Positions 1 through 64,000 of a stretch of DNA of 64,000 nt are shown piece by piece. The stretch is from IMG/VR virus record IMGVR_UViG_3300021387_000091, positions 5,979 to 69,978 of that record; one strand, written 5' to 3'. The stretch is from a virus (lineage: Duplodnaviria; Heunggongvirae; Uroviricota; Caudoviricetes). How positions within the stretch are numbered: position 1 is the first letter of the stretch; each line of letters starts with the position of its first letter. Made by a program: the position numbers and the translations under genes. The notes below the pieces were generated by a model, which was given only the letters and a program-made list of their open reading frames with translations, ran no database searches and was not told the origin of the DNA.

Positions 1-2
1 AA

Positions 3-2939
3 ATACCAGAAACAACATGTGAAAAGTTGCGTAATATTGGTGTTATAGGATATTTTATTGTTAGACAAAAAAGGATTCCAATTACATTATGTCAAGGTTT
101 TGGTGTTGGAATAAATAAGGATTCTTTTATTCCAACCATTAAATACAATAACCAAGGTTATTATGCGGAAAGCTTTATTACAAAGGAATCTGAATCCTTA
201 GAATATAACCCTATAACATCTGATACGTCTGGAACAACTGTTTATGAAAATTCAAAAAATGTAGGTTTTTATTTTAACATTAGTGACCAATACGTAATAG
301 ACGAATTAGTAACATTTATAGTAATTCCAATTGTAACAAGAGATCATACAGAATACACGGTTAAAATAATTGGTCCAAACAAAGATGAAAACGATAAAGT
401 AATTCGTGGAGAAGAAGATGTTGTTTATAAGACAGTAACAGCATATGATCGTCAGCGAGCTATTGATTTGGCTATAGACTATTGTAATGAAAATAATTAT
501 AAACTAATTGATAACTACATACAAAGTACAAATTCCTATAATAGAAATAATTTAAAACAAGAACAGCAACGATTACAAAATGATGTCAGGGATCGTTTTT
601 TAACAGAAAAAGAATTGCAAAAAAATTCATTTGGATTACTTTCTGTAGAAGCTAGTGTAAATCCAACAATTCAATCAATGTTGAACGGTTCAGAGTTTGA
701 AATAAGAACAAGGGTTGGAGCTGCTATGCGTAAAGATAATCAAATATTTACAGCAAGTCCAATATACCCAAGTCACAGTAATAGTAAAACTGCAAAATTA
801 GTATATTTGCCAAGCGGAACACAATTAAAATATGTAGACAAATACGGATTTTCTAATGTGGTTGGAGATGGAATAAATGTAGATCAATTTGGTTTTCTTA
901 AAAATAGAGAAAATTCAGAATATAAGAAAAATCCAGATGTTGTTAGAGGTACTTTTACACCATATATAGGAGGTATATCTGAAAACAGTAATAATTTTAT
1001 AGGTTATGTATCTGATATACGTGTACCACATGACTCAACATATAAAAATGATATTATTGCTAGAGCCAACGATATGTCTGAATATTATGCTGTATCAAAT
1101 AAAATGAGTATATATTACCCTATGGATGTCTATAGAGGGGATTGCTATAAGAATACAGTGTCTATTAGAATGCATAGAAACTTCGTTGACCCAGTTGCTC
1201 CTATTGCTGACAAAATTGTAAAAAAGGATTGTTGAAAGAACAATTATTATGGATATGCTAATATTAAAGGAAAAGATGAAGAAACATCTACAAAAACAGA
1301 TTGAACCGAAATAAATCTAACAGATTTAAATACAGTTTCTCTTGGGCATTGAGTTACATTTAAATGTTTAGCAAATACAAATTTAGGCCTTCGTTCTGAA
1401 GATACATCAAATACGTCAGAAATGGCCTTACTTGGAAATGCTAGAAGTTTTTATCCATTAACAGCAGCATCTACTGTTACTGCAATGAAAGTTCAAGATT
1501 CTACATTGTTAAACGATGGTTATAGTGCTACCGTTGGAAGAAAAAGATATACAATTAAGCCCAAAACACCATATGATAAGAATGAATTTTCTAATAGAAT
1601 TATGTTTAGTAACATCTCTATTACAGATTCGTTTACAAATGGGTATCGTGTATTTCAAGGACTGTCTTATCAAGATTATACAAAGCAGTATGGTGCTATA
1701 ATTAAATTGTTACCTTGAGGAAATAATATTTTCTGTGTATTTGAACATGGAATAGCAATAGTGCCGATTAATGAAAAAGCATTAATGCAAACGACAACTG
1801 ATCAATCTATTCATATATATGGACATGGCGTTCTTCCAGATCAACTTTCTGTAATTTCTCAAGATTATGGTAGTATTTGAGCAGATTCTGTTATTAGAAC
1901 TCCAATTGGAATTTATGGAGTTGACACTACTGCAAAAAAGATTTGGAGATTCTCAGATTCTAATGGATTCGAGACATTATCAGATATGAAAATTCAACGT
2001 TTCTTAAATGATAATATTAATTTAGGACTAACACGGCAAGAAAATCTTGGAATTACAAATGTAAAAACACATTTTAATAACTATAAAGGTGATGTCATGT
2101 TTACATTCTATCATACAAGTTATGATGAAACTAATCAACCAGTTAAGAAAGAATGAAATATGTGTTACAACGAAAGACAAGGTTTGTGAGTAACAAGATA
2201 TGATTGAATCCCAATTTTTTCTGCGAATGTAGACAATGTTTTCTATTCTATTCCTTTAGAGTTATATTCAGATAATAATGATTTTTCTATTTGAAAACAT
2301 GGTAGGACTGGAATAGATTCTTTTGGATTTAGACCAACGTTATGATACGGAAAGCAATATTCTTTTGAATTTGAATTTGCCATAAAAGATCCTGTTGGAT
2401 TACACAAAATATTTGAAAATTTAGTAATAACATCCAATAATGTTCAGCCAAAAGAACTCGAATTTCAAATTATAGGGGATGCTTATATGTTTAACAAAGC
2501 CAGAATTTATCACGACGCTAAAAACATATATGGTAATTATGGCGAAGACAGACCTTATAAAATGGATTGGAATGGCTTTACAAAAGATGATTTTTCTATT
2601 TCCAACTTTAAACCTATGTTTTATAATGCAAGAGTTGAATATGATCCTGTATTAGATGAATATAGTATGATAATATCTCAACAATGTAAGAATAAGGAAA
2701 CATATGGTGTACGATTAGGAAATATTCAATATAAAGAGGATGGATGATATACTAATATAGAACCACTTAGATATAATGTTAAACTTAATCAGCAATCTGC
2801 TACAGAATTTAGTGAATCTGATCCTTTTGCGTCTGCAAAGATCAGAGACAAATGGTTAAAAGTTAGAATTAAATATGCTGGAGACAAATTAGCAATTATT
2901 AGTGGTGTAACAACGTTTGAAAATATGAGTTATGCTTAA
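3..2939 (+). CDS. Tail stabilisation / tail tubular protein (crAss-like), 5'-truncated by the window edge; TGA=Trp
   Basis: ORF fragments at 27, 1422 and 2487 share one frame and are separated only by TGA; the first TAA is at 2937-2939. The C-terminus KIRDKWLKVRIKYAGDKLAII resembles crAss-like stabilisation proteins, and the gene lies upstream of the cargo genes. Confidence 0.7.
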
Positions 2940-4131
2940 AATACATAAACAATTAACATCAGATCCTTTACAGAAACGCTCTAACATTTCAATATATCCG
3001 AGTGGATATGGTATGGCATCTCCAAAAATGCAATCAGAACAAAAGAGGTTTGAGCAATTAAGCAAACAATTTAATGGCATGAAATCTAATCCTGAAACCA
3101 CACAAGGTGGAAATAGTGCAAGTGCACCAGGATGGATGGGAGTTGTTACTAATGGAATTGGCGCAATAACAAAACCGTTCACTCAAATGAACAAAACAGC
3201 AAATCAGACTTCTTTATCAATTAGAGATACAATATCTGATGCAGCAATTCAGTCTGGAAACCCTTATGCTATGGCCATCGGTGCAGCTACAAAAATTGTA
3301 GATGCGATAGGTGATGCTACAGGATTTCATATTGATGATATCGACAAAGATGCTGGAAATCGAGCAGGAGTAAGTGGAGGACTTAGATTCTTAAACAATG
3401 CTATGAATGCTCTTCCTGGAAATAGTTTAATTATGGCTGCATTTTCTCCAGGAAAAACTAATGAGGCATCTCAATTAGATGAAAACGGTACATCTATTAT
3501 GGCAGGATATTCTGGTTCGCAAAAAGATATTGACTCTGCAAAATCTCTTTCTGGAAAAAGAACTTTGTTTGGAATAGGAAGAAATAAAATGAACGATTTT
3601 ATTGAAGATACTAATGCAGATGTTAAATTGATTAATCGTATAGGATATACAAATTCATTAGCCAAAAAATCTGATTATAATAGAGATTTAACTCAACAAA
3701 ACTTAAACAGATATGCTGGAACCAATTATCAATCTTATTCAGTTGGTAAGAATGGAATGAAAATAATGTCAAGAAAAGAACTTCAAGACATATTAAAGGC
3801 AAAAAAGTTACAAAGTGGAGGAGTTATCGGAACAGATACAAACGTACTTCCGGAAGGAGCTTTACATGCAAGATTAAATCATCTGCAAGATTCAAATCCA
3901 GATTTAGAAGAAGCCACGCGTAAAGGCATTCCAGTATTAGATAAAGATGGAAATCAAGTTGCAGAAATAGAACGCGATGAAATTGTATTTCGTTTAGAAC
4001 TTACTAAAAAAATAGAAGAATTGATGAAAGATGGTTCAGAAGATGCTATGATTGAGGCTGGTAAATTATTAGTGCAGGAACTAATAAATAACACCCAAGA
4101 TAATACTGGGCAAATAAAAGAGGAGGATTAA
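2932..4131 (+). CDS. Putative virion cargo/ejection protein (399 aa)
   Basis: Intact ORF ending in TAA; Gly/Ala-rich N-half, KKLQSGG motif, C-terminal AEIERDEIVF domain; lies in the structural block. Confidence 0.6.
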   Translation: MLKIHKQLTSDPLQKRSNISIYPSGYGMASPKMQSEQKRFEQLSKQFNGMKSNPETTQGGNSASAPGWMGVVTNGIGAITKPFTQMNKTANQTSLSIRDTISDAAIQSGNPYAMAIGAATKIVDAIGDATGFHIDDIDKDAGNRAGVSGGLRFLNNAMNALPGNSLIMAAFSPGKTNEASQLDENGTSIMAGYSGSQKDIDSAKSLSGKRTLFGIGRNKMNDFIEDTNADVKLINRIGYTNSLAKKSDYNRDLTQQNLNRYAGTNYQSYSVGKNGMKIMSRKELQDILKAKKLQSGGVIGTDTNVLPEGALHARLNHLQDSNPDLEEATRKGIPVLDKDGNQVAEIERDEIVFRLELTKKIEELMKDGSEDAMIEAGKLLVQELINNTQDNTGQIKEED

Positions 4132-4132
4132 T

Positions 4133-5137
4133 ATGGATTCTAAATATAATATTATATTAGCATTATTAAATGATATCACAAATAATCCATCTAATAAAGC
4201 TGGTTCTACTGCTGCAATAGCAGAAGCAGATATAAAGAAAGATGGATTGGATAGAAAAGATATTCATGAAATTGCAGCAAATTCTGTTTTAGACCAGATG
4301 GGAAATCCTCTTCAGAAAATTCAGTTTACCTTTGGAAATCATCCTGAATTAATTGAAGATATTTCTAAATGGGCAGAAATGGATGTCACACCAATTCTTC
4401 AATCTGATAGACTTGATATTATACAAGAAATGCTCTCTGAATATCTCAAAGAGCATAATATAAAGGCGTTTGGAGAAGGTGGACAGTTTGAATCCGATTT
4501 AGACATAATTCCTGTAAAAATTGGAGACAAAACATATAATCTTTTATATCTATATTCTGAAGAAGAAAAAGAAAAGGGACTTATGGATGTAGAAGATATG
4601 GCAGATAATGAAGGTGCTATATTTGATTATTCGGATGATCCACAAAATGATTTATCTTTTTGAATGAAAGATACAACGATTGCTTTAAGAATCTTATTTA
4701 TAAATAAAGATGGAGTTGTAATATCTGCACATAATGGAGAACCTTTATCTGAAGAATTAATAAAAGAAGAATCTGAACCTATTTATTGAGTAATCGAATT
4801 AAATCAATCTGAACAAATACCTCAAGGTACTTACACAGACCTTGCTTTAAGAAAAGAACCTGATGCAGAACCTGAAGAAGACGATGATAATTCAGATGAA
4901 GATGAACATCCAGAATTAGGTGTAAATAGTCTTTATATATATGGCTCAAATGGAGAGGTTCAAGCTGAAATTCAGGCTGGTGCTAGAATATTTAGCAGAA
5001 AAGCAACTAAAGTAATTATAAGGAAAGCAAAACGTGCGTTCTTATCAAAATTAGATAAAGATTATAAATCATTAGGTCGTTATGTATTTAATGAAATTAA
5101 AGCACAAGATAATCGACCGATTGAATACGTTAATTAA
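4133..5137 (+). CDS. DUF192-domain protein (334 aa, one TGA=Trp) with a C-terminal domain paralogous to that of the upstream gene
   Basis: EKEKGLM...F[TGA]MKDT...ILFINKDG matches the DUF192 FWMKNT-type motif; the frame continues to TAA at 5135-5137. Confidence 0.75.
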
Positions 5138-5151
5138 TTCTTACGATATAT

Positions 5152-5185
5152 AACAAAAATGCCCTCCTATCTAAGACAGGAGGGC
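5152..5185 (-). terminator. Intrinsic terminator, U-tract on the minus strand
   Basis: GCCCTCCT/AGGAGGGC 8-bp stem (5161-5185) followed on the minus strand by ATTTTTG. Confidence 0.8.
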
Positions 5186-5262
5186 TAATAAAGAACTGAT
5201 TTGGGTAAATATATTTAGTGTAGCCACATATTAGTTCGTCACACTCTTTTTCCAATCGTTCT
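5152..5262 (-). ncRNA. Candidate structured small RNA (~110 nt)
   Basis: Lies between a consensus Bacteroidota promoter and a terminator. The 5' end AGAACGAUUGG pairs with CCAAAUCAGUUCU, the inner stem is AGUGUG/UACACU, and there is no ORF longer than 4 codons from ATG. Confidence 0.55.
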
Positions 5263-5267
5263 AAGTG

Positions 5268-5299
5268 CAAATTTAGTTAAAATAATCGAAAATTACAAA
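5268..5299 (-). promoter_or_regulatory. Bacteroidota sigma-A type promoter P1 (minus strand)
   Basis: TTTG (5299-5296), 20-nt spacer, TAAATTTG (5275-5268). Confidence 0.75.
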
Positions 5300-5327
5300 T
5301 TTATTTTTTAGTTAAAATATTTGCAAA
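5296..5327 (-). promoter_or_regulatory. Second tandem Bacteroidota-type promoter P2 (minus strand)
   Basis: TTTG (5327-5324), 20-nt spacer, TAAATTTG (5303-5296). Confidence 0.6.
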
Positions 5328-5351
5328 TATGAAAATAATTTACTATATTTG
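5320..5351 (+). promoter_or_regulatory. Bacteroidota sigma-A type promoter (plus strand)
   Basis: TTTG (5320-5323), 20-nt spacer, TATATTTG (5344-5351), about 60 nt upstream of ATG 5411. It shares the palindrome TTTGCAAA with the divergent promoter P2. Confidence 0.8.
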
Positions 5352-5410
5352 CGGGTGATTAATATGGAAATAAGAGAAGATAATATATAAACTTTTAAAA
5401 ATTAATTTTT

Positions 5411-5710
5411 ATGAAGCTAATTAAGAAATTTCAAGCTGGCGGTCCAATGGGTCAAGACGCTGGTGCTCAAGTTGATAATGGTGCAATGCAAACTGGTGCA
5501 GAACAAGACCCTATGATGCAGATTGTAGAAATGTTTGCACAAGGCCTTCAATCTCAAGACTGTAATCTTTTAGCACAAGGTGCTGAAATGTTTTTGTCAT
5601 TAGTTCAAGAGGCTCAAAGTAGTGCAGAACCAGCAGGACAACCTGTATTTGGCAAAGGTGGAAAAATGGTATCTCGCAAACAAGCAAAACTTCAGCTTAT
5701 TTGCAAGTAA
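5411..5710 (+). CDS. Small crAss-like protein with an N-terminal KKFQAGG motif (99 aa)
   Basis: Intact ORF from ATG to TAA, with its own promoter and terminator. Confidence 0.8.
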   Translation: MKLIKKFQAGGPMGQDAGAQVDNGAMQTGAEQDPMMQIVEMFAQGLQSQDCNLLAQGAEMFLSLVQEAQSSAEPAGQPVFGKGGKMVSRKQAKLQLICK

Positions 5711-5730
5711 TTATTAGATTTAGAAACTTG

Positions 5731-5764
5731 ACTCGGGATTGGGACACTCAGTCCCGAGTTTTTT
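5731..5764 (+). terminator. Intrinsic terminator
   Basis: ACTCGGGATTGGG/CTCAGTCCCGAGT stem (with G-U pairs) followed by TTTTTT. Confidence 0.8.
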
Positions 5765-5777
5765 AATTTATAATCGA

Positions 5778-8700
5778 ATGAGTCAAGTTAAAAAATTACA
5801 AACAGGTGGTACTCCAGAAATTCCTGGCATAAAGCCTTTAAAATTTGAACCGATTCCTAAATTTGAACCAGCTAAATCAACAACCGGATCCCTTACAATC
5901 GATGGAAAAACATATGAAGCTACTCCAGAACTAATTCAAGCTTTGACATCACATCTTAGTGGTTTTGGTGAAACAGCTGCTCCTCTTGCAGGATTAACTG
6001 CCGCGTTACAAAGAGGAGAAAATGTTGTATATGATTCAATTGGAAACACAATTACTGGAATGTCTGGACAATGGACAGGAATTGATGATAAGGCTAATAC
6101 AAAAAGAAATTCTGGAACAAGTCAATGAAGAAGAAATTGGCAAGCCACATTTAATACAGATGCACATAAGTTTAGAAATGCAGTAAAACTATTATCTGGA
6201 TTTATATACAATCCTTCTTCTGAAGATACATCAAACCAAAATCTTAAGGATATATACGGCAATAATATTTGGTATAAATACGATGTTGGTGAAGATGGAA
6301 AGAAAACTTGGTTAGATAACGCTTCTGAAAATCTATCTATTGACCAAAGATTAAAAGATTGAACATCTTATTTAGGTGGGACAGATGACGATAGAAAAGG
6401 ATTTAGACTCGGAAGTCAGTACGATGATCCTAAAGTAGAAGCAATTAAAAATCTATATTCAAGATACACTCCGGAAACTTGAGATGCTTATCTCAAAGAA
6501 ATTGGAAATAGAGCAAAAACAGATACTCTTAGACCAGAAGATATTGCATTTCTTGCTAATTTTAATATTGTAAAACCTGACGAATATGCCAACCAAGGAA
6601 CAGGTAACAGGTCTAGAATAACTTCTGCAGATAGAACTAAATGAAATAATGCTGGTTTTGGAGGACTAGCGGATTTACTTGGAGACCGTGCACATTTAAA
6701 TGATGATGGATCTCTTTCTTTGAACGATGGAGAAAGTTGAGGATGAAATCTTGGCGATTTAGATGGAAGAAATATTTGGTTTAACGATGATTTCTATAAA
6801 AGTAGATATGGAGCAGATGGTTCATTTGACCCATTTAGAGGATTAACACTTTATAGAAATAGATTATATACATCTTCTAATCCTGTTTTGGCTAGAATTT
6901 TAAATTCAGAAGGTGGATTTAACTCTATGATGAAAGCTGGAAATTGAACTGGTGCAGATAATGAAATATTAACAAGATTTACAGATGCAGCAAGAGAAAA
7001 TCCTGCGTATTTGCAAAATGATAGATATTCTACATTCTTATCTAATCCAAATTATAGATTTTCCGATTTGACTGGTCTAGTTAAAACACAAGACATGAAC
7101 GAAGATGATCAAATAATCCAATACATCGATCTATCGGATGATTCTTTAGTTGGGCCATATCGTCAATATAGATATAAATATGCACTGCTTGATAATAGAG
7201 GTAATCTAAAGAAACAATTAAATTCTGAGGATTTGATTGATATTCAAAATGGTTCTTCTAGAGAAGGCGGATTAAATACATATAGAAGAATATCAGGAAA
7301 CGAAAATCAGGTATATAATAATAGATATTACGAAGATATTCTCGATAAAAGCGGAAATGCAACAGGATTTAGATTTTATCGTAGTATATCAGATCCTAAT
7401 GGAGATGTTATAATGCATATGCCAAAAATATATGCATCTGATGCTGAAGATAAAGATATCGTTCTTCCGAAAGAAGTTGCTCAAGTTTTAATGCAAAATA
7501 AGAATTGACTTCAAAATGTTGTTGGAAATGCTCAAAATAAAGAGAATTTTATGAAAATTATATCTGGACTTGTTCAAAGTTGGTGAGCTAAATCCGACAA
7601 TCTTTGGTATAGAAATGAAGCGAAAGAATTAAGAAAAATGGGATTATCCGAAGAAGAGGTTCAAAAATTCTTACAAGCATGAAATCAAGCGAAACGAGGT
7701 AATCGTATGCAACGTAGACAAGATATGCTTGTAACTGCACCACAATTTAAAGATGGTGGTGTGATACTTGAACAATCTGGAGGTAGAGCAGGTGGATCAA
7801 AATCTGCAACTGGAGTTACAGAAAAACGAGTTAATACTATAAACACTAATCCAAATAATGCTGCAACTATAGGGGACAGTAAAAACTGAACAGATGCTGA
7901 TACAAAAGATGTTGTTGCATTACTTGGTGATTTAGGTTCTCTTGGTTTAGCCTTTGTTCCTGGAGCTAATGTTGGTTCTGCAACAGTTGGTGCAGCATCA
8001 TCTACAGCGAGATTTCTTGCTGATAAAGAAAGAGGCACAAAAGGCGCTGGATTAAATTATTTAGCAAACTTAGGAATGGATGCTGCTACATTACTTCCTC
8101 TTATAGGTGGTGCAAGTAAGACGGCAAAAACAGTAAAAGCGGTTAAGAACGCACTTCCATTAATAATTAAAGCCGCATCAGTTTACGGATTAGGTTCTGC
8201 AGTAGTTAATTCTGCAAATAAAATTGCTAATGGTGAAAACTGAACAGTTCGTGATGTCTCAATGGTTGTAAACGCTCTTACAGCCGGTGTTGGATTATCA
8301 AAGCAAGGTGGTCTTGGCAAATCTAAAGTTAAAGTAAAAGAACTTGAACCTGTCACATTAAAGAGTAAAGATGGAAATATATCCTTAACTTTAAACTCTG
8401 AAGAATTAAAACAGATTAAGGATCCAGACGCATTACTTGACGCAATGTTTAATAAAGCAAAATCATCTAATACCAATCTTACAAAGGAACAATTTGGTAA
8501 ACAATTTGATGTAAATTCTTTACTTAAAACAGCAACTAAATGGAAACCTGGTTGGAGTCCTAAAAATTGGTTTAGAAAAGAGTCTGTAAAAACATTTAAT
8601 CCAAAGGTAAAATCTGCAAAGCAAAACGTTGAAGCTGAAGAAGGTTCTTTTAAAGAGTGGTGGCACGGTGTAGGTAAAAAACAGCAGAATTATAACGAAC

Positions 8701-10028
8701 AACTTAGAGGAAATACTACAAAAGAAGTTACAAATACAGAGCAAAGAATTGTTATTCCAGAAAATTCTAAACCTGGACTTATGGATTTAAATGTACCAGC
8801 TGTAGTAGAACAAGTTCCTGTTACAAGAACAATTAAATTACCACTACAAGGTATAGCTTTGCCCCAATGAATAAATGCATTTACTTCTGCAAATTATCAA
8901 CGTAACAAAGATGTTCAACCATCAGGTGTAGTTATGCAACCTTTATATCAAAAGAAAGGTGGAAAAATTATAAAAGCACAATCTGGAACATTAACTGATA
9001 AAGCTATTACTGGAAATTCTCAATTCAAAGCAGTTCAAGATGCTCAGAAATGATTAAAAGAATCTAAGGCAGATGATTGGTCTAAAATAGAAGGTGGTAA
9101 TTCAGGCTCTCAGTCAGATGAACCTGGAAAAGCATATAATCTAGATTTTAATCCTTTAATGAATTGGGCAAGAGCTGGAATATCTATGTTCGGAAGTGAT
9201 AAGCAATTGAAAAATTGGCTAAATCGGCCAAGATATAGAATGCAAGCTCCTTTATTAAATGCTCCAAGATTTGTTAGTTCTGGCGCAGGTGATGCGTATA
9301 GACAGATGGCAAGTAAGCTTAGATTATACAAGCCTATTTCTTCAGATGCTACTGATGTAGATGCTTCACAAAGAGCTAGATCTGAGAAAGCATTAGAGCT
9401 TGAATTACAAGGTGTTTTAGCAGATGCTAATGACTTTAAAGAATATATGCGTGGATTGGATGAATTTAATAATAAAAATATTCTTCAATTAACAGATATT
9501 GCTAATCAGAATCGACAATTTGATTGGCAACACGATATTGAAGATGTTCAAATGAAAAACGCAAATATTGCCGAAAAATCTAAATTCTTTGACCAAGCTG
9601 CTTATGCAACTCAAGATTGATATTCTCGTCAACATGATCTTAAAAACGAAATTGCTGGGATTAATGACTATAATACGGAATTGAACAGATTACAAAATGA
9701 GTATATACTAGATCTTGCTAAGATAAACGCAAGACACAAAAATGATCCAGATAGTGATGCAGCTGCCCAAGAATTAGCCGCTCTTAGGAGTCAACTTCAA
9801 ATGAAGCAAAGAGGATTGGAAATGTATCCAATGAAAGCTAGATTAGCTTTTCCTTTTTCTGCTAAACGTGGCGGAAAAATTGGAAAGGATTCAAAAGTAA
9901 CTTATTCAAGAGATCCATATCCAGAACTGCTAATTCAGAACTCAAAAGACTCAACAAAATTAGTAGAGAAACTGAACGATTCAGTGATAAAACTATTATT
10001 ACAAACAAAACCAATACATGTATCTTAA
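5778..10028 (+). CDS. Large putative ejection/cargo protein (~1416 aa; multiple TGA=Trp)
   Basis: Fragments at 5739, 7011, 7707, 8262, 9159 and 9681 share one frame and end in TGA, except the last (TAA 10026-10028). Hydrophobic Gly/Ala segments (~7915-8290) and GG motifs are present. Confidence 0.75.
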
Positions 10029-11946
10029 AAGGAAGTATCAAGTAGGGGGTATTGCATATACCCCCTATCTTCCTGCTCAAGCCGGTTCTCCACAAGAGAG
10101 TACTTCTAATTCTGGTTCGAGCAGTAAAAGTTCGCCAGAAAAAATAACTGGCACTATAAAAAAAGAAATTGTAGACTTATTAAAAGAAAATGGAATTCCA
10201 AGCGATGTTTCCACTTTTTTAAATACAGCTAATAAGTTTTTGTCAAAATCTCAAGCATTAAGTAATTATTCTATTTTTGGTGGAGACGACGATGATTATG
10301 ATTTAACCGATTTAATTAAAATTCAACAGTTAGTTAATGATGTTAAATATAATAATAATCTTAAAAACGAAGCGCTTAAACAAGTAACAAAAGAAGCGGC
10401 TGGTTCAGAAGTTGCGTTAACGGATTCTGGACATATTTATGCGTATAATTCTGATGGTAATATTGTAAAACTAACGCCAAAAGAATTCAAGGAAAAATCC
10501 AATGATTATCGTGCTATTACAAATAATGAATTACTTTATTTAAGAGAGCATGAAAATGGATTAGCATTTAATACAGGTATATTAAATGATTTAAATAATA
10601 CCATTGGTATGTCTACGATTACAAAGCAGTTGCGTGATATTATAAGTGCGTTTGGCTCTGATAAAGTGGGAGGATATACCACAAAAGATGCGGCTGTTAA
10701 TCGTGGAATGCAGGCTTTAATGCAAGCAGGACCTGATGGTTACTATCAGTTTACAAATGAAGAGGAATTGCGAGATGTAAATAGAGCTCTTCGCTACTTA
10801 TATAACAGTATGTCTGAAAATGCTAAAAATCTTCTTAGAGCAAAGACTGCAGTAGAAGGTGGAGATCCATCTGATCCAAATGACATTTCTAATCTGTTAT
10901 TACAGGCATTATATGAGCATACTTCTAGAGAAACAACTGTTAAATTTGATAAATCCGCATCCGATTATGATCCACTACAAAGTGGAAAGAAAGGTGGATC
11001 TAAAGATCCAGGTGATCAATTAACTCAAAATAATTATTTACAAAGAGTTGGTTCTCTTCGTGGAGATAGAACAATTGTTTCTATTGCTCCAAGAGCAGCT
11101 AAAATTTCAGATACGGCAGCACTTACTGCTCCTGCATTTTCTTTTGGTGCTGTCATTGATAGAAGTAATAAACCTGTTGATAAAATGAGCCTTGCAGATC
11201 TTTTAAAAGAAGGTTGAGCATTTGCAGCAGGAGAACCAAACGATGTTGTATTTGGAAATAAATTACTTAAATCATGAGAACGTGAAGCTATTATGTTTGA
11301 TGATAGTAGTAATTTAACCGCAGTAATGCTTCCTTATACAAATCAAGGTGGACATATTATGCCGGATTTTGATAAATTTGATGCTTTTAATAAACTTCAG
11401 TCAATTCTATCTAATAATTTATATGTTTCACAAACAGAATTAAATCAAGAGGCTAGAAAACTTGGAATCGATCCTTCTGAATTAAATTACGACCAAAAAA
11501 CAAACACAATTACATTTAAGGATACTATGGCGTTTTTGACAGTTAGTGGATACGCTGGTGATGATACTCTTGATTTAAATAAAGAAAATAAACAATGATT
11601 AGAGAAAGTAGATAAATCTGATGGACAACATCTAGCTGATTTCTACAATAATATGGTTAAATTTGGAAAGCTTCGTCCAGCAAAGAAAGGAAATGTTGAA
11701 ATTAAAGGATTCTCTAAATCTGAATCTGGTGATTTTTGGAGAGGAAACATTTTTATTCCTATGAAAAATGCTTTTAATGCAATGAATTTGAGTGGAATTG
11801 GAGAATACGTTCCTAAATCACAAGAAACTGATTTCTATGGTAGAGTTGCAGCAAGAGCACAAGAGAATGCAATGCTTCAATACCTTAAAGAGAATGATCC
11901 AAATTATGCTATAAATTCACAAATAGGGCAGTTTAGAAATGATTAG
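10018..11946 (+). CDS. Putative virion cargo protein (642 aa; TGA=Trp)
   Basis: Fragments at 10018, 11293 and 11653 are in frame; TAG at 11944-11946; N-terminal KRKYQVGG. Confidence 0.75.
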
Positions 11947-14900
11947 TAGTAAGAAAAATGACTGGGTTGCCATTAATTTAAACGCACCCGAAGGAATGTC
12001 TGTAGATGCTTTACATGGATATGGTATTACACCAGATAATACAGGTTTGCAATCTGAAGATTATTATAAGTCCCAAAAGCAAGTTATAAATACATTTACA
12101 GATAAAAATGGAAAATTTGACGAAGAGCGCTTTCATGCCTTTTATGAGAGCGCTCAGCGTTCATATAATGACTATCAAAAGGAAGATTTTACAAAGAAAT
12201 TATTAGATGATATTGAGTCTTCACCTTATGACATATTTTCTCTTGGAGATGCTAACATAATGGACACTTCTGCAATAATGTATAGAAGTAGAGATCCACA
12301 AAGAACAACAATGGGCCTTGGCAATGTTTATGAAGTAGGCACTCCAACCTTCGATGTTAGAGAAGTTGCTCAAGCAAATAAAGCAAGAGATGAATATGGA
12401 AATGTTTTGGATTGATCTCCTAATGATAGAGGTAATCCTTTTAAAGGTTTGTTTAGACCTGCAATGGCACTTGCTACATGAGATGAAGACGAATATGATG
12501 ATAATGGTAGACTTCTACATAAAGCTGGAGATCTTAAATACGATGAAAATGGAGATCCATTTTACGAAAAATTAGGAAAGAGAGAAGCTTACGGTAAAGA
12601 AACATTACATTATTGGGACACTATTACTAGAGACGATTCTGCTTGAAATAAAATAGATTTTATGGATAGTGACGGGCTTACTAAAAGTATTGGTGGTACA
12701 ATCGCGAAAACTGCTTTTTCATTAGTTCCTTATTTTATTCCTGGAGTTGGAGAAGTATTTGGATGAATCGGTGCTTCTGTTGCATTAAGTCAAACATTGC
12801 CAGTTCTTGCTAAAGGTTTGGATGGTATTATAACCGGAACTACTGATAATGAATTCGGAAGAAATATGACTTGATTAGAGAATGTTACTGATAGATTTAG
12901 AACATCTCAATCAAGAGCTTCTATGGGTAAATTCCTTAGTATGGAAAATCTTGGGGATATTATCAGTTCATCTGCTGGTCAATTATTTCAACAGAGAATG
13001 ATTGGACAAATTGGACAAAAACTTGTTAAATCTGGAGGCAATATGTTAAACGCTTCTAAGATTGGACAACGACTATCTCTTGGTTATATGGCTGCTACAT
13101 CTGCAACAGATACTTATCAAACATTTAAAGAAGCTGGAGCTGATGATCGTACTGCTGGTGTTGCCGTGCTTGGTTATATGGCTGGTTTATATGGTTTAAT
13201 GAACGTAGATTATTTCAAGGATATGTTGTTTACTAACACTTGGTTAGATGAAGATATTTCTCTCAGAGATACTATGCACCAACTTGTTAAAGAAACAACG
13301 ATAGAACCTTTTGAGGCTTTCGCCGCTTCTACAAGTAAACCAATGACTGAATTAGAAAGACGATTTGCAAGAACTAAACTTTATAAAGCTATTCAAGATA
13401 AAGTTGCTCCAACTTGGAAAAACTGGATAGAGTCTGCAAAAGCTGCTAGACCTACAATTCATCAGCTAGATAACGCTATTACTAAAGAAGGCGAAAAGGC
13501 TGGAATTTCAGCAGGAATGAGAGCTTCTATGTACCTTTCTAGAGCTATGAATGAAGGTATAGAAGAAACTATGGAGGAAGGTCTTACAGATGTATTTAAA
13601 GCAATAACACTAGGATTAGATTCTTTAGGAGTAAAAGTTACACAAGATGATAAACAACTTGATTTCGGACTTTCTCTACAAGATATGATGCTTCGTTATG
13701 CTTCGTCTTTCGTAGGTGGTGCTATTGGCGGTGCAGTATTTGAAGGATTTAATCATTGGGAAGGCGGACCTTATGATAGTTTACTTGAAAAATCATTAGT
13801 AGAACGTCTTGTATGGTACGAACGAAATGGATATGATAAAGAACTTAGAGCTCGGATTGATAATCTTTATCGTAAAGGAAAACTAGGAAATAAAAATCTT
13901 TCATCTAAAGGAAAATCTATTAAATCGGTTGATGGCAAAGGCGAAACCGTTGTGTTTGGCGAAGGAAGTGAATCTGACAATCAGAATCTCTTTGTTTATA
14001 ATGTTATTAATAGTTATCTTGACAGACTAAATAGCGCATTGGCCAACAACGGATTGTTCTCTACTGACAATGAAATCTTTACTAAAATTTGAGAATCTGT
14101 TAGAGAAAAACGCGGAAACAACGACGACGATCCCGAAGTAAAGCTTTATCATTTTTTGGAAGACATTGATACAGCAAAAGCATTAACTATTCAAGAAATG
14201 GGATTCTTAAATGCTGTTAAAGAGGATGCAGATAAACTTGCTTATGATATTCTTAGAAAAGATGGAGAAATAAAGAAAGTTAAAAACGATATTCGTAAAC
14301 GTAATAATATTACTGATGCCAATCGTTCTGAGGAAGATACATTGTTTAAAAACAATCAATATCTTAAGACTCTTGAAAAAGAACTTTCTGATATGAAAAA
14401 AGCCTGGGATCAAATCCTTAATGGAGAACGTAATGGTTATTACATGGGATATGCTGCTTTAATGGCAAATGGTACATATCTTGATCTTTATGATAATCCT
14501 AATCCAGCCGCAGATGTCTTTAAGAATTTACAAGAAGTTTTTCCTAAAACGGGTATTGAGAACTGGACAAAATATACTTACGGTTTGGAATTTGAGTCTA
14601 TAACCGATGAAGATCTCAAGAAGAAAATTCAAGATGAATATTCTGCTTATTTGAATTTATCTGGTAAAGATAAAATGCGTAGAATTTATGATATGCATAT
14701 TCAATTTTCAGAGAAGTTCGCTCCAGATATTATGGCAATCAATGAGAAATTTGCAGAAAAGAAAACGGTAGATCCAGTTACATATTTTACTGAATTTTTA
14801 GGTAAATACTCTGATTCTATTGGTCACACTGTTGGAAAACAAGTAGCTTTGGATTTAACAGAAGCATTTAAACAAGTTGATAAGTCAAAACTTCCAGAAC

Positions 14901-17900
14901 AATTAGCAGCGTATCAAAAAATGATGCTTCTTGAAGGTGCTTTAAATCAAGTTTTTCCGGATATTGCTGGATATGATTCAACACAAGATAAACTTAATTT
15001 TATACAAGCACTTAATCAATCTCTTACAGATGATAATGCAATTATGGATACAAAAATTATCCGTAATGGTATTATGAGAAGTATTGTAGATAAAGATATT
15101 AAGAGAATTGCAGATGAAAATAAAGCAAATAGTCCAGATAGTGTTAATTCTAAATTAAATAATAGGCTTGGAGAATTATCCAAAACTCTTATAAATTCCA
15201 CATCTGAATTAAATGTTTTCTTAGATAGTCTTTCTGACGAAGAAATTGATTCTGAACCAGCATTTAAAGATTATATTGATTCTATAGATAAAGAACAATT
15301 TTTATCTGAGAATGTTGAACAACTTGGGCAAGCAATAGAAAACATACTTCAAGATAAAAATAAGTTACTATCTGTTGGTTCAGAAAGAACTATCTTAATG
15401 AGTAAACTTAATGATATTCTTGATGCTATTGCTCGTAATAGTGATAGTGTCCAAAGTCTTTATGAAAATGCTATTAAATATCTTTCTGAAAATTCCGGAT
15501 TAACAGAATCTGAAGCAAAGTCTTTTATAGACAATGTTTTGTTCCCAGATGGAATTAATCTTGTAGATTTTACTGTTCAACAACAAAAAATCGAAAGAAA
15601 TAATAATTCTAATGCCATTGAAGAACTTCTTGAAAAGTTTGATATTTACACAGGAGGCAAGATTTACAATGCCATAAAGCTTTTAAGAGATCAAGAAGCT
15701 TATATGGAAAGACTTGCTAATCCAGAAGAATATTCTATTACAAGTAAAACCATTGAAAAAGAACTTGAAACAGCATTATCATTCTTAAGAGTAATTAGCG
15801 CTATTATCAATAGTACAATTGATGGTACAAATGAACAAATAAATCTTAGTAGAGATGGTGAGCAATTAGCTGTTACTGATGAATCTTTAGCACCACTTTA
15901 TAATAATCAATTACTTGACGTTATAAATAGAATAAATATTCTATTGGAAACTTCAAGAAAAAATCGGCTTAAGACTACAAAAGTTCAACAAGATACAATG
16001 TTGAATATGAATAAACTTCGTATTCAGTCTTTAAAGAACATTGGAAAAATTAATTTCGATGGTATTGAATTAGATTTTGAAAAGATTTGGGCTGATACTG
16101 GATTTAGTCTTTTTGATTTTAAACTTGATAAATCTAAAGATGCAGATAAAGCATATCGTCAATTCCAGTCAGAAATATCCAAACAGCTAAAGCCAATTCT
16201 TGCTAAATATCTTAGTACTGGAGAAATTTCTAAATTTATAAAAGTTCTTGTTGATAAATTTGGAACAGATGTTTATAGACAAGATCCTGGTGTATTTAGT
16301 GATGATCCAAATATTGGGATTACTCCATATTCTAATGTTACTTATTTGTTAACACTTGCTAGTATTGATGCTGCAGAATTTGATGCTCTTTGAAAGTCTG
16401 TTACTGGAGAAAATGCAGATTTAATTCCACTTTCTAGTCAGGAATATCTTGTAAGAGAAGCTTTTGCACATATTATAGACTTCAAGAATGGAAATAACAT
16501 TTTTGATTCTCTACATACGTATATCCAATCCAATTTCCCAGATTCTATTTCCCAACATAATAAAGATTATGTTAAAGGACGTGGTGTTGCTAAGAGGTTT
16601 ATAAATATTGATGGTATTGGAGGCACTGGTAAAACAACTGGTGTTGATTATTTGTTAGATAAGTGCTTAAAGAAATATTACGATGGAGTATCATCTACTG
16701 CATCTAGTATTACTCTTTCTGCTGCAGAGAATCTTCATTCTGCATTAAGATTAGGAACGGATAATATTAAACCAATAACAATCCAAGATATTTTTAACAC
16801 ACTTTCTAAGGATTCTAGTGGTAAAGTTGTTTTTGATTTTGATACAGCTTATGAAACCAATGGAACGTCATATCAACTTAAGAGAAATGCTGATGGTGAG
16901 ATTATAGATGGAAAAGGAAATAAGTTTAGCAACATCAACAATATTGATTTCTTATTTAATTCAAAAGACGGTCTTAGAGTTCTTTATATCGATGAATCTG
17001 GATTGGTAAATCGTCCTCAAATGGAGTTGTTACTTGAACTCGCTAGTAGATTTAATTTCTTTGTTGTTGGTTCTGGAGACGTTCTTCAAAATAAAGCACA
17101 AATAAAAACAAAGAAAGGAGATTATGATCAAACAGGTATTGAAGATCTTGTTTATCATAGAACTCCATCTTTAACAATTTCTATGCGTTCTGAAAATAAT
17201 GGTAAATATAAAAATACAGAAGCCATTAAAGACGTTTTAAGAAAAGTTAATAAGAATTTCTTTGTTGATCCTTCAATTCCAATTTCTAAGTTAAACGATG
17301 CAGTAAAAACTGCTATTAGTGAAGCCTTAGGTTCTACTTCTGAATTGAATTTAATTTATGCTGATTCTAATCTTGCAGGTGACCGTTTAATAAGAAGTTC
17401 AGAAGTTTTGGATTTCTCGAAAAAAATGCTTACTTTTGTAAAAGAATTAACCGAAAATGAGACCGATCCATCTAAGAAACATCAATTGGCGATTGTTGTT
17501 GATGACGAAACAAAAGCAAATAATTATCGAAATCAACTTGCTAGTTTTGGAGATTCTGTAGTTGTTATTGATTCAAAGAAAGTTCAAGGTAGAGAATATG
17601 ATTATGTTATTGTAGACAAACCATTTAATGATACTAATCCATATGATGCTCTTACCGATTTCTATACAATGATGACTCGCGCTAAGATAGGTAGTGCAAT
17701 TGTTGATGATAATGGCGTTATTAAGAGTCTTAATATAGGTACTCATCCTGATGATACAGCATCAGAACCTGTTTTAGGTGCAGATCCTGAAACAAGAGCT
17801 CAGTTGTTTAAAGAGTATTCCGAATGGCGTAGAGGTCTTATGGAAGATATTCCAGATTTTGTTAGAAAGACTACTACAAGTACACCTGCTGCTACTTCTA

Positions 17901-20900
17901 CTGGAGGTTCAACTCCATCTGGAGGTAATACTTCTGGAGGTGGCACAGGCACTCCAACTGTTGTTCTTAACGGTCCAGCAAAAGTAGATACTGAATTAGC
18001 GGAGCGTTTAAAGAGTAAAAAAGAACGTGACGCTTATTACACGCAACAATTACTTAATGGTAAAGCAGGACATCCATATTACCAAAAGTTGTTAGAAGCT
18101 AGAACAGCCAAAGTAGGAAAAAGCGGATATATTGATTTTGATACTTTTATATCAGAGTTAAAGGATTTTGATAACGATTTCTTTGAAACACACCCACTCT
18201 CTATTTTAAATGGAAAAACAATTGCAGGAACTGATTCTAAATTAGCTTATAGAAGTATAATTTCTGTAATTGCAAGGGCTATTTTAAATAACAAAGAAGC
18301 GAGTGGACGTTCTCAATTTATTCAATCAGCTACAGATTATCTAAAAGAAAAACTAAATAAAATTGGTTTATCTTCAGATACTTTCTGTACAGATCTTGCT
18401 TTAAGTTTTGAAAATGGAGGTTTCTTTGTATGTAATAATGGCCATATTTTCTATACATTTGAAACAAGTGGTAGGCAAGTTGCAGTACCAATTTCTGCTT
18501 ATACAGATCTTACATTAAATGATTCTTACTTTGAAAATCTTGAATTTAACATCGAAATTGGAAGTATTCCTGTAAGTACAATCGGTGAAGTTTTCGTTCC
18601 TGTTATTGATACATTATCCGAAATAGACGGAGTGGTCTTAGATAAGAATGGAAATCAATACGTTGGTGTAATTACATATACTGATGAACTTAAAAATGCC
18701 GCTTTAAGATTTTTTAAAAATCAAGATGATAGTGATGCGAGTAAAAGAGCTTCTGCAGCATTTAAATATTTACAAAGAAACTCTGGTAAATCAATGCTTG
18801 CTGTTTCAACTGCTTCGTCTCAATTTGAAGATGGTGATTCTGTATTTAATGTAAATTGGGAAGGTGGTAAACCTACTTCTGCAACAAATAAAGAATATGA
18901 TACTAAAAATTTTGCTCAAGAAACAGCAATGATTGGTATACAACAGATAACCAACATTCAAGATTGGTTTAGAGCAGTAAGTATTTTATACCGAGCCGTA
19001 AGACATAAGGATGACATTTCGGAATCAGATAGTGCGTGATTAGATGGATATTTTAATGAAGAGCATGTACTTGATAAATTCAATGCGGTAACTGCTGAAG
19101 ATCGAGTTAATATTGCTGCAAACTATAAAGTACTTGCTTCCTATAAAGTGTTAAATAAAGAAGCTGTTAATGGTCTTAGTTCTGCAATATTTAGATTTTT
19201 AAACTCAGAAAGAATTAACGAAAACTTTAGAGCAAGATTCTGGCAGAATTTTACTAAATGATTAGGTGACAAAAAATCAAACGATGATACAAGAATTCAT
19301 CGTAAAGGATTTGGAATTAACTTTAAAGATGCTGATGGAAATGCTTATATCTTTTCTGTTGTTCCTAAACCAAATCAAACTGGTTATGATATTCTATATC
19401 AAGACAGTAACAATCCAACATGACAAACTGTAGCAAGTAATCCAAGCGCAGAAATAAATACTCTGTTTTCCGGAACTAATTTTGATTTTGTTCAAGCTAT
19501 TACTAAAACACTTTCTGAAATAAGCAATAGTAATATAGCCACAGATGAAATTAAAAATCTCGTTTCATCAACCAATAATAATCTAGATGATTCTTTATCA
19601 AATGGTTCTATCATAGTATTTCCTATTGATTTATATACAGATAGTGAAACTGAGCAGATTGTTGGTTATTATTCTCCTTTTGAAACAGATATTTATAATT
19701 GAATGGTTCAGGGAGATACTGGCCAAGTTGAAATTGAACCTGGTGTTTTGGATGCATTATCTGAATTCTTACAGAATGATACAATCTTTAAGAATAATAT
19801 GTATAGAAATATTGCTGCAACTCCTAGAGAGGATGGTTTATCTGGATGGGCTCAATCTAAAATGGCATTAAACGGAGAAGATATTTATACAGATGTAACA
19901 AAGGTTATTGCTCCATTATATGCTCTTGGTACTACTTCCAAAGTAGATCCAGAAACAGAAACAGGTAAACAAATGCAATCTAAAGTTGGAAACTTCTTTG
20001 CTTTAAACAATGGAGATACAGGTCCTTCTCTTAACATAGACGAAGTGAATCCTCCAACTTTAAACGGAACAATTATTCATTTTGCAGATGGACAACCTAA
20101 AGTAAATAGAGATTGAATTTCAGAATTTACAACATCTGACGGAGATGGAGGTTCAATAGAATCTTTAAATGTTGGAAATAATACTATTACGCTTTCTAAC
20201 GGAACGTCTTATACACTTAGCAATGACGGATTAAACGCTCTATTAACTATTCCTGCTGTAAAATCTATAATTGATAAAAATCTTATCAAAGATGTTTCTG
20301 GAAAAATTACAATTGTTGGAAATACCATTTCTGTTGCATTAGATGGTGGTGGAAAGCAAACTTTCTCAAATGCCTATCTTATAGGAGTTAATGAAAATAC
20401 GTATAGCTTTGAAACTTCGTCTGGAGTAATTAGTGTCACATTAAATGAAGAAATGGCTAATAAACTTGGAAGAAGAACTCGTCAAGAAGCAATTAATCGT
20501 GGTATTTATTTAGGAGAACATCAAGATGAACTTGGGACTTCGTTCCATGTTTACTATACTCCATCAGATTTGATTTTAATTGAAGGAAATGATCCATCTA
20601 ATCCGACTCAAACAATTCCAATTAGTTCAATAACACCAACTGCAACAGCACTATATGCAGGAGCAATTAATTTCACAAATCCAGAAATTATTAACAATTT
20701 TGCAAAAGTATTTAACCCAAAACCTGATTTTTCAAAAGCGTCTAAGACAGATGTTGGTAATGAAATAATGCTTATTGCAGATTCTCCTGTAATTAACGGT
20801 TCTTGAATTCAAGGATATACAGATGATACTATCGATGAAGAAAAGTCTTATAGAATTCTTGCATATGATAATAATAGAATAGGAATTTATACAGACGATA

Positions 20901-21673
20901 ATTTATCTACATTTACTTGGATTTCTCGTAATGATAAATTTGATAGTAATGAAATTAAAGGGGATAAATCTAACGATGTTATAAATCTTATTGAAGGTAC
21001 TGACATTGATTGAAGTAATCCTGCAGAAGCTATTCAGCAAATTATTTCTATAGCAAACGAAGATGAAGTTACTAAATTTGCAGATTTAGAATCTAACGAT
21101 GATACTCTTGTACAATGGGTTTGACAAAATGGAACTATAGAATTATCAGAACAGCCGGATATAGAAATTGAAGGAATTTCTGCTAAATCTAGGAGAGCTA
21201 TTTATAAATATCTCAAAGGGATTATTGCTGGAGAAATTTCAGATGTTAAGTTCTTCAGAGAAGGTTCATTTGAAAATGAAATTACAGTTGAATTCAAGGT
21301 AGATGGTAGAACACAACAGGAAACTTACAAGGTTGCTGGAGATAGAGTTGTTCCTCTAAAACCAGAGGTTAAGGACGCTTTTGAAACAATTGAGGCAGAA
21401 TTTAATAACGCTTTTAATTCTGCACAAAATAGGTTCAATGAACTTCAAAATCAATTAGGTGTAGGAGTAACAGCAGATATGCAGGCTGAAATTCAAAATG
21501 AGTTAAATGCCCTTTCTATTCAGTTAAATACAATGCAGGCTGTTAAGGATGCTATTGCTGATCCAACAATTAATAAGAATTCAATTATATCAAAGTTAAA
21601 ATTATTAGATGCTGCCACTAGAAGGCTTGTATTACAATACTATAAAGCAAATAACGATAAAAATAAATGCTAA
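11939..21673 (+). CDS. Giant putative ejected protein (~3244 aa) with a central SF1 (RecD/Dda-like) helicase domain
   Basis: Seven fragments in one frame are joined by TGA; TAA at 21671-21673. Motifs: GIGGTGKT (16613-16636), TIQDIF, YIDE (~16991), GDVLQ, LTISMR, KKVQGREYDYVIV, YTMMTRAK. Confidence 0.8.
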
Positions 21674-21676
21674 ATT

Positions 21677-24600
21677 ATGGCGTGTGATGTATTAAGACAA
21701 TATTCAAAGGATGATTATTTTAACATATATGCTGAACTTGAATTAGCAGAAGGTGATCCGATTGCTCTTTCAGATGTGTTTGAGAGTATACATCAGACAT
21801 ATGAACGATCTATAGCGGATGCAATACAAGCTGCTATTGAGAATGGTACATTTGATGAAAATTGGGATATTAAACCGGGGACTTTACCATCCCCGGTTCA
21901 AACCCAATTTAATGTAAATGGTGCTAAGAATTCTGAAATAGAACCAGATCAACTATCTGATTATTATTACAATAAAAAGAATGGTTATGTTCGTCTTAGT
22001 AATATGACGAAGAGATTTTTTGAAGACATTATTTCTAAGACAGTATTTAACAAAGACACAGGAAGCTTTTTTAGACCAACAACAAACTCTATAAATCAAG
22101 CTTTGTATGATTATAAAGTTGAATTACTTAATAAACTTTGGAATTTTACTGGAAAATCATACATGGCAGAATTAGTTGCTAATGAAGATAACCTAACATT
22201 AGTTATTAGTAGGACTCTATCGGATTTTGCTACAATGTCTACAATAGATGGTGCAGATACTATATGGGATGATTATATTATCTTAAAGCAATTTGATAAG
22301 CTTTTGAATGATTATGCACCATTTATCAAGAAGGATGCTGCTTTTGAGAATACGAATTATCAAAGTAAGAATATGTATAGATGGGATCCTTCCGGTACAT
22401 ATAGACAAAGTTGAACAGATTCTGAGGATTCAGATATTTCCAAAACAACATCCCCTTTAGTTAGATTACTTGCTGATTATTTTACTTGTGCAGATGCTAG
22501 AGGAAATGAAATAAATAGGCCAATCGGTTTTACAACATTTAATATTGCAATGGCTACACTTGCAAAGTGAATGCATGAAAATAGGCAATGATTAGATGTT
22601 CAAGAAGTCAATAGAGATATTAGAAAGAACGGTTTATCTGCAGATTTAGGAAAAGCGATTGATGTTTATATTGCACATGCTAATCCAAATGATTCACTAA
22701 AAGAAGTTCTTTATGGTATTAAAAAGCATGTCTTTAATAAAAATAACGCTATTCCTCTTAGCATTAAGCAAGCATTTGCCAATCAATTCTTTATTACCGC
22801 CAAATACTCTTATATGGCATATCGTCAGAATTATGAAGAAGGTCAATTTGATATAAACGGACAGTATTTGGAAGATTCGTTTGTTAATATAAAAACAATG
22901 AATCTTATGAAAACCTTCCAAAACAAAGTTTGGTTTTATCAATGAAAACCAGAATTATTTGCAAGGCTTAAAAATAAACATGGAATTGTAACATCTGTTA
23001 AAGATGGAATTATAACAATTAAATTTGATAGTACAAAAGGTTGGGGAGATGGATTTAATATTACTGTTACTAGAGACGGAGAAGGAATTTCTATTAGAAT
23101 ACCCGATACCAAAGTTATAGATGATAATGTAATGATTTCATTAATTCAAGATACACTTGATATTCTTATTCCTTCTGATTATCAAAATGTTCTTGATGCA
23201 ATGTCTGTTTCAGCACCTGTGCCAGCTACATTATTTAATACTTTTATTCAACCTATAGCATTAATGCTTGCAGCTTCAGAGGAAGGCTCTGATTTTCCTT
23301 CTGTTTTCAGTTATAACGAAGATTCCGAATTAATTAATACATATCACTTTCAACAAAGATTTATACAATCTGGTAAATTCCAAAGTATTGTAGATGGTAT
23401 TAATGACCTTAATGTACTTAAAAATGGTGAGGGAAACAATCTTCCTATTTATCAATTAGCTCCTGCTATATTTGATATTTTTACAAATATCGACGAAATA
23501 GCAGATGCCGCGAATAAGGATAAAACAGGCAAATCTGTTGGAGGAATTACTTTAGAAAGTACTGTTTCTAAAGAACTTGGTAATTGATGGGCAGCTAAAG
23601 AAATTTCTAGTGTTTTTGGAGAAAATCTTTTTGTAAAACATAGAGATTTACTTAAAAAAATTATTGTTCGCTCTGATATTAAAATTGGAAATATAACAAA
23701 ATCATCTGATAAACTTACAGCATCTGAAGTTGCCTCTGTAGCAATCTTTAATGATTTTTATCAAAATCTTGTAAGAGAGCCAGATGCAAATAATCCAGAC
23801 GCATTAAGTGGAACCATTCTCATTCAGCCTATTACTTACTCTGATAAGAAAACACACTTTCTTCCTGCAATTGACTTAACAAAGCTCTATTTGTCTGTTG
23901 GTTCTGATCGTGTAAAAGCAATTGATGTTTTTAGAAGACTTGTTAGACCTGATTTAGAAGGAAGATATAAATATGTACAAGCCGTTCAAAATGAAATAGC
24001 GAGAACTAGAGGCGAGAAAACAAAAGCACAAATATATAACCAGTATATCAGATTTAGAAACGCTATTCAAAATGCAGATTATGATTCCATAGAAGTTGTT
24101 GATAAATCTGGTAGAGTTTGGAATGGGAGCGATCTAATGAACGTCTTATTAAAAGATATTGTTTCTCCGAACGTAAACAATTATTCTAATTTTGATTCTC
24201 TTACTGGATTTAAGGCGGTATCTAAAATTCTTTCTAATTTAAATCAATTTGAAGATCCAATTAAGTTACTTCGTGCAATCTTTAAGAGTGCAGGGACAAT
24301 GCTTAATGAAGATTTTGATATCATTCAACTTAAGAATGGAAATTTACAAGGAAACGAATCCCTTTATTTTGCTGCTACAACATATACGCCTCAAGGTATT
24401 GAAAATTACTTAAAACAAGAAAAACTTAAATTTGCATTTGACTTACAGGAATATGGTGTATCAATGGATGTATTAACACACCCTGAATTAAGAAGGTATA
24501 TAGATACATTCTCAAAGGATACACAACGCATATGATTTGATCCTCACTCTAAAATAATGCGTTTATTTAGAGTGTTTCAAACTGAAGCAGATGGAAAATT

Positions 24601-27600
24601 AACTGAAATATTTCCGACTCAAGCTGACTTTGAAAACGATGTATTTAAACACAGGTCAGATTTAACTGTACAACTTAATCCAATGCTTGAAGGATTTTTC
24701 CTAGCAAATTCCCTATTTGGAAGTCAATTTAATGATGTAATGTTTGGTGGAACTGAAGGATACATTCCAAAGTTTTCAGGATCTGTTGATTTTGATAATG
24801 CCAATCAATCTATTATTGGACAAATGATGGCATCTCGTCTTGCTAATGAATTTAAACGTACTACCTATGGTGGTGCTGTTAAACGTAAATTTGCGACAGG
24901 TCTAAAATTTGGCGTTGCTAATAAGATTAGATTTTCTATTGTTGAGGATGATGAGCCAAATCTTTCTACATTAAGAGGTAATACAGAAGGACAAGTAGCA
25001 CAAGATGGTTCCGGTTGGGTTCTTCCTTTCCTTGGCAGAATGATTAATAAATCTCTTGTAGATTCTCCTGTTGGAGATGTTAGAAAAACTATTGCTGGAT
25101 GAGTTGATCCAAGAACTGGTACACAAGTTCACTTTAAATGGGCGGAAACAACAATTACTGCTGATATGCGTCAAAAAGCACAAGGTAATGGTTCTGCTGA
25201 AGTAATGTATCGTAAAGGAACAAGTGCTTTTGATATCACAAATAAATTTAAAGCGATAAGAGATTTAAATCGTTATTATGATATTAGGAAAAATGCTCCA
25301 GTTATTATTATAGAAGACGAACAAATAACAAGAACAAAACCTATATATCGATATGACTTAGATTCTGGTCAGTATTGGAAACTTGAAGCTATCAGAAACA
25401 CAGATGCTGGTTTTGAAACAGCTTGAAGTCTTGTTGATAAAAATGGAGAATTAGTCTATCGAGATGGTAAATCTGTTAAAGCTGCTTGAACAACTCAAAT
25501 TCATACTTTATATGATTTAGATCAAGCTCTTGGTGGTGCTTTTGTATATGAGCTTGATGAAAATGGAGATATGGTTACATCTGAAGGAGTTCATGATATT
25601 CTTACTAATATTATTTGTACTAATGATATGAAAGAGGATTTCATTGGCTATATTGTAAATCATTCTTCTGCAAAAGCTGGTGCAATTAATGTTAATGATT
25701 ACTCTACATTAAATGACGATGATACAACACTTAATCATCACTATTTAAATGCAACTGGTATTGGTGTTCAGATGGATGCTGACCACGAAATGGATTTTGC
25801 ATCTGTTACGGAAATGTCACAGATGGTTTCTCTTCTTACACAAAGTGGTACTAATATTGAGTTAGTAAACAAAATTTATTCGGACATTGGACAAGTTGCT
25901 GCAGAAGCCATGCGTGATATTTTAGCTGCTGTAGAAAGCGATGATGCTGATATTTATCGAATTATAGGTAAGGCGCTTCTTGATACATTCGATTCTGGAA
26001 GAAAAGAAGAAATTGGTCTTGCTCAAGCTTTTATCAGAAATGCGCAAAATGCAATTCTTAAAGAGAGAGGTTTAGATAACATAATTCTTCCTTATTCTGC
26101 AGAAAGTGTTAGAGGTTCATTTGTTGCAGCTGTTACTTCTTTGATTAACAAAAAGGGTATTAAACGTAAATATGCTGGGTTCGGTGGCGTTCAGGTTCCT
26201 GCCGATAAAACTATGCAGCATTATCGTTATCTAGCAAATGGAAAAGAAATAATTACCGATTATGTAGGTTTGAGAGATAGAATTAGACCAATATTACAAC
26301 AAAACGGAATTACTTGGGAACAAGCTTCTACGCAACAAATCATAAACGGTAAATCCAATCCATTCATAATACCAATAAATCAAAAAACTGCTCAATTTGA
26401 AGACACAGTTGTTTATAAATTAAAAGGTTCTACTGAAGAAGGGACTGTTCTAAAAATCCAAACAGCTGAAGATTTAGATTTAGTCCATAATCTATTAGAT
26501 CCTAATTTATATGACATTTCGCTTTGAACAATTAAGCCAAGAGAGCTTGCACAAAGTGATATTCGATTTAATTCTGAATTTGGAGAATTCTCTGAATATG
26601 ACATTGATGCTGTTCGTGCATCGTTCTATTTAAACGACTTAATTGATGTTGCTGAAGGAAAGAAAACGTTAGAATCTATTCCGTTCTTAGAAAGAAAACT
26701 TGCTGTGCTTAATGCAGCAATAGTTGATTCTGATTTAGTAACTCCTGATGGTACACAGATAGCAAGCACTACTGATTTTACTGTACTTAATGCAAATATT
26801 CTAAGAAATCTTAAAAAAGTTTGTGTTCATAAAGCACAAGAAATCTTTAGAAATATTGGAAAAAATGATATTCCTATACAAATGTCAATGGTTAATGACG
26901 ATATCAATCAAACTAGAGAATTAACAATTGATTGAGGCGTTATGCCTTATATGATTAAAGTTGATAGGAATTACAAAAATCAAGTAATGCAGGTTATTAT
27001 TGGACGTAGAAACTTTGCTAAATTTGGAATCGGAAAGGGTGACAAGCTTGCAGACATTAAAGAACAAGGTTCTAAATTCTTCTATAACAGATTGTTAGAA
27101 AAAACAGGTACCATTGATAAAGTAAAAACACAGATTCCGATTTCGCGATTTGATGGTGTCTTTCAATTAAGTAACGGTGAAAATATGCTTGTGTTAGTCG
27201 GAGATCAAAGTGACAACTTACAACATTTTAATCCTTCTGATGATTTTGTTATTTCTGATAATGCAGTATCATATAAAGGACAGATGATAGTAGATAATAC
27301 TAAACTTAAAGGTCTTGCAAAAGTAACAGATTTTAATTACTTCACTTATGTAAATGATACAACTGGAGAATTGATGCCTGTTATAATGATTCCGGACTAC
27401 GATGTTTTTGACAGAATTGCAACATCTGAATCTGTTACATCTTCTTTATATGTGTATAATGGAACTAATTGACTTGATGCTATAAAACACAAATATGCTT
27501 CTAAATTTAAGGATGATAAATTAATTGAAGATTTTACAACAGATTCTGGAGTTTTAATTAATAATAATCCTTCCGAAACAATTTATGAAGAATTAAATAA

Positions 27601-30600
27601 GAACGAACATAAAATTAGAACAAAAGCATTAAGCCGCAAAGCAGATACGCTTTATAGAAATTTCTTAACACAACTCAACTATATTCAAACACGTATTCCT
27701 TCTCAAGCTATGCAGTCTACCACAAATATAGAAGTAATAGACTTTGCAGATACTGATACCAATTATATTTGAGTACCTAAAATGATATTTAAATTACAAG
27801 GAAGTGATTTGGATATTGATAAGGCGTATTGTATGGGTTATGACGTAGATGATTCAGGAAATATCTATGCTATGTCAGATTTAATATATAAATCTAAATA
27901 TAATGTAGATGATATCCTATCTTTACCTAAGCCCACATATGGCAGTATGCGTTTTAATTATACTGGAGAAGGATCTGATGTTCAATACAATGTCACAAAG
28001 GATATTGATGAGATAATGATTAACGGAGGTTCTGATTTTGAAATTTTACAATACTTAATTGGATTAATGCAAAATAATCCCGGAAGAACTGTATCTATTC
28101 AGTATGCTCCTCAAAGCAATGCTTTTAGAGACAGAATCAAAAATATTGTTGACGATGTTAATATACACGAAAACTCTTTTAGATCTGAATCTGAAATAGA
28201 ACATGCCCTTCGTAATCAAGTATTATCTTCTGCAAGAAGAGTAATGAATAATCCTGCATCTCAGTTGGACGCTTATACACCTATTGCTATGAAAGAGCCT
28301 CGTGATGCTTCTAAACTAAATACTGCATTAGGTTCTAAAGAAAAAGAAATGACTCTAGATAACGCAATGTCTATCTTTATTATGCAAATTCAGAATATGT
28401 CTGGTAAGGAAGTTATTGCTATGACTGCTACCGGTATTAAATCATACTTTATGGTAACAACATACTTTAATACTCTAGCAAAACAGATTGAAAACGATTT
28501 GGCACAATACATTAAAACAAGAGATATTAATCTCATGAACAATATTGTATCTGCTTTAAATGAAATGACATTCAATGGTAAGCTAGATGATACAGAAGTT
28601 CCTTATCTATATACATTTGCTAACATTAATTTCTCAGGAATTCTTGACATAATAAATAGTACACCAGAGTTAAGAGAATCATTAAGGTATGTACCTTATA
28701 CAACACAACTAGAAATTACTCCTGCGAATAGTAGTTTTGAAGTATATGTTAATAATGGAACATTAGAACTAGTAAGACTAATAGAGGATTTGAATCAAAG
28801 AGCTAATGGCAACATTTGACAAATTAATGATAAAGGCAATTATGAATATTTTGTTGTTAATGCGCCGGATTCATTAAGTGCGTTGCTATCAGCAGCAACT
28901 GATAACGCTAAAGAGCTTATTCTAGACAAACTTAATGCAACATCTAAATTTGCAGACATTTATACAACGCTATTGTCACAAGGCGTACCATTTATAAAAA
29001 TTGCACAAATGATGACAAATAATGCATTTAGAATTGTTGCAAAATACGCTCAAAGTAATATATTTGATACAAGTACTTCTGGTTTTAGAGTACAAAATGC
29101 TATTGATTTCGTTCTAAATAAAAAATCTCTTCCAAATATTAGTCAGGGATTGTTTGAAAGGTTCCTCACGGATAATTTTGGAATAACCACCGAACATAAA
29201 CAGAAAGGATTCTTAAAAGCTATTTTTGAAGAAGGATTGAAATTTAAAGACTCTAAAGATAAGGTAAGTAGTCTTCCAGAATTAATTTATGAAGAATTTC
29301 TAACAAGAACTGGACAAACAGAAACTGAATTATTAGAATCTTTAAAAGATAGAAATCTATTATTAAACACTAATAAAAATTCTGCATTAATTATTGGAAC
29401 AATAATTGAAAAAGGAAATAATAATTGGAAAAATGAAATTGCAAGAATTATTCTTGATATGTTTAGTGATATAGACCATCAATCATTAGATGGAGTTACT
29501 GTTGCAGATTATTTGAAATCTGTATTATTACAAAATTTAAGGCAAGGTATTCAGAATTATGCAAATAATACCAGTTCTCCTGTAAATGATAATAATCAAC
29601 AATGAGAACTAGAGCCTGAATACGATCCAATTGAATCAATGATGGATATGAGTGAAGAAGATTGAGAAAATGCTGTTCAATCTAATGCTCAGAGACAGGC
29701 TTATTGATTTAATGGCCCAATCAGAGGAAACGAATTAACAAGACTTTATCGTTATGCTGTACAATATTTTATTCCAAAAACAGAACTTTGAAATGCTTTA
29801 AATAAAGAAAGTCAACGTAAAGCAAAAATGGACTTTGAAAAGTTAAGTTCTCAGATTCTTTATGCTGCACAAGAAATGAAAATCTTAGGTTCAATTGGCA
29901 GTATCAATCAAGGTTTAAGATCTAAAGATTTTGATGAATACAAATTTGCAGCAAATATAGCTAAATTCATAAATCAAGCTTATATTAGTAGAGGTAATGG
30001 AGAAATTACAGAAGAATTTGATTTGTTTAGATTTTTAGGCGATAAAGCATATCATGACAGACACATTAAATATTATGATAAAGTTAAATCAAGTATAAAC
30101 ATTCTTAGAGCATTAGATGCTACTGCAAACTTTAAAGAAATGTTTAATTATGTTTTAGTGAATCGCAAAGTAATTGAGCATTCTGCATCTATTAAACTTG
30201 AAAGAAGTATTGCAAAGTCGTTTGTTAATTCTGTTTCTAAGATTGATGAAAATAGCAGCATTAATCGTGGTTCAACCCTTGTTTTAAATGATCTAGAATT
30301 TAGAATATTAAGTCAATATGTTAGAGATTCTATTGTTTATAACTTCTTTAGAAATCTTGATCATTTAAGATTTGATGTTCCAGCTGGCGAACAGTATTAT
30401 GATCCAACTAAAACAACAACAGGTGAATCAGAGTTAATAAATGCTCGTTCAACACGTTCATTTGATATGAGCAATATTCATAATCTTGCTACATTTAAAC
30501 ATTTAATGGATTGATATATTATTCCAAAACTTCAAATGGATACAAGATTTAAAGATAACGCTTTTATCAAGAATCTTACTAGAGATAGATTTACAGATGA

Positions 30601-32017
30601 AAAAACAAGAAAGGCTATTGTTTCATTTAAAGTAAATGTGCCTCTTGCTAATATAGATAGTTCTCCTAAAGCGAAAGATAAATATAGTGATATTCTTACT
30701 GCTTTTAACGAATTATTATATATGCCGTTAGATTCTGAATCTGCATCCGAAAAGTATAATATTGGCAATTGAACAATCGGAAACCTATTCTTTATTTATA
30801 ATTTACTTGTGAATAAAGATCGTATTGGAACAAATGCAATGACAAGATTATTTGAAGATCTTATTTCTTCTGGAAACACGAGTTCATTGCCTTATATTTA
30901 TTATAAGTACATAAGCGATCTTGATAACGGAAAGATAAAAATCTTCAATCAGGATGGTTCAATAAATCAGGATTCTTTTGTTGCAAACTTGAATGATTTA
31001 AAATACAGACTTTCTGGAACACCTAGAGCAAAAGACAGATTTGGAATAACGGAAAGTAAAACTGGGAAGGCAGTTACTCAAGTTGAAATTATTGAAGATG
31101 TTAATGAAGCTGGAGAACCAATTAGAATTAATCCAGAACCAAATGTATTTAAAGTTTCTGACTATATATTAGGATTACCATTTGCCACACAACTTGTTAG
31201 TGACTTAAAAGGTAGTACACATAATAAGTACGCTGAAGGATTTAATTCCGAAGATACTGTTTTGGCAAGTTCAAAAACTGTTTTTGATACACTTACTCAA
31301 GAATTAGCAGATACATATGGAAAGGATATTCCAGTTGAAGTATTAACTGAAGATGAAATTGATACAGAATTTACAGATAGAACACAAGATGAACGTGATG
31401 CCATGAAAGATGCTACAGGATTTATTGTAGATGGAAATATCTATTTAAATGGTAGTAAAAATAGTCTTGATGCGCCAATGCACGAAATAATGCATTTTAT
31501 TGCTGCTGCTATGAAGTTTAGTAAAGATCAAAAAATTAGAAGTAGTTATTATAAACTTCTTGATTGAGTTACTAACTGATTAGATGGCAAAGTTAAATCT
31601 GGAAGTAAAGATGATACAGAACTTCGTCAGCGCCTTCTTGATAAAACAGGACAATATGGTAATCGTCATATGTCAGATATTAAAGAAGAGATACTGGTAA
31701 CATTACTTGCTAGAGAATTTAAGAATCAATTTAATAGTGTTTGAGGTGATTCTAGAACTATAAATTCTCAATTAGTACAAGCAAATGTAAAGCAAGTTCT
31801 TGCTGATGTACTTAACACAGATAAGGTGCTTGATTTAGATTTTAACGAACTTGGTAATGCAACACTTGGTTCTGTCTTGAAAAAATTTGCATCGCAAATT
31901 CTATCAACCGATTCTACATTATTGTCTATGGCAATAAATCAAAATCAAGAGATGGCCGATTTAAAGGATTTATTGATTAAAAGCGGCTTTATTGAATTAA
32001 GTGAAGATTGTTTATAA
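21677..32017 (+). CDS. Virion RNA polymerase, two-barrel single polypeptide (~3446 aa), with a C-terminal zincin (HExxH) domain
   Basis: 14 fragments in one frame, all ending in TGA except the last (TAA). RIPSQ is followed by GSDLDIDK (27806-27820), matching the crAss-type DFDID catalytic loop; HEIMH at 31481-31495 with a downstream EE. Confidence 0.9.
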
Positions 32018-32020
32018 TAT

Positions 32021-35000
32021 ATGAGTTGTGAAGTAACACTAACTGATAAAATAAAACTCAAGGATCAAAGAAAGGCTTTCTCTTCGGAGGAAGCCTTCGA
32101 TTCTTGGTTATTTGAAAATAGAGTCGCCATTAGTCAGCAATTAGAAACTTCTGGTTTTAAATCCGACAAAGTTAGTCCTACATTTGCTATTACCCTTACT
32201 CCGGTTGAGGAAAGAAAGGCAAAATGAGATAAGTTCCTATCAGACATGTCCGGATTACATAGTAGAGCCAAAGATACTTCTGGATTATTTACTGGCGCTG
32301 GTATGGATCGTATTATCACAATGGGAACTACAACATTATTCAAATACGTTGGTAATGCTGATGATATGAATAAGCCAGTTAATGAATTTGATTCAGTTGC
32401 ACAAAGAAACGCTTTTATGGATCGTATGAAAAACAAAGGTTTATCTGAAGCAGAAGCTGAAAGAAAGTGACAAGCAAGAGAGAAAATTCATAAACTTACT
32501 ACAATAGATGGTACAATTTTTGGTGCTCTTGTTCAAGATAGTTTAACAAATACAACAAAGGATATAGACGCTCTTAGAACCAGAAAGGATTTTCAAGATA
32601 ATTTAAAAAGTGTTGGTTTAACCACAGAACAAGCAATTCAGCGTGTAAGTTCAATTGCAAATTCAGCAATTAAACAAATAAAATCAGAAATCTTTAGTAA
32701 GTACGGAAGCGATGCTAGAATTTTTACAGAAGTAGAGGTGTTTTCAAAATATCTTAGTAAAGATTTTAGTGCAGCTTTACATGTTGCATCTCTTCATAGT
32801 GGTAGAAAGGAAAACGCTAATACTGTAAATGGTTTCTTAGATATCGTTGTACAAGATTCATCTGGGCAATTGCACACATTTGATGTTAAATTATCTACAC
32901 ATAAAGCACAAGATTGATGGTCTCCAAGTGTAGAATATTCTAACTGAAAATACAATGAAATTTCAGCTCAACAAATGGCTTATGCAACAATGGCGGCTCA
33001 ATGAGGCGTTGATTTTCAATCTATTAATATTATACCAGCTTATGTTGAATACGATGATGATGGAAATATTCAAGCTATTACAAAAGAAGATTTTAGAACA
33101 TTTAGTTTAACAAATCCTTATGCTATTGCTTGTGAAAGATATTTTCCTGTTCATACAGTAACAGATTCTAAAGTAATTAGAAATCTATCAAAGTTAATGG
33201 AAGAATTGTATCCTGGTTTGCAACTTGATACAAAAGCACAGACTGTACAGTATACCAAAGATTTCATTATGAATAAACTTGTAAAAGAGCGTAATGGAAA
33301 GTATTGGTTAAAACTTGATAGTAATTATGATGATGGTAATTCTCTTTTAAATAAGGAAATTTCCTTTAATACAAAAGAGGAAATGGAAACGTTTGTTACA
33401 GAGGATTATATTCCAAAAATGAACGCAGTTTTCTCTAGTGAACTTCGTAATTTTGCTAAAGATTTTAGAAGAATATCAAATTCAAATAAATCAAGGCAAT
33501 CTATTACAGATGATTTAATGGAAGTTGCACGTGGTATTACAAAAGATAAATCAAAGCAAGAATGGATTGTTAATAAATTCAAAAAGTACGCAGTACAACA
33601 TTGGGATTTGGTTTCAGATGAAGATAATTTACTTGCAGACTACGGAATATTTATCTTTAAGAGAAACGGACTTGCTGAAATCATAATGATTGATAAAACA
33701 GATCTTTATGCAAAAGTTGAACTAGGAAAAGCAAAAAATACTACAGTTCTCGGCAATCTTCAACATAACCTTGATCCAGGAATGGATGACTTAAATGTTA
33801 TGCAATCGCTTAGAGGCAATCTTATGCTTATGAAAGCACTTGCTTTTGTTAGTCAAAATGATATGACTCTGTTTAACAACGTTAAAATCCAAGCCATCAA
33901 AGCATTAAACTTACGATGGGGACAAGAAATATCAGAAGCTAACGGAAAACTATTGAATAACTGAAATCGTCTTGCAAGTATATATAACATAAAAAATGAT
34001 GGTGATTCTTCGAAAACAAAATTAAGAACTATTAGTGATAATAGTCTTTTATCAACAACGCTATCATATGTAAATCAAGCAAACGATATTGCAGAAACTT
34101 TCTTAACAGATAAAGTTCATTTCAAAGGTCATATGGATAGACTTGGAAGTTTTTCTGATGATAGTGCAGAAGATATTCTTCGATATATGAAAAACCTTGC
34201 ATCTGAATACAATGTAACAAAAACTGAAGATTGGAGCGTACATACGGATGCATTTGAAGCATATAAATTATTAATGCAAGCTTATATGTCTGTACGAGGC
34301 TGGATAATGTCTGTAGAAAATGATGTCGGCGACTATATATCAAACAAAATCTTCCTTTCTGGTACACGTTCATCCTCTCCAGCAGAATCTCCATCTACAA
34401 CACTTCGTATATTCAATCAAATTGAAACTACATATGAACAAAAACTTCGTGATGAATTTAAAGCTATTGTTTTTCCATGGCAAAATTTAATGGCTGAAGT
34501 TTATAAAGAAAATGGTGGTGATAATCTATTCGGAAATGAAAGAAATCTTTTCAAAATGTGCTTTGAAAGAGATTCAGAGGATAATATCACACAAGACTTT
34601 TGTTTAATTCCACCGGATGAAAATCCTTATCTTGCAAATAAACCAAAGCTTAAAGCACTAGTTCAAATGTTCTTAGAAAAGATAAATGAAATTAGAATTC
34701 CAAATGAAAATGAACGTGAGGCTTTAGCACTTCGTAGAGGTAGTGTTTATTATCAAGTCCCTCTTACAGAAGCAAGTTTTACGCAACAAGTACTAAATGG
34801 AAATCTTTGAGATGCCATTAAATTAAAAGCTCAAAATACATTTAGTGAAGTAAAGAACTTTGCTTATGGACATCCTATGTCTAACTGAGAAATAAAACAA
34901 TTTAATGATGTAGGAAAGGATAGAGTTTATGATCCGTATTTAAATATTTCTGATGAAGCACAAACCTCACGAGCAGAACAACTTAGTGGAGAAAAAACAG

Positions 35001-36682
35001 AATCTGGAAGAAAATATTCTGTTAATACATTTGAAACAAGTCTTGATACAGTTTTCTTAAAAGCAATGGCTTCTGCTCTTCGTGCAAGAGTTAGTGAAGA
35101 ATTTATGCCTCTATTTACTGGAATGCGTGCTATTCTTGCGTTTAATAATAATGTAAATGGTGCTGAAATTCCAGGAATTACTAAAGCATTAGACGACTTT
35201 ATTAAATCTGCTGTTTTCGGTAAACTTATTATAGAACCTTCTAATCAAACGATTTATCATATAATTGGATTACTTAGAGCTATAACATCTACTACAGCTC
35301 TTGCTTTCAACTCAGTATCTTTTACACGAGAAATGTTAACTTCTGCTATTAGAACAAGCATTAATAAAGAAATTGATCCTATAATGAAAGGGCAATTCTC
35401 TCAAGCAGATTATGTAGCAGCAATGTTTGATATTATTGAAAAATCTCCAGAAAACTTAGATGTCAGAAGTAAATATATGCAGTTAAATTTTATTTACGGA
35501 TTAGCAAATGCATCTGAAGAACATTTGGCAAATGCGTCAAAATCTAATTGAGCAAATCTCGCTAACTGGACGGATGATATTCTTTTCTGAACATCTACTT
35601 CTCCGGATTTTGTTCATAGAAACGGAATTTTAACAGCTGTTCTTAAGCATCGTGGTTCGTGAGAGGCTTATGAATTGAATGAGAATAATGAACTTGTATA
35701 TGATATGAGTAAAGATAAATTTTATGAGGTTTTTTGAAAATATAAAGATCATTATTCTGAAATAATGGACGATAAAACCAAACTACAGTTTAAAGAGCAG
35801 GAACAATACTATATTAACGCTCTTAATGACTGAAATAGAAGTTACGGAATGAATCTAAAGTATGGAGACGCTCTTCCACAAGCATTATCTCCTCAAGAAG
35901 CTAATGGTATAAGAGTTTATGCAGATCATTTATATGGTAACTATGATAGAAACACAAAATCACTTTTACAAAAAAGTTTAATTGGTTCTGTTGTATTGCA
36001 ATTCAAGACTTACACTTTACAACAATTCTTACAAAATGTTAGAGATACCGGACATATCAATGTTACTAAACAAATTCATCGTAAAACCGATGATGGCGAA
36101 AAGCTATATTGAATTCCATCTGTAACTATGGAAGAATTTGATGAACATGGAGCTTGTAGAATTGTAAAGGAAAGTGAGTTAGAAAATCTGACACAAGAAG
36201 AACGTGATAGAGCTCAGCCATATATTGAATTTGTTGGTAGTCCTACTGGTGGTAAAATAGCAACTACTGTAGAAATGGCAAAAGATGTATTGTTTAATCA
36301 AGATAAATTTCTTGAAAATTGAAAAAATCAAGTATATAGAGCTAATTTATATATGTCTCTTATAGACAATCTTGGAATGCTTATTATGGCAATGCTTCTT
36401 AGACTTATGTATGGTGAAGATACTATTAAAGATATTAAGTCTGAAGATTGGTGAACAAGATGGACATATACTGTTTTAATGGGCGTTGCCCAGGATGGAC
36501 CAATTGATCAAGTAATAAATGGCATTATTGGTAATGGTACACCACCATCTATTGCCACACTTCAATCTTTTTATAGAAATGCTCATAATGTTATAACTGG
36601 CAATGATTCTGCTATCTATGGATTTATGAATTCATTTGGTGCAACAAGACAATTTGCTGGTATGTTTAATAACGTTAGATAG
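32021..36682 (+). CDS. Large putative ejected protein (~1553 aa) with an N-terminal PD-(D/E)xK (RecB-like) nuclease domain
   Basis: Eight fragments in frame; TAG at 36680-36682. Motifs FTEVEV...GFLDIVV (D at 32840)...FDVK (32879-32890)...QQMAY. Confidence 0.75.
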
Positions 36683-36730
36683 AAAAAATAAGCCCCCTAC
36701 TCATCCAAACGGACGGGTAGGGGGCTTTTG
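36683..36730. terminator. Bidirectional intrinsic terminator between the convergent gene blocks
   Basis: AAGCCCCCTAC (36690-36700) / GTAGGGGGCTT (36717-36727), flanked by an A-tract and a T-tract. Confidence 0.9.
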
Positions 36731-36732
36731 TA

Positions 36733-37446
36733 TTATATTAAAGTTTTAATATTATAAAATAATTCTTTTAGAGAACCTTCATTTGGTATCACAAAATCAA
36801 ACAAATTTGCATTGTATAAATCAATTACTTCTTTTTCAGAAGCATGTGATCCAGGTTTAGCCTCAGATCTAGAAATATAAATTATAGTTCCTTTCCTTTT
36901 ATATATTTCCATCATTTCTGTTTTAAAACGCAAATCAGATATAATTAAATTTTCATTAGACTGTGCATTTAATGTTGCATTTATTCAAGTTTTATCACCT
37001 AAAAATTTTCTTACAACATTAGTTCCATAATACTGCATGAGTTGCCTTATGGAAACAACATTATTTTCTGGAAGCGGTTCTCCTGTCTTAATACATTTCT
37101 GAAATTTATTTTCCGATAATTTAACAGCATCTGGTACATCTGTTTTTGGATATAATTCTAATGTATCAAGATTTACATAATAATTCTCTTTGTTATATCT
37201 ATCATTAAATCATTCTATAGGACGATTTAAAATAACAGATAACGATTGCTTAAGTGGTTTTGCAAAAGCTGTAATTTTTCATTTGTTTTTAAAAGGCCAT
37301 TTTTTCAAATAATTATAACATCAATACGTTTGAAAAAATTTTGGCACATTTAAAAGATACAATAGCATATTAGCACATGTATCTTTACCGCTATTTTTTA
37401 GTCCAGCTATAGCTATTAACTTGTAATTTCGTAATGGAGTTGCCAT
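36733..37446 (-). CDS. Deoxynucleoside monophosphate kinase (237 aa; TGA=Trp)
   Basis: N-terminal IAIAGLKNSGKDT P-loop; FAKPLK and LGDKT[TGA]IN...IISDLRF motifs; frame continuous with track ORF 36733-36933. Confidence 0.85.
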
Positions 37447-37796
37447 TTATCCATACTTAATAATTGGTTGATAAATATGTACTTCTCCTGATTTACAAAA
37501 TCTAAAAATACATAATCTTGTCCTATTACATCACACAAAGTTTTTATTTGTGCGTCTGTAATAGGTTTTTCTTTATCTCTTGTGTCTAAACATATGATAT
37601 GATTGCCATGCTGCTTAATTCACCCGTTAAGCTCAAGTCATCTATCTGGATTATTTGTTTTCGGAATGATTCCAGAATCCATTAAACCGTTAGATAATCC
37701 CAAATGGAGATATGTTATTTGCGGATCACTAGAACCATAATAATCTCCATTTGGTGCTATTCACCCAGCAGCCTTACATTTATTTGTTGGACTCAT
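37416..37796 (-). CDS. Hypothetical protein (126 aa; TGA=Trp)
   Basis: ATG 37796 to TAA, open only if TGA is read through; G[W]IAPNGDYY motif; overlaps both neighbours tightly. Confidence 0.65.
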
Positions 37797-38364
37797 AATC
37801 AGTATTTCGATATTTCTTTAATGCATCTTGATATGCTTGAGTATTAACATATCCACAACTATCCATTTCTGGACAAAATCCTCTAAATACACAATTAGGT
37901 ACACATTTTTCTGCCATTATTGGATCTATTTCTCCAACTGCTTTTACAACTTTCTGTCAAGCATCTCTTGTATCTGGAGATGCTTTATTGCAAAGTCGCT
38001 TACGAGAGATGTTAATCATCGCTTGAGCATTAACAGAAAAATCCATATCGTTTAATGCACCTTGAGGCAATTCATCTCTGGGTACATCTAACTTTCTTCT
38101 ATCATCTCGCTGTGAATGAACAAATGGAATAAATCCTAGCCAATGCCTAACTAAATGTACAGTTACTCACTGTTTAATATCTTGAAATGTTATATCATAT
38201 TCAACTAATCTAATTGGAGAATGCTCAGCTAATAACATTTTTGCTTTTCAAGAATCAGATGGCTCTTTATCAAGTGGTTTTTTACCTACAGTTCTACGAG
38301 CAGCATTAAGAGCTCGTTTTCATGTAGTAGCAAATTCAGCTCTAGTTACTTTTGTTGGAAACAT
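37780..38364 (-). CDS. thyX: Flavin-dependent thymidylate synthase ThyX (194 aa; TGA=Trp)
   Basis: AEHSPIR, Q[W]VTVHLVRH, HSQRDDR and INISRKRLC motifs. Confidence 0.85.
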
Positions 38365-38659
38365 CTTGGTTAAACATTTTTAAACCATTATCAAACAGAT
38401 CATTTTTTGCACAAATTCGTGTAAATTCAAATTCTGTTAATTCATCTTCAGTTATATCAATTGAATCTGATATAAAATATGTACAATTATTATTTGCCTT
38501 ATAATTAAAATGAACTTGTAGGGTTTTGGTATTTAGTTTATATATACTTAACTGTGTGTTGTCGGTTGCATATTCCAAGCAAGAATTACAGCCAATAGGT
38601 GTTAAATTTCTTAAACAATAAAACGCCAGGTCTTTCAAATCTTTTATATTATTTTTCAT
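38342..38659 (-). CDS. Hypothetical protein (105 aa)
   Basis: ORF track; ATG to TAG; packed in the operon. Confidence 0.6.
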   Translation of the reverse strand: MKNNIKDLKDLAFYCLRNLTPIGCNSCLEYATDNTQLSIYKLNTKTLQVHFNYKANNNCTYFISDSIDITEDELTEFEFTRICAKNDLFDNGLKMFNQDVSNKSN

Positions 38660-38660
38660 A

Positions 38661-38831
38661 TTATATATCGGTTTTAATAAGTATGTAACTATATCCTTTA
38701 TTTTCAGGATAAGCGGCTTCTATTGTATGTTTAGCTTCAAAAGAGTCTTTTGCAGAAACCCACTCATTAAAAGAATCATCTATTTTAAACAGACTATTCT
38801 TATGAATTATATTAAATGTATATTTTCCCAT
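38661..38831 (-). CDS. Small hypothetical protein (56 aa), paralog of the upstream gene
   Basis: Manual translation MGKYTFNII...VSAKDSFEAKHTIEAAYPENKGYSYILIKTDI. Confidence 0.6.
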   Translation of the reverse strand: MGKYTFNIIHKNSLFKIDDSFNEWVSAKDSFEAKHTIEAAYPENKGYSYILIKTDI

Positions 38832-38971
38832 TATATTAACATGTAATGATAACCTTCTGAATAAGGATATTCTTCTTGTATCATGTCTATAGCTTCATCT
38901 TCAGAATGTGCGTTTACTTCTAATTGAAAAGAAATAGAACCAATACCTATTATAAAGTTATATGTTTTCAT
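38831..38971 (-). CDS. Small hypothetical protein (46 aa)
   Basis: Manual translation MKTYNFII...VNAHSEDEAIDMIQEEYPYSEGYHYMLI; TAATG overlap with the next gene. Confidence 0.6.
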   Translation of the reverse strand: MKTYNFIIGIGSISFQLEVNAHSEDEAIDMIQEEYPYSEGYHYMLI

Positions 38972-39368
38972 AATACTTTTTATAAAAATTTCTTATAACA
39001 TCTTCTCCAACAGAATTATCTCTATTTCTATCTCTTTCTATTGCAACATCTAATGGTACTTTAAATTCTTTAAATTCAATATCACATTGAGTTATATCTG
39101 CAACCTCTTTCCAACCATCGATATATTTTGGATTTAAATTTGTATCGTCAACAATTACATTCCATCCAAGAAGAATCGCCTCTTCCGCAATATCATATTC
39201 AACAGCTTCAACTAGATATTCGCGTTTGGGAAGTCAATACTTCCCAAACATTTTGCGAATATCATCACGGTTTACACGAATCCAATTAGAATTATTTTCA
39301 ACAAATTCTTTAGCTCATGTACTCTTTCCTGAAGCTGGAATACCTTGGCAAACTATTATTTTAGACAT
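38958..39368 (-). CDS. Polynucleotide kinase, kinase domain only (AAA_33-like; 136 aa; TGA=Trp)
   Basis: IIVCQGIPASGKST[W]A, RVNRDDIR, VIVDDTN and AIERDRNR motifs. Confidence 0.85.
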
Positions 39369-40032
39369 CTTGATTAATAAATTTTAATTTAGACATTTTC
39401 AAAGCACCATCAGTATATTCTTTTAAACGATTCCTATGTTTTATAAAATATTCATAAAAAACATTAAATATTGTATTCCAATCAGTGCATTGACCATTTA
39501 CAATTTCTTTATATGCGATTTGTGGTTCTTTAAAATTAAGTATTTTGTGGTTTTCTATAATTTGATTTATAAACATTACATCTCTAATTATATTCCATAA
39601 AACCTTTTGTGCTGTTATTGTATTTCCAGCTTTAAACATGTTTTCAGCTGTTGGAATACAAGCTTTATAATGTTTATCAAAATCTTTTCTTAATTGCAAT
39701 GGATTTGTTTCAAGTAGTAGCTTTACATGCTCTTTATGAATAAATTTCTTTGGCAAACATGCACAAATCCAAGCCAATAAATCTCCTCTTAACACTCTTT
39801 CAAACCAGTCTTTTATAAATATTATTTCAAATTGTAAATTTTCATTTTCAGAATCACAAAATCCAACTATATTTCCATAGGAGCCCTGTGCTTTAGGAAA
39901 ATTCGGAATATAATCATTTTCACAAATGATAATAAAATCTCTATCCTTTACACTTGGAAATAACCCGTATATTTGTAATCCAACTTCGTAAATATATAAT
40001 ACCTTAGGATCTTCAATTAGTTTATTAAGCAT
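39361..40032 (-). CDS. Pol-beta-like nucleotidyltransferase-fold protein (223 aa)
   Basis: LYIYEVGLQIYG...KDRDFIII resembles the hG[GS]-x-YG...D-x-D NTase signature; start reassigned to ATG 40032. Confidence 0.55.
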   Translation of the reverse strand: MLNKLIEDPKVLYIYEVGLQIYGLFPSVKDRDFIIICENDYIPNFPKAQGSYGNIVGFCDSENENLQFEIIFIKDWFERVLRGDLLAWICACLPKKFIHKEHVKLLLETNPLQLRKDFDKHYKACIPTAENMFKAGNTITAQKVLWNIIRDVMFINQIIENHKILNFKEPQIAYKEIVNGQCTDWNTIFNVFYEYFIKHRNRLKEYTDGALKMSKLKFINQDV

Positions 40033-41413
40033 TATCCTCAATGTTTTCAATTCCAGCATCTGCATCTCTTCCTTCTTTATCTATGAATTTAAAACATTTT
40101 AATTTAAATGCTGCAGATTTCATATTATCAATTTTAATGACCAATCCCTCATGTGCTACTTTATTTACACAATGTGGAGAGTTCATTTCCATATAAAAGT
40201 TTTTATCTGATGCAAGACGATCTATAAAGTTTTCATTCCAATGATTCTCTTTATCTAAATCCGGATATAAATCACACGCTTTTCCATAATAACATTCTTC
40301 TACAGGAATTAATCCATGCGTGTTACACCAAATCTGTACTTCTCTTGGAGAAAATTCATGAACTAAACCATCTACATTTGTTAAGGTTATTCTATAAATA
40401 CGTACCTTAAAGTGTTTTTCTGGAGTATATGTTTCTCCAGCTTTTGGAGGAACACAACCATAATCATAGCTTTTTTGAATATATCCACCATTTGGAAGAA
40501 ATCCAACAATCTCATAATAAAAAGTCATTCCCTTCTGCAGATATGGCCTTAAATATTTGTCTGCTTCTCCCCAAACATCAACGCCATAATATCCGGCGGT
40601 TACATTTTTATTATAATATTGATTCTTTATTACACTTCTAGATGAATATAGATAATCATAAATTTCTTCATAAGGCTCAAATCCTTTTCCAGAAATAAGA
40701 TTTCCAATCCTCTTTATTAGACCGATTGGATGTTTTGTTAGCACATAAGCAGAAATTCCAGATGTACCATGTATCTTATAAGATAGATGAATTAAATCAT
40801 TTGGCTGTATTGCTGTAGGCTGTTTTCTAATTAATACAGTATCATAATGATATCTGAATTGAGTATCAATAACTTTATCAAAAGATTTTAGTTTATTTTG
40901 TCTTCCTCGATAATGTTTTTGAGAACTATCTCCAGAATTATAATGTTGTACAACATATTTTTTACAAACCCAAAAAGATTTGTCATTATGCTCTACTGTA
41001 TCGAATTCTGTATTGCAATCAACATCTTTAAGTTCTATATTAGTTGAATCTAATATCCAATTATAGAAAATATCAATTGGCAAAAGAAATCCTTCCGAAA
41101 CACAGCCTCTTAATTTAATTGCTTTAACCCTACCATTATCTTCAAACATTCCAGTCTGTTCTTGATTGGAATTTCTTTCTGAGTGACGATATAAGTTAGC
41201 GAACGATAAAAATTGTGGATTGATAGTAGAGCCGGTTGGGAAATAAACATATTTACCGGGTTCATTATCAATACCAATAATAATATTATATCCATCAACA
41301 TATGTACATTTTAATTTAGTTACTTCTGGATCTGGATGTGGATGAAAATCTTTCAGTTCCACAATCTTTGCTAAATAATTAATATTAGCATTTTTTGATT
41401 TTGTCAATCTCAT
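40025..41413 (-). CDS. RNA ligase (Rnl2/DRB0094-like, N-terminal OB-like domain; 462 aa)
   Basis: Nucleotidyltransferase motifs YKIHGTS (I), YYEIVG (III), EGLVIK (IV), FKLK (V); N-terminal RVKAIKLRGCVSEG. Confidence 0.85.
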   Translation of the reverse strand: MRLTKSKNANINYLAKIVELKDFHPHPDPEVTKLKCTYVDGYNIIIGIDNEPGKYVYFPTGSTINPQFLSFANLYRHSERNSNQEQTGMFEDNGRVKAIKLRGCVSEGFLLPIDIFYNWILDSTNIELKDVDCNTEFDTVEHNDKSFWVCKKYVVQHYNSGDSSQKHYRGRQNKLKSFDKVIDTQFRYHYDTVLIRKQPTAIQPNDLIHLSYKIHGTSGISAYVLTKHPIGLIKRIGNLISGKGFEPYEEIYDYLYSSRSVIKNQYYNKNVTAGYYGVDVWGEADKYLRPYLQKGMTFYYEIVGFLPNGGYIQKSYDYGCVPPKAGETYTPEKHFKVRIYRITLTNVDGLVHEFSPREVQIWCNTHGLIPVEECYYGKACDLYPDLDKENHWNENFIDRLASDKNFYMEMNSPHCVNKVAHEGLVIKIDNMKSAAFKLKCFKFIDKEGRDADAGIENIEDNA

Positions 41414-41443
41414 ATTTTCAATTTTAAAGAAGTTAAATATATA

Positions 41444-41503
41444 AAATGAGGTTCTATTCACAAACTATATTAAACTTATATAGAATTGAAAAGAACCCCA
41501 TTT
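41444..41503 (-). promoter_or_regulatory. Long imperfect hairpin (terminator, attenuator or processing site) upstream of the RNA ligase
   Basis: Minus strand AAAUGGGGUUCU/AGAACCUCAUUU plus UUCA/UGAA and CUAUAU/AUAUAG stems, followed by UUAUAU. Confidence 0.6.
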
Positions 41504-41505
41504 AA

Positions 41506-41667
41506 TTAAAATTTGGACTTTATTTTATTATAAATATGTTCTAATGTATACCATTTTCCAGAAAGTCTAATGTCATTTGAATCTTGAAAATCTTCATTAT
41601 CATCAAGCCATTCGCTTAAATGCAGATATAAAGTAATAGCTTCAATTTCATTTAAATTAATTTCCAT
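41506..41667 (-). CDS. Small hypothetical protein (53 aa)
   Basis: ATG overlaps the YqeY gene end; TAA at 41506. Confidence 0.45.
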   Translation of the reverse strand: MEINLNEIEAITLYLHLSEWLDDNEDFQDSNDIRLSGKWYTLEHIYNKIKSKF

Positions 41668-42094
41668 TTATAAACTCAAGAATTACATTAGAATCTACTT
41701 TTTGTCCAAATTTAGAAATACAAGCTTCTTGAAACTTTTTAAAAGATGATTTCTGTTTTGGTATATCAATTAACGTATTTAAGTAATCAATTATATCCGC
41801 TTTTAATGGCTCTTTTGGAAGTCATTTTGATATAATATCAGCTTCTATTCTTTCTTGAAGACATAAATCTAATTTTCCTACATTTTGATAGATATTTTCA
41901 TTCTCTTCACGTTCTTTAAACATTCGTTTAAGAATATCTATAGTAGAAAGATTAGAATCTTTAGATGAAATATAATTAAAATCGGATTTAATATTTCTTA
42001 ATCCAGTAAGTCTATTTTCATTTCTTGCAGCACCAAGAATCATTTCATTTTGTATTTCTGTGTCAAGAAATAATATAAATTCTGTATTATTCAT
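41657..42094 (-). CDS. GatB/YqeY-domain protein (145 aa; one TGA=Trp)
   Basis: LRNIKSDF...ILKRMFKEREE...Y...G..DL...E..EADIISK[W]LP follows the YqeY pattern. Confidence 0.75.
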
Positions 42095-42527
42095 TGTTAA
42101 GATAATTAAGAATCTTGTTTCCTATTACATCAACACTATCGTTAATCCAATCAGTTTCACGATCTATAACGCCAAAAGCATCATTAATATATGAACATAG
42201 TATAAAAATTAAATCGTTTATGGAACATCCAAGATCTGTATTCCACATGTCTATATTTATGTCATAGAATTTTGACATTGCTAAATGAACGTTTTTGATG
42301 GTATTTACAATAAACCAAATATCCTCTTTTGTTAAAGGATAAAGTGCATCAGTATCATCGTTAACCTGATTATCTTCAGGACGACATTTTGGTTCTTCAC
42401 ACTGTTTATTACTTTTAACTTTTATTTCAGAGACCATCTTATCAATAGGTGTTCCTGTTACAATTGAAAGTAGTTGTACGATAGGATCACTTTTTAGTTT
42501 ATCAATTTGTTCTTGTGTGTATTCCAT
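42087..42527 (-). CDS. Hypothetical protein (146 aa)
   Basis: ORF track; tight operon packing. Confidence 0.6.
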   Translation of the reverse strand: MEYTQEQIDKLKSDPIVQLLSIVTGTPIDKMVSEIKVKSNKQCEEPKCRPEDNQVNDDTDALYPLTKEDIWFIVNTIKNVHLAMSKFYDINIDMWNTDLGCSINDLIFILCSYINDAFGVIDRETDWINDSVDVIGNKILNYLNNE

Positions 42528-42528
42528 T

Positions 42529-42696
42529 TTATTTGAATATATTTTTAATTATTAAACCAGGATTATCATTTGACGACCAATAACACGTATTATTCTTTTT
42601 ATCACAATACATTGTATGTGGATTAGCAAGAATTTCTTTTCTTTGATTTGCGCTAAGCGTTTTACTACGTGTTTTAATTTGTACTAATCGTTGCAT
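42529..42696 (-). CDS. Small basic hypothetical protein (55 aa)
   Basis: Manual translation, ATG to TAA; fills the gap between neighbours. Confidence 0.4.
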   Translation of the reverse strand: MQRLVQIKTRSKTLSANQRKEILANPHTMYCDKKNNTCYWSSNDNPGLIIKNIFK

Positions 42697-42875
42697 ATCT
42701 CGTAACATGAATTTATTTCTTCTATAATTTCTTCATCGGGAGGTACAGGCTCTGTTTCAAAAGCATAATCAAACCCACTTCAATTATCTACACCTGCGTG
42801 TTCAAGTGCATAATATTTATATGCAATCGTTGTAAGGTCAAAAAGATCTTCTTCGGATATTTTATAATAAGTCAT
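42684..42875 (-). CDS. Small acidic hypothetical protein (63 aa; TGA=Trp)
   Basis: MTYYKISEEDL...ALEHAGVDN[W]SGFDYA; TAATG overlap with the ligase stop. Confidence 0.6.
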
Positions 42876-45062
42876 TAGTCTAAATCAGATTTTCAACGAA
42901 CAGCTTTAAATACTGGAAGATTAGGTACAGGGTGCTCAGTATTTGTCATTCCAAAATATTTAACTGTACCCATTTGTCCAACTATTTCATCAAGATGTTC
43001 TCTATACCATTGTTTCTGTGCACGATCTCCAACAGGTTTTGCTTTAAATGGTGTACCATCTTCTGTTTCCATTGTAAAACACATATCTTCCTCTCTTAGT
43101 CCTTCAGCAATACCTGTAATTAAAAATTCTCCATCCGTGAAGATTTTAATTTTCATCATTCTATTATCTCTAGCTCCGGGCTTATATTCTTTTTCCGGAT
43201 CTCGTACAACCAAACCCTCATAACCAGCGGCTATTGCTTCATCATGCATTTGCATAATTTGATCCAATCCTTTGACAGGTCTATGCTCTACAAAAACAAT
43301 TCTAGAGTTATCTGGTCTGGAATTATTTAGTTCTCCGAGTTTTCTCGCCCTAAGTTTAAATGGAGACTGTGTATCTACAATATCATAACAATGAAAAACT
43401 AATTCTTTGTGTTCTTCTTCAAGAGTTTCTTTACGACAAAGTCCACTAATCTTCTGAAGGTTTCATAGATGGCGATATATTTCACCATCAAGAATTATTT
43501 CTGGATTTTCTTTAAAGATTTGTTTTACATAAGGATCTTCTCGAATGTAAGTTGCAGGAATATCATAATCCTGCCCACCTCTAGAAGAAGTACGAACTTC
43601 TCCATCTCGCATAAAGAGTAAACAACGTACCATAATTATATTAACTCTGAGACTCTTTATTCTCAGATTCTGCAGATTCTATATTCTCTGCAGTTTGGAC
43701 TATATCTTCAGTATATTTCTTTAAATAATTTGGAATATTTTTGCAAAACATATGTAATTGTTCAAAAGAAGCATTTTGTTTCATTGTATTTGCCATCATA
43801 GAAATAATGCAAACATTTCCTTTTATATATCCTTTTTCTGGAATTATTTTATCTAAAGAAGGAACATTTTCAGGATGTTCTCAACGGATAGATTCTCTTC
43901 AATTTAATGGTGTTTCAAGAATAGGACATTTTTCCGGAATAATCAAATCGTCTAATGTAATATTAAACGGAATGTTTGCTTTATCTGCTCTATTTTTTGC
44001 ATGTCTCAACATTTCTTTTAAATATTGTTCTTCCGTTAAAACACTTTTTGTTTTATGCTCTGTTTGTCATTGTTGTTTTCGTTCCTTCACCTCTGGTCTA
44101 GCATTGTATTCTGTCCAAGATGCACTAACTTTATCCAGATTATTTTTCTTTCACTCTCTACGTTTTGCATTCTCTTCTGCATGTCTTGCAGGATCTGCCA
44201 TAACTCGCTTATGATACTCTCGATCCTGTTCTTTTTTACATTCTCTACACAGAGTATTGTGACCACAAGAATTTCGTTTATCCGTACAAAATTCATCAAT
44301 AGGTTTAATTTGTCCACAAACTCTGCATTTATTATGTGTTCTATTTGCACCTTTGAGAATGATTTCTTCAGTTTCAGTTAAATTTTCAATTTGCATAATA
44401 CTAAATTTTAATTTGTTATTATACAAATATACAAAAATAATCTGACACCATCAAGTTATTTGATAAAATTTTAAAGAAATATACTGTTCCGTTTTCGTGG
44501 TACTTTACCGTCCAAATTTTGGATTCCTTGTACTAGTCTCTACACCTTTTAAGTATTACTACTTAACTTGGCTCGGTATTTCCATCACAGGATTCACCGA
44601 ATTTACGGAATTTAAAGACGGCATACGTTAAATTTTACCGTCATGCTTATAGCTTGCTAATCACTGTTTGTCTGTTTGTGAAGGTTTATCTCTGTCCATA
44701 ACCTTACAGAGCATTGGTTTTATCATTCCGGATTGATCTGTGTTTTCAGTAGGAAGTGCATCTTCTGCAGCCTGAAGTGTAAGATCTACAATACCAAGAT
44801 CTTTAATATTTTTATAGCCTTTGTCCAGATATTTTTTAAGTTCACTTTTATATTGAAGAGTTGCTTGTTCTGTTACTGTTCTTTGTGCTTTTCCCATTTT
44901 AATAATGATTGGTGGTGCAATAACCTGTTTTCCATTTATCAAACCACTTGAACGCTCTATTACATATGCATGTAATGGATCAGATCAGTCACATGAAATA
45001 TCGACTCTTCTACATTTGCCTTTTGCATCTCTAGCAATCAACAGATCTTTGAAACTCGCCAT
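42875..45062 (-). CDS. ATP-dependent DNA ligase, spliced: exon 1 45062-44637, exon 2 43630-42875 (393 aa; TGA=Trp)
   Basis: Joining gives YKHDG|VRCL (motif I), followed by LDGEIY, FHCYDIV, EGLVVR and MMKIK. Both exons are whole numbers of codons (142 + 252). Confidence 0.9.
43641..44396 (-). CDS. Intron-encoded HNH-type homing endonuclease (251 aa; four TGA=Trp)
   Basis: N-terminal CxxC...CxxC; C-terminal CPIL...PSLDKIIPEKGYIKGNVCIISMMANTMK. Confidence 0.8.
44424..44455 (-). promoter_or_regulatory. Intron-internal Bacteroidota-type promoter for the HNH gene
   Basis: CTTG, 20-nt spacer, TATATTTG; 28 nt upstream of ATG 44396. Confidence 0.7.
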
Positions 45063-45300
45063 AATTTGCCCAATTTAAAGGATGTCCACCAGTTGATTCA
45101 GCAGATGTTGCATTTTTATAAAAATCAAAATCTGTTTGAACGTATGGTGAATCTTTAGTAATTTTAGCTTTAGCTATATCGCGAATATTGTTTATTTCGT
45201 GAATTAATCTTTCGGCTGACGCTACTTCAATTTTATTATTTTCTAATTCTTGAAGTATAATATTCAAAAGTTTATTTAATGCAAGCTCTATATCTTTCAT
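45031..45300 (-). CDS. Hypothetical protein (89 aa)
   Basis: ORF track; overlaps the ligase start. Confidence 0.55.
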   Translation of the reverse strand: MKDIELALNKLLNIILQELENNKIEVASAERLIHEINNIRDIAKAKITKDSPYVQTDFDFYKNATSAESTGGHPLNWANYGEFQRSVDC

Positions 45301-45812
45301 TATTTACCAGTACTTCCAAATCCTCCAGAACCTCTTTCTGTTTCGTCAAGGTTTTCTACTTCATTAAAATGTATAGTTGGATAAGGAAGAATCATTATCT
45401 GACCAACCTTATCACCAACACAATACCAATCACAAGCATTCCATTGGTAATTAGCAGCGCTTCCTGGATTAACAATAGATGTTGTTGTCCATTGATAATT
45501 GGTCCCTTCACAAGGCTCATTTTCAATACGATAATTACGTTTAAAACGTAATTTTAATTCTCCTCTATAACCGGAATCTAGAACCCCTACGGAATTAGCA
45601 AGAGACAAGTCATATTTACTTACAGAACTTCTTGGGAAAATTAGCATTACATATCCATCTGGTAGTTCAAAGGAAAGACCTGTACCATATTCAATATATT
45701 TATCTGTTACATTGATAGATACAGCTGTTACATCCATTCCTGCATCTCCAAAATGAGCATATGTAGGAATTACAGCTTCTGGAACAAGCTTTTTAACATT
45801 AACATTAATCAT
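45300..45812 (-). CDS. dut: Trimeric dUTPase
   Basis: AGMDV, PRSS, GVLDSGYRGE, GQIMI and RGSGGFGSTG (motifs I-V). Confidence 0.95.
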   Translation of the reverse strand: MINVNVKKLVPEAVIPTYAHFGDAGMDVTAVSINVTDKYIEYGTGLSFELPDGYVMLIFPRSSVSKYDLSLANSVGVLDSGYRGELKLRFKRNYRIENEPCEGTNYQWTTTSIVNPGSAANYQWNACDWYCVGDKVGQIMILPYPTIHFNEVENLDETERGSGGFGSTGK

Positions 45813-46032
45813 AATTTATATAATTTTCATTGTCATAAACTTTCTTTTTTAACAATTCATCATAAGTATATAAAATTGTTTGAAAGTCATCTTCTAGTAA
45901 AATCCAAGAAACCTCGGAGTCTTTGTAGCAAAGAGTATTGTATACAAAGTCTTCGAGGTTTTCTATATTTTCGGGAACATTTCTAACTATCTCTACATTC
46001 CCAAGTTCATAATTCAGTACAACTACTTGCAT
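45805..46032 (-). CDS. Hypothetical protein (75 aa)
   Basis: ORF track. Confidence 0.55.
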   Translation of the reverse strand: MQVVVLNYELGNVEIVRNVPENIENLEDFVYNTLCYKDSEVSWILLEDDFQTILYTYDELLKKKVYDNENYINYD

Positions 46033-46050
46033 ATGTTTAATGACTTTTCG

Positions 46051-46338
46051 TTATTCTATAGTAAAATCAGCATCAAGTTCATCAAAGCCTTCTGGAGCTG
46101 GACATTGTTCTTCAATCAATGGTCAGAAATCAGTATTGTCAAAAACTGGTTCACTGCAATAATCTCCATCTTCATCATATCATTCATCTAACTGATAATC
46201 AGAAGTTTTTACTTTAATCTTTTTGCCTATACTATATCACACATAAAGTTCAACTTCTATCTCTGGATTTTTAACTTCGTTATATGGAGCTCTTGGGTCA
46301 TTTGCAGCACCAAGAGGATAATCACCTGTACTATTCAC
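46051..46338 (-). CDS. Small acidic hypothetical protein (95 aa; three TGA=Trp)
   Basis: GTG start; YPLGAANDPRAPYN motif; open only with TGA readthrough. Confidence 0.55.
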
Positions 46339-46549
46339 AATCAGAACTAGTTAATATTAATTTACCATCTTTATATACATATTCATCTGTACAAAATTCA
46401 TCAAAGTCAGCCAATCGAATAGCCTGATATTGATTTGCAGGATGAGATAATTCCATAGCTTCTGCTATTTGTTTAAAGTTTCAGTCATTTGGAACATCTT
46501 TAATATGATAAAGACATTTAAAAAATTTATCAAATATTATTACTTGCAT
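46331..46549 (-). CDS. Hypothetical protein (72 aa; one TGA=Trp)
   Basis: Manual translation, ATG to TAG. Confidence 0.5.
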
Positions 46550-46743
46550 TTTACATATAATGTACAGTGACATATATCGTTTTCACGATATTCTTTGCAT
46601 GGACACAATCTATCTTCATGTGTTAAACCTGGATTTTGACAAGGACACTCTCCATTATTTAATTCGCAACGTTTTAAAATTGCATTTACAATTTTATCGT
46701 TTGGATTTAAATTTCATCCTTCTTTTCTAAGAATTTGTATCAT
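46540..46743 (-). CDS. Ferredoxin:thioredoxin reductase catalytic-subunit-like protein (67 aa; one TGA=Trp)
   Basis: G[W]NLNPND...GECPC...LCPC...ICHCTLY: CPC/CPC/CHC signature. Confidence 0.8.
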
Positions 46744-47083
46744 TTACTAATTGTTTTATTTCTGTTAATGTAAAATCTCCTTCAAATCATTCTCCAAATT
46801 TATCATGATATAAGTCATATATTCAATCCAAAATATACTCAAAGTATGATTTACAACAATCTATGTACTTTAATATTACGTCTGCTTCTTCGTTTGATAT
46901 TTCTTTGAAATATAAAGTTTTTGGAGGAATATCGAAATCTATATTATCAAAATATTTTCAAAAATCTTTACACTTTCATAGGTATTCTAATATCTCTTTT
47001 TCTTTTTCTGTTAATATATCAAGATATGTATTATCTCACATTTCAACATAATGTACATTAAAGTGTCATAAATATTTACTCAT
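46727..47083 (-). CDS. Hypothetical protein (118 aa; six TGA=Trp, no TGG)
   Basis: ATG overlaps the nrdG stop; TAG overlaps the FTR start; open only in code 4. Confidence 0.6.
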
Positions 47084-47558
47084 TTCAAAACTTATTAGTT
47101 ATATCATATCATTCATTTGGATAAGCACTCATTTTTTTTAAAATTGTGCCTTTTGCATAAAGTTTTTGATTCGTTGTTTTAGAAGTAAGTGGTCCAAGTT
47201 CTTCAATATACGGCCCAACTTTTATATAATCAAAAATTTGATACATTTTTGGTTTTTGCATTCCTGAGTATCAAGCAATTCTTATATTTGGATAATATTC
47301 TTTGACTCAAGTTGCAATATCTACAAGTTCATTTGGATTTGCGTCTCCGCCCATAAAGCATATACAAGTAATGCCACCTCTATTAGATGTCATTAAATCC
47401 TGTATGGCGGTTTTAGTAAGTTTATCTCCGATATCTTCTCAAAGATATTTAGAATGACATCCAGGACACTTGCAAGGACAATTAGATATATTTAAACAAA
47501 GCGTAATTTCATCCGGAATTTCGGAAAAAGTTACAACGGCATCAACATATTTTAACAT
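47076..47558 (-). CDS. nrdG: Anaerobic RNR activating enzyme (radical SAM; 160 aa; TGA=Trp)
   Basis: FSEIPDEITLCLNISNCPCKCPGCHS (CxxxCxxC), FMGGD, YIKVGPY. Confidence 0.9.
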
Positions 47559-49696
47559 TTTAAATTACTTGCTGGATGATATATTCTAGTTAGTGCTTCT
47601 TTATAACGCTCTTTATCAAATTTAGGAACTGGTCTTAAATATCCTATAATTCTAGTTCAATCAGTAGTCTCCTTACTTCCACATTTTGGACATATGTCAA
47701 AATGATGTTTTTCAATATGTCCACATTTATCACACTGACAATTAGGGACATTAAAAGTAAAATATGAACATCCAACTTCAATAGCATAATTTATTAAATA
47801 CTCATATTGTTTTTGGGAAAGATGTTCTTCAAGATTACAGTGTAATCCAACTCCACCATCCATTAAACCTGTAAATTCACGACCGTGTAATTTAAATCGA
47901 TCAAGTATTGATGTATTTGGATCAGAAGCAAGATAAAAATAAGAATTATAAAGATTTCTATCGGAAGGAACCCAATATCCATCATTCTTATCTCAATTAT
48001 AATTCTTAGAAGAGAGACTCTCGGCAGGTACAAATTCTTGGTTGAATTGGAATTTCTTTGTAGAATTTTTACGATTTAATTCACTAATCGTACCAGTAAT
48101 TAGTTGACAGAATTTCTTATAATTTTCATTATATGAACACTTAATTCCTAAAAATTCAGCTGCTTCATTAATTCCATTTAATCCAACTGTAGAATAAAGT
48201 TTAGACATTGAAATATATCCAGCTTTACTTGCAGTAAACATTCCATTAGCTTCCCATTCATATAACATTGTTTTATATGCAATATGGTATTTATGAACTC
48301 TTTCAACGACTTCCGTTAATGCATATTTAATATCATTAAAAGCTGCACCTAAATCATGATTATCTTTTACTGCAGTTTGAACAAGTCTATTTAAATTAAT
48401 TGTAATAACATTACATGAACCAGTTTGAACTCCAGTTAATCCGTTTGTAAATGTAAATACATTTTCATTTATTTGATTACGGAGCCTACAACATGAAGCT
48501 AATGAATCAGGATTATCTGATAAATAAGTAAAGAAACTATGCCCTTCAGCATACATTTCTGATGTAAGTTGCTTATAGTTCTTATCAATTACATCCTTTC
48601 CATCAGTAAGTAGAGCCATTGTTTCTACTGGGAACGTTAATAATGTTTTAGAACGGGTCTTATTAAACCAATGAATAAATTTTCGTTGAAGATAATCAAT
48701 CCTTCTTCACTCTGGTTTAGAACCATCTGGAAATACAAACTCATCAAATAGAGCATGCCAATAATTCTCATCATAATAAGATATATTAGTAAAAGGACTT
48801 TGTGCACCTCTATTTCCTGCAGGTTGATTTCAATTAAAGACAACATGTTGAAACTGTTGCTCAATTTTTTGCCCAATAGTCTTTGGTTTTTTAACTACTT
48901 CTGGATTATCAGCCAATTTATCTTCCTTTAGATCATATTCTTCCCCATAATCCATTACAGCAAAATGATCAAAGAAATTAAAAAATTCTCCAAATGCCAC
49001 TGCTCCCTTACATTGTGAAGCAAGCAAAAATGTTGCATTTACCAATTGTCCACAGAAAGAATCCAAATGATCAGGAGCTTCTGTACTAGTTCCATCTAAG
49101 GAACCTGTGCCTTCAAGTAAAGGATATAATGTAACAGCTTCACAATAATTTTTAATTACTGGAGTTGATGCTTCATCATGAGAATAAATTATATGAGAAG
49201 TTAAGTCAGTTAAGTACTGCTCTGCTAATTCTTTTCCATATAACTTTTCAATTTCATCATAAAGTATTGTGCGCTGTGTTTTACGATTTTCAAACTTATA
49301 TACTTCCGATTCCATATTTGCAACATTTTTTAAATTCATGTTTGCGTTTGGATCAGAAGCACTTGATGTAGCCGCATTTTCTCCATTTAGTTGATAATCT
49401 TTCATATATTGAATACGTTTACGACGTGCACGTTCTTCTGCATGTTCATCACGATATTTAATATATGCTCTAGCTACATCGAATCATTTAAATTCCATTA
49501 ATGTATCTTCAACAAAATCCTGAAGATATTCAACGTTTTTATCTTCATCGAATGTACTTGATACAACTCTTAAATAATCAATTAGATCGTCTGGTGCTTC
49601 CCAATTATATACTGCAATAAATGCTTTATTTACTGCATTTTTTATTTTGCTAAAATCAAACGGTTGTAGTGTTCCGTCTCTTTTTATTACGTTCAT
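47552..49696 (-). CDS. nrdD: Class III anaerobic ribonucleoside-triphosphate reductase with ATP cone (714 aa; TGA=Trp)
   Basis: VIKRDG ATP cone; SCCRL; GSCNVITIN; Zn site CxCxxCG...CPxCG; glycyl-radical RIIGYL; fragments in frame. Confidence 0.95.
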
Positions 49697-49697
49697 A

Positions 49698-50456
49698 TTA
49701 TAGATTAAATAGTGAATTTAGCAGAAGTGTAGATTCAATATTATTAAAGAAATTTTTGCTATCTCTAATAATTTCTGTAAATGCATTATAATAATTAAAT
49801 ACACTACACTGTTCTGTATCTTTTACATAATACGGAGACCTAGTATCTACATATACATCCTTAAAAGCATCCACTACTGTTGCAACTGACAATTTTGTTT
49901 TGCCAGATAAATTGCTTCATTCAAGATTCATTACTTTTTCAATCTGTTCACCAAGAAGTAAATGAATAGAATCTGGATCTCTATCCAAAAAAGTATTTTT
50001 CATCTTACGAAGTCTTATTTCCACATCATTTGTGGCCTCCATTAAACTCTTAATTGAGTACTTAAACGATTCTCCTTCTTGAAGTTCTGTAACAGATAAT
50101 CATGACGGATTAAATACGCATAAATTTAAACATGCATTATTCAAATAATGTCTGGCAACTTTATAAACTGGAGTGCGTACATCCAATCCATATAGCAAAC
50201 TATAAACTTCCGAATGATTATCAATTGTATATTTCTCTGGCATTACTGCCTGAATCCAAACTCTATTATATGTTATATCTTCATCACCATCTGTAACTGT
50301 AATTTGATTTGGAGTTTGAACATTTACGATGAATTTATCTGTAAATTTAGCCATCTCATCGAAAAATGGCTGAACATAATCTGCCGTAGAAAGGTATTGT
50401 TTACCTTTAATAATTGTAGGTTTACCTTTAAGCAGTAATTCCGGCGTTATTTCCAT
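49698..50456 (-). CDS. Conserved crAss-like protein, DUF932-like (252 aa; TGA=Trp)
   Basis: Fragments 50100-50456 and 49698-49892 are in frame via TGA; ACLNLCVF motif. Confidence 0.6.
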
Positions 50457-50925
50457 TGTTTAACTTTAAATACTCAGTTATTAATCTCTCTCACTTTTTC
50501 TCTCGTTTTTTGTTTATAAGAGATTCTCTATTTCACTCTTTTGTGTTAAATTTTGATAAGGTTTTACTTGAATTTGTAATCAAATAAGCTTCTAGTATAT
50601 GAGCTTCTTTAGATGTTAAACCCAATCCAACAATTCTACAAGTTCAATCAGAATTTACTGTATTTATCAGTAAATCATTTTTATGATTAAAAGGACGACT
50701 TTTATTTAATCATTTTGATTTTCCATAATGTATTATATCAAAATATCGCCCCATTCCATAATAACGTTCTATTTTAGAATTGTCTTCAAAAATATAAACA
50801 CAAAAATCTCTATCTCAGCTATCAACATCTCTCTTTTTAAATATCTGAGTTAAATCTATAAGCCTGTTTAGGTCAATAGCATATCCATCTTTAGGATGGT
50901 GTATTATAGGTAATAAAACCTGCAT
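50428..50925 (-). CDS. Free-standing GIY-YIG-like endonuclease (165 aa; TGA=Trp)
   Basis: FCVYIF...YYGMG...SRP...LGLTSKEAHILEAYLI pattern. Confidence 0.55.
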
Positions 50926-50931
50926 ATAGAT

Positions 50932-50969
50932 AAAAAAATAAAGCCAGGCATCATTAGATACCCGGCTTT
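50932..50969 (-). terminator. Intrinsic terminator after the 174-aa gene
   Basis: Minus strand AAAGCCGGG/CCUGGCUUU followed by AUUUUUUU. Confidence 0.8.
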
Positions 50970-51009
50970 ATTATTTCTTTATTTAGCCGAAATCAGTTAA
51001 ATAATATTA

Positions 51010-51534
51010 TTAAAACTGACGCTCGTTACCGAACACGATATAGGTTCCTTCCTTAGTGTTGGTAGAAGGAGTGTACTCAAGAGTAAATGCAAGATCCTTA
51101 CCCTCAGTTACATGATAAACAATAATGCACTCGAGGTCAGTCTTAAGATCAGACATAAGCTTCTTAGCCTTCTTCTCAGCATCAGACTTCATAGATGCGG
51201 TTGCTACAACAGCACCAGTGTCTTTACGACGAACTTCATAAACACGCTCTACACTCTTCTTTCCCTCAACAACGTTATTGGTGTATTTATAGGGACGCTC
51301 ACGAGTATCAGCAGAACCACCGGCTACAACAACGATAAGACCAACACCTTCTGCGTTGGCAAGATGATTCTTAGCAAGAGCATCAACTGCAAACTCCTTG
51401 AAAGACTTATCAGTGACAGGAGCACCTGCATTTTTCCAACTTACAGTAACATTACGAACAACAGTAAGACCCATTTCGGCTGCTTTAGCCTTTGCCTCCT
51501 CAAGGGAGAATGCATTAATTTCAAAACGCTTCAT
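51010..51534 (-). CDS. Conserved hypothetical protein, probably highly expressed (174 aa)
   Basis: ATG 51534; markedly higher GC3 (AAG, GAG, ACC, CGT codons) than its neighbours; own promoter and terminator. Confidence 0.8.
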   Translation of the reverse strand: MKRFEINAFSLEEAKAKAAEMGLTVVRNVTVSWKNAGAPVTDKSFKEFAVDALAKNHLANAEGVGLIVVVAGGSADTRERPYKYTNNVVEGKKSVERVYEVRRKDTGAVVATASMKSDAEKKAKKLMSDLKTDLECIIVYHVTEGKDLAFTLEYTPSTNTKEGTYIVFGNERQF

Positions 51535-51645
51535 AATCAATAAATTTTTTAAAACATTAATCCTAGAAAGTTCTTTTACCACCTCTGCCTTTCTTAAAGA
51601 GGTTTTGATTTCTTTAACATTTTGTATCTCTCGAAATCAACAATA

Positions 51646-51677
51646 CAAAGATACAACTAATTTTTTAAACTTCCAAA
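51646..51677 (-). promoter_or_regulatory. Bacteroidota sigma-A type promoter
   Basis: TTTG, 20-nt spacer, TATCTTTG. Confidence 0.8.
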
Positions 51678-51702
51678 TTTATTTAAATAAAATTTTAAAA
51701 TT

Positions 51703-52758
51703 TTACTCAAACTCAATTGGAGTTTTCCATCCAAATATTTGACAAGCAGCTACTCTCTTTAATAATTCTTCAGCTTCATTTTTACCTTCTTTTAGCCAGC
51801 CAGAACTTACATTATAGCATCTACTTGCATAATCTGGAAGTGTTTGCACAACAAGCATATTAGCTTCAGATTTCCATCCAGCTTCTTTACTAGCACCATA
51901 TTTTTTAGAACAATATAGTGATAACACCCACATATACAGATACATCTGACGATAATAATGATAATGTTGCATAGATCCATATTCTTCATTCATAAACCAA
52001 GCAACAGGTTTACCAGTAGTTTTTAAATCATTTAAAGTAATAATTTTATTTTCTGCGTCTACTGTATAATTGTCAGCTTTCATTTTAAAACGAAGAGTTG
52101 TACATTTACATCCTTTATATGTTACAAGAAAATCAATAAAGAAAGCTATTTCGTTATATGATTCTATAGGATCTCCAAATACATCTATAGGATGTAATTT
52201 ATCCATTATTTGTTTGTTATCAAAACAAGATTCAAGACATCCAGAAACAGTATCATAATCATTATCTGATAAAAATATTTCTTCTACATTAGCTTTCTTC
52301 CATCTTGGTTCGTCTAATGCTTCCCAATAAGGAGTACATTTTTCAATAATCCCAGGGATTTTAGAATTAATACTATTTACATAATATCCAACCTCTCTAC
52401 TTGCTTCTCTGATAGTTTCTTCAATTGGAACATTATCTTTTTTATGTGTATAAACATAATCAGCAACTTGTCCAAGTTTAGCTGTAGGCTTGTGTAATTT
52501 TGGGCCTAAAACAAAACTATCTGGCTGAAGCAGACATTCATGTACAGCACTACCAATATTTAGTGAACTTGTTGTAAAATGAGGATTTGATTTATAAAGT
52601 TCTGGAGATCCTTCCTCTAATGGATCTATATATTTTAAACGACTATTGCTAATATATCCCTGATATTTTCTGGAAAAATATAAATCATCGCTAATATCAA
52701 GTCGTTTAATAGAATCCATTATAGGAACAATCTTAAAATCTGAAAAATTAAGTTTCAT
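51703..52758 (-). CDS. PD-(D/E)xK exonuclease (RecE/DUF3799-like; 351 aa)
   Basis: ISNSRL, GSAVHE, E..FF, KMKADNY, LNDLKTT, YYRQMYLY. Confidence 0.75.
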   Translation of the reverse strand: MKLNFSDFKIVPIMDSIKRLDISDDLYFSRKYQGYISNSRLKYIDPLEEGSPELYKSNPHFTTSSLNIGSAVHECLLQPDSFVLGPKLHKPTAKLGQVADYVYTHKKDNVPIEETIREASREVGYYVNSINSKIPGIIEKCTPYWEALDEPRWKKANVEEIFLSDNDYDTVSGCLESCFDNKQIMDKLHPIDVFGDPIESYNEIAFFIDFLVTYKGCKCTTLRFKMKADNYTVDAENKIITLNDLKTTGKPVAWFMNEEYGSMQHYHYYRQMYLYMWVLSLYCSKKYGASKEAGWKSEANMLVVQTLPDYASRCYNVSSGWLKEGKNEAEELLKRVAACQIFGWKTPIEFE

Positions 52759-53083
52759 CTTGTAATATTTTGTTTATTTTATTTATATGCGATTGAATAT
52801 AATCACTTCCAAAAATGTCTCCAACAATAAAGACTTTTTCTCCATCATATTCAATAAAATTATGGATTAGTTTATTATCAAACATTAGTTTAGATGCAAT
52901 AAAATACGGCAATTCATTAAGAACCAAATAATTTAAAATTGTTTGAAAATCATAATGAAAAACCAAATCCACACAACTGAATACATCATAAAAATAAGAA
53001 AGCCTATCTAATTTATCTAAATCGCCTTCTTTTAAATTATTATTATATGTATAAATAAGTTCTTCAGAAAAAGTGTTTTCCAT
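52748..53083 (-). CDS. Hypothetical protein (111 aa)
   Basis: ORF track; overlapping junctions. Confidence 0.6.
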   Translation of the reverse strand: MENTFSEELIYTYNNNLKEGDLDKLDRLSYFYDVFSCVDLVFHYDFQTILNYLVLNELPYFIASKLMFDNKLIHNFIEYDGEKVFIVGDIFGSDYIQSHINKINKILQDET

Positions 53084-53835
53084 TATTTTATAGGCAAATT
53101 TAAATTATAAATTCTTCTATGTCCAACATTGTAATATTTGTTATGTGGCGCATCAACTAAATAACAAAATACTCCTGCATCAATAGCATCTTTGTAATTT
53201 TGAAATTTATCATCACAAAGAATACTAACATTGTGTTTCTTTAATAATTCTACCTTACTTTCATTCCAAGGAACACAATATACTGGAGCACAAGGAAACC
53301 CATTTCTTTCCAGATTCTTTTTAGTCCATTCAACAGGAATGGATCTACTTGTTATATATAAATCAGGTTCAAATGTTGGCATGTGTTTTGTTGGAAGAGT
53401 TGTCCAAAATTCTTCATCTTTAGATAACTCTTCCAATTTAGCTTTCATTTCATAAGTTCCATTCCAGTAATCATTACATTTAATTCCTGTTCTTTGTTCA
53501 AAAGCACCTATGAAATCTAAACACACATCATCTATATCTAATGCAACAATCGGCCGATTTATAGGAAGAAATTCCCGATTATCACCAGCAGGATTTATAT
53601 AAAAATACTCACTAAGTATTAATGCATTTGTTGCTACTTCTGCAATAGATAAATTTCCTTCTGGTGTAAAATCTTCTCCTTTTTCAAAAGCTAATAAATG
53701 CTTTTTAAGTGAAGACAAAACATCTGTCCAATTAAGGCCATGTTTCCATTCTCCAACCTCATGTTTATCTAACTTTGAATTTAGAACCTTATGAACCTCC
53801 TCTATACCTCTAATTGGGATTAGATCGTATCTCAT
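53083..53835 (-). CDS. dATP/dGTP diphosphohydrolase-like (DUF5664) domain fused to a HAD 5'(3')-deoxyribonucleotidase
   Basis: N-terminal RYDLIP...EEV..V...W.HG...SLKKHL..FEKGED; C-terminal ALDIDDV, ITSR, DDKFQN. Confidence 0.7.
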   Translation of the reverse strand: MRYDLIPIRGIEEVHKVLNSKLDKHEVGEWKHGLNWTDVLSSLKKHLLAFEKGEDFTPEGNLSIAEVATNALILSEYFYINPAGDNREFLPINRPIVALDIDDVCLDFIGAFEQRTGIKCNDYWNGTYEMKAKLEELSKDEEFWTTLPTKHMPTFEPDLYITSRSIPVEWTKKNLERNGFPCAPVYCVPWNESKVELLKKHNVSILCDDKFQNYKDAIDAGVFCYLVDAPHNKYYNVGHRRIYNLNLPIK

Positions 53836-55111
53836 ATTTTCTAGTATCTACGTTAAAGATAATTCGGTTTGTAACAAAATAATAATCATCATCTATTTTT
53901 ACAATATCTGAACTACTCTCTGTTCCATCCGGATTAACAATAATATTTTCGTCTATATAGCTTTGTGGATAAGTATCTCCTCCATATCTACCGTATACAC
54001 AAACCGCCTCTTCAGAATTAGGTACATAATCATCTAGACCCTCGCAAAACCAGCAACAATCATCACAATAATAAGCTTCTGCCCATTCTGACCAATGTAA
54101 TTCATCGGGAGTATCTCCATCATATCCATGGAAAACTGCACCACAATTTTCACAGGTATATGTATCTCCTCTATATTCGCCATCGGTAGAATCTAACACA
54201 AAAGCACCATTACCATTTGTGGTATAAATAGTCTTATCTCCATCAAAATATCTAAAAGAATCTACATATGGATAATATTCATATGATTTCTTTAACGTTA
54301 TTTCGAACGCTCTAGTATTTATATCTGTATAATCATCATCTGGACTATACCATTCCTGATCCTCTCCTGTACTTAGCAAACTATTATTTGCTCTAATCCA
54401 CCATTTATGCTCCTTAGCATAATCAATAAAACAATTCTCAAGATAGTCAAAACAAGTATAAATCCTATCCAATATTGTAACACCGTCTACTTCCCAAACA
54501 ATAGCACGTCCAGTAAGCAATCCATCCTTTTTAGTAATTAGCATTTTTGCATTATCTACATACATGTCAAAGAAAGGTTGTGCATGTGAATAACGCATAC
54601 AACTATTTCCTAATGTACCATCACACTTATAATAATGTTCATCTAAATACCAATAACGAATGTCTTCACCTTCTACTAATTCAAACTCAGCACATTGACA
54701 AAGTTCAGCCTTGAATAAGTTAGTGAAAATTTCCCACTCTCTTGTTTTAAATTCACGTTTAAGTAACTTTTGGAAAATTCTTGCAGCTTTTCCAGTTTGT
54801 CGATTTCTTCTAGCCCACGTTCTATTAGGGCCATATTCTGGTTCTTTTCCTTTTGGCAAAAAAGATACTTCAAATTCTCCAAGTCTTATAGTAATCATTC
54901 TAACTTCATCAGTTATTCTAGAATTAATTACCTTATCAACAATATCTTCTCCAAGTTGTGGAGTAATACCATAAGACATATCGTTAAAATTATTAACGAT
55001 AATATCGATATCAAGTAATTCTTTTGCAATTGGATCAGAAGATTTATTATAAATTGATTCTATTATTTCTCTTAGAGAACCACTTAAAATTGGTAAAAGT
55101 TTATCCATCAT
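53810..55111 (-). CDS. Conserved phage hypothetical protein (433 aa) with a Cys-rich C-terminus
   Basis: SCMRY, GRAIVW, LDRIY and YPYVDSF motifs; CxxC...YYCDDC. Confidence 0.75.
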   Translation of the reverse strand: MMDKLLPILSGSLREIIESIYNKSSDPIAKELLDIDIIVNNFNDMSYGITPQLGEDIVDKVINSRITDEVRMITIRLGEFEVSFLPKGKEPEYGPNRTWARRNRQTGKAARIFQKLLKREFKTREWEIFTNLFKAELCQCAEFELVEGEDIRYWYLDEHYYKCDGTLGNSCMRYSHAQPFFDMYVDNAKMLITKKDGLLTGRAIVWEVDGVTILDRIYTCFDYLENCFIDYAKEHKWWIRANNSLLSTGEDQEWYSPDDDYTDINTRAFEITLKKSYEYYPYVDSFRYFDGDKTIYTTNGNGAFVLDSTDGEYRGDTYTCENCGAVFHGYDGDTPDELHWSEWAEAYYCDDCCWFCEGLDDYVPNSEEAVCVYGRYGGDTYPQSYIDENIIVNPDGTESSSDIVKIDDDYYFVTNRIIFNVDTRKYEIRSNPN

Positions 55112-55152
55112 ACTCCTTCGTTGATAGTTATATTAAGTATCATCAATGGGTA

Positions 55153-55353
55153 TTAATTACTCATATTTCTTAGCATTGAAATAATTGCATGCGCTAAGTT
55201 TACAATAATATCTTTGCTTACATCTTCATCTTTTTTTATTTCTGGCTCAATTTGAACTTCACTGAATTCAAGTGAATCAGAATTAACATCATAATTCATT
55301 GGAATTACAACGATTCTATCTTTATTGTTAATTGTTATTTTTATATCTGCCAT
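55153..55353 (-). CDS. Hypothetical protein (66 aa)
   Basis: ORF track. Confidence 0.55.
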   Translation of the reverse strand: MADIKITINNKDRIVVIPMNYDVNSDSLEFSEVQIEPEIKKDEDVSKDIIVNLAHAIISMLRNMSN

Positions 55354-56183
55354 AATATACTTTTTCCTCCTTTTGTAGAATGTAATATATAATTTATAGA
55401 ATTACTTACAGGATATGTTCTTAAAATAGATGAGTCTTTCGTAGACATATAACAAAAGCTATCCATATAAGGAAAGTTTGAATAATTATTTTTCAATGGT
55501 ATTTTTATATATAATTCCTTCGGATTCTCATAATTATCTTCTGGTAATAGCCATTGTTGTACTTTGCCATACTCAACATATACGTTTTTATTCAAACACC
55601 CCCATTTCATTGATTTAGCATATTCATAAAATTTATGCTCAATAAAATTTTCAGTAGTATAAACCCTATCCATTAAATAAGATCCCTTATATGGCCATAA
55701 TATTGCTCTCCCTAATATACGCCTTCCACGCTTTGGAGTCATAATCAACATCTTAGCATTATCTTCATATATCTTAAAATAATTATCTTTTTGGCATTTA
55801 AGATAACGCATGCAACTCTTATTTAAAGTACCATGACTAGGAACATAATTAGCTCTAAAATAAGCTTTAGTAATATCACCGCCTTCAATTATTTGAAAAC
55901 GACCTGTATCAGAAAGAATAGATTTTATTTTCTCACAAATATGAGTAATTTGTGCTGATGTAAGACCACTATACGCCTTTTTTAAATATTTACCAATAGT
56001 ACATTTTTGATACAAATAAATAGATTCAATACAATTTAGTTCTTTTACAATTGTAAAATAAGCATATTTATCATCAACTATTTGATCTCGATACTGAAAA
56101 GTATAATTATCAGATTCGTACTGATCTAAATCTTCATATCCATTAAAGATATGTTTCGCTAAAAAATCTCTTATATAAAACAT
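55341..56183 (-). CDS. Paralog of the 53810-55111 protein (280 aa)
   Basis: SCMRY, GRAILW, MDRVY and FPYMDSF; start reassigned to ATG 56183, downstream of the terminator. Confidence 0.7.
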   Translation of the reverse strand: MFYIRDFLAKHIFNGYEDLDQYESDNYTFQYRDQIVDDKYAYFTIVKELNCIESIYLYQKCTIGKYLKKAYSGLTSAQITHICEKIKSILSDTGRFQIIEGGDITKAYFRANYVPSHGTLNKSCMRYLKCQKDNYFKIYEDNAKMLIMTPKRGRRILGRAILWPYKGSYLMDRVYTTENFIEHKFYEYAKSMKWGCLNKNVYVEYGKVQQWLLPEDNYENPKELYIKIPLKNNYSNFPYMDSFCYMSTKDSSILRTYPVSNSINYILHSTKGGKSILWQI

Positions 56184-56187
56184 AATA

Positions 56188-56223
56188 AATAAAAAGTGAG
56201 GACTATTAAATGTCCTCACTTTT
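56188..56223 (-). terminator. Intrinsic terminator overlapping the resolvase stop
   Basis: AAAAGTGAGGAC/GTCCTCACTTTT perfect 12-bp inverted repeat followed by TTATTT on the minus strand. Confidence 0.8.
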
Positions 56224-56649
56224 AGAATAAGGTTTAATTAATTTATAAAATAATGATTTATCCATAATTACAGCTTCGCCAACAGATATAATATTAACCT
56301 CTCTTTTTTCTTGTTTTGATCATATAATTACAAAATCTTCTGGATTAACTGTAGACTCAGATCGTATTTTAAAGTATTGAGGAATATTTTGTGTACACTT
56401 TAATTGAATTGAACATGGAAGTTTATTTTCTTTATCAATTAAGTCTACTTTATTATCATCCATGGCCTTAGATTCACTTCTACTTGTAACAATCCCAGAA
56501 AATCCCAAATCTCTTAACTCTTTAGCAATTTTAGTCTCATAGTTATGTCCTTTTGTACGACTATAAGCTTTGCTTCTTGTTCTTTTCTTTTTAGGAACTT
56601 CTATCTCTTCAAGTGTAGGAAGTTCTACATTTTTGTTACGTTTCGCCAT
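56206..56649 (-). CDS. PD-(D/E)xK nuclease, Holliday-junction-resolvase-like (147 aa; one TGA=Trp)
   Basis: KGHNYE..IAKEL...G....TSR.ES...D...VDLID...IQLK pattern. Confidence 0.7.
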
Positions 56650-57667
56650 AATATTTTTTTGCTTTGTTAACTAATTCCAGCGTTTTAGCATATCCAAATT
56701 TTTTTCTATAATCAGAAAAATCTTTTGCGTCGTTTCTATTTAGCAATAAACACTTTAATTCTGGATATTGTTTGTGAATCTTATTTGTAGCCCTAACTCC
56801 AGGTAAATCATTATCGTACAATAAATATATATTTTTAAATTTACTTTTAACTTTATTATATTGCGCTTCCGTTAAAAATAAATTTTCAGAACATGGTGCA
56901 ATCGCAGGTATTCCAAATTCATATAAACACATTACATCTTTTAATGATTTCGTAATAACTAAATAGTCGCCTCCATCCTTAGGCAACATGTGTGCACCTT
57001 GAATATATATCGATTTCCAGTTAGATATAAATCTAGCTATTGTACGTTTTGGTCAATAAATACGTCATTGTTCTATACCATCTTTAATACCTCCATAATA
57101 TCCAAAAACAGGTTGATCTGAAACATTAGTATAAAACAAATTACTATTTAGTCAAACAGCATCTATAGGATAAACTTGAAATTTTGTTAATGTTGAACGA
57201 GAGATACCATATCTTCCTCATCAATCCAATTCTTGCTGCTTAAACTCCCTAGTTTGTATTTGAATAACTGCTGATTTCTGCTCTTCAAATTTAGTGCCAG
57301 TTGGATTAATTTTTGCTTTATTTATTTTTAAATCAGGCCTATTTATAATTCCAAAATCGTTTGCAATAATTTGAAGTGCCATATAATAAGAGACATTGAA
57401 TAAAGCCATTACATAAGCAAAACAATCTCCACTAAAATTAGATCCGAAGTCTTTCATTATTAATCGACCACGTTTATTTCTATATAATCCAACAGTAGGC
57501 TTATGATCTTGTCTTAACTTTGAACAAAAGAGTCCCTTTTTAATAGGGACTCCATAATGTTCAAAAATTGTTTCTTCAGAAACTTTACTCAAAATTAATT
57601 CTTTTGTTAGTGGTTGTTCTTCTTCTAACCCAACGGTTTCTGAAAAATCAAATAGTATGTCTCCCAT
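56636..57667 (-). CDS. dnaG: DNA primase (343 aa; five TGA=Trp, including a TGA-TGA pair)
   Basis: FCSKLRQDHKPT, KDFG; TOPRIM ITKSLKDV and YDNDLPG; fragments in frame. Confidence 0.9.
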
Positions 57668-57676
57668 TAAATGTTA

Positions 57677-58366
57677 TTAGAACGGCAAATCGTCAGAAGT
57701 ATCGTTTACACCAAGAGCTTCACCTATTCCATCTAGCGTAGAATTAGAAGTAGCCATATTTGTAGGACGACTGTTAGCCGCAGCAGCAATCTTTTTCTGC
57801 TCAGACTGAGACAAAACCAAATCGTGTCCAATAAATCTGGTTGAAATTCCGAGAAGTCCTGCACGATTAATTCTAGCAGGAAAACCAGGAATCTGATTAA
57901 ATCCATTATTTCCAGGAATAAGTTTTACTTCTACAGACTTTCCAATATAAGGATCGGTAAGAGCTTTTGATAACTTAACAAGTTGTTCAAATGTAGAAAT
58001 TTTGCTCATATCTACACTCTTTCCGTTTACAACAACGGCTTTATTATCAATCATTTCTCCAATAGCTGGATCTAGAGCATCAAAAATTTGACGCAAGGCA
58101 ACCATGAAATGATCTTTTTGTGAAGGCTGTAGTCCATAATTTCCTTCAACTCTTTCATCTGAAGTAGGTTCAAAGAAATTATTTGTAAATTCACCATAAC
58201 CATCAATATCAAGAGTAAGAGTCATGGTATTATAAGTCTGACCCTTTGCCTGAGAAGTTACAGAACCAAGAGTTAAACCATTAAATTTTGCAGTATGAAT
58301 ACCTGCTGAAAGAAAATTACTAGTGTCTTTAAGTCCAGTTGTACTGGATAGATCAAACATTCCCAT
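57677..58366 (-). CDS. Putative single-stranded DNA-binding protein (229 aa)
   Basis: Lies between the annealing ATPase and primase; acidic C-terminal DDLPF tail. Confidence 0.65.
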   Translation of the reverse strand: MGMFDLSSTTGLKDTSNFLSAGIHTAKFNGLTLGSVTSQAKGQTYNTMTLTLDIDGYGEFTNNFFEPTSDERVEGNYGLQPSQKDHFMVALRQIFDALDPAIGEMIDNKAVVVNGKSVDMSKISTFEQLVKLSKALTDPYIGKSVEVKLIPGNNGFNQIPGFPARINRAGLLGISTRFIGHDLVLSQSEQKKIAAAANSRPTNMATSNSTLDGIGEALGVNDTSDDLPF

Positions 58367-58388
58367 AATTATTTAGTTATTAAAATTG

Positions 58389-58937
58389 TTAAAATGGCAG
58401 ATCATCATCTGCGTTAGAAGCTGTTATTGCTTCAATCTCTTTATCTATTTCTGAATTATTTAATGCTTCTGCATCAGAATTTTCTTCTGATAAAGTTTCA
58501 TCGTCATTAGAGCTAGTTATTGGAATTAATTTCCAAACACCATCTTTATATTCTTCTAAAGTAAAAAATGTTCCAAATTCAACAAGAGTATTTCTTTTTT
58601 CTCCTCTAAAAGCTATAGTACCTTTTTGTGTTAGTCTATTACCGTCATGTCGATCTGTAAATATTTCAGCTTTTCCAATGATAGGTACTGCTTTTCCAAT
58701 ACCTTCGTTTATATACTGAATTGAAATTCTATCATCTGCTTTTGCATCAAGCTTAGCCAATGCTGTTTTTGACAGCTGTAATTTATTTTCAAGAACCTCT
58801 AGGTCTGGACGTTCATCACATTCAATAATAGGAGAACTATTTGCAGAAACACTTCTACTTTTACCTTCAACATCTACAACTTTAACATTTGTAATAGATT
58901 TTGAAGTTTCATTAAAATCAAAAGAAATTCTAAGCAT
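58389..58937 (-). CDS. Hypothetical protein with an SSB-like DDLPF tail (182 aa)
   Basis: ORF track; ends NADDDLPF. Confidence 0.65.
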   Translation of the reverse strand: MLRISFDFNETSKSITNVKVVDVEGKSRSVSANSSPIIECDERPDLEVLENKLQLSKTALAKLDAKADDRISIQYINEGIGKAVPIIGKAEIFTDRHDGNRLTQKGTIAFRGEKRNTLVEFGTFFTLEEYKDGVWKLIPITSSNDDETLSEENSDAEALNNSEIDKEIEAITASNADDDLPF

Positions 58938-59664
58938 TTTCAGAAGGAAATATACGTTCCCAATGATAAATTATATTACCATCATCTTGCATTTCTCCAA
59001 GTACAACATCTTTGTTTCTAAGATGTTCTGGCCTAGAACCACAATCTACAAATTTATCATTACTGTTAAAACTTAAAACAGAATTAGAATCATCATCTCT
59101 ATATAAATATCCAATTGCATCAGATCTAGAGGCCAAAACTCTACCAGTTTTACCGGTTAAATCAATAACTTTTGCGGTGATATCACTGTTTGCTACAGCA
59201 GAATCTTTTACATGGCATACTAAAATTATATTAGGTACTACTTTTTGAAACATGTCAATTACCATTTCAATAGCATCTCTAATTTTACTATACCCAGCGC
59301 CCATTGGTGCATCAAGAACGTCTTTGCCGACAAACTTAGAACCAGCTGGAGTATCTAAATAAAGTTTAAGAGCCAATGGCTTTACAATTTCTTCAAGCTT
59401 TGTAATAGTATCTAGCGTAAGATATTTATAAGGACATCCTGCAGCTTTAATTGCTTTAGCAATATCTTTTAAATCCTCTAAATTTTTTGCTTCAACTTTA
59501 AGGGCATCAATATATTTATAACCACCCTCTAAATCAATAATTAAATTATTAGGAAGTGCAGCAAGCGCTGTAGATTTGCCTATTTTTGGTTTACCAAACA
59601 CAATTAAATATTGTGGATCCTGTAGATTAGCTTTTATTTTTGTTTTTGGTAATTCAATTGCCAT
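58930..59664 (-). CDS. AAA_24 / Sak4-like P-loop ATPase (244 aa)
   Basis: VFGKPKIGKST, IIDLEGG, LTLDTIT, ILVCHVK. Confidence 0.8.
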   Translation of the reverse strand: MAIELPKTKIKANLQDPQYLIVFGKPKIGKSTALAALPNNLIIDLEGGYKYIDALKVEAKNLEDLKDIAKAIKAAGCPYKYLTLDTITKLEEIVKPLALKLYLDTPAGSKFVGKDVLDAPMGAGYSKIRDAIEMVIDMFQKVVPNIILVCHVKDSAVANSDITAKVIDLTGKTGRVLASRSDAIGYLYRDDDSNSVLSFNSNDKFVDCGSRPEHLRNKDVVLGEMQDDGNIIYHWERIFPSENA

Positions 59665-60780
59665 TTAAAAACTAAATGTTATAGTTTTTTTCTCTTCTTC
59701 TCGTTTTGGAGTAGAAGAATCTTTTTGTTTTGTTTCTTGTCTTATTTTACAGGGTATATTGTTATACTCTGATTGGAATTGTGTATAATCCGTTATTTGA
59801 TCTGGAGGAGGTAATGCTAAAAACCATCCAACAGAACCTGCAAATCAAGTATTTATTACTTGATCAGCAATACCATATCGATTTTTGGAAATTATCAACG
59901 AACGATGCCATCTAGTTAATCCTTGATCTCCAAGTATTTTATAACCTCTATATGTTGCTAATTTTTCTCTAAATGGATAAAATAATTGAATAACAACATC
60001 ACTAGCATCGCCAACAGCACCAGTCTGTTTAATATCATTGAGGGTTGGTTCACTTAATTCTGCTTTACGACGATCCATAGAAGAAGCATCACGATTTTGT
60101 TGCATTAACATAAATCAAGACATATTTAATTTATTTTTTAATGTAACCATATAAGATGCAGCTGTATCTATTTCTTGTTTCAATTCTCTTCCTTCTGATG
60201 GATTCATAAGTAGACCGTGATCTATTACTCCAATTAAACGTTGATTCGGATTTTTTGCAAGATATCTTTTCTTTCCTTCAATCTCTTCAAATGTGCCAAA
60301 TCTACTTGCAAAATTTAAAGCTTCATGATATAAAGTTTTGCAATTAAGCATACTGTCTACAATGATTAAATGTTCTGAAATACCATCTATTCATTTTTTA
60401 GCAGATTTTAGATATTCTATATTATCGTCAGAAATAGGACTTTGAAATGATAAAATATCATCTAATGTTAAATAAACCCCAAATTCTTCGGCACAATATA
60501 AACTCATTAGTTTTGCAAGTAACACATTTGCAGGTAATTCAAGGCTAAAATATAAAAAATAAACTGGATATTTTTTATCAATATGTCGCAACATATGATA
60601 CATTATAAATAAAATAAGTGCAGATTTACCAACTGAACTAGCTGCTGCAATAGTATAAAACCTTGAAGGTTGAATACCACCAATTACTTTATCTAATTTA
60701 GGAATTCCAGTAGATAATCCTATATTTTCACCTCTTTTACCTTTTTCAATTTGAGCTCAAAGTAATTCAAGATCAGTCAT
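59665..60780 (-). CDS. dnaB: DnaB-like replicative helicase (371 aa; four TGA=Trp)
   Basis: STGIPKLD..IGG, AASSVGKS, YFSLE, VIDH, QQNR, DASDVV, KNRYG. Confidence 0.9.
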
Positions 60781-62411
60781 TATATAGATTCATAAACATT
60801 AAATGTACTTTCCACTTGACCTTCTTGTGGATGATCTTTAAGTTCTTTTAAATCTATTCATTTCTGACTTGCTACAAACTCTAAACATTACATTCCATAT
60901 TATTCGCAAGATAATATGCGTTCTCTTATGAACTGCTATATATCACTATATAGATTCGACTATTTCTTTATCCTGTTTAGGATACACTCCATTTCCATCA
61001 CCATTAGCTTGTGATGTACTCCCAATAGGGATAGTCTGTGAACATTTCGAATAATCAAAAAGGTTAATATATATTTTCTTTATATGCTCTATAAAAGCAT
61101 CCTTATTTATATTCATTTTCATTCTATTACAAATATCACAACAAGTTACACAATTATCTATTGTGTATCCTTTTGATGAATCCAAACGATCTATTCCATT
61201 TCTTAGGAATTTTTCATTTGTTTTATTATATTTATAATCAGACGAATATTCTTTAGGTTTACTATTACAATAAAAACAATTACCAAATATAAGATTTCCA
61301 AATTCAGAATCTGTTAAATTTCATTCAAGGCCTCTGTCTGCTGCACCTCTCATATAGGAGCTTTTTACACAGTTAAATGGTGCATCTAATGTCGGAATCT
61401 TATGATTTCCACTTTTACATACATCACATTCACATTTTGTAGCAATTATGGTTTTTAATGATTTAATAGATTCTGTTCCACATTTTAAGCATTTTACTCT
61501 ATAATATCTAGATGTTCCTTTTTCTTCTACAAATTCTAATATTTCATAAACATCTGTTTTAAATCCAACATAATTTTGAATAGTTTTATTTTTCTTACAT
61601 TGAATACAGATAGCACGATATATTTGTCTTGTTGTAAATATATATCCACAATCTAAACATTTTAAAGTAAATAAATAACTAGCTGTTCCCGAAATTCTTT
61701 CTTTAGCTATTATTTTAAAATTACCTTTTTCAGATTCGACTTTGCTGCCGATTATCAATTTTCTTCCCATAATAAAAATTTAAAAATTAAAATCATCTAT
61801 ATAATTTGTTATTACAAATATACGAAATTATTTTTAAATTTCCAAGAAATGAATTGATTTTTCCGCAATTAAAAGTGTTTATTACCTTTATATTACTATA
61901 AAGGAGGACTTCAAATTAAAATCCCAAAGTTTATGTGATTATGTTCTTTAGCCCATTTTAATATTTCCATAATCTCTTTATGAGTTTCGGGATTATGTTT
62001 TATAGTAGAACTATAATGAAAGAAAAAATCATCTAACGACATAAACTTTTTACTGATATTTCGCAATGATGCAAGTTTTCCATTTATTGGAATGAACGCA
62101 GGATATTCTTCAAAAAGTTCTTTTCCTAATTTTCCAGAACCTTTAATTCATCCCTTTAAAAAGTTTTTATTAAACTCAATATCATCGGGATTATATGATT
62201 TTGGATTATAATCTTTATGAATAATACCCTTTTCTTTTAGAGATTCAAATAATGATTTTAATCTAGATTGACCTCCATTAGAAAATCATTTTGCAAAATA
62301 TTCAGCATGTCCCTCTTCTTCTTGTGCAAGAAACGTTAAATAAACAAGAAGAAGTTCATCTGCTGTTAGATTATACGCAATCATTAAATTTAAAATAGTA
62401 TCTATTTCCAA
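60780..62411 (-). CDS. Conserved protein upstream of DnaB (possible initiator/helicase loader), spliced: exon 1 62411-61921, exon 2 60885-60780 (198 aa; TGA=Trp)
   Basis: TTG start. Exons of 491 + 106 nt give 199 codons, junction INFGI|LEFVASQK[W]. The stop overlaps the dnaB ATG (TAATG). Function is inferred from position only. Confidence 0.75.
60946..61770 (-). CDS. Intron-encoded HNH homing endonuclease (274 aa; one TGA=Trp)
   Basis: Multiple CxxC pairs; CFYC...NGIDRLDSSKGYTIDNCVTCCDICNRMK. Confidence 0.85.
61815..61846 (-). promoter_or_regulatory. Intron-internal Bacteroidota-type promoter for the HNH gene
   Basis: CTTG, 20-nt spacer, TATATTTG; same arrangement as in the ligase intron. 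Confidence 0.7.
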
Positions 62412-62491
62412 TATTGTTAAATTAAATTAAATATTAATCTAACAACAAACATTTTAAAGTATTTTATATACTGTTATAAGTTGGAATTACG

Positions 62492-63719
62492 TTAAAATCT
62501 AAATTCTATATTTGGAGAATATTCTCTCTCCCTTGTTTCAATTTGTTCTCCTGCGAGAACTTGATCTAATTGTGCTTCATTAATAGTTATCACTTTAGAT
62601 GTTTTGGAATTAGAAAATCAATTTACCTCTTGAGTTCCTTTAAGAATTAAGGTAAAAATTTCAGCAGTTTTACCTTCCTCAAATCTAAGACTTCTTCCAA
62701 GTCTCTGTGTTTTACGAATCTTAGAAGAATCTGTATGCAATATAACCTCAAGGTTTATTCCAGCTAAATCTAATCCTTGATCTGCTGCCTTACTTGTATT
62801 TAATACCCCAGCTTTATCAGAATTAAATTTTTCAATAACTTCTTGATTTTCTTTTGCTTTCTTTTGAGAGTGCATTGTATATCCAATTCCAATAGATTCT
62901 GCCATTTTAATTGTAGAAGAAAATGTTATAGCTTTACTATTAGGACGCGCTTCAAGAATTTTTCTTGCAATTTCTATTTTTTTTGGATGACTAAGAATGA
63001 AATCTTTACGAGCTTTCATTGTTCTCATAAAAGTCATAGCCATTGCAGTAACTGTTTTTACGTCCTTTTGATGTTGTTTTGCTCAAATAGCTCTTCTTAT
63101 AGGATTTGTCGCAACTTCCATTGCTGTACTAAATTCAAAATTAAAAAAAGCAAATGCACTATTAAACTTTTTATTAATTTCTTGATATTCTGTAAGATCT
63201 ACATCAAGCATTACAACATATTCCTTATGAGGAGAAACTCAACCATTTTTTTCAGCTTCTTCTATTGTAATTCTATCACAAACAGGAGCAAACTTTTCAA
63301 TAAGAATATGTCTCATATCTAATCTTTCAAGTGTTCCTGTTAAACAAAGTATAAATTGATATTGTACTTTATCAAACACTTGAATGAACGTCTCTGCTCC
63401 TGTAAGATGCACTTCGTCTACAATTAAAAGATCACAACTTCAATTCAATTTAATAACACTATTGATAATTTCAACCCTAGCATTTAGTCCAAGACCTCTT
63501 TCATCGATTTGTTCAATTCACTGATCTTTTAGAATTTGTGTTGGTACAACAACTAAAACTTGAGAACTAGGGTTTTTAGTTACAAAAGCATCAATTAGAT
63601 TTAAAGCAACTCTAGTTTTACTTTATTTAACCGAAGCCGGTGCACGCAACAATACTTGCTTTGCCACCAGCTTCTAGTCATCGTTTAAGACATAGTTTTT
63701 GTCTTGCTGTTCTGTCCAT
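62492..63719 (-). CDS. SF2 (DEAD/DEAH-like) helicase, 405 aa if a 10-nt interruption at 63620-63629 is removed; otherwise disrupted
   Basis: CTGFG|KT Walker A, VVVPT, IVDEVH, LTGT, DQGLD, QRLGRSLR; 30 + 376 codons on either side of the gap; TGA=Trp. Confidence 0.8.
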
Positions 63720-63999
63720 CCCACCAATCACTATGAGGACAATTCATACAATCAAACTCTGAACAATTATCACATGGTAATTCCCAGTCATCTTCTTTTG
63801 GATAGTCATAATAATTATAACCACTATAATCAGGTTCATATGGCCAACGATGATGTCTGTTATAAGCGTAATAATCTATTTTAATTTCATATTGCATGTT
63901 TGTTGGAATTGTTTTAATAAGTGCTTCTATGAAATTTAAACAGTTTTCTAATTCAGAAATAACAGTATATTCAGAATCAGTATGTTCTCTATAATAACC
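63685..63999 (-). CDS. C-terminal part of a protein truncated by the window edge, possibly M28/M20-like peptidase
   Basis: The frame is open to the window edge; GYYREHTDSE resembles the GYY..HT..E C-terminal metal-ligand motif; Tyr/Asp/Cys-rich tail. Confidence 0.45.
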   Translation of the reverse strand, partial: GYYREHTDSEYTVISELENCLNFIEALIKTIPTNMQYEIKIDYYAYNRHHRWPYEPDYSGYNYYDYPKEDDWELPCDNCSEFDCMNCPHSDWWDGQNSKTKTMS

Positions 64000-64000
64000 G

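Follow-up and report, generated by a model that had tools for sequence, protein, structure and literature searches.

The stretch of DNA considered here, which we call the window, comprises 64,000 nucleotides (bases 5979–69978) of a 176,795-bp viral contig that carries a 107-bp terminal repeat. Two giant frames of 3,244 and 3,446 amino acids (11939–21673 and 21677–32017) open up only if TGA codes for an amino acid, with 15–23 in-frame TGA codons in each, and TGA is sense throughout the window. The genome encodes 18 tRNAs, clustered outside the window, one of which is a 94-nt tRNA(UCA) (genome 80187–80280); within the window itself, ARAGORN reports 0 tRNA or tmRNA genes. For the window's first ORF, the match is to PF25731, the Crassvirus muzzle protein. 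Together, the recoded frames, the tRNA(UCA) and the muzzle match identify a large opal-recoded crAss-like phage, a member of a group that is among the most abundant of gut viruses. The plus-strand virion block contains a sole sizeable gap, the 273 nt from 5138 to 5410, which lies between a DUF192-domain gene (a protein encoded at six IMG/VR loci) and a short gene for a 99-aa protein. On the minus strand of this gap, we find the elements of a small RNA gene, and their coordinates are collected in Table 1.

Table 1. Features at and around the RNA locus (window coordinates unless marked as genome; RNA parts are given for the minus strand).
Feature	Position	Strand	Remarks
Convergent upstream gene	4133–5137	+	334 aa, DUF192 domain, two in-frame TGA codons
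Intrinsic terminator, GCCCTCCTGTCTTAGATAGGAGGGC then ATTTTTGTT	5152–5185	-	terminator call on minus strand only
Helix P1, 3' arm, CCAAAUCAGUUCU	5192–5204	-	two bulges; MFE fold and covariation
Internal loop, 3' side, AAAUAUAUUUAC	5205–5216	-	MFE fold; leading UAA conserved
Inner hairpin: P2 (AGUGUG/UACACU), junction, apical P3	5217–5245	-	comparative; universally conserved core of the family
Internal loop, 5' side, AAAAAG	5246–5251	-	MFE fold
Helix P1, 5' arm, AGAACGAUUGG	5252–5262	-	MFE fold; at predicted transcript 5' end
Proximal promoter P1, TTTG-N20-TAAATTTG	5268–5299	-	perfect pattern match; predicted start ~5262
Upstream promoter P2, TTTG-N20-TAAATTTG	5296–5327	-	perfect pattern match
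Divergent host-type promoter of the 99-aa gene, TTTG-N20-TATATTTG	5320–5351	+	perfect pattern match; kept in all relatives
99-aa gene (MKLIKKFQAGG...)	5411–5710	+	constant divergent neighbour of the RNA gene, ~150 nt apart; own terminator 5730–5760
Purine-rich leaders	window 5357–5385; genome 134748–134790, 168963–168990, 172973–173000

A first-pass annotation, made from the letters of the window, had proposed that two tandem host-type promoters of the TTTG-N20 class drive a structured RNA from the minus strand, and both promoters are indeed present as perfect matches, arranged such that the TTTG of the −7 box of promoter P2 doubles as the −33 element of promoter P1. The window as a whole holds five perfect matches to the promoter pattern against 3.7 expected by chance, and three of the five fall within the 84 nt from 5268 to 5351. 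The third of these is the promoter of the 99-aa gene, which shares the palindrome TTTGCAAA with promoter P2 on the other strand; such divergent pairs of promoters occur commonly in the genome. The annotation had also remarked that the start expected from promoter P1 falls at the 5' end of the closing helix, and this geometry is borne out well beyond the window: in 16 of 18 copies of the element, copies with a different helix P1 sequence among them, the distance from the start of the TAnnTTTG (−7) box to the first paired base is exactly 13 nt. From this fixed spacing, we infer that the 5' end of the transcript coincides with the start of the helix across the family. A second, upstream box (at −41) is found in just 4 of the 18 copies. 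Outside the window, genome 96460–96380 (minus strand), beside the tRNA cluster, contains one more perfect promoter, TTTG-N20-TATCTTTG, that leads straight into a hairpin, ACTTCTGGGA...TCCCAGAAGT; this hairpin could be a second small RNA or a tRNA-operon leader.

What would an RNA starting at this position look like? It would fold into a rod consisting of an 11-bp helix P1, an asymmetric, A/U-rich internal loop of 6 and 12 nt, a 6-bp P2, a 4/2-nt junction and a small P3, which is weak or degenerate in this window. The body is ~77 nt long with ~21 bp, and the whole RNA ~108–111 nt. We recover the closing helix, the bubble of AAAAAG opposite AAAUAUAUUUAC and the inner stem that the first-pass annotation had described, as well as its G+C-rich terminator with a U-tract, an 11-bp hairpin (5185–5161) followed by AUUUUUGUU; the palindrome UAAAUAUAUUUA that it had pointed out is present in the bubble but is specific to this window. 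Without the terminator, the body has a minimum free energy of −11.2 kcal/mol and a z-score of −0.72, which is not thermodynamically unusual in this window, and it is the terminator that brings the z-score of the whole element to −3.84. In other words, the fold of the body is unexceptional by energy, and thus the reality of the feature rests on comparison with relatives. The absence of an ORF, also claimed previously, is correct in that no frame is conserved, but a mechanical 46-aa TTG frame does exist on the minus strand (5130–5270). It crosses the terminator and is broken in relatives by 1–2-nt indels, and such indels in the loops exclude a conserved ORF.

The same element is found in 20 distinct relatives, always in single copy and always divergent from a gene for a protein of ~99 aa. 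A few near copies were added by pattern scans of IMG/VR and metagenomes, and further contigs were reached through homologues of the 99-aa protein. Wherever a relative has sufficient upstream DNA, a covariance model yields a match of 72–131 bits at the syntenic position; in these relatives, the element lies ~150 nt upstream of the 99-aa gene, whatever gene lies on its far side, and each of four complete genomes has a single copy. The model also finds the element in two genomes, L001 and L003, in which it sits behind an extra inserted gene. Many relatives have a variable slot of this kind, with one or two unrelated extra genes separating the RNA terminator from the DUF192 gene (L001, L003, L081, L086, L089, L090, L092 and L094), and the pair formed by the RNA and the 99-aa gene stays fixed beside this slot of the virion block. 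Three relatives recoded at TAG, L006 and the GenBank entries MT835470 and MT835492, do not have the element. All carriers are TGA-recoded, a link to recoding that is confounded with phylogeny. Among 185,579 prokaryote genomes scanned with the core pattern, the core hairpin has one match only, in a phage contig of 171,962 bp (L099, JBGVHB010000128.1) that carries a third version of the RNA. This contig was deposited in a metagenome-assembled genome labelled Roseburia sp., which is most likely a binning artefact and no evidence for a Firmicutes host. An exact 17-mer scan of IMG/VR was set aside: 58 of its 61 matches are ERLEKE-type coding coincidences. So far, then, the RNA family is confined to a single clade of crAss-like phages, TGA-recoded and from animal guts.

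The support for the fold comes from the alignment of these relatives (20 distinct sequences, 31 pairs, with slid-partner and 500-shuffle controls). Standard pairs occupy 96.6% of the pair cells, against 33–42% when the partners are slid, and double-sided changes occur in 17 of the 31 pairs; the observed values are reached by 0 of 500 shuffles. All four helices covary. Helix P1, with five pairs showing double-sided changes, exists in three unrelated versions (AGAACGAUUGG/CCAAAUCAGUUCU; CGAU..GUUAU/AUGGU.AUCG; and UAAUC/GAUUA). P2 is 99% paired and shows compensatory changes around a G:U pair that is invariant in 20 of 20 copies, and the terminator helix has double-sided changes in 7 of 10 pairs, with U:G pairs that fit the minus strand. 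Over the whole alignment, the pair cells include 56 G·U against 2 A·C; it is therefore in the minus-strand RNA that the helices are selected, and on the plus strand they would be mismatched. The universally conserved core reads AGAGUGYG-AAYGA-[P3]-UAC-URCAYU, followed by UAA. By comparison, relatives differ on the 5' side of the internal loop (AAAUCG, AAUAAG, ACAAAG, AAGCAU, UUAUAG), which in a divergent subgroup may be as short as ~2 nt. In the main group, the 5' 18 nt show almost no change, and the RNA body is 65–84% identical to that of relatives, compared with 50–61% for the adjacent 99-aa coding sequence.

Might there be no RNA gene at all, but just divergent promoter DNA next to a bidirectional terminator, the apparent fold being a DNA-level or plus-strand feature? 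The RNA data contain no transcript of the element, but such data usually lose short RNAs, and the frequency of divergent promoter pairs in this genome would also fit such a reading. Against it, the helices covary, the excess of G·U over A·C cells places the structure on the minus-strand RNA, and the spacing from promoter to helix is fixed; we regard this explanation as highly improbable. The stem conservation and covariation in relatives that the first-pass annotation had named as a check, by way of a covariance model of the syntenic site, are thus both found, and its central claim of a structured small RNA made from host-type promoters stands, with promoter position, covarying helices, G·U strand signal and terminator all conserved. 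We are confident that the element is a genuine non-coding RNA gene, transcribed on its own, and that it represents a new phage sRNA family.

In four metatranscriptome runs, the flanks of the locus (within 4500–6300) are covered, and 5171–5353 is without a contig, in libraries of a type from which short RNAs are usually lost. No RNA run was listed with the sequence words of the RNA, and neither of these results bears on its expression. The neighbouring 99-aa gene has a transcript pattern of its own. In two independent metatranscriptome studies, it appears as a 390-nt self-closing contig, with 5764/5765 joined to 5405, that begins 6 nt ahead of the ATG and runs as far as the U-run of the 5730–5760 terminator. 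This contig suggests a discrete, abundant ~360-nt transcript with joined ends; a circular RNA, template switching by reverse transcriptase or a tandem duplication in those strains are possible causes. The promoter at 5320–5351 predicts a start at ~5357, in disagreement with the 5' end at 5405. Several genes with perfect host-type promoters, this one included, carry a GAAAUAAUAAGA-type purine-rich leader a short way 3' of the TATATTTGCG box (Table 1), possibly a signal for translation or stability that highly expressed phage genes have in common. The motif ATATAWAAC upstream of the start codon of the 99-aa gene was dropped, as it is not recurrent in the genome.

If the RNA gene is real, what does its product do? 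One explanation follows from the position of the gene: the RNA could be a cis-antisense RNA or insulator against read-through from the upstream operon, in the manner of lambda OOP. A late-operon transcript that read past the weak plus-strand side of the hairpin would complement the sRNA along its full length, and cleavage of the duplex by RNase III and/or collision with polymerases that start at the sRNA promoters would uncouple the upstream genes from the 99-aa/cargo unit. The RNA and the upstream gene point toward each other, and in all relatives the RNA terminator reaches close to the upstream stop codon, at a distance of 1–15 nt (34 nt in one), whatever the upstream gene is. Read-through is plausible, since no plus-strand terminator is called at the hairpin and the plus strand has C·A mismatches in relatives. 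However, the near-invariance of P2 and the junction is left unexplained, because cis-antisense pairs are complementary whatever their sequence, as are the G·U helices that exist on the minus strand only. The RNA also overlaps no coding sequence. The earlier description of it as antisense to the structural block accordingly holds for orientation only: the upstream stop codon occupies 5135–5137, and the RNA ends ~15 nt past it. Finally, 5168–5405 is bridged by no RNA contig in the four runs, a weak hint at most. On balance, we consider an OOP-like role unlikely, if the foremost of the alternatives. The likeness to lambda OOP, P22 sar and phage P1 c4 is nonetheless real, in that all are short phage RNAs with their own promoter and an intrinsic terminator, convergent with a neighbour; unlike these RNAs, the crAss RNA stays clear of the coding region, keeps its sequence and fold beyond what antisense pairing needs, and belongs to a lytic phage without a lysogeny circuit.

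Another explanation is that the RNA acts in trans by pairing with host mRNAs, through a seed in the 5' arm and loop or in the A/U-rich 3' loop. Many enterobacterial sRNAs carry seeds at their 5' ends, and the near-invariance of the 5' 18 nt in the main group would also fit such a seed; given the weak fold, helix P1 could open to expose it. Yet the candidate seed is base-paired, in a helix that covaries and is wholly replaced in two subgroups, and conservation within the molecule is lowest in the single-stranded loops. The phage sequences offer no conserved target either. The longest Watson–Crick complement in the phage's own genome is 12 nt, lies inside a coding sequence and is about at chance level; pairing with the 5'UTR of the 99-aa gene is no better than with shuffles; and pairing with the 18 phage tRNAs, including tRNA(UCA), reaches at most 10 nt with G·U allowed. 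A comparative scan of four genomes did return three co-located sites, in the genes for DNA ligase, a coiled-coil protein and a structural protein, which we rejected: all three are on the non-coding strand of the gene, and these are therefore sense-to-sense resemblances rather than targets. For example, the minus-strand DNA ligase gene contains at 43160–43225 a conserved GGAAAAAGAATAT, coding for DPEKEY, that resembles the 5' loop region of the RNA in the same sense in all four genomes, and this stretch produces a false 'conserved target' on the opposite strand. A host-directed base-pairing RNA is improbable in our view, somewhat more so than an OOP-like one.

The first-pass annotation had favored, tentatively, a 6S-like RNA, that is, a mimic of an open promoter that sequesters the host sigma-A RNA polymerase. 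The outline of the molecule invites the comparison: it is a small rod with an A/U-rich internal loop, predicted to be made by host polymerase from strong host promoters, and the Rfam model of 6S-Flavo is also short (108 positions), which is similar to the length of the phage RNA with its terminator included. The search against 6S and 6S-Flavo (RF00013 and RF01685) that had been suggested does not bear the idea out. At the gathering score, no Rfam family matches the element; at E≤10, there is no match to 6S, 6S-Flavo, SRP RNA, Y RNA or a Bacteroides motif in the region; and RF01685 has no match in the whole genome. Sub-threshold matches to PyrR, atoC and JA04 were discarded as terminator-driven. 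Moreover, the body has only ~21 bp, in helices much shorter than those of 6S RNA; the internal loop is small (6/12 nt), asymmetric and not conserved, with a variable 5' side that is possibly down to ~2 nt in the divergent group; and conservation is centred on the inner hairpin rather than on the loop. We consider a 6S-like decoy very unlikely.

A further possibility, suggested by the RNA anti-CRISPRs (solitary, repeat-like phage RNAs), is that this promoter-driven small phage RNA is a CRISPR-derived decoy that titrates tracrRNA or Cas9. The 5' end of the RNA, GAACGATTGGAAAAAG (5246–5261), matches 14 of the 16 positions of GAACCATTGGAAACAG, the 3'-terminal part of the type II-C repeat BfragL47 of Bacteroides fragilis (repeat sequence from PMC6390457 and PMC9367070), with p=0.005 against shuffles for this single comparison; the comparison was, however, picked after the fact. 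The similarity is confined to these 16 nt: the 3' half of the RNA is unlike the head of the repeat (p mostly >0.2), the motif is missing from two divergent subgroups, and the 17-mer in question recurs widely as an ERLEKE coding word. The part of BfragL47 that is matched is also not the part expected to pair with tracrRNA, and the functional part of the repeat is left uncovered. Since the rest of the RNA is unlike the repeat and subgroups lack the motif, the match is probably chance, and we rank a CRISPR decoy as the least probable of the explanations, extremely so. BfragL47 itself has a TAtcTTTG box just upstream of the matched part.

We are left with the conserved hairpin itself. Helix P1 is maintained as a helix only, P2 and its fixed, asymmetric junction are nearly invariant, the loops vary, and no phage transcript with conserved complementarity is found. 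Such conservation would be expected of a hairpin bound by a protein, and for these reasons we propose a hairpin that is recognized by protein. In this proposal, host sigma-A RNA polymerase would start at ~5262, 5 nt past the consensus TAnnTTTG box, and the transcript would fold into the rod of helix P1, internal loop, P2, junction and P3, ending at the terminator at 5185–5152. The stable inner hairpin, presented on the closing stem P1, would act in trans and be recognized by a phage or host protein, such that the RNA would serve as a component of an RNP or as a sequestering decoy rather than as a base-pairing antisense RNA. Judged from the pattern of conservation, protein binding is our best guess for the mode of action, held tentatively and at somewhat short of an even chance; the joint claim, of a real sRNA gene that works by protein binding, we likewise put a little below even. 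We recognize no known protein-binding RNA motif in the element. The alternative role that the first-pass annotation had mentioned, a protein-binding or anti-defence RNA, may apply. In a more specific and more speculative form, which we consider improbable, the RNA would be a phage-made protein sponge, made from strong host promoters, whose invariant inner hairpin, supported by the stabilizing stem, sequesters a host factor during infection; a defence protein or a protein of RNA metabolism would be candidates, with sigma-A polymerase less likely.

There is precedent for a structured phage RNA that works through proteins. The phi29 packaging RNA (pRNA), of ~120 nt, has, like the crAss RNA, its 5' and 3' ends paired into a bulged helix, and it acts by binding proteins, a mode that is only proposed for the crAss RNA. 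Unlike pRNA, the crAss RNA has no three-way junction or conserved loop–loop pairing, its loop palindrome being limited to the window. The crAss-like phages use a terminase, and we know of no RNA that this requires. Closer in its expression signals are the chromosomal sRNAs of Bacteroides, such as GibS, which have TTTG / TAnnTTTG promoters, an intrinsic terminator and lengths of ~100–150 nt. The crAss RNA shares their promoter type, terminator and size class but has no sequence or Rfam relation to them. To our knowledge, the Bacteroidota hosts have neither Hfq nor ProQ.

No conserved non-coding RNA of crAss-like phages is reported in the literature that we searched or in Rfam 15, and this RNA very likely represents a previously undescribed phage sRNA family. 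As such, it is a candidate addition to the RNA family databases, and with no function assigned to it, it would join them as another orphan phage RNA motif. If the protein sponge proved true, it would be a device specific to the opal-recoded branch of the crAss-like phages. What these phages offer is a compact and well-delimited RNA gene adjoining a highly expressed gene of the virion block, known so far only from the TGA-recoded lineage, and with it a handle on RNA-based regulation or counter-defence in the phages of Bacteroidota.

Follow-up and report, generated by a model that had tools for sequence, protein, structure and literature searches.

The window analysed here is a 64,000-nt stretch of an IMG/VR virus record (IMGVR_UViG_3300021387_000091), whose source genome is a complete record, 176,795 bp long and bounded by direct terminal repeats. 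Published work assigns genomes of this type to the Zeta group of crAss-like phages, which have genomes of 145–192 kb and recode TGA or TAG, chiefly in late genes. Decoding TGA as tryptophan opens the entire plus-strand block at positions 1-36682, including a giant open reading frame (ORF) of 3,244 aa with 15 in-frame TGA codons. The standard bacterial code splits the region of the giant into ORFs of 389, 745 and 795 aa, and translating TAG as glutamine brings no improvement of its reading frame. The main features of the block are as follows:

27..2939, plus strand: tail muzzle protein, C-terminal part (the window start cuts the gene), Pfam crAss_MUZ at 1.6e-20
10018..11946, plus strand: 642-aa protein, Cys-free, in the position of cargo protein 2 in crAss001
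11939..21673, plus strand: giant ORF, 3,244 aa, TGA read as Trp
21677..32017, plus strand: virion-RNAP-type giant, 3,446 aa, catalytic DLDID at nt 27806-27820, Cys3 invariant, Cys3445 next to last
32021..36682, plus strand: third giant, 1,553 aa, Cys at position 3; its syntenic counterpart in phage Lera is labelled 'exonuclease V'

Judged by its profile match, the muzzle gene marks the block as a predicted crAss-type tail and cargo module. Between the muzzle and the giant come a DUF192 protein, one of 1,429 aa and the 642-aa protein, and searches of the neighbouring proteins against PHROGs and Pfam returned nothing beyond the muzzle and DUF192. The giant shares its first 8 nt with the end of the 642-aa ORF before it, and a spacer of 3 nt separates the giant from the RNAP giant, in which the segment GSDLDIDKAY matches the catalytic segments of the virion RNA polymerase of phi14:2 (GSDFDIDKMY) and of crAss001 gp50 (GSDFDVDKLY). 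The same gene order is seen in four other contigs with distant family members (L001, L004, L005 and L006), one of which uses the standard code. Replication genes are found elsewhere in the genome, on the opposite strand, and mostly avoid TGA.

Along its length, the giant can be divided into five parts:

11939..14788, plus strand: N-terminal region, residues 1-950, the best conserved part, mostly alpha-helical, with Gly/Ala-rich, weakly hydrophobic helices
14789..16420, plus strand: middle region, residues 951-1494, poorly conserved according to the conservation profile
16421..17752, plus strand: predicted SF1B helicase core, residues 1495-1938, with two RecA-like domains and a conserved N-terminal helical lead-in
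17870..17959, plus strand: Ser/Thr/Gly/Pro low-complexity linker, residues 1978-2007
17960..21670, plus strand: C-terminal region, ~1,240 aa, without a recognised domain; the last residue, Cys3244 (codon 21668-21670), is invariant

At the other extreme of the protein, residues M1, K6, N7, D8 and W9 are invariant across 11 orthologs. An AlphaFold2 model of the N-terminal region, of moderate confidence (pLDDT 72), shows long helices and looks soluble. In Foldseek searches it had no significant match in the PDB, and in BFVD it matched orthologs named 'RecD-like protein' or 'Helicase'. A likeness of this model to ABC-transporter helical domains was dismissed as evidence (probability 0.3 or less, E above 0.1). 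The initial annotation had raised the possibility of a membrane-anchored helicase, an idea that found no support: the Kyte-Doolittle mean of the Gly/Ala-rich N-terminal segments reaches at most 1.45, and the modelled region is helical and soluble-looking.

The predicted helicase module and its conservation

The initial annotation had described a complete SF1 helicase within the giant, followed by a Ser/Thr/Gly linker. Both descriptions stand, with the seven motifs that it named occurring once each, in the right order and where it had placed them. The numbered SF1B series, from I to VI, is likewise present in the giant with each motif found once and in the correct order:

16613..16636, plus strand: motif I (Walker A), GIGGTGKT, K1565 invariant
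16985..16996, plus strand: motif II (Walker B), YIDE, D1685 and E1686 invariant
17075..17089, plus strand: motif III, GDVLQ, Q1717 invariant
17171..17188, plus strand: motif IV, LTISMR, R1750 invariant
17576..17602, plus strand: motif V, KKVQGREYD, G1884 invariant
17663..17686, plus strand: motif VI, YTMMTRAK, T1910 and R1914 invariant

Several profile and structure comparisons bear on the class of this domain. In Pfam, the excised domain exceeds the gathering cut-offs of UvrD_C_2 (31.1 bits against 27.4) and AAA_30 (28.8 bits against 27), the latter by a small margin that is lost on the whole giant, where the score drops to 24.4; UvrD_C_2 is matched in all 12 of the orthologs compared. PHROGs returns 'Dda-like helicase' (5.6e-9), and a 34-member family profile searched against PDB sequences retrieves RecD (1.8e-9), Upf1, a nidovirus helicase, Pif1 and Dda. 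The AlphaFold2 model built from the same 34-member alignment (pLDDT 92.7, pTM 0.90) displays two tandem RecA-like domains in the SF1B-type arrangement, with predicted beta-hairpins around residues ~139-148 of the model, at the expected position of the 1B pin, which together with the SH3-like 2B would make up the SF1B accessory domains, and a mostly helical stretch between motifs IV and V. RecD, Dna2 and Dda rank first in the Foldseek comparison that had been suggested as a check of the domain. RecD proper was considered and rejected, as the model of the exodeoxyribonuclease V alpha subunit (TIGR01447) scores 17 bits against an equivalog cut-off of 310. Given these matches in Pfam, PHROGs, PDB and Foldseek, and a RecD score far below its cut-off, the domain is best described, on sequence and predicted structure, as a divergent SF1B-type helicase module, for which 'RecD-like' is a loose label. 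T4 Dda, DSH9, Deinococcus RecD2 and Pif1 share 12–18% identity with it and differ in standing alone as proteins of 400–750 aa, whereas the module of the giant is internal to 3,244 aa. Direct phmmer searches of PDB sequences gave no matches for the helicase giant, for the RNAP giant or for the initial 500 aa of the 1,553-aa protein, and the family profile matched the 176.8-kb genome nowhere else.

Such labels were already attached to some orthologs, a point on which the initial annotation had been unsure. The ortholog in the Zeta phage Lera (ORF 191, GenBank PV725988) is listed as 'RecD-like protein' in Table S1 of PMC12386605, and two UniProt orthologs in BFVD are named 'RecD-like protein' (A0A8S5RTY8) and 'Helicase' (A0A8S5TKT5). 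These labels are automatic or table entries, given with no analysis or discussion, and a literature search returned no discussion of a helicase in crAss-like virions or travelling with the polymerase. The Lera gene occupies the same genome position, in a series formed by the muzzle, a DUF192 protein, a ~630-aa protein, the giant, RNA polymerase pieces and the 'exonuclease V' giant, but its giant, at 2,781 aa, is shorter, and a homing endonuclease interrupts its polymerase gene.

In the family to which the giant belongs, the helicase active site is strictly conserved. A word-based search identified 11 orthologs of 3,224–3,293 aa with 40–95% identity, and an exhaustive phmmer search of 1.84 billion representatives matched 88 clusters, among which there was no cellular helicase. 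All matches longer than 2,000 aa carry the helicase at ~1,300-2,000, and the shorter ones resemble fragments. The seven catalytic residues K1565, D1685, E1686, Q1717, R1750, G1884 and R1914 are kept in 46/46 full-length giants and in every fragment that spans them, and they stay invariant while overall identity falls to ~23%. In IMG/VR, where the N-terminal region alone was used as the query, 218 relatives were found and 80 loci were examined; wherever the sequence reached far enough (79 of 79 loci), a helicase lies 4–5 kb downstream on the same strand with the seven residues intact, and this also holds for a divergent sub-clade whose domain is more compact. Degeneracy of the motifs in orthologs, which had been put forward as grounds for doubting the helicase, is hence excluded by both surveys. 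The position of the domain is also fixed, with an N-terminal region of 1,275–1,660 aa before it and a C-terminal region of 650–1,335 aa after it.

Among 50,697 GenBank phage records, a tblastn search with the domain yielded one match, the unannotated MT835470.1, and the same search with the N-terminal region yielded MT835470.1 and MT835492.1. MT835492.1 recodes TAG and has the giant split into two ORFs (1,542 and 1,556 aa), the second of which carries the helicase, indicating that the helicase half is able to exist as a separate polypeptide. A profile search of proteins of 206–816 aa for stand-alone close relatives recovered only RecD-type enzymes, at 5e-10 and weaker, and none of 100 family proteins fuses the helicase and a DxDxD polymerase in a single polypeptide. 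No further Pfam or PHROG family was found in the giant or its 11 orthologs. Membership of the polyvalent proteins, which combine several unrelated enzymatic domains, was rejected, the helicase being the only recognisable domain in the giant and in these orthologs.

Likeness to cargo proteins of cultured crAss-like phages

In phi14:2, the muzzle (gp082) is followed by gp079 (593 aa), gp078 (1,797 aa), gp077 (RNAP) and gp076, all with structural annotations based on MS/MS. In crAss001, the muzzle (gp44) precedes cargo proteins gp45 and gp46 and then gp47 (2,341 aa); gp47, gp49 and gp50 have been detected in virions and are assumed to exit through the tail partly unfolded. The helicase giant resembles phi14:2 gp078 in lying directly upstream of the virion RNAP gene, and crAss001 gp47 in following cargo proteins 1 and 2, although the RNAP genes of crAss001 are on the other strand. 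All three proteins are large, helical and almost Cys-free, with a C-terminal Cys facing Cys3 or Cys5 of the polymerase. Mass spectrometry has found phi14:2 gp078 and crAss001 gp47 in virions.

The distribution of cysteines at protein termini is an observation of the present analysis, not taken from the literature. The helicase giant contains four Cys in 3,244 residues, one of which is the last residue, and a Cys lies within five residues of the C-terminus in 44 of its 45 relatives, while Cys3 of the polymerase giant is invariant in 18 orthologs. Among the phi14:2 proteins, gp078 ends in its sole Cys, Cys3 and Cys2179 occur in gp077, and Cys3 occurs in gp076. Among those of crAss001, Cys2339 is the sole Cys of gp47, while Cys5 and Cys2404 are present in gp50 and Cys5 in gp49. 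The phi4:1 virion proteins gp038, gp037 and gp035 obey the same rule. This pattern equates the giant with gp078 and gp47 better than sequence comparison does. Full-length, N-terminal, C-terminal and helicase HMMs, together with hhalign, revealed nothing significant between the giant and the cargo proteins of phi14:2 and crAss001. In Foldseek, the N-terminal model weakly matched phi14:2 gp078 over its first half (E 1.2e-3, probability 0.89, TM 0.14), and the N-terminal-region HMM scored 17 bits over ~450 residues of crAss001 gp46, a match that was provisionally treated as compositional.

The synteny with a cargo block verified by mass spectrometry and the shared cysteine signature suggest, by analogy, that the helicase giant is likely packaged and ejected, and it is probably injected together with the polymerase. 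Once in the cytoplasm, a Cys-Cys link between the giant and the polymerase would probably be reduced, so that it need not imply joint action there.

Searches with Pfam and the family profile found no helicase in the cargo giants of phi14:2 and crAss001, nor in the MS-verified structural giants of phi4:1, which lacks the RNAP. Since the cargo giants of these three phages carry no helicase, the module is an addition of the Zeta lineage and not the general missing factor of crAss-like virion RNAPs. The proposal of the initial annotation that the helicase supplies a missing initiation activity consequently fails as a general answer, and is taken up below for the Zeta lineage only.

Possible roles of the helicase giant

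The RNAPs that crAss-like phages carry in their virions work well on denatured or single-stranded DNA and barely use native duplex in vitro, and the question addressed here is how they start on an entering dsDNA genome. The background invoked by the initial annotation holds on this point: phi14:2 gp66 transcribes DNA when it is single-stranded or denatured, and hardly native dsDNA, and is packed with the products of two adjacent genes. QDE-1, a eukaryotic relative of gp66, needs a helicase (QDE-3) and RPA, and the N4 virion RNAP has a similar need that is supplied by host gyrase. Both enzymes are like the crAss-type polymerase in being inactive on native duplex and in having another factor expose single strands. 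Their helpers are, however, separate cellular proteins and not a virion-delivered phage protein, so that the link to the helicase giant is by analogy.

We tentatively propose, as a plausible reading held at somewhat less than even confidence, that the SF1B motor works on the entering phage genome and supports early transcription by the co-delivered polymerase, which for the Zeta lineage is the most economical hypothesis. In the scheme that we infer, which involves packaging, ejection, ATPase activity, unwinding, polarity and a functional link to the polymerase, the giant would be the form that the RNA-polymerase-associated cargo giant, found directly upstream of the virion RNAP in crAss-like phages, takes in the Zeta lineage. 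It would be produced late, as TGA must be suppressed for its frame to be read, and would be packed in the capsid, threaded through the tail before or with the DNA, and refolded in the cytoplasm. The Dda/RecD2-type SF1B helicase in the middle of the giant would then act as an ATP-driven 5'-to-3' translocase on single-stranded DNA, with activity and polarity presumed from its class, and would open the duplex, providing a template for a polymerase that prefers single-stranded DNA, and/or strip RNA off the template. A more elaborate version, which we consider doubtful, would have the helicase giant, the virion RNAP and the third giant, perhaps a nuclease, joined by their terminal cysteines into a three-part thread in which the helicase serves as a promoter-melting or template-stripping factor. 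Such a machine, if real, would be a virion-borne substitute for the help that N4 obtains from host gyrase and SSB, and QDE-1 from QDE-3 and RPA.

A large lineage, abundant in gut and rumen, has built a conserved helicase into the protein most likely to travel with its polymerase. If the proposal is true, this would be the first SF1B helicase to serve as phage-ejected cargo, and the feature opens a clean in vitro test of template access by a crAss-type virion polymerase. The impact is limited by the absence of the helicase from the cultured model phages, by the uncultured status of the lineage and by the fact that the domain had already been annotated automatically. Some considerations count against transcription support. 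On the one hand, the phages with an ssDNA-dependent RNAP that have been studied experimentally lack the helicase, so that the polymerase is able to function in vivo in its absence. On the other hand, an SF1B motor requires a 5' single-stranded loading site, and the entering genome is duplex.

Sequence alone does not tell a transcription role from rival roles. The labels of the syntenic Lera ORFs, 'RecD-like protein' and 'exonuclease V', evoke an ejected helicase-nuclease pair formed with the 1,553-aa giant, similar to RecBCD, AddAB or Dna2, that would degrade host DNA, act in counter-defence or process genome ends, with any support of transcription being incidental. The presence of RecD, a part of RecBCD, and of Dna2 among the top Foldseek matches agrees with such a pair, as does the anti-restriction role of polyvalent proteins of the P1 DarB kind, which are injected and contain helicase modules (Iyer et al., 2017, PMC5512222). 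DarB differs in combining an SF2/SNF2-type ATPase with a methylase, whereas the presumed partner of the helicase giant is the virion RNA polymerase. TraI, an SF1B helicase that is transferred along with DNA, is likewise a distinct case, being a conjugative relaxase that uses a type IV secretion system and moves with single-stranded DNA; neither a methylase nor a relaxase domain was found in the helicase giant. We regard the helicase-nuclease pair as unlikely: Pfam, PHROGs, NCBIfam and PDB sequence searches detected no nuclease domain in the 1,553-aa protein, the RecD equivalog score is the 17 bits (cut-off 310) reported above, and the helicase and the putative nuclease reside on different proteins with the polymerase between them.

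An ejected helicase might instead translocate on the DNA and pull the remaining ~177 kb of the genome into the cell, the other possibility that the initial annotation had entertained. In phage T7, genome import is done by the T7 RNA polymerase and the host RNAP. The large genome (176,795 bp) fits an added need for active import, Zeta genomes being ~1.7 times the size of those of the helicase-less crAss001 and phi14:2, and the model of Bayfield et al. expects the protein in the cell before the DNA. SF1B enzymes, however, travel along single strands and unwind duplexes, and do not pump duplex DNA, import would need a stable membrane anchor, for which no support was found, and the virion giants of phi4:1, with a genome of 146 kb, have no such helicase, all of which makes a DNA-entry motor improbable. 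It also appears quite unlikely that the giant, whole or as a cleavage fragment, remains inside the infected cell for late replication, recombination, packaging or late transcription, or is packaged as a structural passenger. The split giant of MT835492.1, with the helicase in its second ORF, and the lack of any match to the helicase profile in the rest of the genome are compatible with such a role, but the domain has a fixed position in a protein that matches virion proteins verified by mass spectrometry in its termini and in the place of its gene, and the replication genes lie apart, on the other strand, mostly avoiding TGA. Lastly, a catalytically dead structural relic is very improbable, as the seven catalytic residues are invariant in ~125 diverged copies in which the surrounding identity drops to ~23%.

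Terminal cysteines and gene spacing in the cargo block

The three giants of the cargo block are poor in cysteine, with four residues in the 3,244-aa helicase-bearing giant, six in the RNAP giant and five in the 1,553-aa protein, and four of these lie at or near protein termini:

21668-21670, plus strand, Cys3244, C-terminal end of the 3,244-aa giant
21683-21685, plus strand, Cys3, N-terminal end of the RNAP giant
32009-32011, plus strand, Cys3445, C-terminal end of the RNAP giant
32027-32029, plus strand, Cys3, N-terminal end of the 1,553-aa protein

These terminal residues are located at the ends adjoining the next giant, so that cysteine faces cysteine. The 399-, 334-, 1,429- and 642-aa proteins encoded upstream of the giants contain no cysteine at all, and the virion proteins of phi14:2, crAss001 and phi4:1 verified by mass spectrometry (MS) follow the same terminal-cysteine rule. 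The genes encoding the giants are closely packed:

11939-11946, plus strand, 8-nt overlap between the end of the 642-aa ORF and the start of the 3,244-aa giant
21674-21676, plus strand, 3-nt spacer between the 3,244-aa giant and the RNAP giant
32018-32020, plus strand, 3-nt spacer between the RNAP giant and the 1,553-aa protein

This tight arrangement suggests that translation of the cargo genes is coupled.

The 1,553-aa protein and virion proteins of other crAss-like phages

Searches of the 1,553-aa protein (32021-36682) against Pfam, PHROGs, NCBIfam and the sequences of the PDB yielded no match; its counterpart in the Zeta crAss-like phage Lera is labeled 'exonuclease V' (PMC12386605). Neither RNAP nor helicase was found in the MS-verified giants of the Epsilon-type Cellulophaga phage phi4:1 (L011), one of which, gp041 (L011 39751-41970), carries an N-terminal phage tail lysozyme domain (Pfam 5e-32).

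The HMM of the family's N-terminal region matched crAss001 gp46 (cargo protein 2) over ~450 residues, with 17 bits and an E-value of 7e-7 in a set of 13 sequences searched with filters off. The match, which pairs P0002 residues ~850-1270 with gp46 at positions 4508-6112 of the crAss001 locus (L002), could reflect either coiled-coil composition or a remote relationship.

Variation in the helicase-bearing giant

In the TAG=Gln recoded MT835492.1 (L007), the giant is encoded by two ORFs overlapping by 19 nt, with the helicase at residues ~102-467 of the second:

9806-14431 and 14413-19080, minus strand, ORFs of 1,542 and 1,556 aa

The gene may be genuinely divided in this phage, or the break may stem from a frameshift or from misassembly.

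A divergent sub-clade of IMG/VR relatives (L068, L069, L078 and L083-L087) encodes a more compact helicase, positioned at about 14.2-15.1 kb in each locus and scoring only ~65 bits against the family profile. Most of the insertion that separates motif Ia from motif II is apparently missing from this helicase, yet all catalytic motifs are retained.

Follow-up and report, generated by a model that had tools for sequence, protein, structure and literature searches.

Gut phages that reassign a stop codon while keeping their early genes in the standard code have been described several times (Ivanova 2014; Yutin 2021, PMC7886860; Borges 2021 preprint, 10.1101/2021.08.26.457843, published 2022), and the general pattern of partial recoding is already published (Yutin 2021; Borges 2021/22). 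It is usually described at the level of blocks, with early genes in the standard code and late genes recoded. Borges reported that alternative-code use in replication genes is variable, and gene families such as integrases were tested there for preference or avoidance (10.1101/2021.08.26.457843). The phage that we analyzed shares with these phages a suppressor tRNA of its own, the use of TGA for tryptophan in part of its genes, and a code switch that may serve as post-transcriptional control. It differs from them in that recoding reaches the replisome and reductase genes, with TGA-free genes alternating with them at the level of single cistrons, in that its capsid gene lacks TGA, and in that selection can be argued from codon turnover with a synonymous control. 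What sets it apart is this gene-by-gene mosaic inside the replication module, which is finer than the published pattern.

The Zeta-group phage Lera and its relatives (PMC12386605) match our phage in group, genome size, tRNA block, and opal suppression, largely share the order DnaB, primase, resolvase, exonuclease, and likewise have a capsid protein without TGA. Lera differs in that its replication module lacks TGA almost throughout and in that its hydrolase-like "5' nucleotidase" is flagged as TGA-containing. In phi14:2, another crAss-like phage, the replicative module forms one early class that is transcribed by the injected virion RNAP without a promoter motif, and the capsid genes are transcribed from host-type promoters, the capsid transcript being the most abundant (Drobysheva et al., 10.1101/2020.03.07.982082). 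Unlike our phage, phi14:2 uses the standard code, and no translational sub-tier is known there.

The window, a stretch of 64,000 nucleotides (positions 5,979 to 69,978 of IMG/VR record IMGVR_UViG_3300021387_000091), comes from a large gut or rumen crAss-like phage in which TGA is decoded as tryptophan. The genome (G000) is circular and 176.7 kb long; its ends overlap by 108 bp, and it encodes 18 tRNAs. It belongs to the Zeta group, whose features were all found: a crAss-type capsid, a gene block for a giant virion RNAP, with ORFs of 3244 and 3446 aa, a circular genome of ∼145 to 190 kb, and a tRNA block. The major capsid protein was identified by Pfam Crass_capsid (36.5 bits, cut-off 27); PDB sequence searches with this candidate and with the neighboring 784-aa protein were both empty. 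Such phages have been assigned to Bacteroidales hosts in the literature; together with the phage's own suppressor, the Bacteroidetes-type promoters, and the terminal TGA codons described below, this hints indirectly that the host may use the standard code. The DNA of 51703-56183 matched no GenBank phage, and relatives were reached through the primase protein in IMG/VR, homologues of which are spread across crAss-like phages. They comprise four genomes of 146 to 170 kb (G001 to G004) and a more distant one (G005). An adenylosuccinate-synthetase-like gene could be assigned to neither PurZ nor PurA, and we therefore claim no modified-base pathway.

ARAGORN located a suppressor tRNA(UCA) at genome c[80187,80280], and a tRNA(UCA) was also found in G001 to G004. 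In orthologous proteins, the residues opposite TGA were W (336), then Y (61), F (46), and L (29), exactly the profile seen opposite TGG, which implies that TGA encodes Trp. Aromatic or hydrophobic residues also stand opposite TGA when NrdD is compared with PDB entry 4coi. We looked in the phage for a release factor gene and a TrpRS gene and found neither.

Within the minus-strand replication block, six consecutive genes at 51703-56183, which we call the island, contain 27 TGG and no TGA codons, and all six end in TAA or TAG (Table 1). The first encodes a nuclease that a profile match places among the RecE/exonuclease VIII-like PDDEXK enzymes (PF12684, 33 bits, cut-off 26; phrog_412, E 2.7e-18). 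It had been assigned to host DNA degradation, which found no support; its similarity to RecE/DUF3799 and its proximity to a Sak4-type annealing protein suggest a role in recombination instead. The protein from 53083-53835 matches PF18909 (52 bits, cut-off 27) as well as phrog_37590 and phrog_801 and is predicted to be a dATP/dGTP-diphosphohydrolase-like enzyme; a PDB sequence search returned no solved relative. The 433-aa protein has no Pfam or PHROG match, and a PDB sequence search gave no function; it has >200 full-length homologues. Its AlphaFold model (pLDDT 89) gave weak Foldseek matches to GNAT entries in the PDB (E about 2e-3; TM 0.17 query-normalized, 0.38 target-normalized) and, in BFVD, matched uncharacterized proteins of marine and other tailed phages; we do not class the protein as a GNAT acetyltransferase. 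Its 280-aa paralog (37% identity, BLASTP E 5e-35) probably starts at the ATG at 56181-56183. For the paralog and the 111-aa and 66-aa ORFs, PHROGs, Pfam, and PDB sequence search gave no function. Outside the island, the 229-aa protein is a candidate SSB by synteny with Lera only (Lera Table S1), and the "NTase" label given earlier to 39361-40065, which is likewise backed only by synteny with Lera, was not confirmed by Pfam or PHROGs.

Table 1. Features of the island, its flanks, and other genes discussed, with tryptophan codon counts
Feature	Coordinates	Strand	TGA/TGG	Remarks
RNAP gene	21677-32017		23/13	
234-aa gene adjoining RNA ligase (putative NTase)	39361-40065	-	0/4	
RNA ligase	40025-41461	-	0/5	phrog_968
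Second dUTPase candidate	42087-42527		0/3	
dUTPase	45300-45812	-	0/3	PF00692, 53.8 bits
Downstream boundary, single-gene unit	50937-51677	-		promoter 51646-51677; gene 51010-51534; terminator 50937-50972
Exonuclease, PDDEXK, DUF3799/exonuclease VIII-like	51703-52758	-	0/7	PF12684; phrog_412
111-aa ORF	52748-53083	-	0/0	no Trp codons
Predicted dATP/dGTP diphosphohydrolase N-domain (former DUF5664) plus C-terminal part	53083-53835	-	0/6	PF18909
433-aa protein	53810-55111	-	0/10	weak GNAT-like core; C-terminal Cys-rich beta hairpins
66-aa ORF	55153-55353	-	0/0	no Trp codons; orthologue in G001
280-aa paralog of 433-aa protein	55341-56183	-	0/4	
Terminator-like hairpin	56192-56223	-		12 pairs, then T run; over RusA-like stop codon, ~10 nt before the island's first ATG
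RusA-like resolvase	56206-56649	-	1/0	phrog_244; TGA-using flank
DNA primase	56636-57667	-	5/1	Pfam Toprim_2, phrog_12622; TGA-using flank
Three TGA-free genes: 229-aa, 182-aa, Sak4-like annealing protein	57677-59664	-	0/0, 0/1, 0/1	
Sak4-like annealing protein	58930-59664	-		phrog_124
DnaB-like helicase	59665-60780	-	4/2	phrog_19; TGA-using

The original prediction held that TGG and TGA are partitioned gene by gene. Every hand count behind it holds on recount, and the partition is real: in the same co-oriented array, the minus-strand replication block outside the island contains 83 TGA and 55 TGG codons (60% TGA). The C-terminal part of the helicase has 4 TGA codons. Given that share, the absence of TGA from 27 codons has a binomial probability of 1.6e-11 (Fisher's exact test, 4.8e-10), and the longest run of TGG (27) exceeded the maximum of 22 seen in 100,000 permutations (P ≤ 1e-5). 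Base composition fails to explain this absence, because neither the island's GC3 (0.148 versus a genome mean of 0.196) nor its share of G-ending codons at other A/G pairs (0.18 versus 0.228) is raised. Along the TGA-using genes, TGA placement showed no positional bias and none of the clustering at 5' ends that a designed lock would give. These genes, which had been described as locked, therefore appear permissive rather than deliberately locked.

The same partition recurs in the four relatives and in eight related loci, where the island orthologues contain 7 TGA and 157 TGG codons versus 136 and 41 in the flanking replisome genes. Per-gene TGA shares in this genome correlate with those of the four relatives at a Spearman coefficient of 0.69, and pooling them gives a bimodal distribution. 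To ask how readily each class exchanges the two codons, we scored aligned Trp columns at which the phage itself uses TGG. TGA was the relative's codon at 103 of 184 such columns (56%) in TGA-using genes but at only 6 of 195 (3%) in TGA-free genes (Fisher, 1e-33), and the contrast persists within the replication block alone (17/39 versus 2/78; P 4.6e-8). Columns with conserved Lys, Glu, or Gln served as the control. There, synonymous change from G to A reached 74% for the island, 62% for the remaining TGA-free genes, and 67% for the TGA-using ones. Equally saturated turnover at these columns, set against such different turnover at Trp, indicates that TGA is actively excluded, and very probably it is selection that maintains the exclusion. 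The boundary between code classes can run between adjacent cistrons of a replication module and be enforced by strong selection at equal synonymous divergence. Orthologous codon turnover with a synonymous control is a simple way to tell selection and recency apart in any clade of recoded phages, and it also lists the genes whose suppressor-independent translation matters.

Membership in the TGA-free class is not absolute. Orthologues of the exonuclease in the four relatives have TGA/TGG counts of 0/7, 0/4, 4/1 (G003), and 1/5; those of the putative NTase have 0/2, 1/3, and 2/2; and a kinase gene in this genome has 2/3. Four hydrolase orthologues pool to 0 TGA and 25 TGG, two orthologues of the 433-aa protein have 0/11 and 1/9, the genes at 57677-59664 have only TGA-free orthologues, and the RNA-ligase orthologues (0/8, 0/3, 0/5, and 0/9) have no internal stops. 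The primase orthologues have 6/0, 2/1, 3/2, and 4/4. In G005, as in Lera, the replication module is entirely or nearly TGA-free, which makes the mosaic specific to the clade of G000 to G004.

The phage thus has two classes of genes. The permissive ones, which comprise the replisome, ribonucleotide reductase, and homing endonuclease genes and the majority of virion and lysis genes, exchange TGG and TGA freely and level off at about 60% TGA. From the constrained ones, the island among them, purifying selection very probably strips every TGA. The most likely reason would be that the island's proteins must be made without depending on UGA suppression, either ahead of the suppressor tRNA's accumulation or at any time when this tRNA is scarce, and that ribosomes would meanwhile stop at UGA in neighboring cistrons of the same transcripts. 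The outcome would be a two-class translational partition overlaid on the transcription program. We give suppressor independence an even chance of being what keeps TGA out of the island. If the timing is as proposed, the code switch would gate replication as well as lysis. In Streptomyces, the bldA tRNA-Leu(UUA) gates the translation of TTA-containing genes, and genes without the codon are translated regardless. One tRNA thus gates the genes bearing its codon, as proposed here, but the codon is a rare sense codon in a cell rather than a stop reassigned by a virus, and there is no homology. No recognizable promoter was found upstream of the island, and host-type promoters are absent before the island, DnaB, and RNA ligase, which matches the early class of phi14:2; by that analogy, a translational sub-tier inside one early transcription class is plausible. 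A sigma-70 promoter scan was uninformative (66 sites versus 65 expected).

The original prediction had cast the partition as a translational timer with three tiers, the TGA-free genes having early functions. A conserved and selected partition agrees with a timer, but several observations do not: the even spread of TGA, the TGA-free capsid, the island's position, and the TGA codons in the exonuclease of G003. The genes for the major capsid protein and two neighbors lack TGA in every one of the five genomes, with pooled counts of 0/23, 0/14, and 0/16, so that the absence of TGA alone does not mark a gene as early. TGA-rich polymerase, helicase, and primase genes precede the island, and a conserved terminator-like hairpin lies directly before it, which is not expected of the earliest genes. 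Of 11 related loci, 8 also have a hairpin with a T run at this junction, although the stem sequences differ. As for the three tiers, a codon can define only two classes, and the third was inferred.

Tentatively, the code switch of this clade may have shifted from the late genes to an earlier point, the onset of DNA replication, with the replisome and reductase gated by the suppressor tRNA inside one early transcription class and the recombination, nucleotide-pool, and RNA-repair genes of the same operons kept TGA-free to act first. Such a switch would be a checkpoint: replication would wait for the conversion of the cell's translation and possibly also for the remodeling of the purine pool.

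Yield rather than timing could also account for the two classes, although we find this rather unlikely. UGA suppression would compete with host release factor 2 and never be complete, each TGA would cost product, and TGA would be removed from abundant proteins and tolerated in low-copy enzymes. The strictly TGA-free capsid and adjoining head genes fit such a rule, as do the abundance of the capsid transcript in phi14:2 and the division between the bulk-acting Sak4-like protein and SSB candidate, which are TGA-free, and the primase, helicases, polymerase, and reductase, which are TGA-rich. A general mild cost is also suggested by the TGA share of permissive genes (∼60%), which falls short of the share of A-ending codons at other A/G pairs (∼80%). 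The island itself fits less well, since the GC3 of its genes (0.13 to 0.18) is ordinary, unlike that of the capsid gene (0.27) or the gene at 51010-51534 (0.32), which argues against a high-expression codon signature. Several TGA-free genes moreover encode enzymes (hydrolase, RNA ligase, and dUTPase), and proteins with 15 to 23 TGA codons are still made, implying high late read-through and a small cost per codon.

It is improbable that the island is TGA-free because accessory genes move among standard, TAG-recoded, and TGA-recoded phages, so that only code-neutral alleles spread and persist. In favor of this, the 433-aa family is absent from the more distant Zeta genomes G003 to G005 and present in ∼0.6- to 0.7-Mb uncultured phage genomes (many copies each), Cellulophaga podophages, and other tailed phages, and codes differ among Zeta branches (Yutin 2021). 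However, island synteny is conserved, orthologue identities rank like those of the primase, and TGA-free genes of the replication block are no patchier than TGA-using ones (mean of 2.56 versus 2.40 orthologues in the four relatives). TGA codons do occur in the homing endonucleases, which are more mobile than any other genes here.

A recent origin of the island genes in standard-code phages, which would have left TGA too short a time to accumulate, had been named as a challenge to the original prediction and is refuted by the codon turnover. Among the relatives, only the closer ones have the 433-aa protein and its paralog, but the exonuclease and hydrolase have orthologues in all five (G001 to G005), and the island's synonymous turnover is saturated and its composition typical. 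Against G001, the closest full genome, TGG stands opposite TGA at 68 of 118 columns in permissive genes, which are thus already randomized, and at only 3 of 92 in TGA-free genes. Chance, or a general bias toward G-ending codons, has only the small Trp counts per gene in its favor and is negligible beside the probabilities, the composition, and the replication in eight related loci given above.

Downstream, the island is bounded by a single-gene unit comprising a Bacteroidetes-type promoter, a GC3-rich gene, and a 16-pair terminator, and the promoter motif is retained before the orthologue in 5/5 genomes. Bacteroidetes-type promoters are conserved before two operons in 5/5 genomes, and the capsid operon here is preceded by conserved host-type promoters. 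A Bacteroidetes-type promoter ahead of the RNase H gene, where the TGA-using block starts, was present in only 1/5 genomes and was dropped. Promoters precede the suppressor tRNA in 2/5 genomes. The island lies ∼18 to 23 kb downstream of this tRNA on the same strand, and the tRNA itself belongs to a 45-kb minus-strand block with hardly any TGA, where all 18 tRNAs lie. Several ORFs of this TGA-poor block have their sole TGA at the last codons.

The record from which the window was taken (176,795 bases, 32% GC; the window is its bases 5979-69978) has ends that overlap by 108 bases, and it is therefore a complete circular genome. Two giant plus-strand open reading frames (3244 and 3446 aa), a 475-aa protein matching Pfam Crass_capsid, and primase homologues found across crAss-like phages point to a Zeta-group crAss-like phage, in agreement with the published description of phage Lera (PMC12386605). 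In orthologue alignments, the residues at TGA columns (Trp 336 times, followed by Tyr, Phe, and Leu) share the profile of those at TGG columns, showing that TGA is read as Trp and not as Gly. One of the 18 tRNA genes in the genome has the anticodon UCA, and a search of the genome for a release-factor or TrpRS gene found none. In this genome and two relatives, the tRNA(UCA) has an extra arm, with a loop carrying CCA; in two others (G001 and G004) it is ordinary, at 72 to 74 nt.

We found that TGA use differs significantly among genes within each of the three zones of the genome, late genes included. The clear TGA exceptions in the 45-kb block are two homing-endonuclease genes. The longest TGA-free run of the replication block is an island of six co-oriented minus-strand genes, extending from window position 51703 to an ATG at 56183, with 27 TGG codons, no TGA, and TAA or TAG stops; on recount, all of the Trp codons tallied by hand in the original prediction were correct. 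Elsewhere on the replication and nucleotide-metabolism strand, Trp is encoded by 83 TGA and 55 TGG codons, and the TGA users include primase, DnaB, helicase, NrdD, NrdG, DNA ligase, and dNMP kinase. At that strand's ratio, 27 consecutive TGG codons have a probability of 1.6e-11 (Fisher's exact test, 4.8e-10), and in 100,000 shuffles of its Trp codons the longest TGG run was at most 22. The control for GC3 that had been called for was passed, since neither the island's GC3 (0.148) nor its G-ending share in the A/G pairs of Lys, Glu, Gln, Leu, and Arg (0.18) is above that elsewhere.

Features of the genome and window (TGA as Trp under code 4)
Feature	Coordinates	Strand	Description
Zone 1: virion, packaging, lysis, and RNAP genes		plus	TGA-rich under code 4
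Zone 2: ~45-kb block	genome 75.5-121 kb	minus	All tRNAs; nearly TGA-free
Zone 3: replication block	genome 42.7-75.1 kb, mostly within window	minus	TGA mosaic
Exonuclease (island)		minus	DUF3799/exonuclease VIII-like PDDEXK protein
"DUF5664-HAD" gene (island)	window 53083-53835	minus	Matches dATP/dGTP diphosphohydrolase N-domain; predicted activity
dUTPase	window 45300-45812	minus	Pfam match
Terminator-like hairpin and T run	window 56192-56223	minus	Spans RusA-like stop codon; ~10 nt before island's first ATG
Single-gene unit in replication strand	window 50937-51677	minus	Bacteroidetes-type promoter, GC3-rich 174-aa gene, strong 16-pair terminator
Homing endonucleases, 45-kb block	genome 89547-90560, 93448-94236	minus	TGA-using
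Further homing-endonuclease genes	window 43641-44426, 60946-61770		TGA-using
Small ORFs, TGA-poor block	genome 101037-101348, 106739-106993, 107748-108020	minus	Only or last TGA at final codons of code-4 ORF
338-aa adenylosuccinate-synthetase-like gene	genome 88364-89380	minus	Homing-endonuclease gene directly adjoins
DNA ligase and SF2 helicase	window 42875-45062, 62492-63677		Apparently fragmented, with endonuclease genes or short gaps in between
Suppressor tRNA(UCA), 93-94 nt	genome c[80187,80280]; G002 c[162826,162919]; G003 c[113801,113893]		

To find relatives, we searched IMG/VR with the primase protein, which gave 80 loci, and fetched five whole contigs. Four of these (G001 to G004; 146 to 170 kb; primase identity of 71, 57, 57, and 53%) all carry tRNA(UCA); the fifth (G005) is a human-gut Zeta phage of 164 kb with a primase identity of 48% and few TGA codons. 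The partition recurs in related recoded genomes of the closer clade, a check that the original prediction had proposed. Counts from eight loci of this clade give 7 TGA and 157 TGG codons for the island orthologues, versus 136 and 41 for the genes around them (primase, DnaB, helicase, RusA-like, and two without a name). Per-gene TGA shares in the genome under study (G000) correlate with those pooled from G001 to G004 (Spearman, 0.69), and the pooled shares are bimodal, peaking sharply at zero and broadly at 0.6 to 0.7. In a more distant group (G005, loci L013 to L035, and Lera by its Table S1), the replication module is almost wholly TGA-free, so the mosaic belongs to the G000-G004 clade, in which TGA has entered replisome genes and not the island.

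The TGA-free genes could have been recent acquisitions, with a patchy distribution or odd composition, one of the outcomes named at the outset as refuting the original interpretation. As the decisive test, we measured codon turnover at aligned columns with TGG in G000 and Trp kept in the orthologue. In TGA-using genes the orthologue codon was TGA at 103 of 184 such columns (56%; 68 of 118 in the closest genome); TGG and TGA are fully randomized in these genes at this divergence. In TGA-free genes it was TGA at 6 of 195 (3%; Fisher's exact test, 1e-33), and the replication block alone gave 17/39 versus 2/78 (P = 4.6e-8). As a control, conserved Lys, Glu, and Gln columns that are G-ending in G000 had an A-ending synonym in the orthologue at similar rates in the island (74%), other TGA-free genes (62%), and TGA-using genes (67%), implying that third-position G-to-A change is saturated everywhere and TGG-to-TGA alone is blocked. 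Nor are the TGA-free genes of the replication block distributed more patchily across relatives than its TGA-using genes. Recent acquisition thus fails as an explanation.

The observation is confirmed and strengthened, and its interpretation, that TGA-free genes are early, is partly supported. Five results count against that step. A single codon can define only two classes; of the three tiers proposed, the third is inferred. TGA-using genes look unconstrained and not purposely "locked", since TGA and TGG are spread alike along them. The constrained class is not watertight, with leaks (TGA/TGG) in the exonuclease (4/1 in G003, 1/5 in G004), the 234-aa gene (2/2 in G004), and a kinase (2/3 in G000). 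On the same strand, TGA-rich genes for the polymerase, the helicases, DnaB, and primase all lie upstream of the island. No Bacteroidetes-type promoter was found before any island gene, and at the junction preceding the island, a hairpin and T run recurs in 8 of 11 related loci, differing in stem sequence with the structure kept; it may terminate, attenuate, or stabilize transcripts.

The major capsid protein gene weakens timing further: like the adjacent 285-aa and 294-aa genes, it lacks TGA in five of five genomes (pooled counts of 0/23 for the capsid gene and of 0/14 and 0/16 for its respective neighbors). The products of these genes are made late and in very large amounts; in phi14:2, a standard-code crAss-like phage with a time course (10.1101/2020.03.07.982082), no transcript is more abundant than that of the capsid, and the Lera capsid gene is likewise not flagged for TGA (PMC12386605). 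A Bacteroidetes-type promoter motif is kept in five of five genomes before the capsid operon and before the gene at window 51010-51534, whose unit resembles a host-RNAP-driven gene with high expression, surrounded by genes without such promoters; the 174-aa product has no family match. A constraint reflecting yield would suit the capsid gene, but high expression fits the island poorly, because island GC3 is low, as in ordinary genes, unlike that of the capsid gene and the promoter-bearing neighbor; we consider yield less likely than timing. Also in favor of timing, TGA exclusion is nearly absolute in such enzymes as the DUF5664-type hydrolase (pooled with G000, 0/31) and RNA ligase (0/30). A third point is that the replicative strand of phi14:2 falls in its entirety into a single early class, transcribed by an injected polymerase and lacking a promoter motif (10.1101/2020.03.07.982082), so by analogy ordering inside such a class would have to be post-transcriptional. 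Overall, we give about an even chance that the constraint on the island reflects timing; portability is improbable, or timing, yield, and portability may be mixed.

Reassignment in crAss-like phages has been described as mostly confined to late-gene regions (Yutin et al., PMC7886860). Borges et al. (10.1101/2021.08.26.457843) proposed a code-switch model, examined which gene families favor or avoid the alternative code, and noted that the recoding of replication genes varies, with most of these genes recoded in Lak phages; in Zeta phages, TGA occurs in structural and DNA-processing genes (PMC12386605). Our analysis adds a mosaic at the cistron level inside one clade's replication module, directly measures the selection that maintains it, and places the capsid gene in the constrained class.

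Neither the 433-aa island protein nor its 280-aa paralog (37% identity) matched a family in Pfam or PHROGs, which also did not confirm the "NTase" label first given to the 234-aa gene (window 39361-40065). The 433-aa protein has more than 200 full-length homologues (40 to 98% identity), many from contigs of 160 to 172 kb, and Tblastn placed family copies in Cellulophaga podophages and, at 7 to 15 places per record, in uncultured phage genomes of ~0.6 to 0.7 Mb. Its structure model, a confident one (pLDDT 89), matches uncharacterized proteins from marine and other tailed phages and has a possible GNAT-like core, by a weak match only.

In the TGA-poor block, the TGA at the ends of three small ORFs may be a real stop codon, which would fit a reading of the block in the standard code. 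The adenylosuccinate-synthetase-like gene carries a PurZ-type PHROG label, yet its best PDB matches are ordinary PurA, and it apparently lacks the start of the P-loop. Together with the dATP/dGTP-diphosphohydrolase-like gene, its sequence raises the question of a possible modified purine pathway.

Follow-up and report, generated by a model that had tools for sequence, protein, structure and literature searches.

Natural ribosomal bypassing is known essentially from the gene 60 cassette of phage T4 and its homologues and from yeast mitochondria. The translational bypass in T4 gene 60 was reportedly described by Huang et al. in 1988, and short stop-hops in E. coli constructs are said to have been inefficient in the hands of Weiss et al. 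in 1987. In gene 60 a coding gap of 50 nt is carried by the MobA homing-endonuclease element, and stop or 'hungry' codons in the A site, a glycine take-off codon and protection against MobA have all been described (Manning and Atkins, bioRxiv 10.1101/2022.08.31.505936). The 'byp' elements of Magnusiomyces mitochondria measure 27–55 nt, with about 81 of them in each genome (cited in PMC5009743). Synthetic constructs have yielded short stop-hops, whose natural counterparts were anticipated although none was known (PMC5009743). We describe here a phage helicase gene that is interrupted by 10 nt inside its Walker A motif and that is probably translated, to judge from the sequences of the locus and its relatives, into one continuous XPB/Rad25-like SF2 helicase of 405 residues through a short programmed ribosomal hop. 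Ribosomal hopping over such short distances has not previously been described for natural genes, and the literature that we searched contained no description of short hops in the P-loops of phage helicases.

The gene lies on the minus strand of a stretch of 64,000 nt (hereafter, the window), taken from a 176.8-kb crAss-like phage record that has terminal repeats and encodes a tRNA-Trp(UCA) of its own. The source is a large gut or rumen phage; an origin in Mycoplasma or Spiroplasma, prompted by the reading of TGA as tryptophan, was excluded, since a crAss-like phage record carries this tRNA itself. Translated under code 4, the first part of the gene (63630..63719) has 30 codons from an ATG and ends in Cys-Thr-Gly-Phe-Gly, and the second part (62492..63619) has 375 codons followed by a TAA stop and starts with Lys-Thr-Arg, its first two codons (AAA ACT) being the Lys-Thr of Walker A. 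In-frame TGA is read as tryptophan once in the first part (codon 14, 63680-63678) and five times in the second; both parts are open once it is so read, the second part only then, and the gene is in this sense intact outside the interruption, as a preliminary description of the DNA had stated. The second part contains DEVH (motif II) and matches Pfam ResIII and Helicase_C, and assignment to the XPB/Rad25-like SF2 helicases follows from matches to ResIII, DEAD and Helicase_C together with DEVH; motif I (Walker A) is whole only after the hop. With an uninterrupted relative as query, the nearest solved relatives were archaeal XPB/Rad25 helicases (E 3.5e-20). The same 30 first-part codons are present in all relatives, and because the DEAD and ResIII matches of the uninterrupted relative L002 begin at residue 4-5, the first part belongs to the helicase core.

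Genes split beside a homing endonuclease can work as two polypeptides, as in T4 gene 39/60 (bioRxiv 10.1101/2022.08.31.505936), and the helicase might in the same way consist of a 30-residue peptide ending at the TAA and a re-initiated C-terminal protein, the two assembling into active enzyme. This arrangement is barely credible at the present locus. The second frame opens just one codon (AGT) ahead of the lysine codon and offers no ATG, GTG or TTG within the first 57 codons of the second part, the first start being a TTG at 63448, and there are no added tails like those of the split T4 proteins. Moreover, the break falls between the Gly and the Lys of a single P-loop, and a P-loop (Walker A) must be one chain to bind phosphate.

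Read on the minus strand from 63645 to 63614, the junction is GTGC ACC GGC TTC GGT TAAATAAAGT AAA ACT, which bears out the 10-nt interruption of Walker A reported in the preliminary description. The untranslated gap occupies 63620..63629, and GGTAAAACT is the gap-free form of the junction. The 0 frame is stopped by TAA at 63629-63627 and the +1 frame by TAA at 63625-63623; with both closed, only the skipping of exactly 10 nt joins the two parts, and our frame reading agrees with the earlier one on this point. The earlier statement that no simple frameshift gives rescue holds for the window allele; as a general rule it fails, in that some relatives have plain +1 sites. The proposed take-off codon is GGT (Gly30, 63630..63632), the last codon of the first part, and the proposed landing codon is AGT (63622-63620), the last triplet of the gap, so that the GT noticed previously at both ends closes the one and the other. 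AGT is the first triplet past take-off with G in the middle and a pyrimidine in the third position, and it directly precedes AAA, where decoding would resume. The two codons agree at two of three positions and are not cognate.

The proposed hop would take four steps. Once codons 1–30 have been translated, the ribosome would pause, its P site holding GGU paired with peptidyl-tRNA-Gly and its A site the stop UAA; the tRNA would unpair from GGU ahead of release factor action; it would pair anew 10 nt further downstream, at AGU, whose second and third bases are those of GGU; and AAA, encoding the Walker A lysine, would enter the A site, whereupon decoding would resume to give Thr-Gly-Phe-Gly-Lys-Thr. 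The GC-rich 12-mer ACC GGC TTC GGT (63630..63641) can fold into a 4-bp hairpin (ACCG / loop GCUU / CGGU), as was suggested of the GC-rich codons before the gap, with a predicted energy of -3.4 kcal/mol for this core in isolation and with the take-off codon in its 3' arm. On unpairing, the freed GG of GGU could re-pair with the CC of ACC, and the resulting hairpin would sequester the take-off codon and help the mRNA to move forward. The gap itself is A/T-rich and without predicted structure, the only hairpin being the one that lies 5' and includes the take-off codon. The efficiency of the hop may be low. A two-step route was also considered, in which a +1 slip is followed by decoding of AAA and a hop of the Lys-tRNA from AAA to AAA; it yields the right protein in the window allele only, fails for the other two 10-nt alleles and was rejected.

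TTC makes up 21% of the phenylalanine codons in the genome. At the codon before the Gly codon, TTC and not TTT is found in 10 of the 12 sequenced alleles with a gap of at least 4 nt, against none of the eight that have no short gap (one-sided Fisher test, ~4e-4, relatedness not corrected for). Each of the first eight gap alleles to be examined could form a CCG/CGG stem. The hairpin is not essential: TTT replaces TTC in the +5 alleles L061 and L067 and, as inferred from protein N-termini, in about half of the +5 clusters. It is also tiny, at 3–4 bp, which counts against the bypass reading.

The locus shares with T4 gene 60 an untranslated gap placed in a conserved motif of an enzyme of phage DNA metabolism, with both halves conserved, a glycine take-off codon with a stop directly after it, and mRNA pairing 5' of the gap as a plausible driver of forward movement; by analogy, the gap would also lie where a homing endonuclease acts and could protect the DNA with the protein unchanged. 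It differs in length (10 nt, not 50), in having no homology to the gene 60/MobA cassette, in lacking an internal stem-loop and a Shine-Dalgarno-like element, in having no endonuclease gene attached, and in that its relatives form a graded +1 to +10 series at one site. Take-off and landing codons are matched in gene 60 and in the classical stop-hops, whereas GGU and AGU of the window are unmatched; those of the +5 and +6 relatives are matched (GGG/GGT to GGT/GGC). In the synthetic +5 and +6 hops of Weiss, Dunn, Atkins and Gesteland (1987) in E. coli, peptidyl-tRNA abandons the codon ahead of a stop for a similar one that lies a few bases on without overlap, and exactly this layout is found in the +6 relative (GGT TAA GGT) and in +5 relatives (GGG TA GGT). 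Those were low-efficiency laboratory constructs, whereas the helicase layout is natural, conserved and under selection, and the window allele would hop further (10 nt) and onto a partly matching codon.

About 35 related loci were compared at the Gly|Lys junction and carry 0, +1 (of two kinds), +4, +5, +6, +8 or +10 bases there. The uninterrupted form reads TTT GGN|AAR. In the first kind of +1 allele, TTT-C-GGN (L039, L036, L016, L066), UUU can slip to UUC while CGG is the 0-frame A-site codon; in the second, GGG-T-AAR (L063, L064, L068), a slip from GGG to GGU is possible while UAA occupies the A site. The longer gaps are GGC TAGC AAG (+4), GGG TAGGT, GGT TAGGC and GGT TAGGT (+5), GGT TAAGGT (+6), GGC TAACTAGA (+8) and three +10 alleles, namely that of the window and L007, that of L008 (TAGCTAAAGC) and that of L003 and L010 (TAATTAAAGC); one relative has a +7 gap, TTC TAAGGTC GGA, placed one codon earlier than the others. 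All gaps of at least 4 nt begin with an in-frame TAA or TAG (GGN TAR, or TTC TAA in the +7 allele), the codon preceding the gap is GGN in all relatives gapped at the Gly|Lys junction, and in every gap the final triplet shares at least its middle base with the take-off codon: the +5 and +6 alleles would land on GGY, which is fully cognate, the +4 and +10 alleles on AGY, the +8 allele on AGA and the +7 allele, after UUC, on GUC. Such rules at the gap edges are what tRNA re-pairing at a slow A site would call for, and not what RNA processing would. Since relatives have between 1 and 10 additional bases at this position and yet keep the gene intact, ribosomes most likely hop the gap.

The +1 alleles are textbook shifty sites. 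They resemble the 'shifty stop' of prfB (RF2) and the hungry-codon +1 sites of yeast Ty1, in that GGG-UAA would slip to GGU and UUU-CGG to UUC, and CGG is the rarest arginine codon in the genome (0.5 per 1000). The window's helicase gene departs from prfB in that no Shine-Dalgarno-like stimulator lies upstream and no autoregulatory logic is evident. The prfB type of open new frame is not present in the window allele, where the +1 frame reads AAA TAA; with this frame closed after one codon, a +1 slip of the prfB kind cannot serve the allele.

Among the 120 closest protein clusters, ~30 of the ~113 that could be classified (about a quarter) are interrupted, and the interrupted genomes include G000 (+10), G002 and G003 (both +1), which are terminal-repeat records rated 100% complete. 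With the junction interrupted in many relatives, chance does not account for the gap; relatives number roughly 1,200 in all. Uninterrupted relatives are collinear with the joined halves. A DNA-pattern search of the viral collection produced no new contigs with relatives. Gap states are scattered over the tree of helicases, and the nearest relatives of the first part are not those of the second. Alleles are therefore moved by recombination, and arguments from shared ancestry are the weaker for it.

An assembly or sequencing artefact, which the preliminary description had listed among four readings, is a general possibility in metagenome assemblies and nothing more. Its probability here is negligible: a second public assembly (L007), 99.97% identical over 3,366 nt, has the identical gap, related gaps of the same length occur in L008 (87% nucleotide identity to the window, 7 of 10 gap bases shared) and in L003 and L010, diverged as these are, and at least 12 distinct gap alleles are found across the independent JGI, ENA and Logan data sets.

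The same relatives bear on whether the helicase has been inactivated and is a pseudogene, or is being lost by a phage that copes without it. A stop inside the catalytic P-loop with both alternative frames closed would suggest as much, and phages of the group carry other helicases (DnaB-like and SF1). Set against this are the absence of a second copy of the gene from the genome and the conservation of the second part: over its 375 codons, window and L008, two gap-carrying lineages, differ at pS 0.465 and pN 0.040, a ratio of 0.08 at 47% synonymous divergence, which speaks equally against the recent inactivating slippage proposed earlier. No further stop or indel was found in the 375 codons of any of ~20 interrupted alleles, the first 30 codons are kept in frame with their ATG in interrupted alleles, and about a quarter of related clusters, complete genomes among them, share the interrupted state. 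For the 30 codons of the first part, pS is 0.37 and pN 0.06 between window and L008; among interrupted alleles pN ranges over 0.06-0.23 and pS over 0.27-0.78, and pN/pS is about 0.14-0.45 over all pairs. The first part, on these substitution rates, is evidently also under purifying selection. We therefore regard inactivation as highly improbable, and the gap, as far as sequence comparison can tell, is neither an assembly error nor the mark of a dead gene. The 30 residues before the gap are as conserved in uninterrupted relatives as in gapped ones, so that no gap-specific nascent-peptide signal can be read from them. Programmed bypass, for which the alleles of relatives and the purifying selection both argue, is favoured among the four readings first put forward.

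The gap could alternatively be a 'savior indel', a concept established for other viruses (PMC5009743), that blocks a nuclease or lowers helicase expression and is crossed only by an error-level fraction of ribosomes, with no evolved signal. Such trace compensation, which differs from the programmed hop in degree and not in kind, would suit the non-cognate landing codon of the window allele, the weakness of its hairpin and the fast turnover of gap states, L005 and L017 being ~97% identical yet unlike in this respect. It is nonetheless unlikely, as the whole gene is under strong purifying selection and as the immediate stop, the similar landing triplet, the enrichment of TTC and GC-rich codons and the rare CGG of the +1 allele are non-random features that make sense only as stimulators.

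Relatives also link the junction to mobile elements. In L014 and L040 an insert of 1,225 nt lies exactly between GGT and AAG and contains a GIY-YIG open reading frame (Pfam E 2.9e-10; positions 1897-2880 in L014), and a second GIY-YIG-type insert is found at residue ~280 in L005, L017 and L041. The three states that the preliminary description had envisaged for relatives, the same gap, an intron or none, have counterparts, as gap-free, short-gap and 1.2-kb-insert forms were all found. Its suggestion that the gap is the scar of a lost intron fared less well: the gap is unlike the ends of the L014 insert, with no similarity between them, and no placement of the gap gives the U before and G at the end that the intron boundary rule calls for. 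Nor is a group I intron or its remnant supported, 10 nt being too short to fold the core and Rfam giving no match at 60700-64000. Rfam likewise gave no group I match for the L014 insert and the 1.4-kb inserts, in which the long open reading frame can hide a ribozyme. The intron lead is still useful, because the junction is the insertion site of a GIY-YIG-encoding element in the relative L014.

Removal of the 10 nt from the mRNA, or failure to transcribe them, through splicing of an unfamiliar kind, editing or polymerase skipping, is a reading for which this 1.2-kb insertion at the junction would speak. Zeta-group crAss-like phages are intron-rich, and 'additional, yet unknown expression mechanisms' have been suggested for them (PMC7886860). 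We nevertheless hold it to be quite improbable. A stretch of 1-10 nt is too short to fold as a ribozyme, no Rfam match lies in the region, the gap alleles vary widely in sequence, and removal at the RNA level would need no in-frame first stop, no landing triplet resembling the take-off codon, no UUU-C slip site and no rare CGG.

Returning to the hop, the gaps would have arisen as extra bases at the GIY-YIG insertion site that destroy the nuclease target and leave the protein unchanged, in parallel with the protection of T4 against MobA by the gene 60 gap. By that analogy a gap may persist by destroying a homing-endonuclease target. With no Rfam group I match for the L014 insert, this anti-nuclease rationale draws on a single relative and on analogy. 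No endonuclease gene adjoins the gap, and most interrupted loci have none beside the helicase; an HNH-like open reading frame lies 1.9 kb away, as an insert in the next gene, and was dropped as a possible determinant of the gap state, with which it shows no correlation across relatives. We are evenly divided on the wider reading, drawn from the same alignments, that the Gly|Lys junction constitutes a natural recoding series (+1 slips, hops of 4, 5, 6, 8 and 10 nt, and a 7-nt hop one codon earlier), kept in a large crAss-like group as 'savior indels' that would shield an intron or homing-endonuclease target, with a hairpin that swallows the take-off codon offsetting imperfect landing codons.

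The Magnusiomyces byps are, like the helicase gap, short non-coding inserts in protein genes that ribosomes would skip; both have triplets for take-off and landing, and in both the next codon cannot be decoded. Byps are mobile and many per genome, whereas the helicase gap is far shorter, occupies one site per genome and belongs to a bacterial phage. When G000 and the complete relative G001 were compared in both directions as six-frame translations, the helicase gap was the only short frame break, the remaining hits being intron-size inserts, antisense-strand gene boundaries and a conserved terminator region. A scan of the genome for TTCGGN-TAR revealed no further site with coding sequence on both sides, and together these two results exclude a genome-wide habit of gaps such as that of the byps. 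Two candidates for a dedicated tRNA were likewise discarded: the phage tRNA-Gly(UCC) is ordinary and also present in the gap-free G001, so that it is no special hop tRNA, and an ochre suppressor is absent from G000, although G001 does have a tRNA with anticodon UUA.

Should the recoding-series reading be true, the junction would furnish the first short stop-hops from nature, and these would form part of the 'unknown expression mechanisms' suspected in Zeta-group crAss-like phages. They would also extend the idea that recoding hides conserved phage DNA from homing endonucleases with the protein unchanged, and they offer a concrete candidate for the unexplained frame breaks reported in crAss-like phages, which outnumber all other phages in the human gut. 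The natural mutational series at this single site spans 0, +1, +4, +5, +6, +7, +8 and +10 nt and covers landing codons both cognate and non-cognate as well as the presence and the absence of a hairpin, and hence the rules of take-off and landing are directly testable with simple reporters. For annotation, the consequence is that about a quarter of these helicases are split or truncated by gene callers; our own crude ORF-tiling gene finder proved unreliable at the locus and chose an antisense frame of the helicase.

The helicase gene lies on the minus strand of the window and is read in two pieces. The first runs from an ATG at 63719 to a GGT at 63632-63630 (30 codons, ending Cys-Thr-Gly-Phe-Gly), and the second from AAA ACT AGA at 63619 to a TAA at 62492 (375 codons, stored as P0001); between them are ten bases, TAAATAAAGT, at 63629-63620. 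Neither piece is open unless TGA is decoded as Trp, once in the first and five times in the second; phage-encoded tRNA-Trp(UCA) and tRNA-Gly(UCC) were found with ARAGORN. After GGT, frame 0 meets TAA immediately and the +1 frame meets TAA one codon later, while the -1 frame is not that of the second piece; only a skip of exactly 10 nt restores the Walker A motif Thr-Gly-Phe-Gly-Lys-Thr. Re-reading both pieces, the gap and the closed frames found the preliminary description of the interruption right in every detail. The second piece cannot be started on its own, since its frame opens just one codon ahead of the Lys codon and has no ATG, GTG or TTG over 57 codons. The helicase core includes the first 30 residues, as DEAD and ResIII matches in the uninterrupted related locus L002 start at residue 4-5. 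The window's protein has ResIII and Helicase_C domains, and archaeal XPB/Rad25 structures were matched via L002 (E 3.5e-20). The gene is single-copy in its genome and belongs to the replication block, where DnaB-like and AAA_24 genes adjoin it.

The window spans positions 5979-69978 of a virus record of 176,795 bp, which has direct terminal repeats and is rated complete. An assembly error, one option raised at the outset, is contradicted by the same ten bases in L007 (another public assembly, possibly of the same sample, with 99.97% identity over 3,366 nt) and by related 10-nt gaps at the same place in diverged loci: TAGCTAAAGC in L008, which has 87% nucleotide identity over the gene and shares 7 of the 10 gap bases, and TAATTAAAGC in L003 and L010, at about 75% identity. 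Nor is this a dead gene, the second option to fall. Between the window and L008, the 375-codon part has pS 0.465 and pN 0.040 (ratio 0.08), and the 30-codon part is also conserved (pS 0.37, pN 0.06; pN 0.06-0.23 versus pS 0.27-0.78 across all pairs of eight interrupted alleles); no interrupted allele has additional stops or indels. The two parts differ in their nearest relatives, the first 30 codons (63630-63719) being closest to L009 and the second part (62492-63619) grouping with L008, which points to recombination inside the gene.

Whether relatives carry the same gap, an intron or no gap had been left as a check, and the junction was read in about 35 loci gathered from viral and metagenome contigs and look-ups of related proteins; 10-nt gaps, other gap lengths, the uninterrupted state and one 1,225-nt insert were all found. 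Uninterrupted loci have TTT GGN directly followed by AAR (L002, L004/L020, L011, L013/L038, L015, L017 and L021). A single extra base occurs in two forms, TTT C GGN (L039/L012, L036, L016/L019, L066) and GGG T AAR (L063, L064, L068), and G002 and G003, both complete genomes with terminal repeats, have a +1 allele. Longer gaps are +4 (GGC TAGC AAG, L062); +5 (GGG TAGGT AAG in L005/L018 and L035, GGT TAGGC AAA in L061, GGT TAGGT AAG in L067); +6 (GGT TAAGGT AAA, L022); +7, one codon earlier (TTC TAAGGTC GGA AAA, L065); +8 (GGC TAACTAGA AAA, L009 and L041); and the three +10 alleles of the window/L007, L008 and L003/L010. In L014/L040, an insert of 1,225 nt with a GIY-YIG ORF parts GGT from AAG precisely at the junction. 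Of the 120 closest protein clusters, about 83 have the full length of 405-406 residues, and in about 30 the N-terminus reveals that the gene is interrupted, several of these lying on contigs of 130-173 kb. The otherwise uninterrupted L021 (1271-1362) has a run of seven A, versus six in the others, at helicase codons 12-13, which shifts the frame; on this 1.8-kb contig, a sequencing error or a further slippage site may be the cause.

The alleles share a layout. All gaps of at least 4 nt begin with an in-frame TAA or TAG, and the final triplet of every gap agrees with the take-off codon in its middle base. In the +5 and +6 alleles this landing triplet is GGY, fully cognate; the +4 and +10 alleles have AGY, +8 has AGA, and +7, which takes off from UUC, has GUC. 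In the first +1 form, tRNA-Phe could slip from UUU to UUC with CGG, the rarest Arg codon of the window's genome (0.5 per 1000), as the 0-frame A-site codon; in L066, whose preceding codon is GGC, no other cognate slip is possible. In the second, with UAA occupying the A site, tRNA-Gly could move from GGG to GGU. As read from the sequences, these features classically mark P-site tRNA re-pairing during slow A-site reading, whereas processing of the RNA would require none of them, neither the initial stop, nor the matching landing triplet, nor the slip sites. The best explanation is, with fair confidence, that ribosomes cross the gap in a short hop of 10 nt, programmed or semi-programmed, the bypass option of the preliminary description; we infer the hop, and whatever efficiency it has, from the layout and from the conservation of both pieces, which are directly observed.

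Gap states are scattered over the helicase tree, and the +5 allele of L005 recurs in the different background of L035. L005 (+5) and L017 (uninterrupted) are about 97% identical, with TTC GGG TA GGT versus TTT GGT at the site, and the gap state turns over quickly compared with the gene. Several gaps resemble tandem duplications of the local sequence, with the stop created by a single A to T change, as in +6, a copy of GGTAAA, and +8, a copy of AAACTAGA.

In the proposed hop, GGU would hold peptidyl-tRNA-Gly with UAA in the A site; the peptidyl-tRNA would unpair, re-pair at AGU 10 nt downstream, and AAA would be decoded next. AGU is the first triplet downstream of GGU with a middle G and a pyrimidine third. 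The genome has 32% GC, and the GC-rich codons and hairpin noted earlier ahead of the gap were borne out: ACC GGC TTC GGT can fold as ACCG/GCUU/CGGU (-3.4 kcal/mol). The 3' arm of this stem is the take-off codon itself, so that, once unpaired, this codon would be masked by the forming hairpin, which could favour forward movement, as has been proposed for pairing of mRNA leaving the ribosome in gene 60 (bioRxiv 10.1101/2024.12.09.627546). The first eight gap alleles examined could each form a CCG/CGG stem, in which the third base of the Phe codon is paired. That codon is TTC in 10 of 12 sequenced alleles with gaps of at least 4 nt versus none of 8 alleles without a short gap, in a count that ignores relatedness; TTC accounts for 21% of the Phe codons of the whole genome and for 13% of those in these helicase genes. 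TTT replaces it in the +5 alleles L061 and L067 and in roughly half of the +5 clusters deduced from proteins. Every sequenced allele with non-cognate landing (+4, +7, +8, +10) has TTC, a hint that the hairpin may matter most where landing is weak.

The same gene is a target of mobile elements. The insert of L014 (1776-3000; the same in L040) separates the Gly and Lys codons of Walker A and encodes its GIY-YIG ORF at 1897-2880 (Pfam E 2.9e-10); U precedes it and G is its last base, as in group I introns, and no Rfam group I match was found in it. A second GIY-YIG-type insert of about 1.4 kb lies near residue 277-282, in the motif V region, in L005 (3847-5262, with a 377-residue ORF at 3948-5081 that has a GIY-YIG-like N-terminus), L017 and L041; it is not an intein, since the frame relation of its flanks varies among loci. 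Directly downstream of the window's helicase, the neighbouring gene (61896-62411, minus strand) is split by 1,038 nt containing an HNH-like ORF (60946-61770), with a 33-codon continuation at 60783-60881. This is probably an intron or endonuclease cassette; the gene is uninterrupted in the complete relative G001, and L011 and L014 have a similar HNH ORF at a different point in it (residue ~113). Together, these inserts indicate that the helicase gene is under attack by homing elements targeting conserved DNA. A few extra bases at a homing target would block recognition and leave the protein unchanged, as the gene 60 gap was shown to do against MobA (bioRxiv 10.1101/2022.08.31.505936). By analogy, the gap probably persists through such protection, although two findings speak against a tight link: most interrupted loci have no endonuclease gene nearby, and Rfam gave no group I match for the L014 insert. 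About 2 kb upstream of its helicase, L005 also has a gene with a full-length match to the group I intron family (Rfam RF00028, 86.9 bits; L005:748-1059, plus strand).

T4 gene 60 is the closest known system, with a Gly take-off codon, an immediate stop, a gap in a conserved motif and a homing-endonuclease link in common; a stop, or rare AGG, after the Gly codon is conserved in its homologues (bioRxiv 10.1101/2022.08.31.505936). The helicase gap differs in length, has no internal structure, homology or attached nuclease gene, and in the window's allele lands on a non-cognate codon. The GGG T AAR alleles have the layout of the RF2 gene, and the +5 and +6 relatives exactly that of the synthetic stop-hops of Weiss et al. 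1987. According to a 2016 review, natural cases like gene 60 but shorter had long been expected, and no natural in-frame stop-hop was known (PMC5009743). Yutin et al. 2021 reported frameshifts inside conserved motifs of Zeta-group crAss-like phages and suggested 'additional, yet unknown expression mechanisms' (PMC7886860). Our literature search found no description of short hops in phage helicase P-loops. The gap would extend a known kind of recoding by a new natural variant, and the allelic series that accompanies it is unusually informative.

The gap is one site and not a genome-wide habit: six-frame comparison in both directions found no other short frame breaks in genes common to the window's genome and G001, and a scan found no further TTCGGN-TAR sites with coding sequence on both flanks. 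One signal of the genome comparison, outside the window at about 123370-123460 (-) of G000:C1, was false, being a conserved intergenic terminator-like hairpin common to G001 (GGGTAGC-TTCG-GCTACCC, then a T run) upstream of a gene start. G001, whose helicase has no gap, carries a tRNA gene (G001:C1:83959-84033, minus strand) whose anticodon, UUA, would read the stop TAA; the window's genome has no counterpart.
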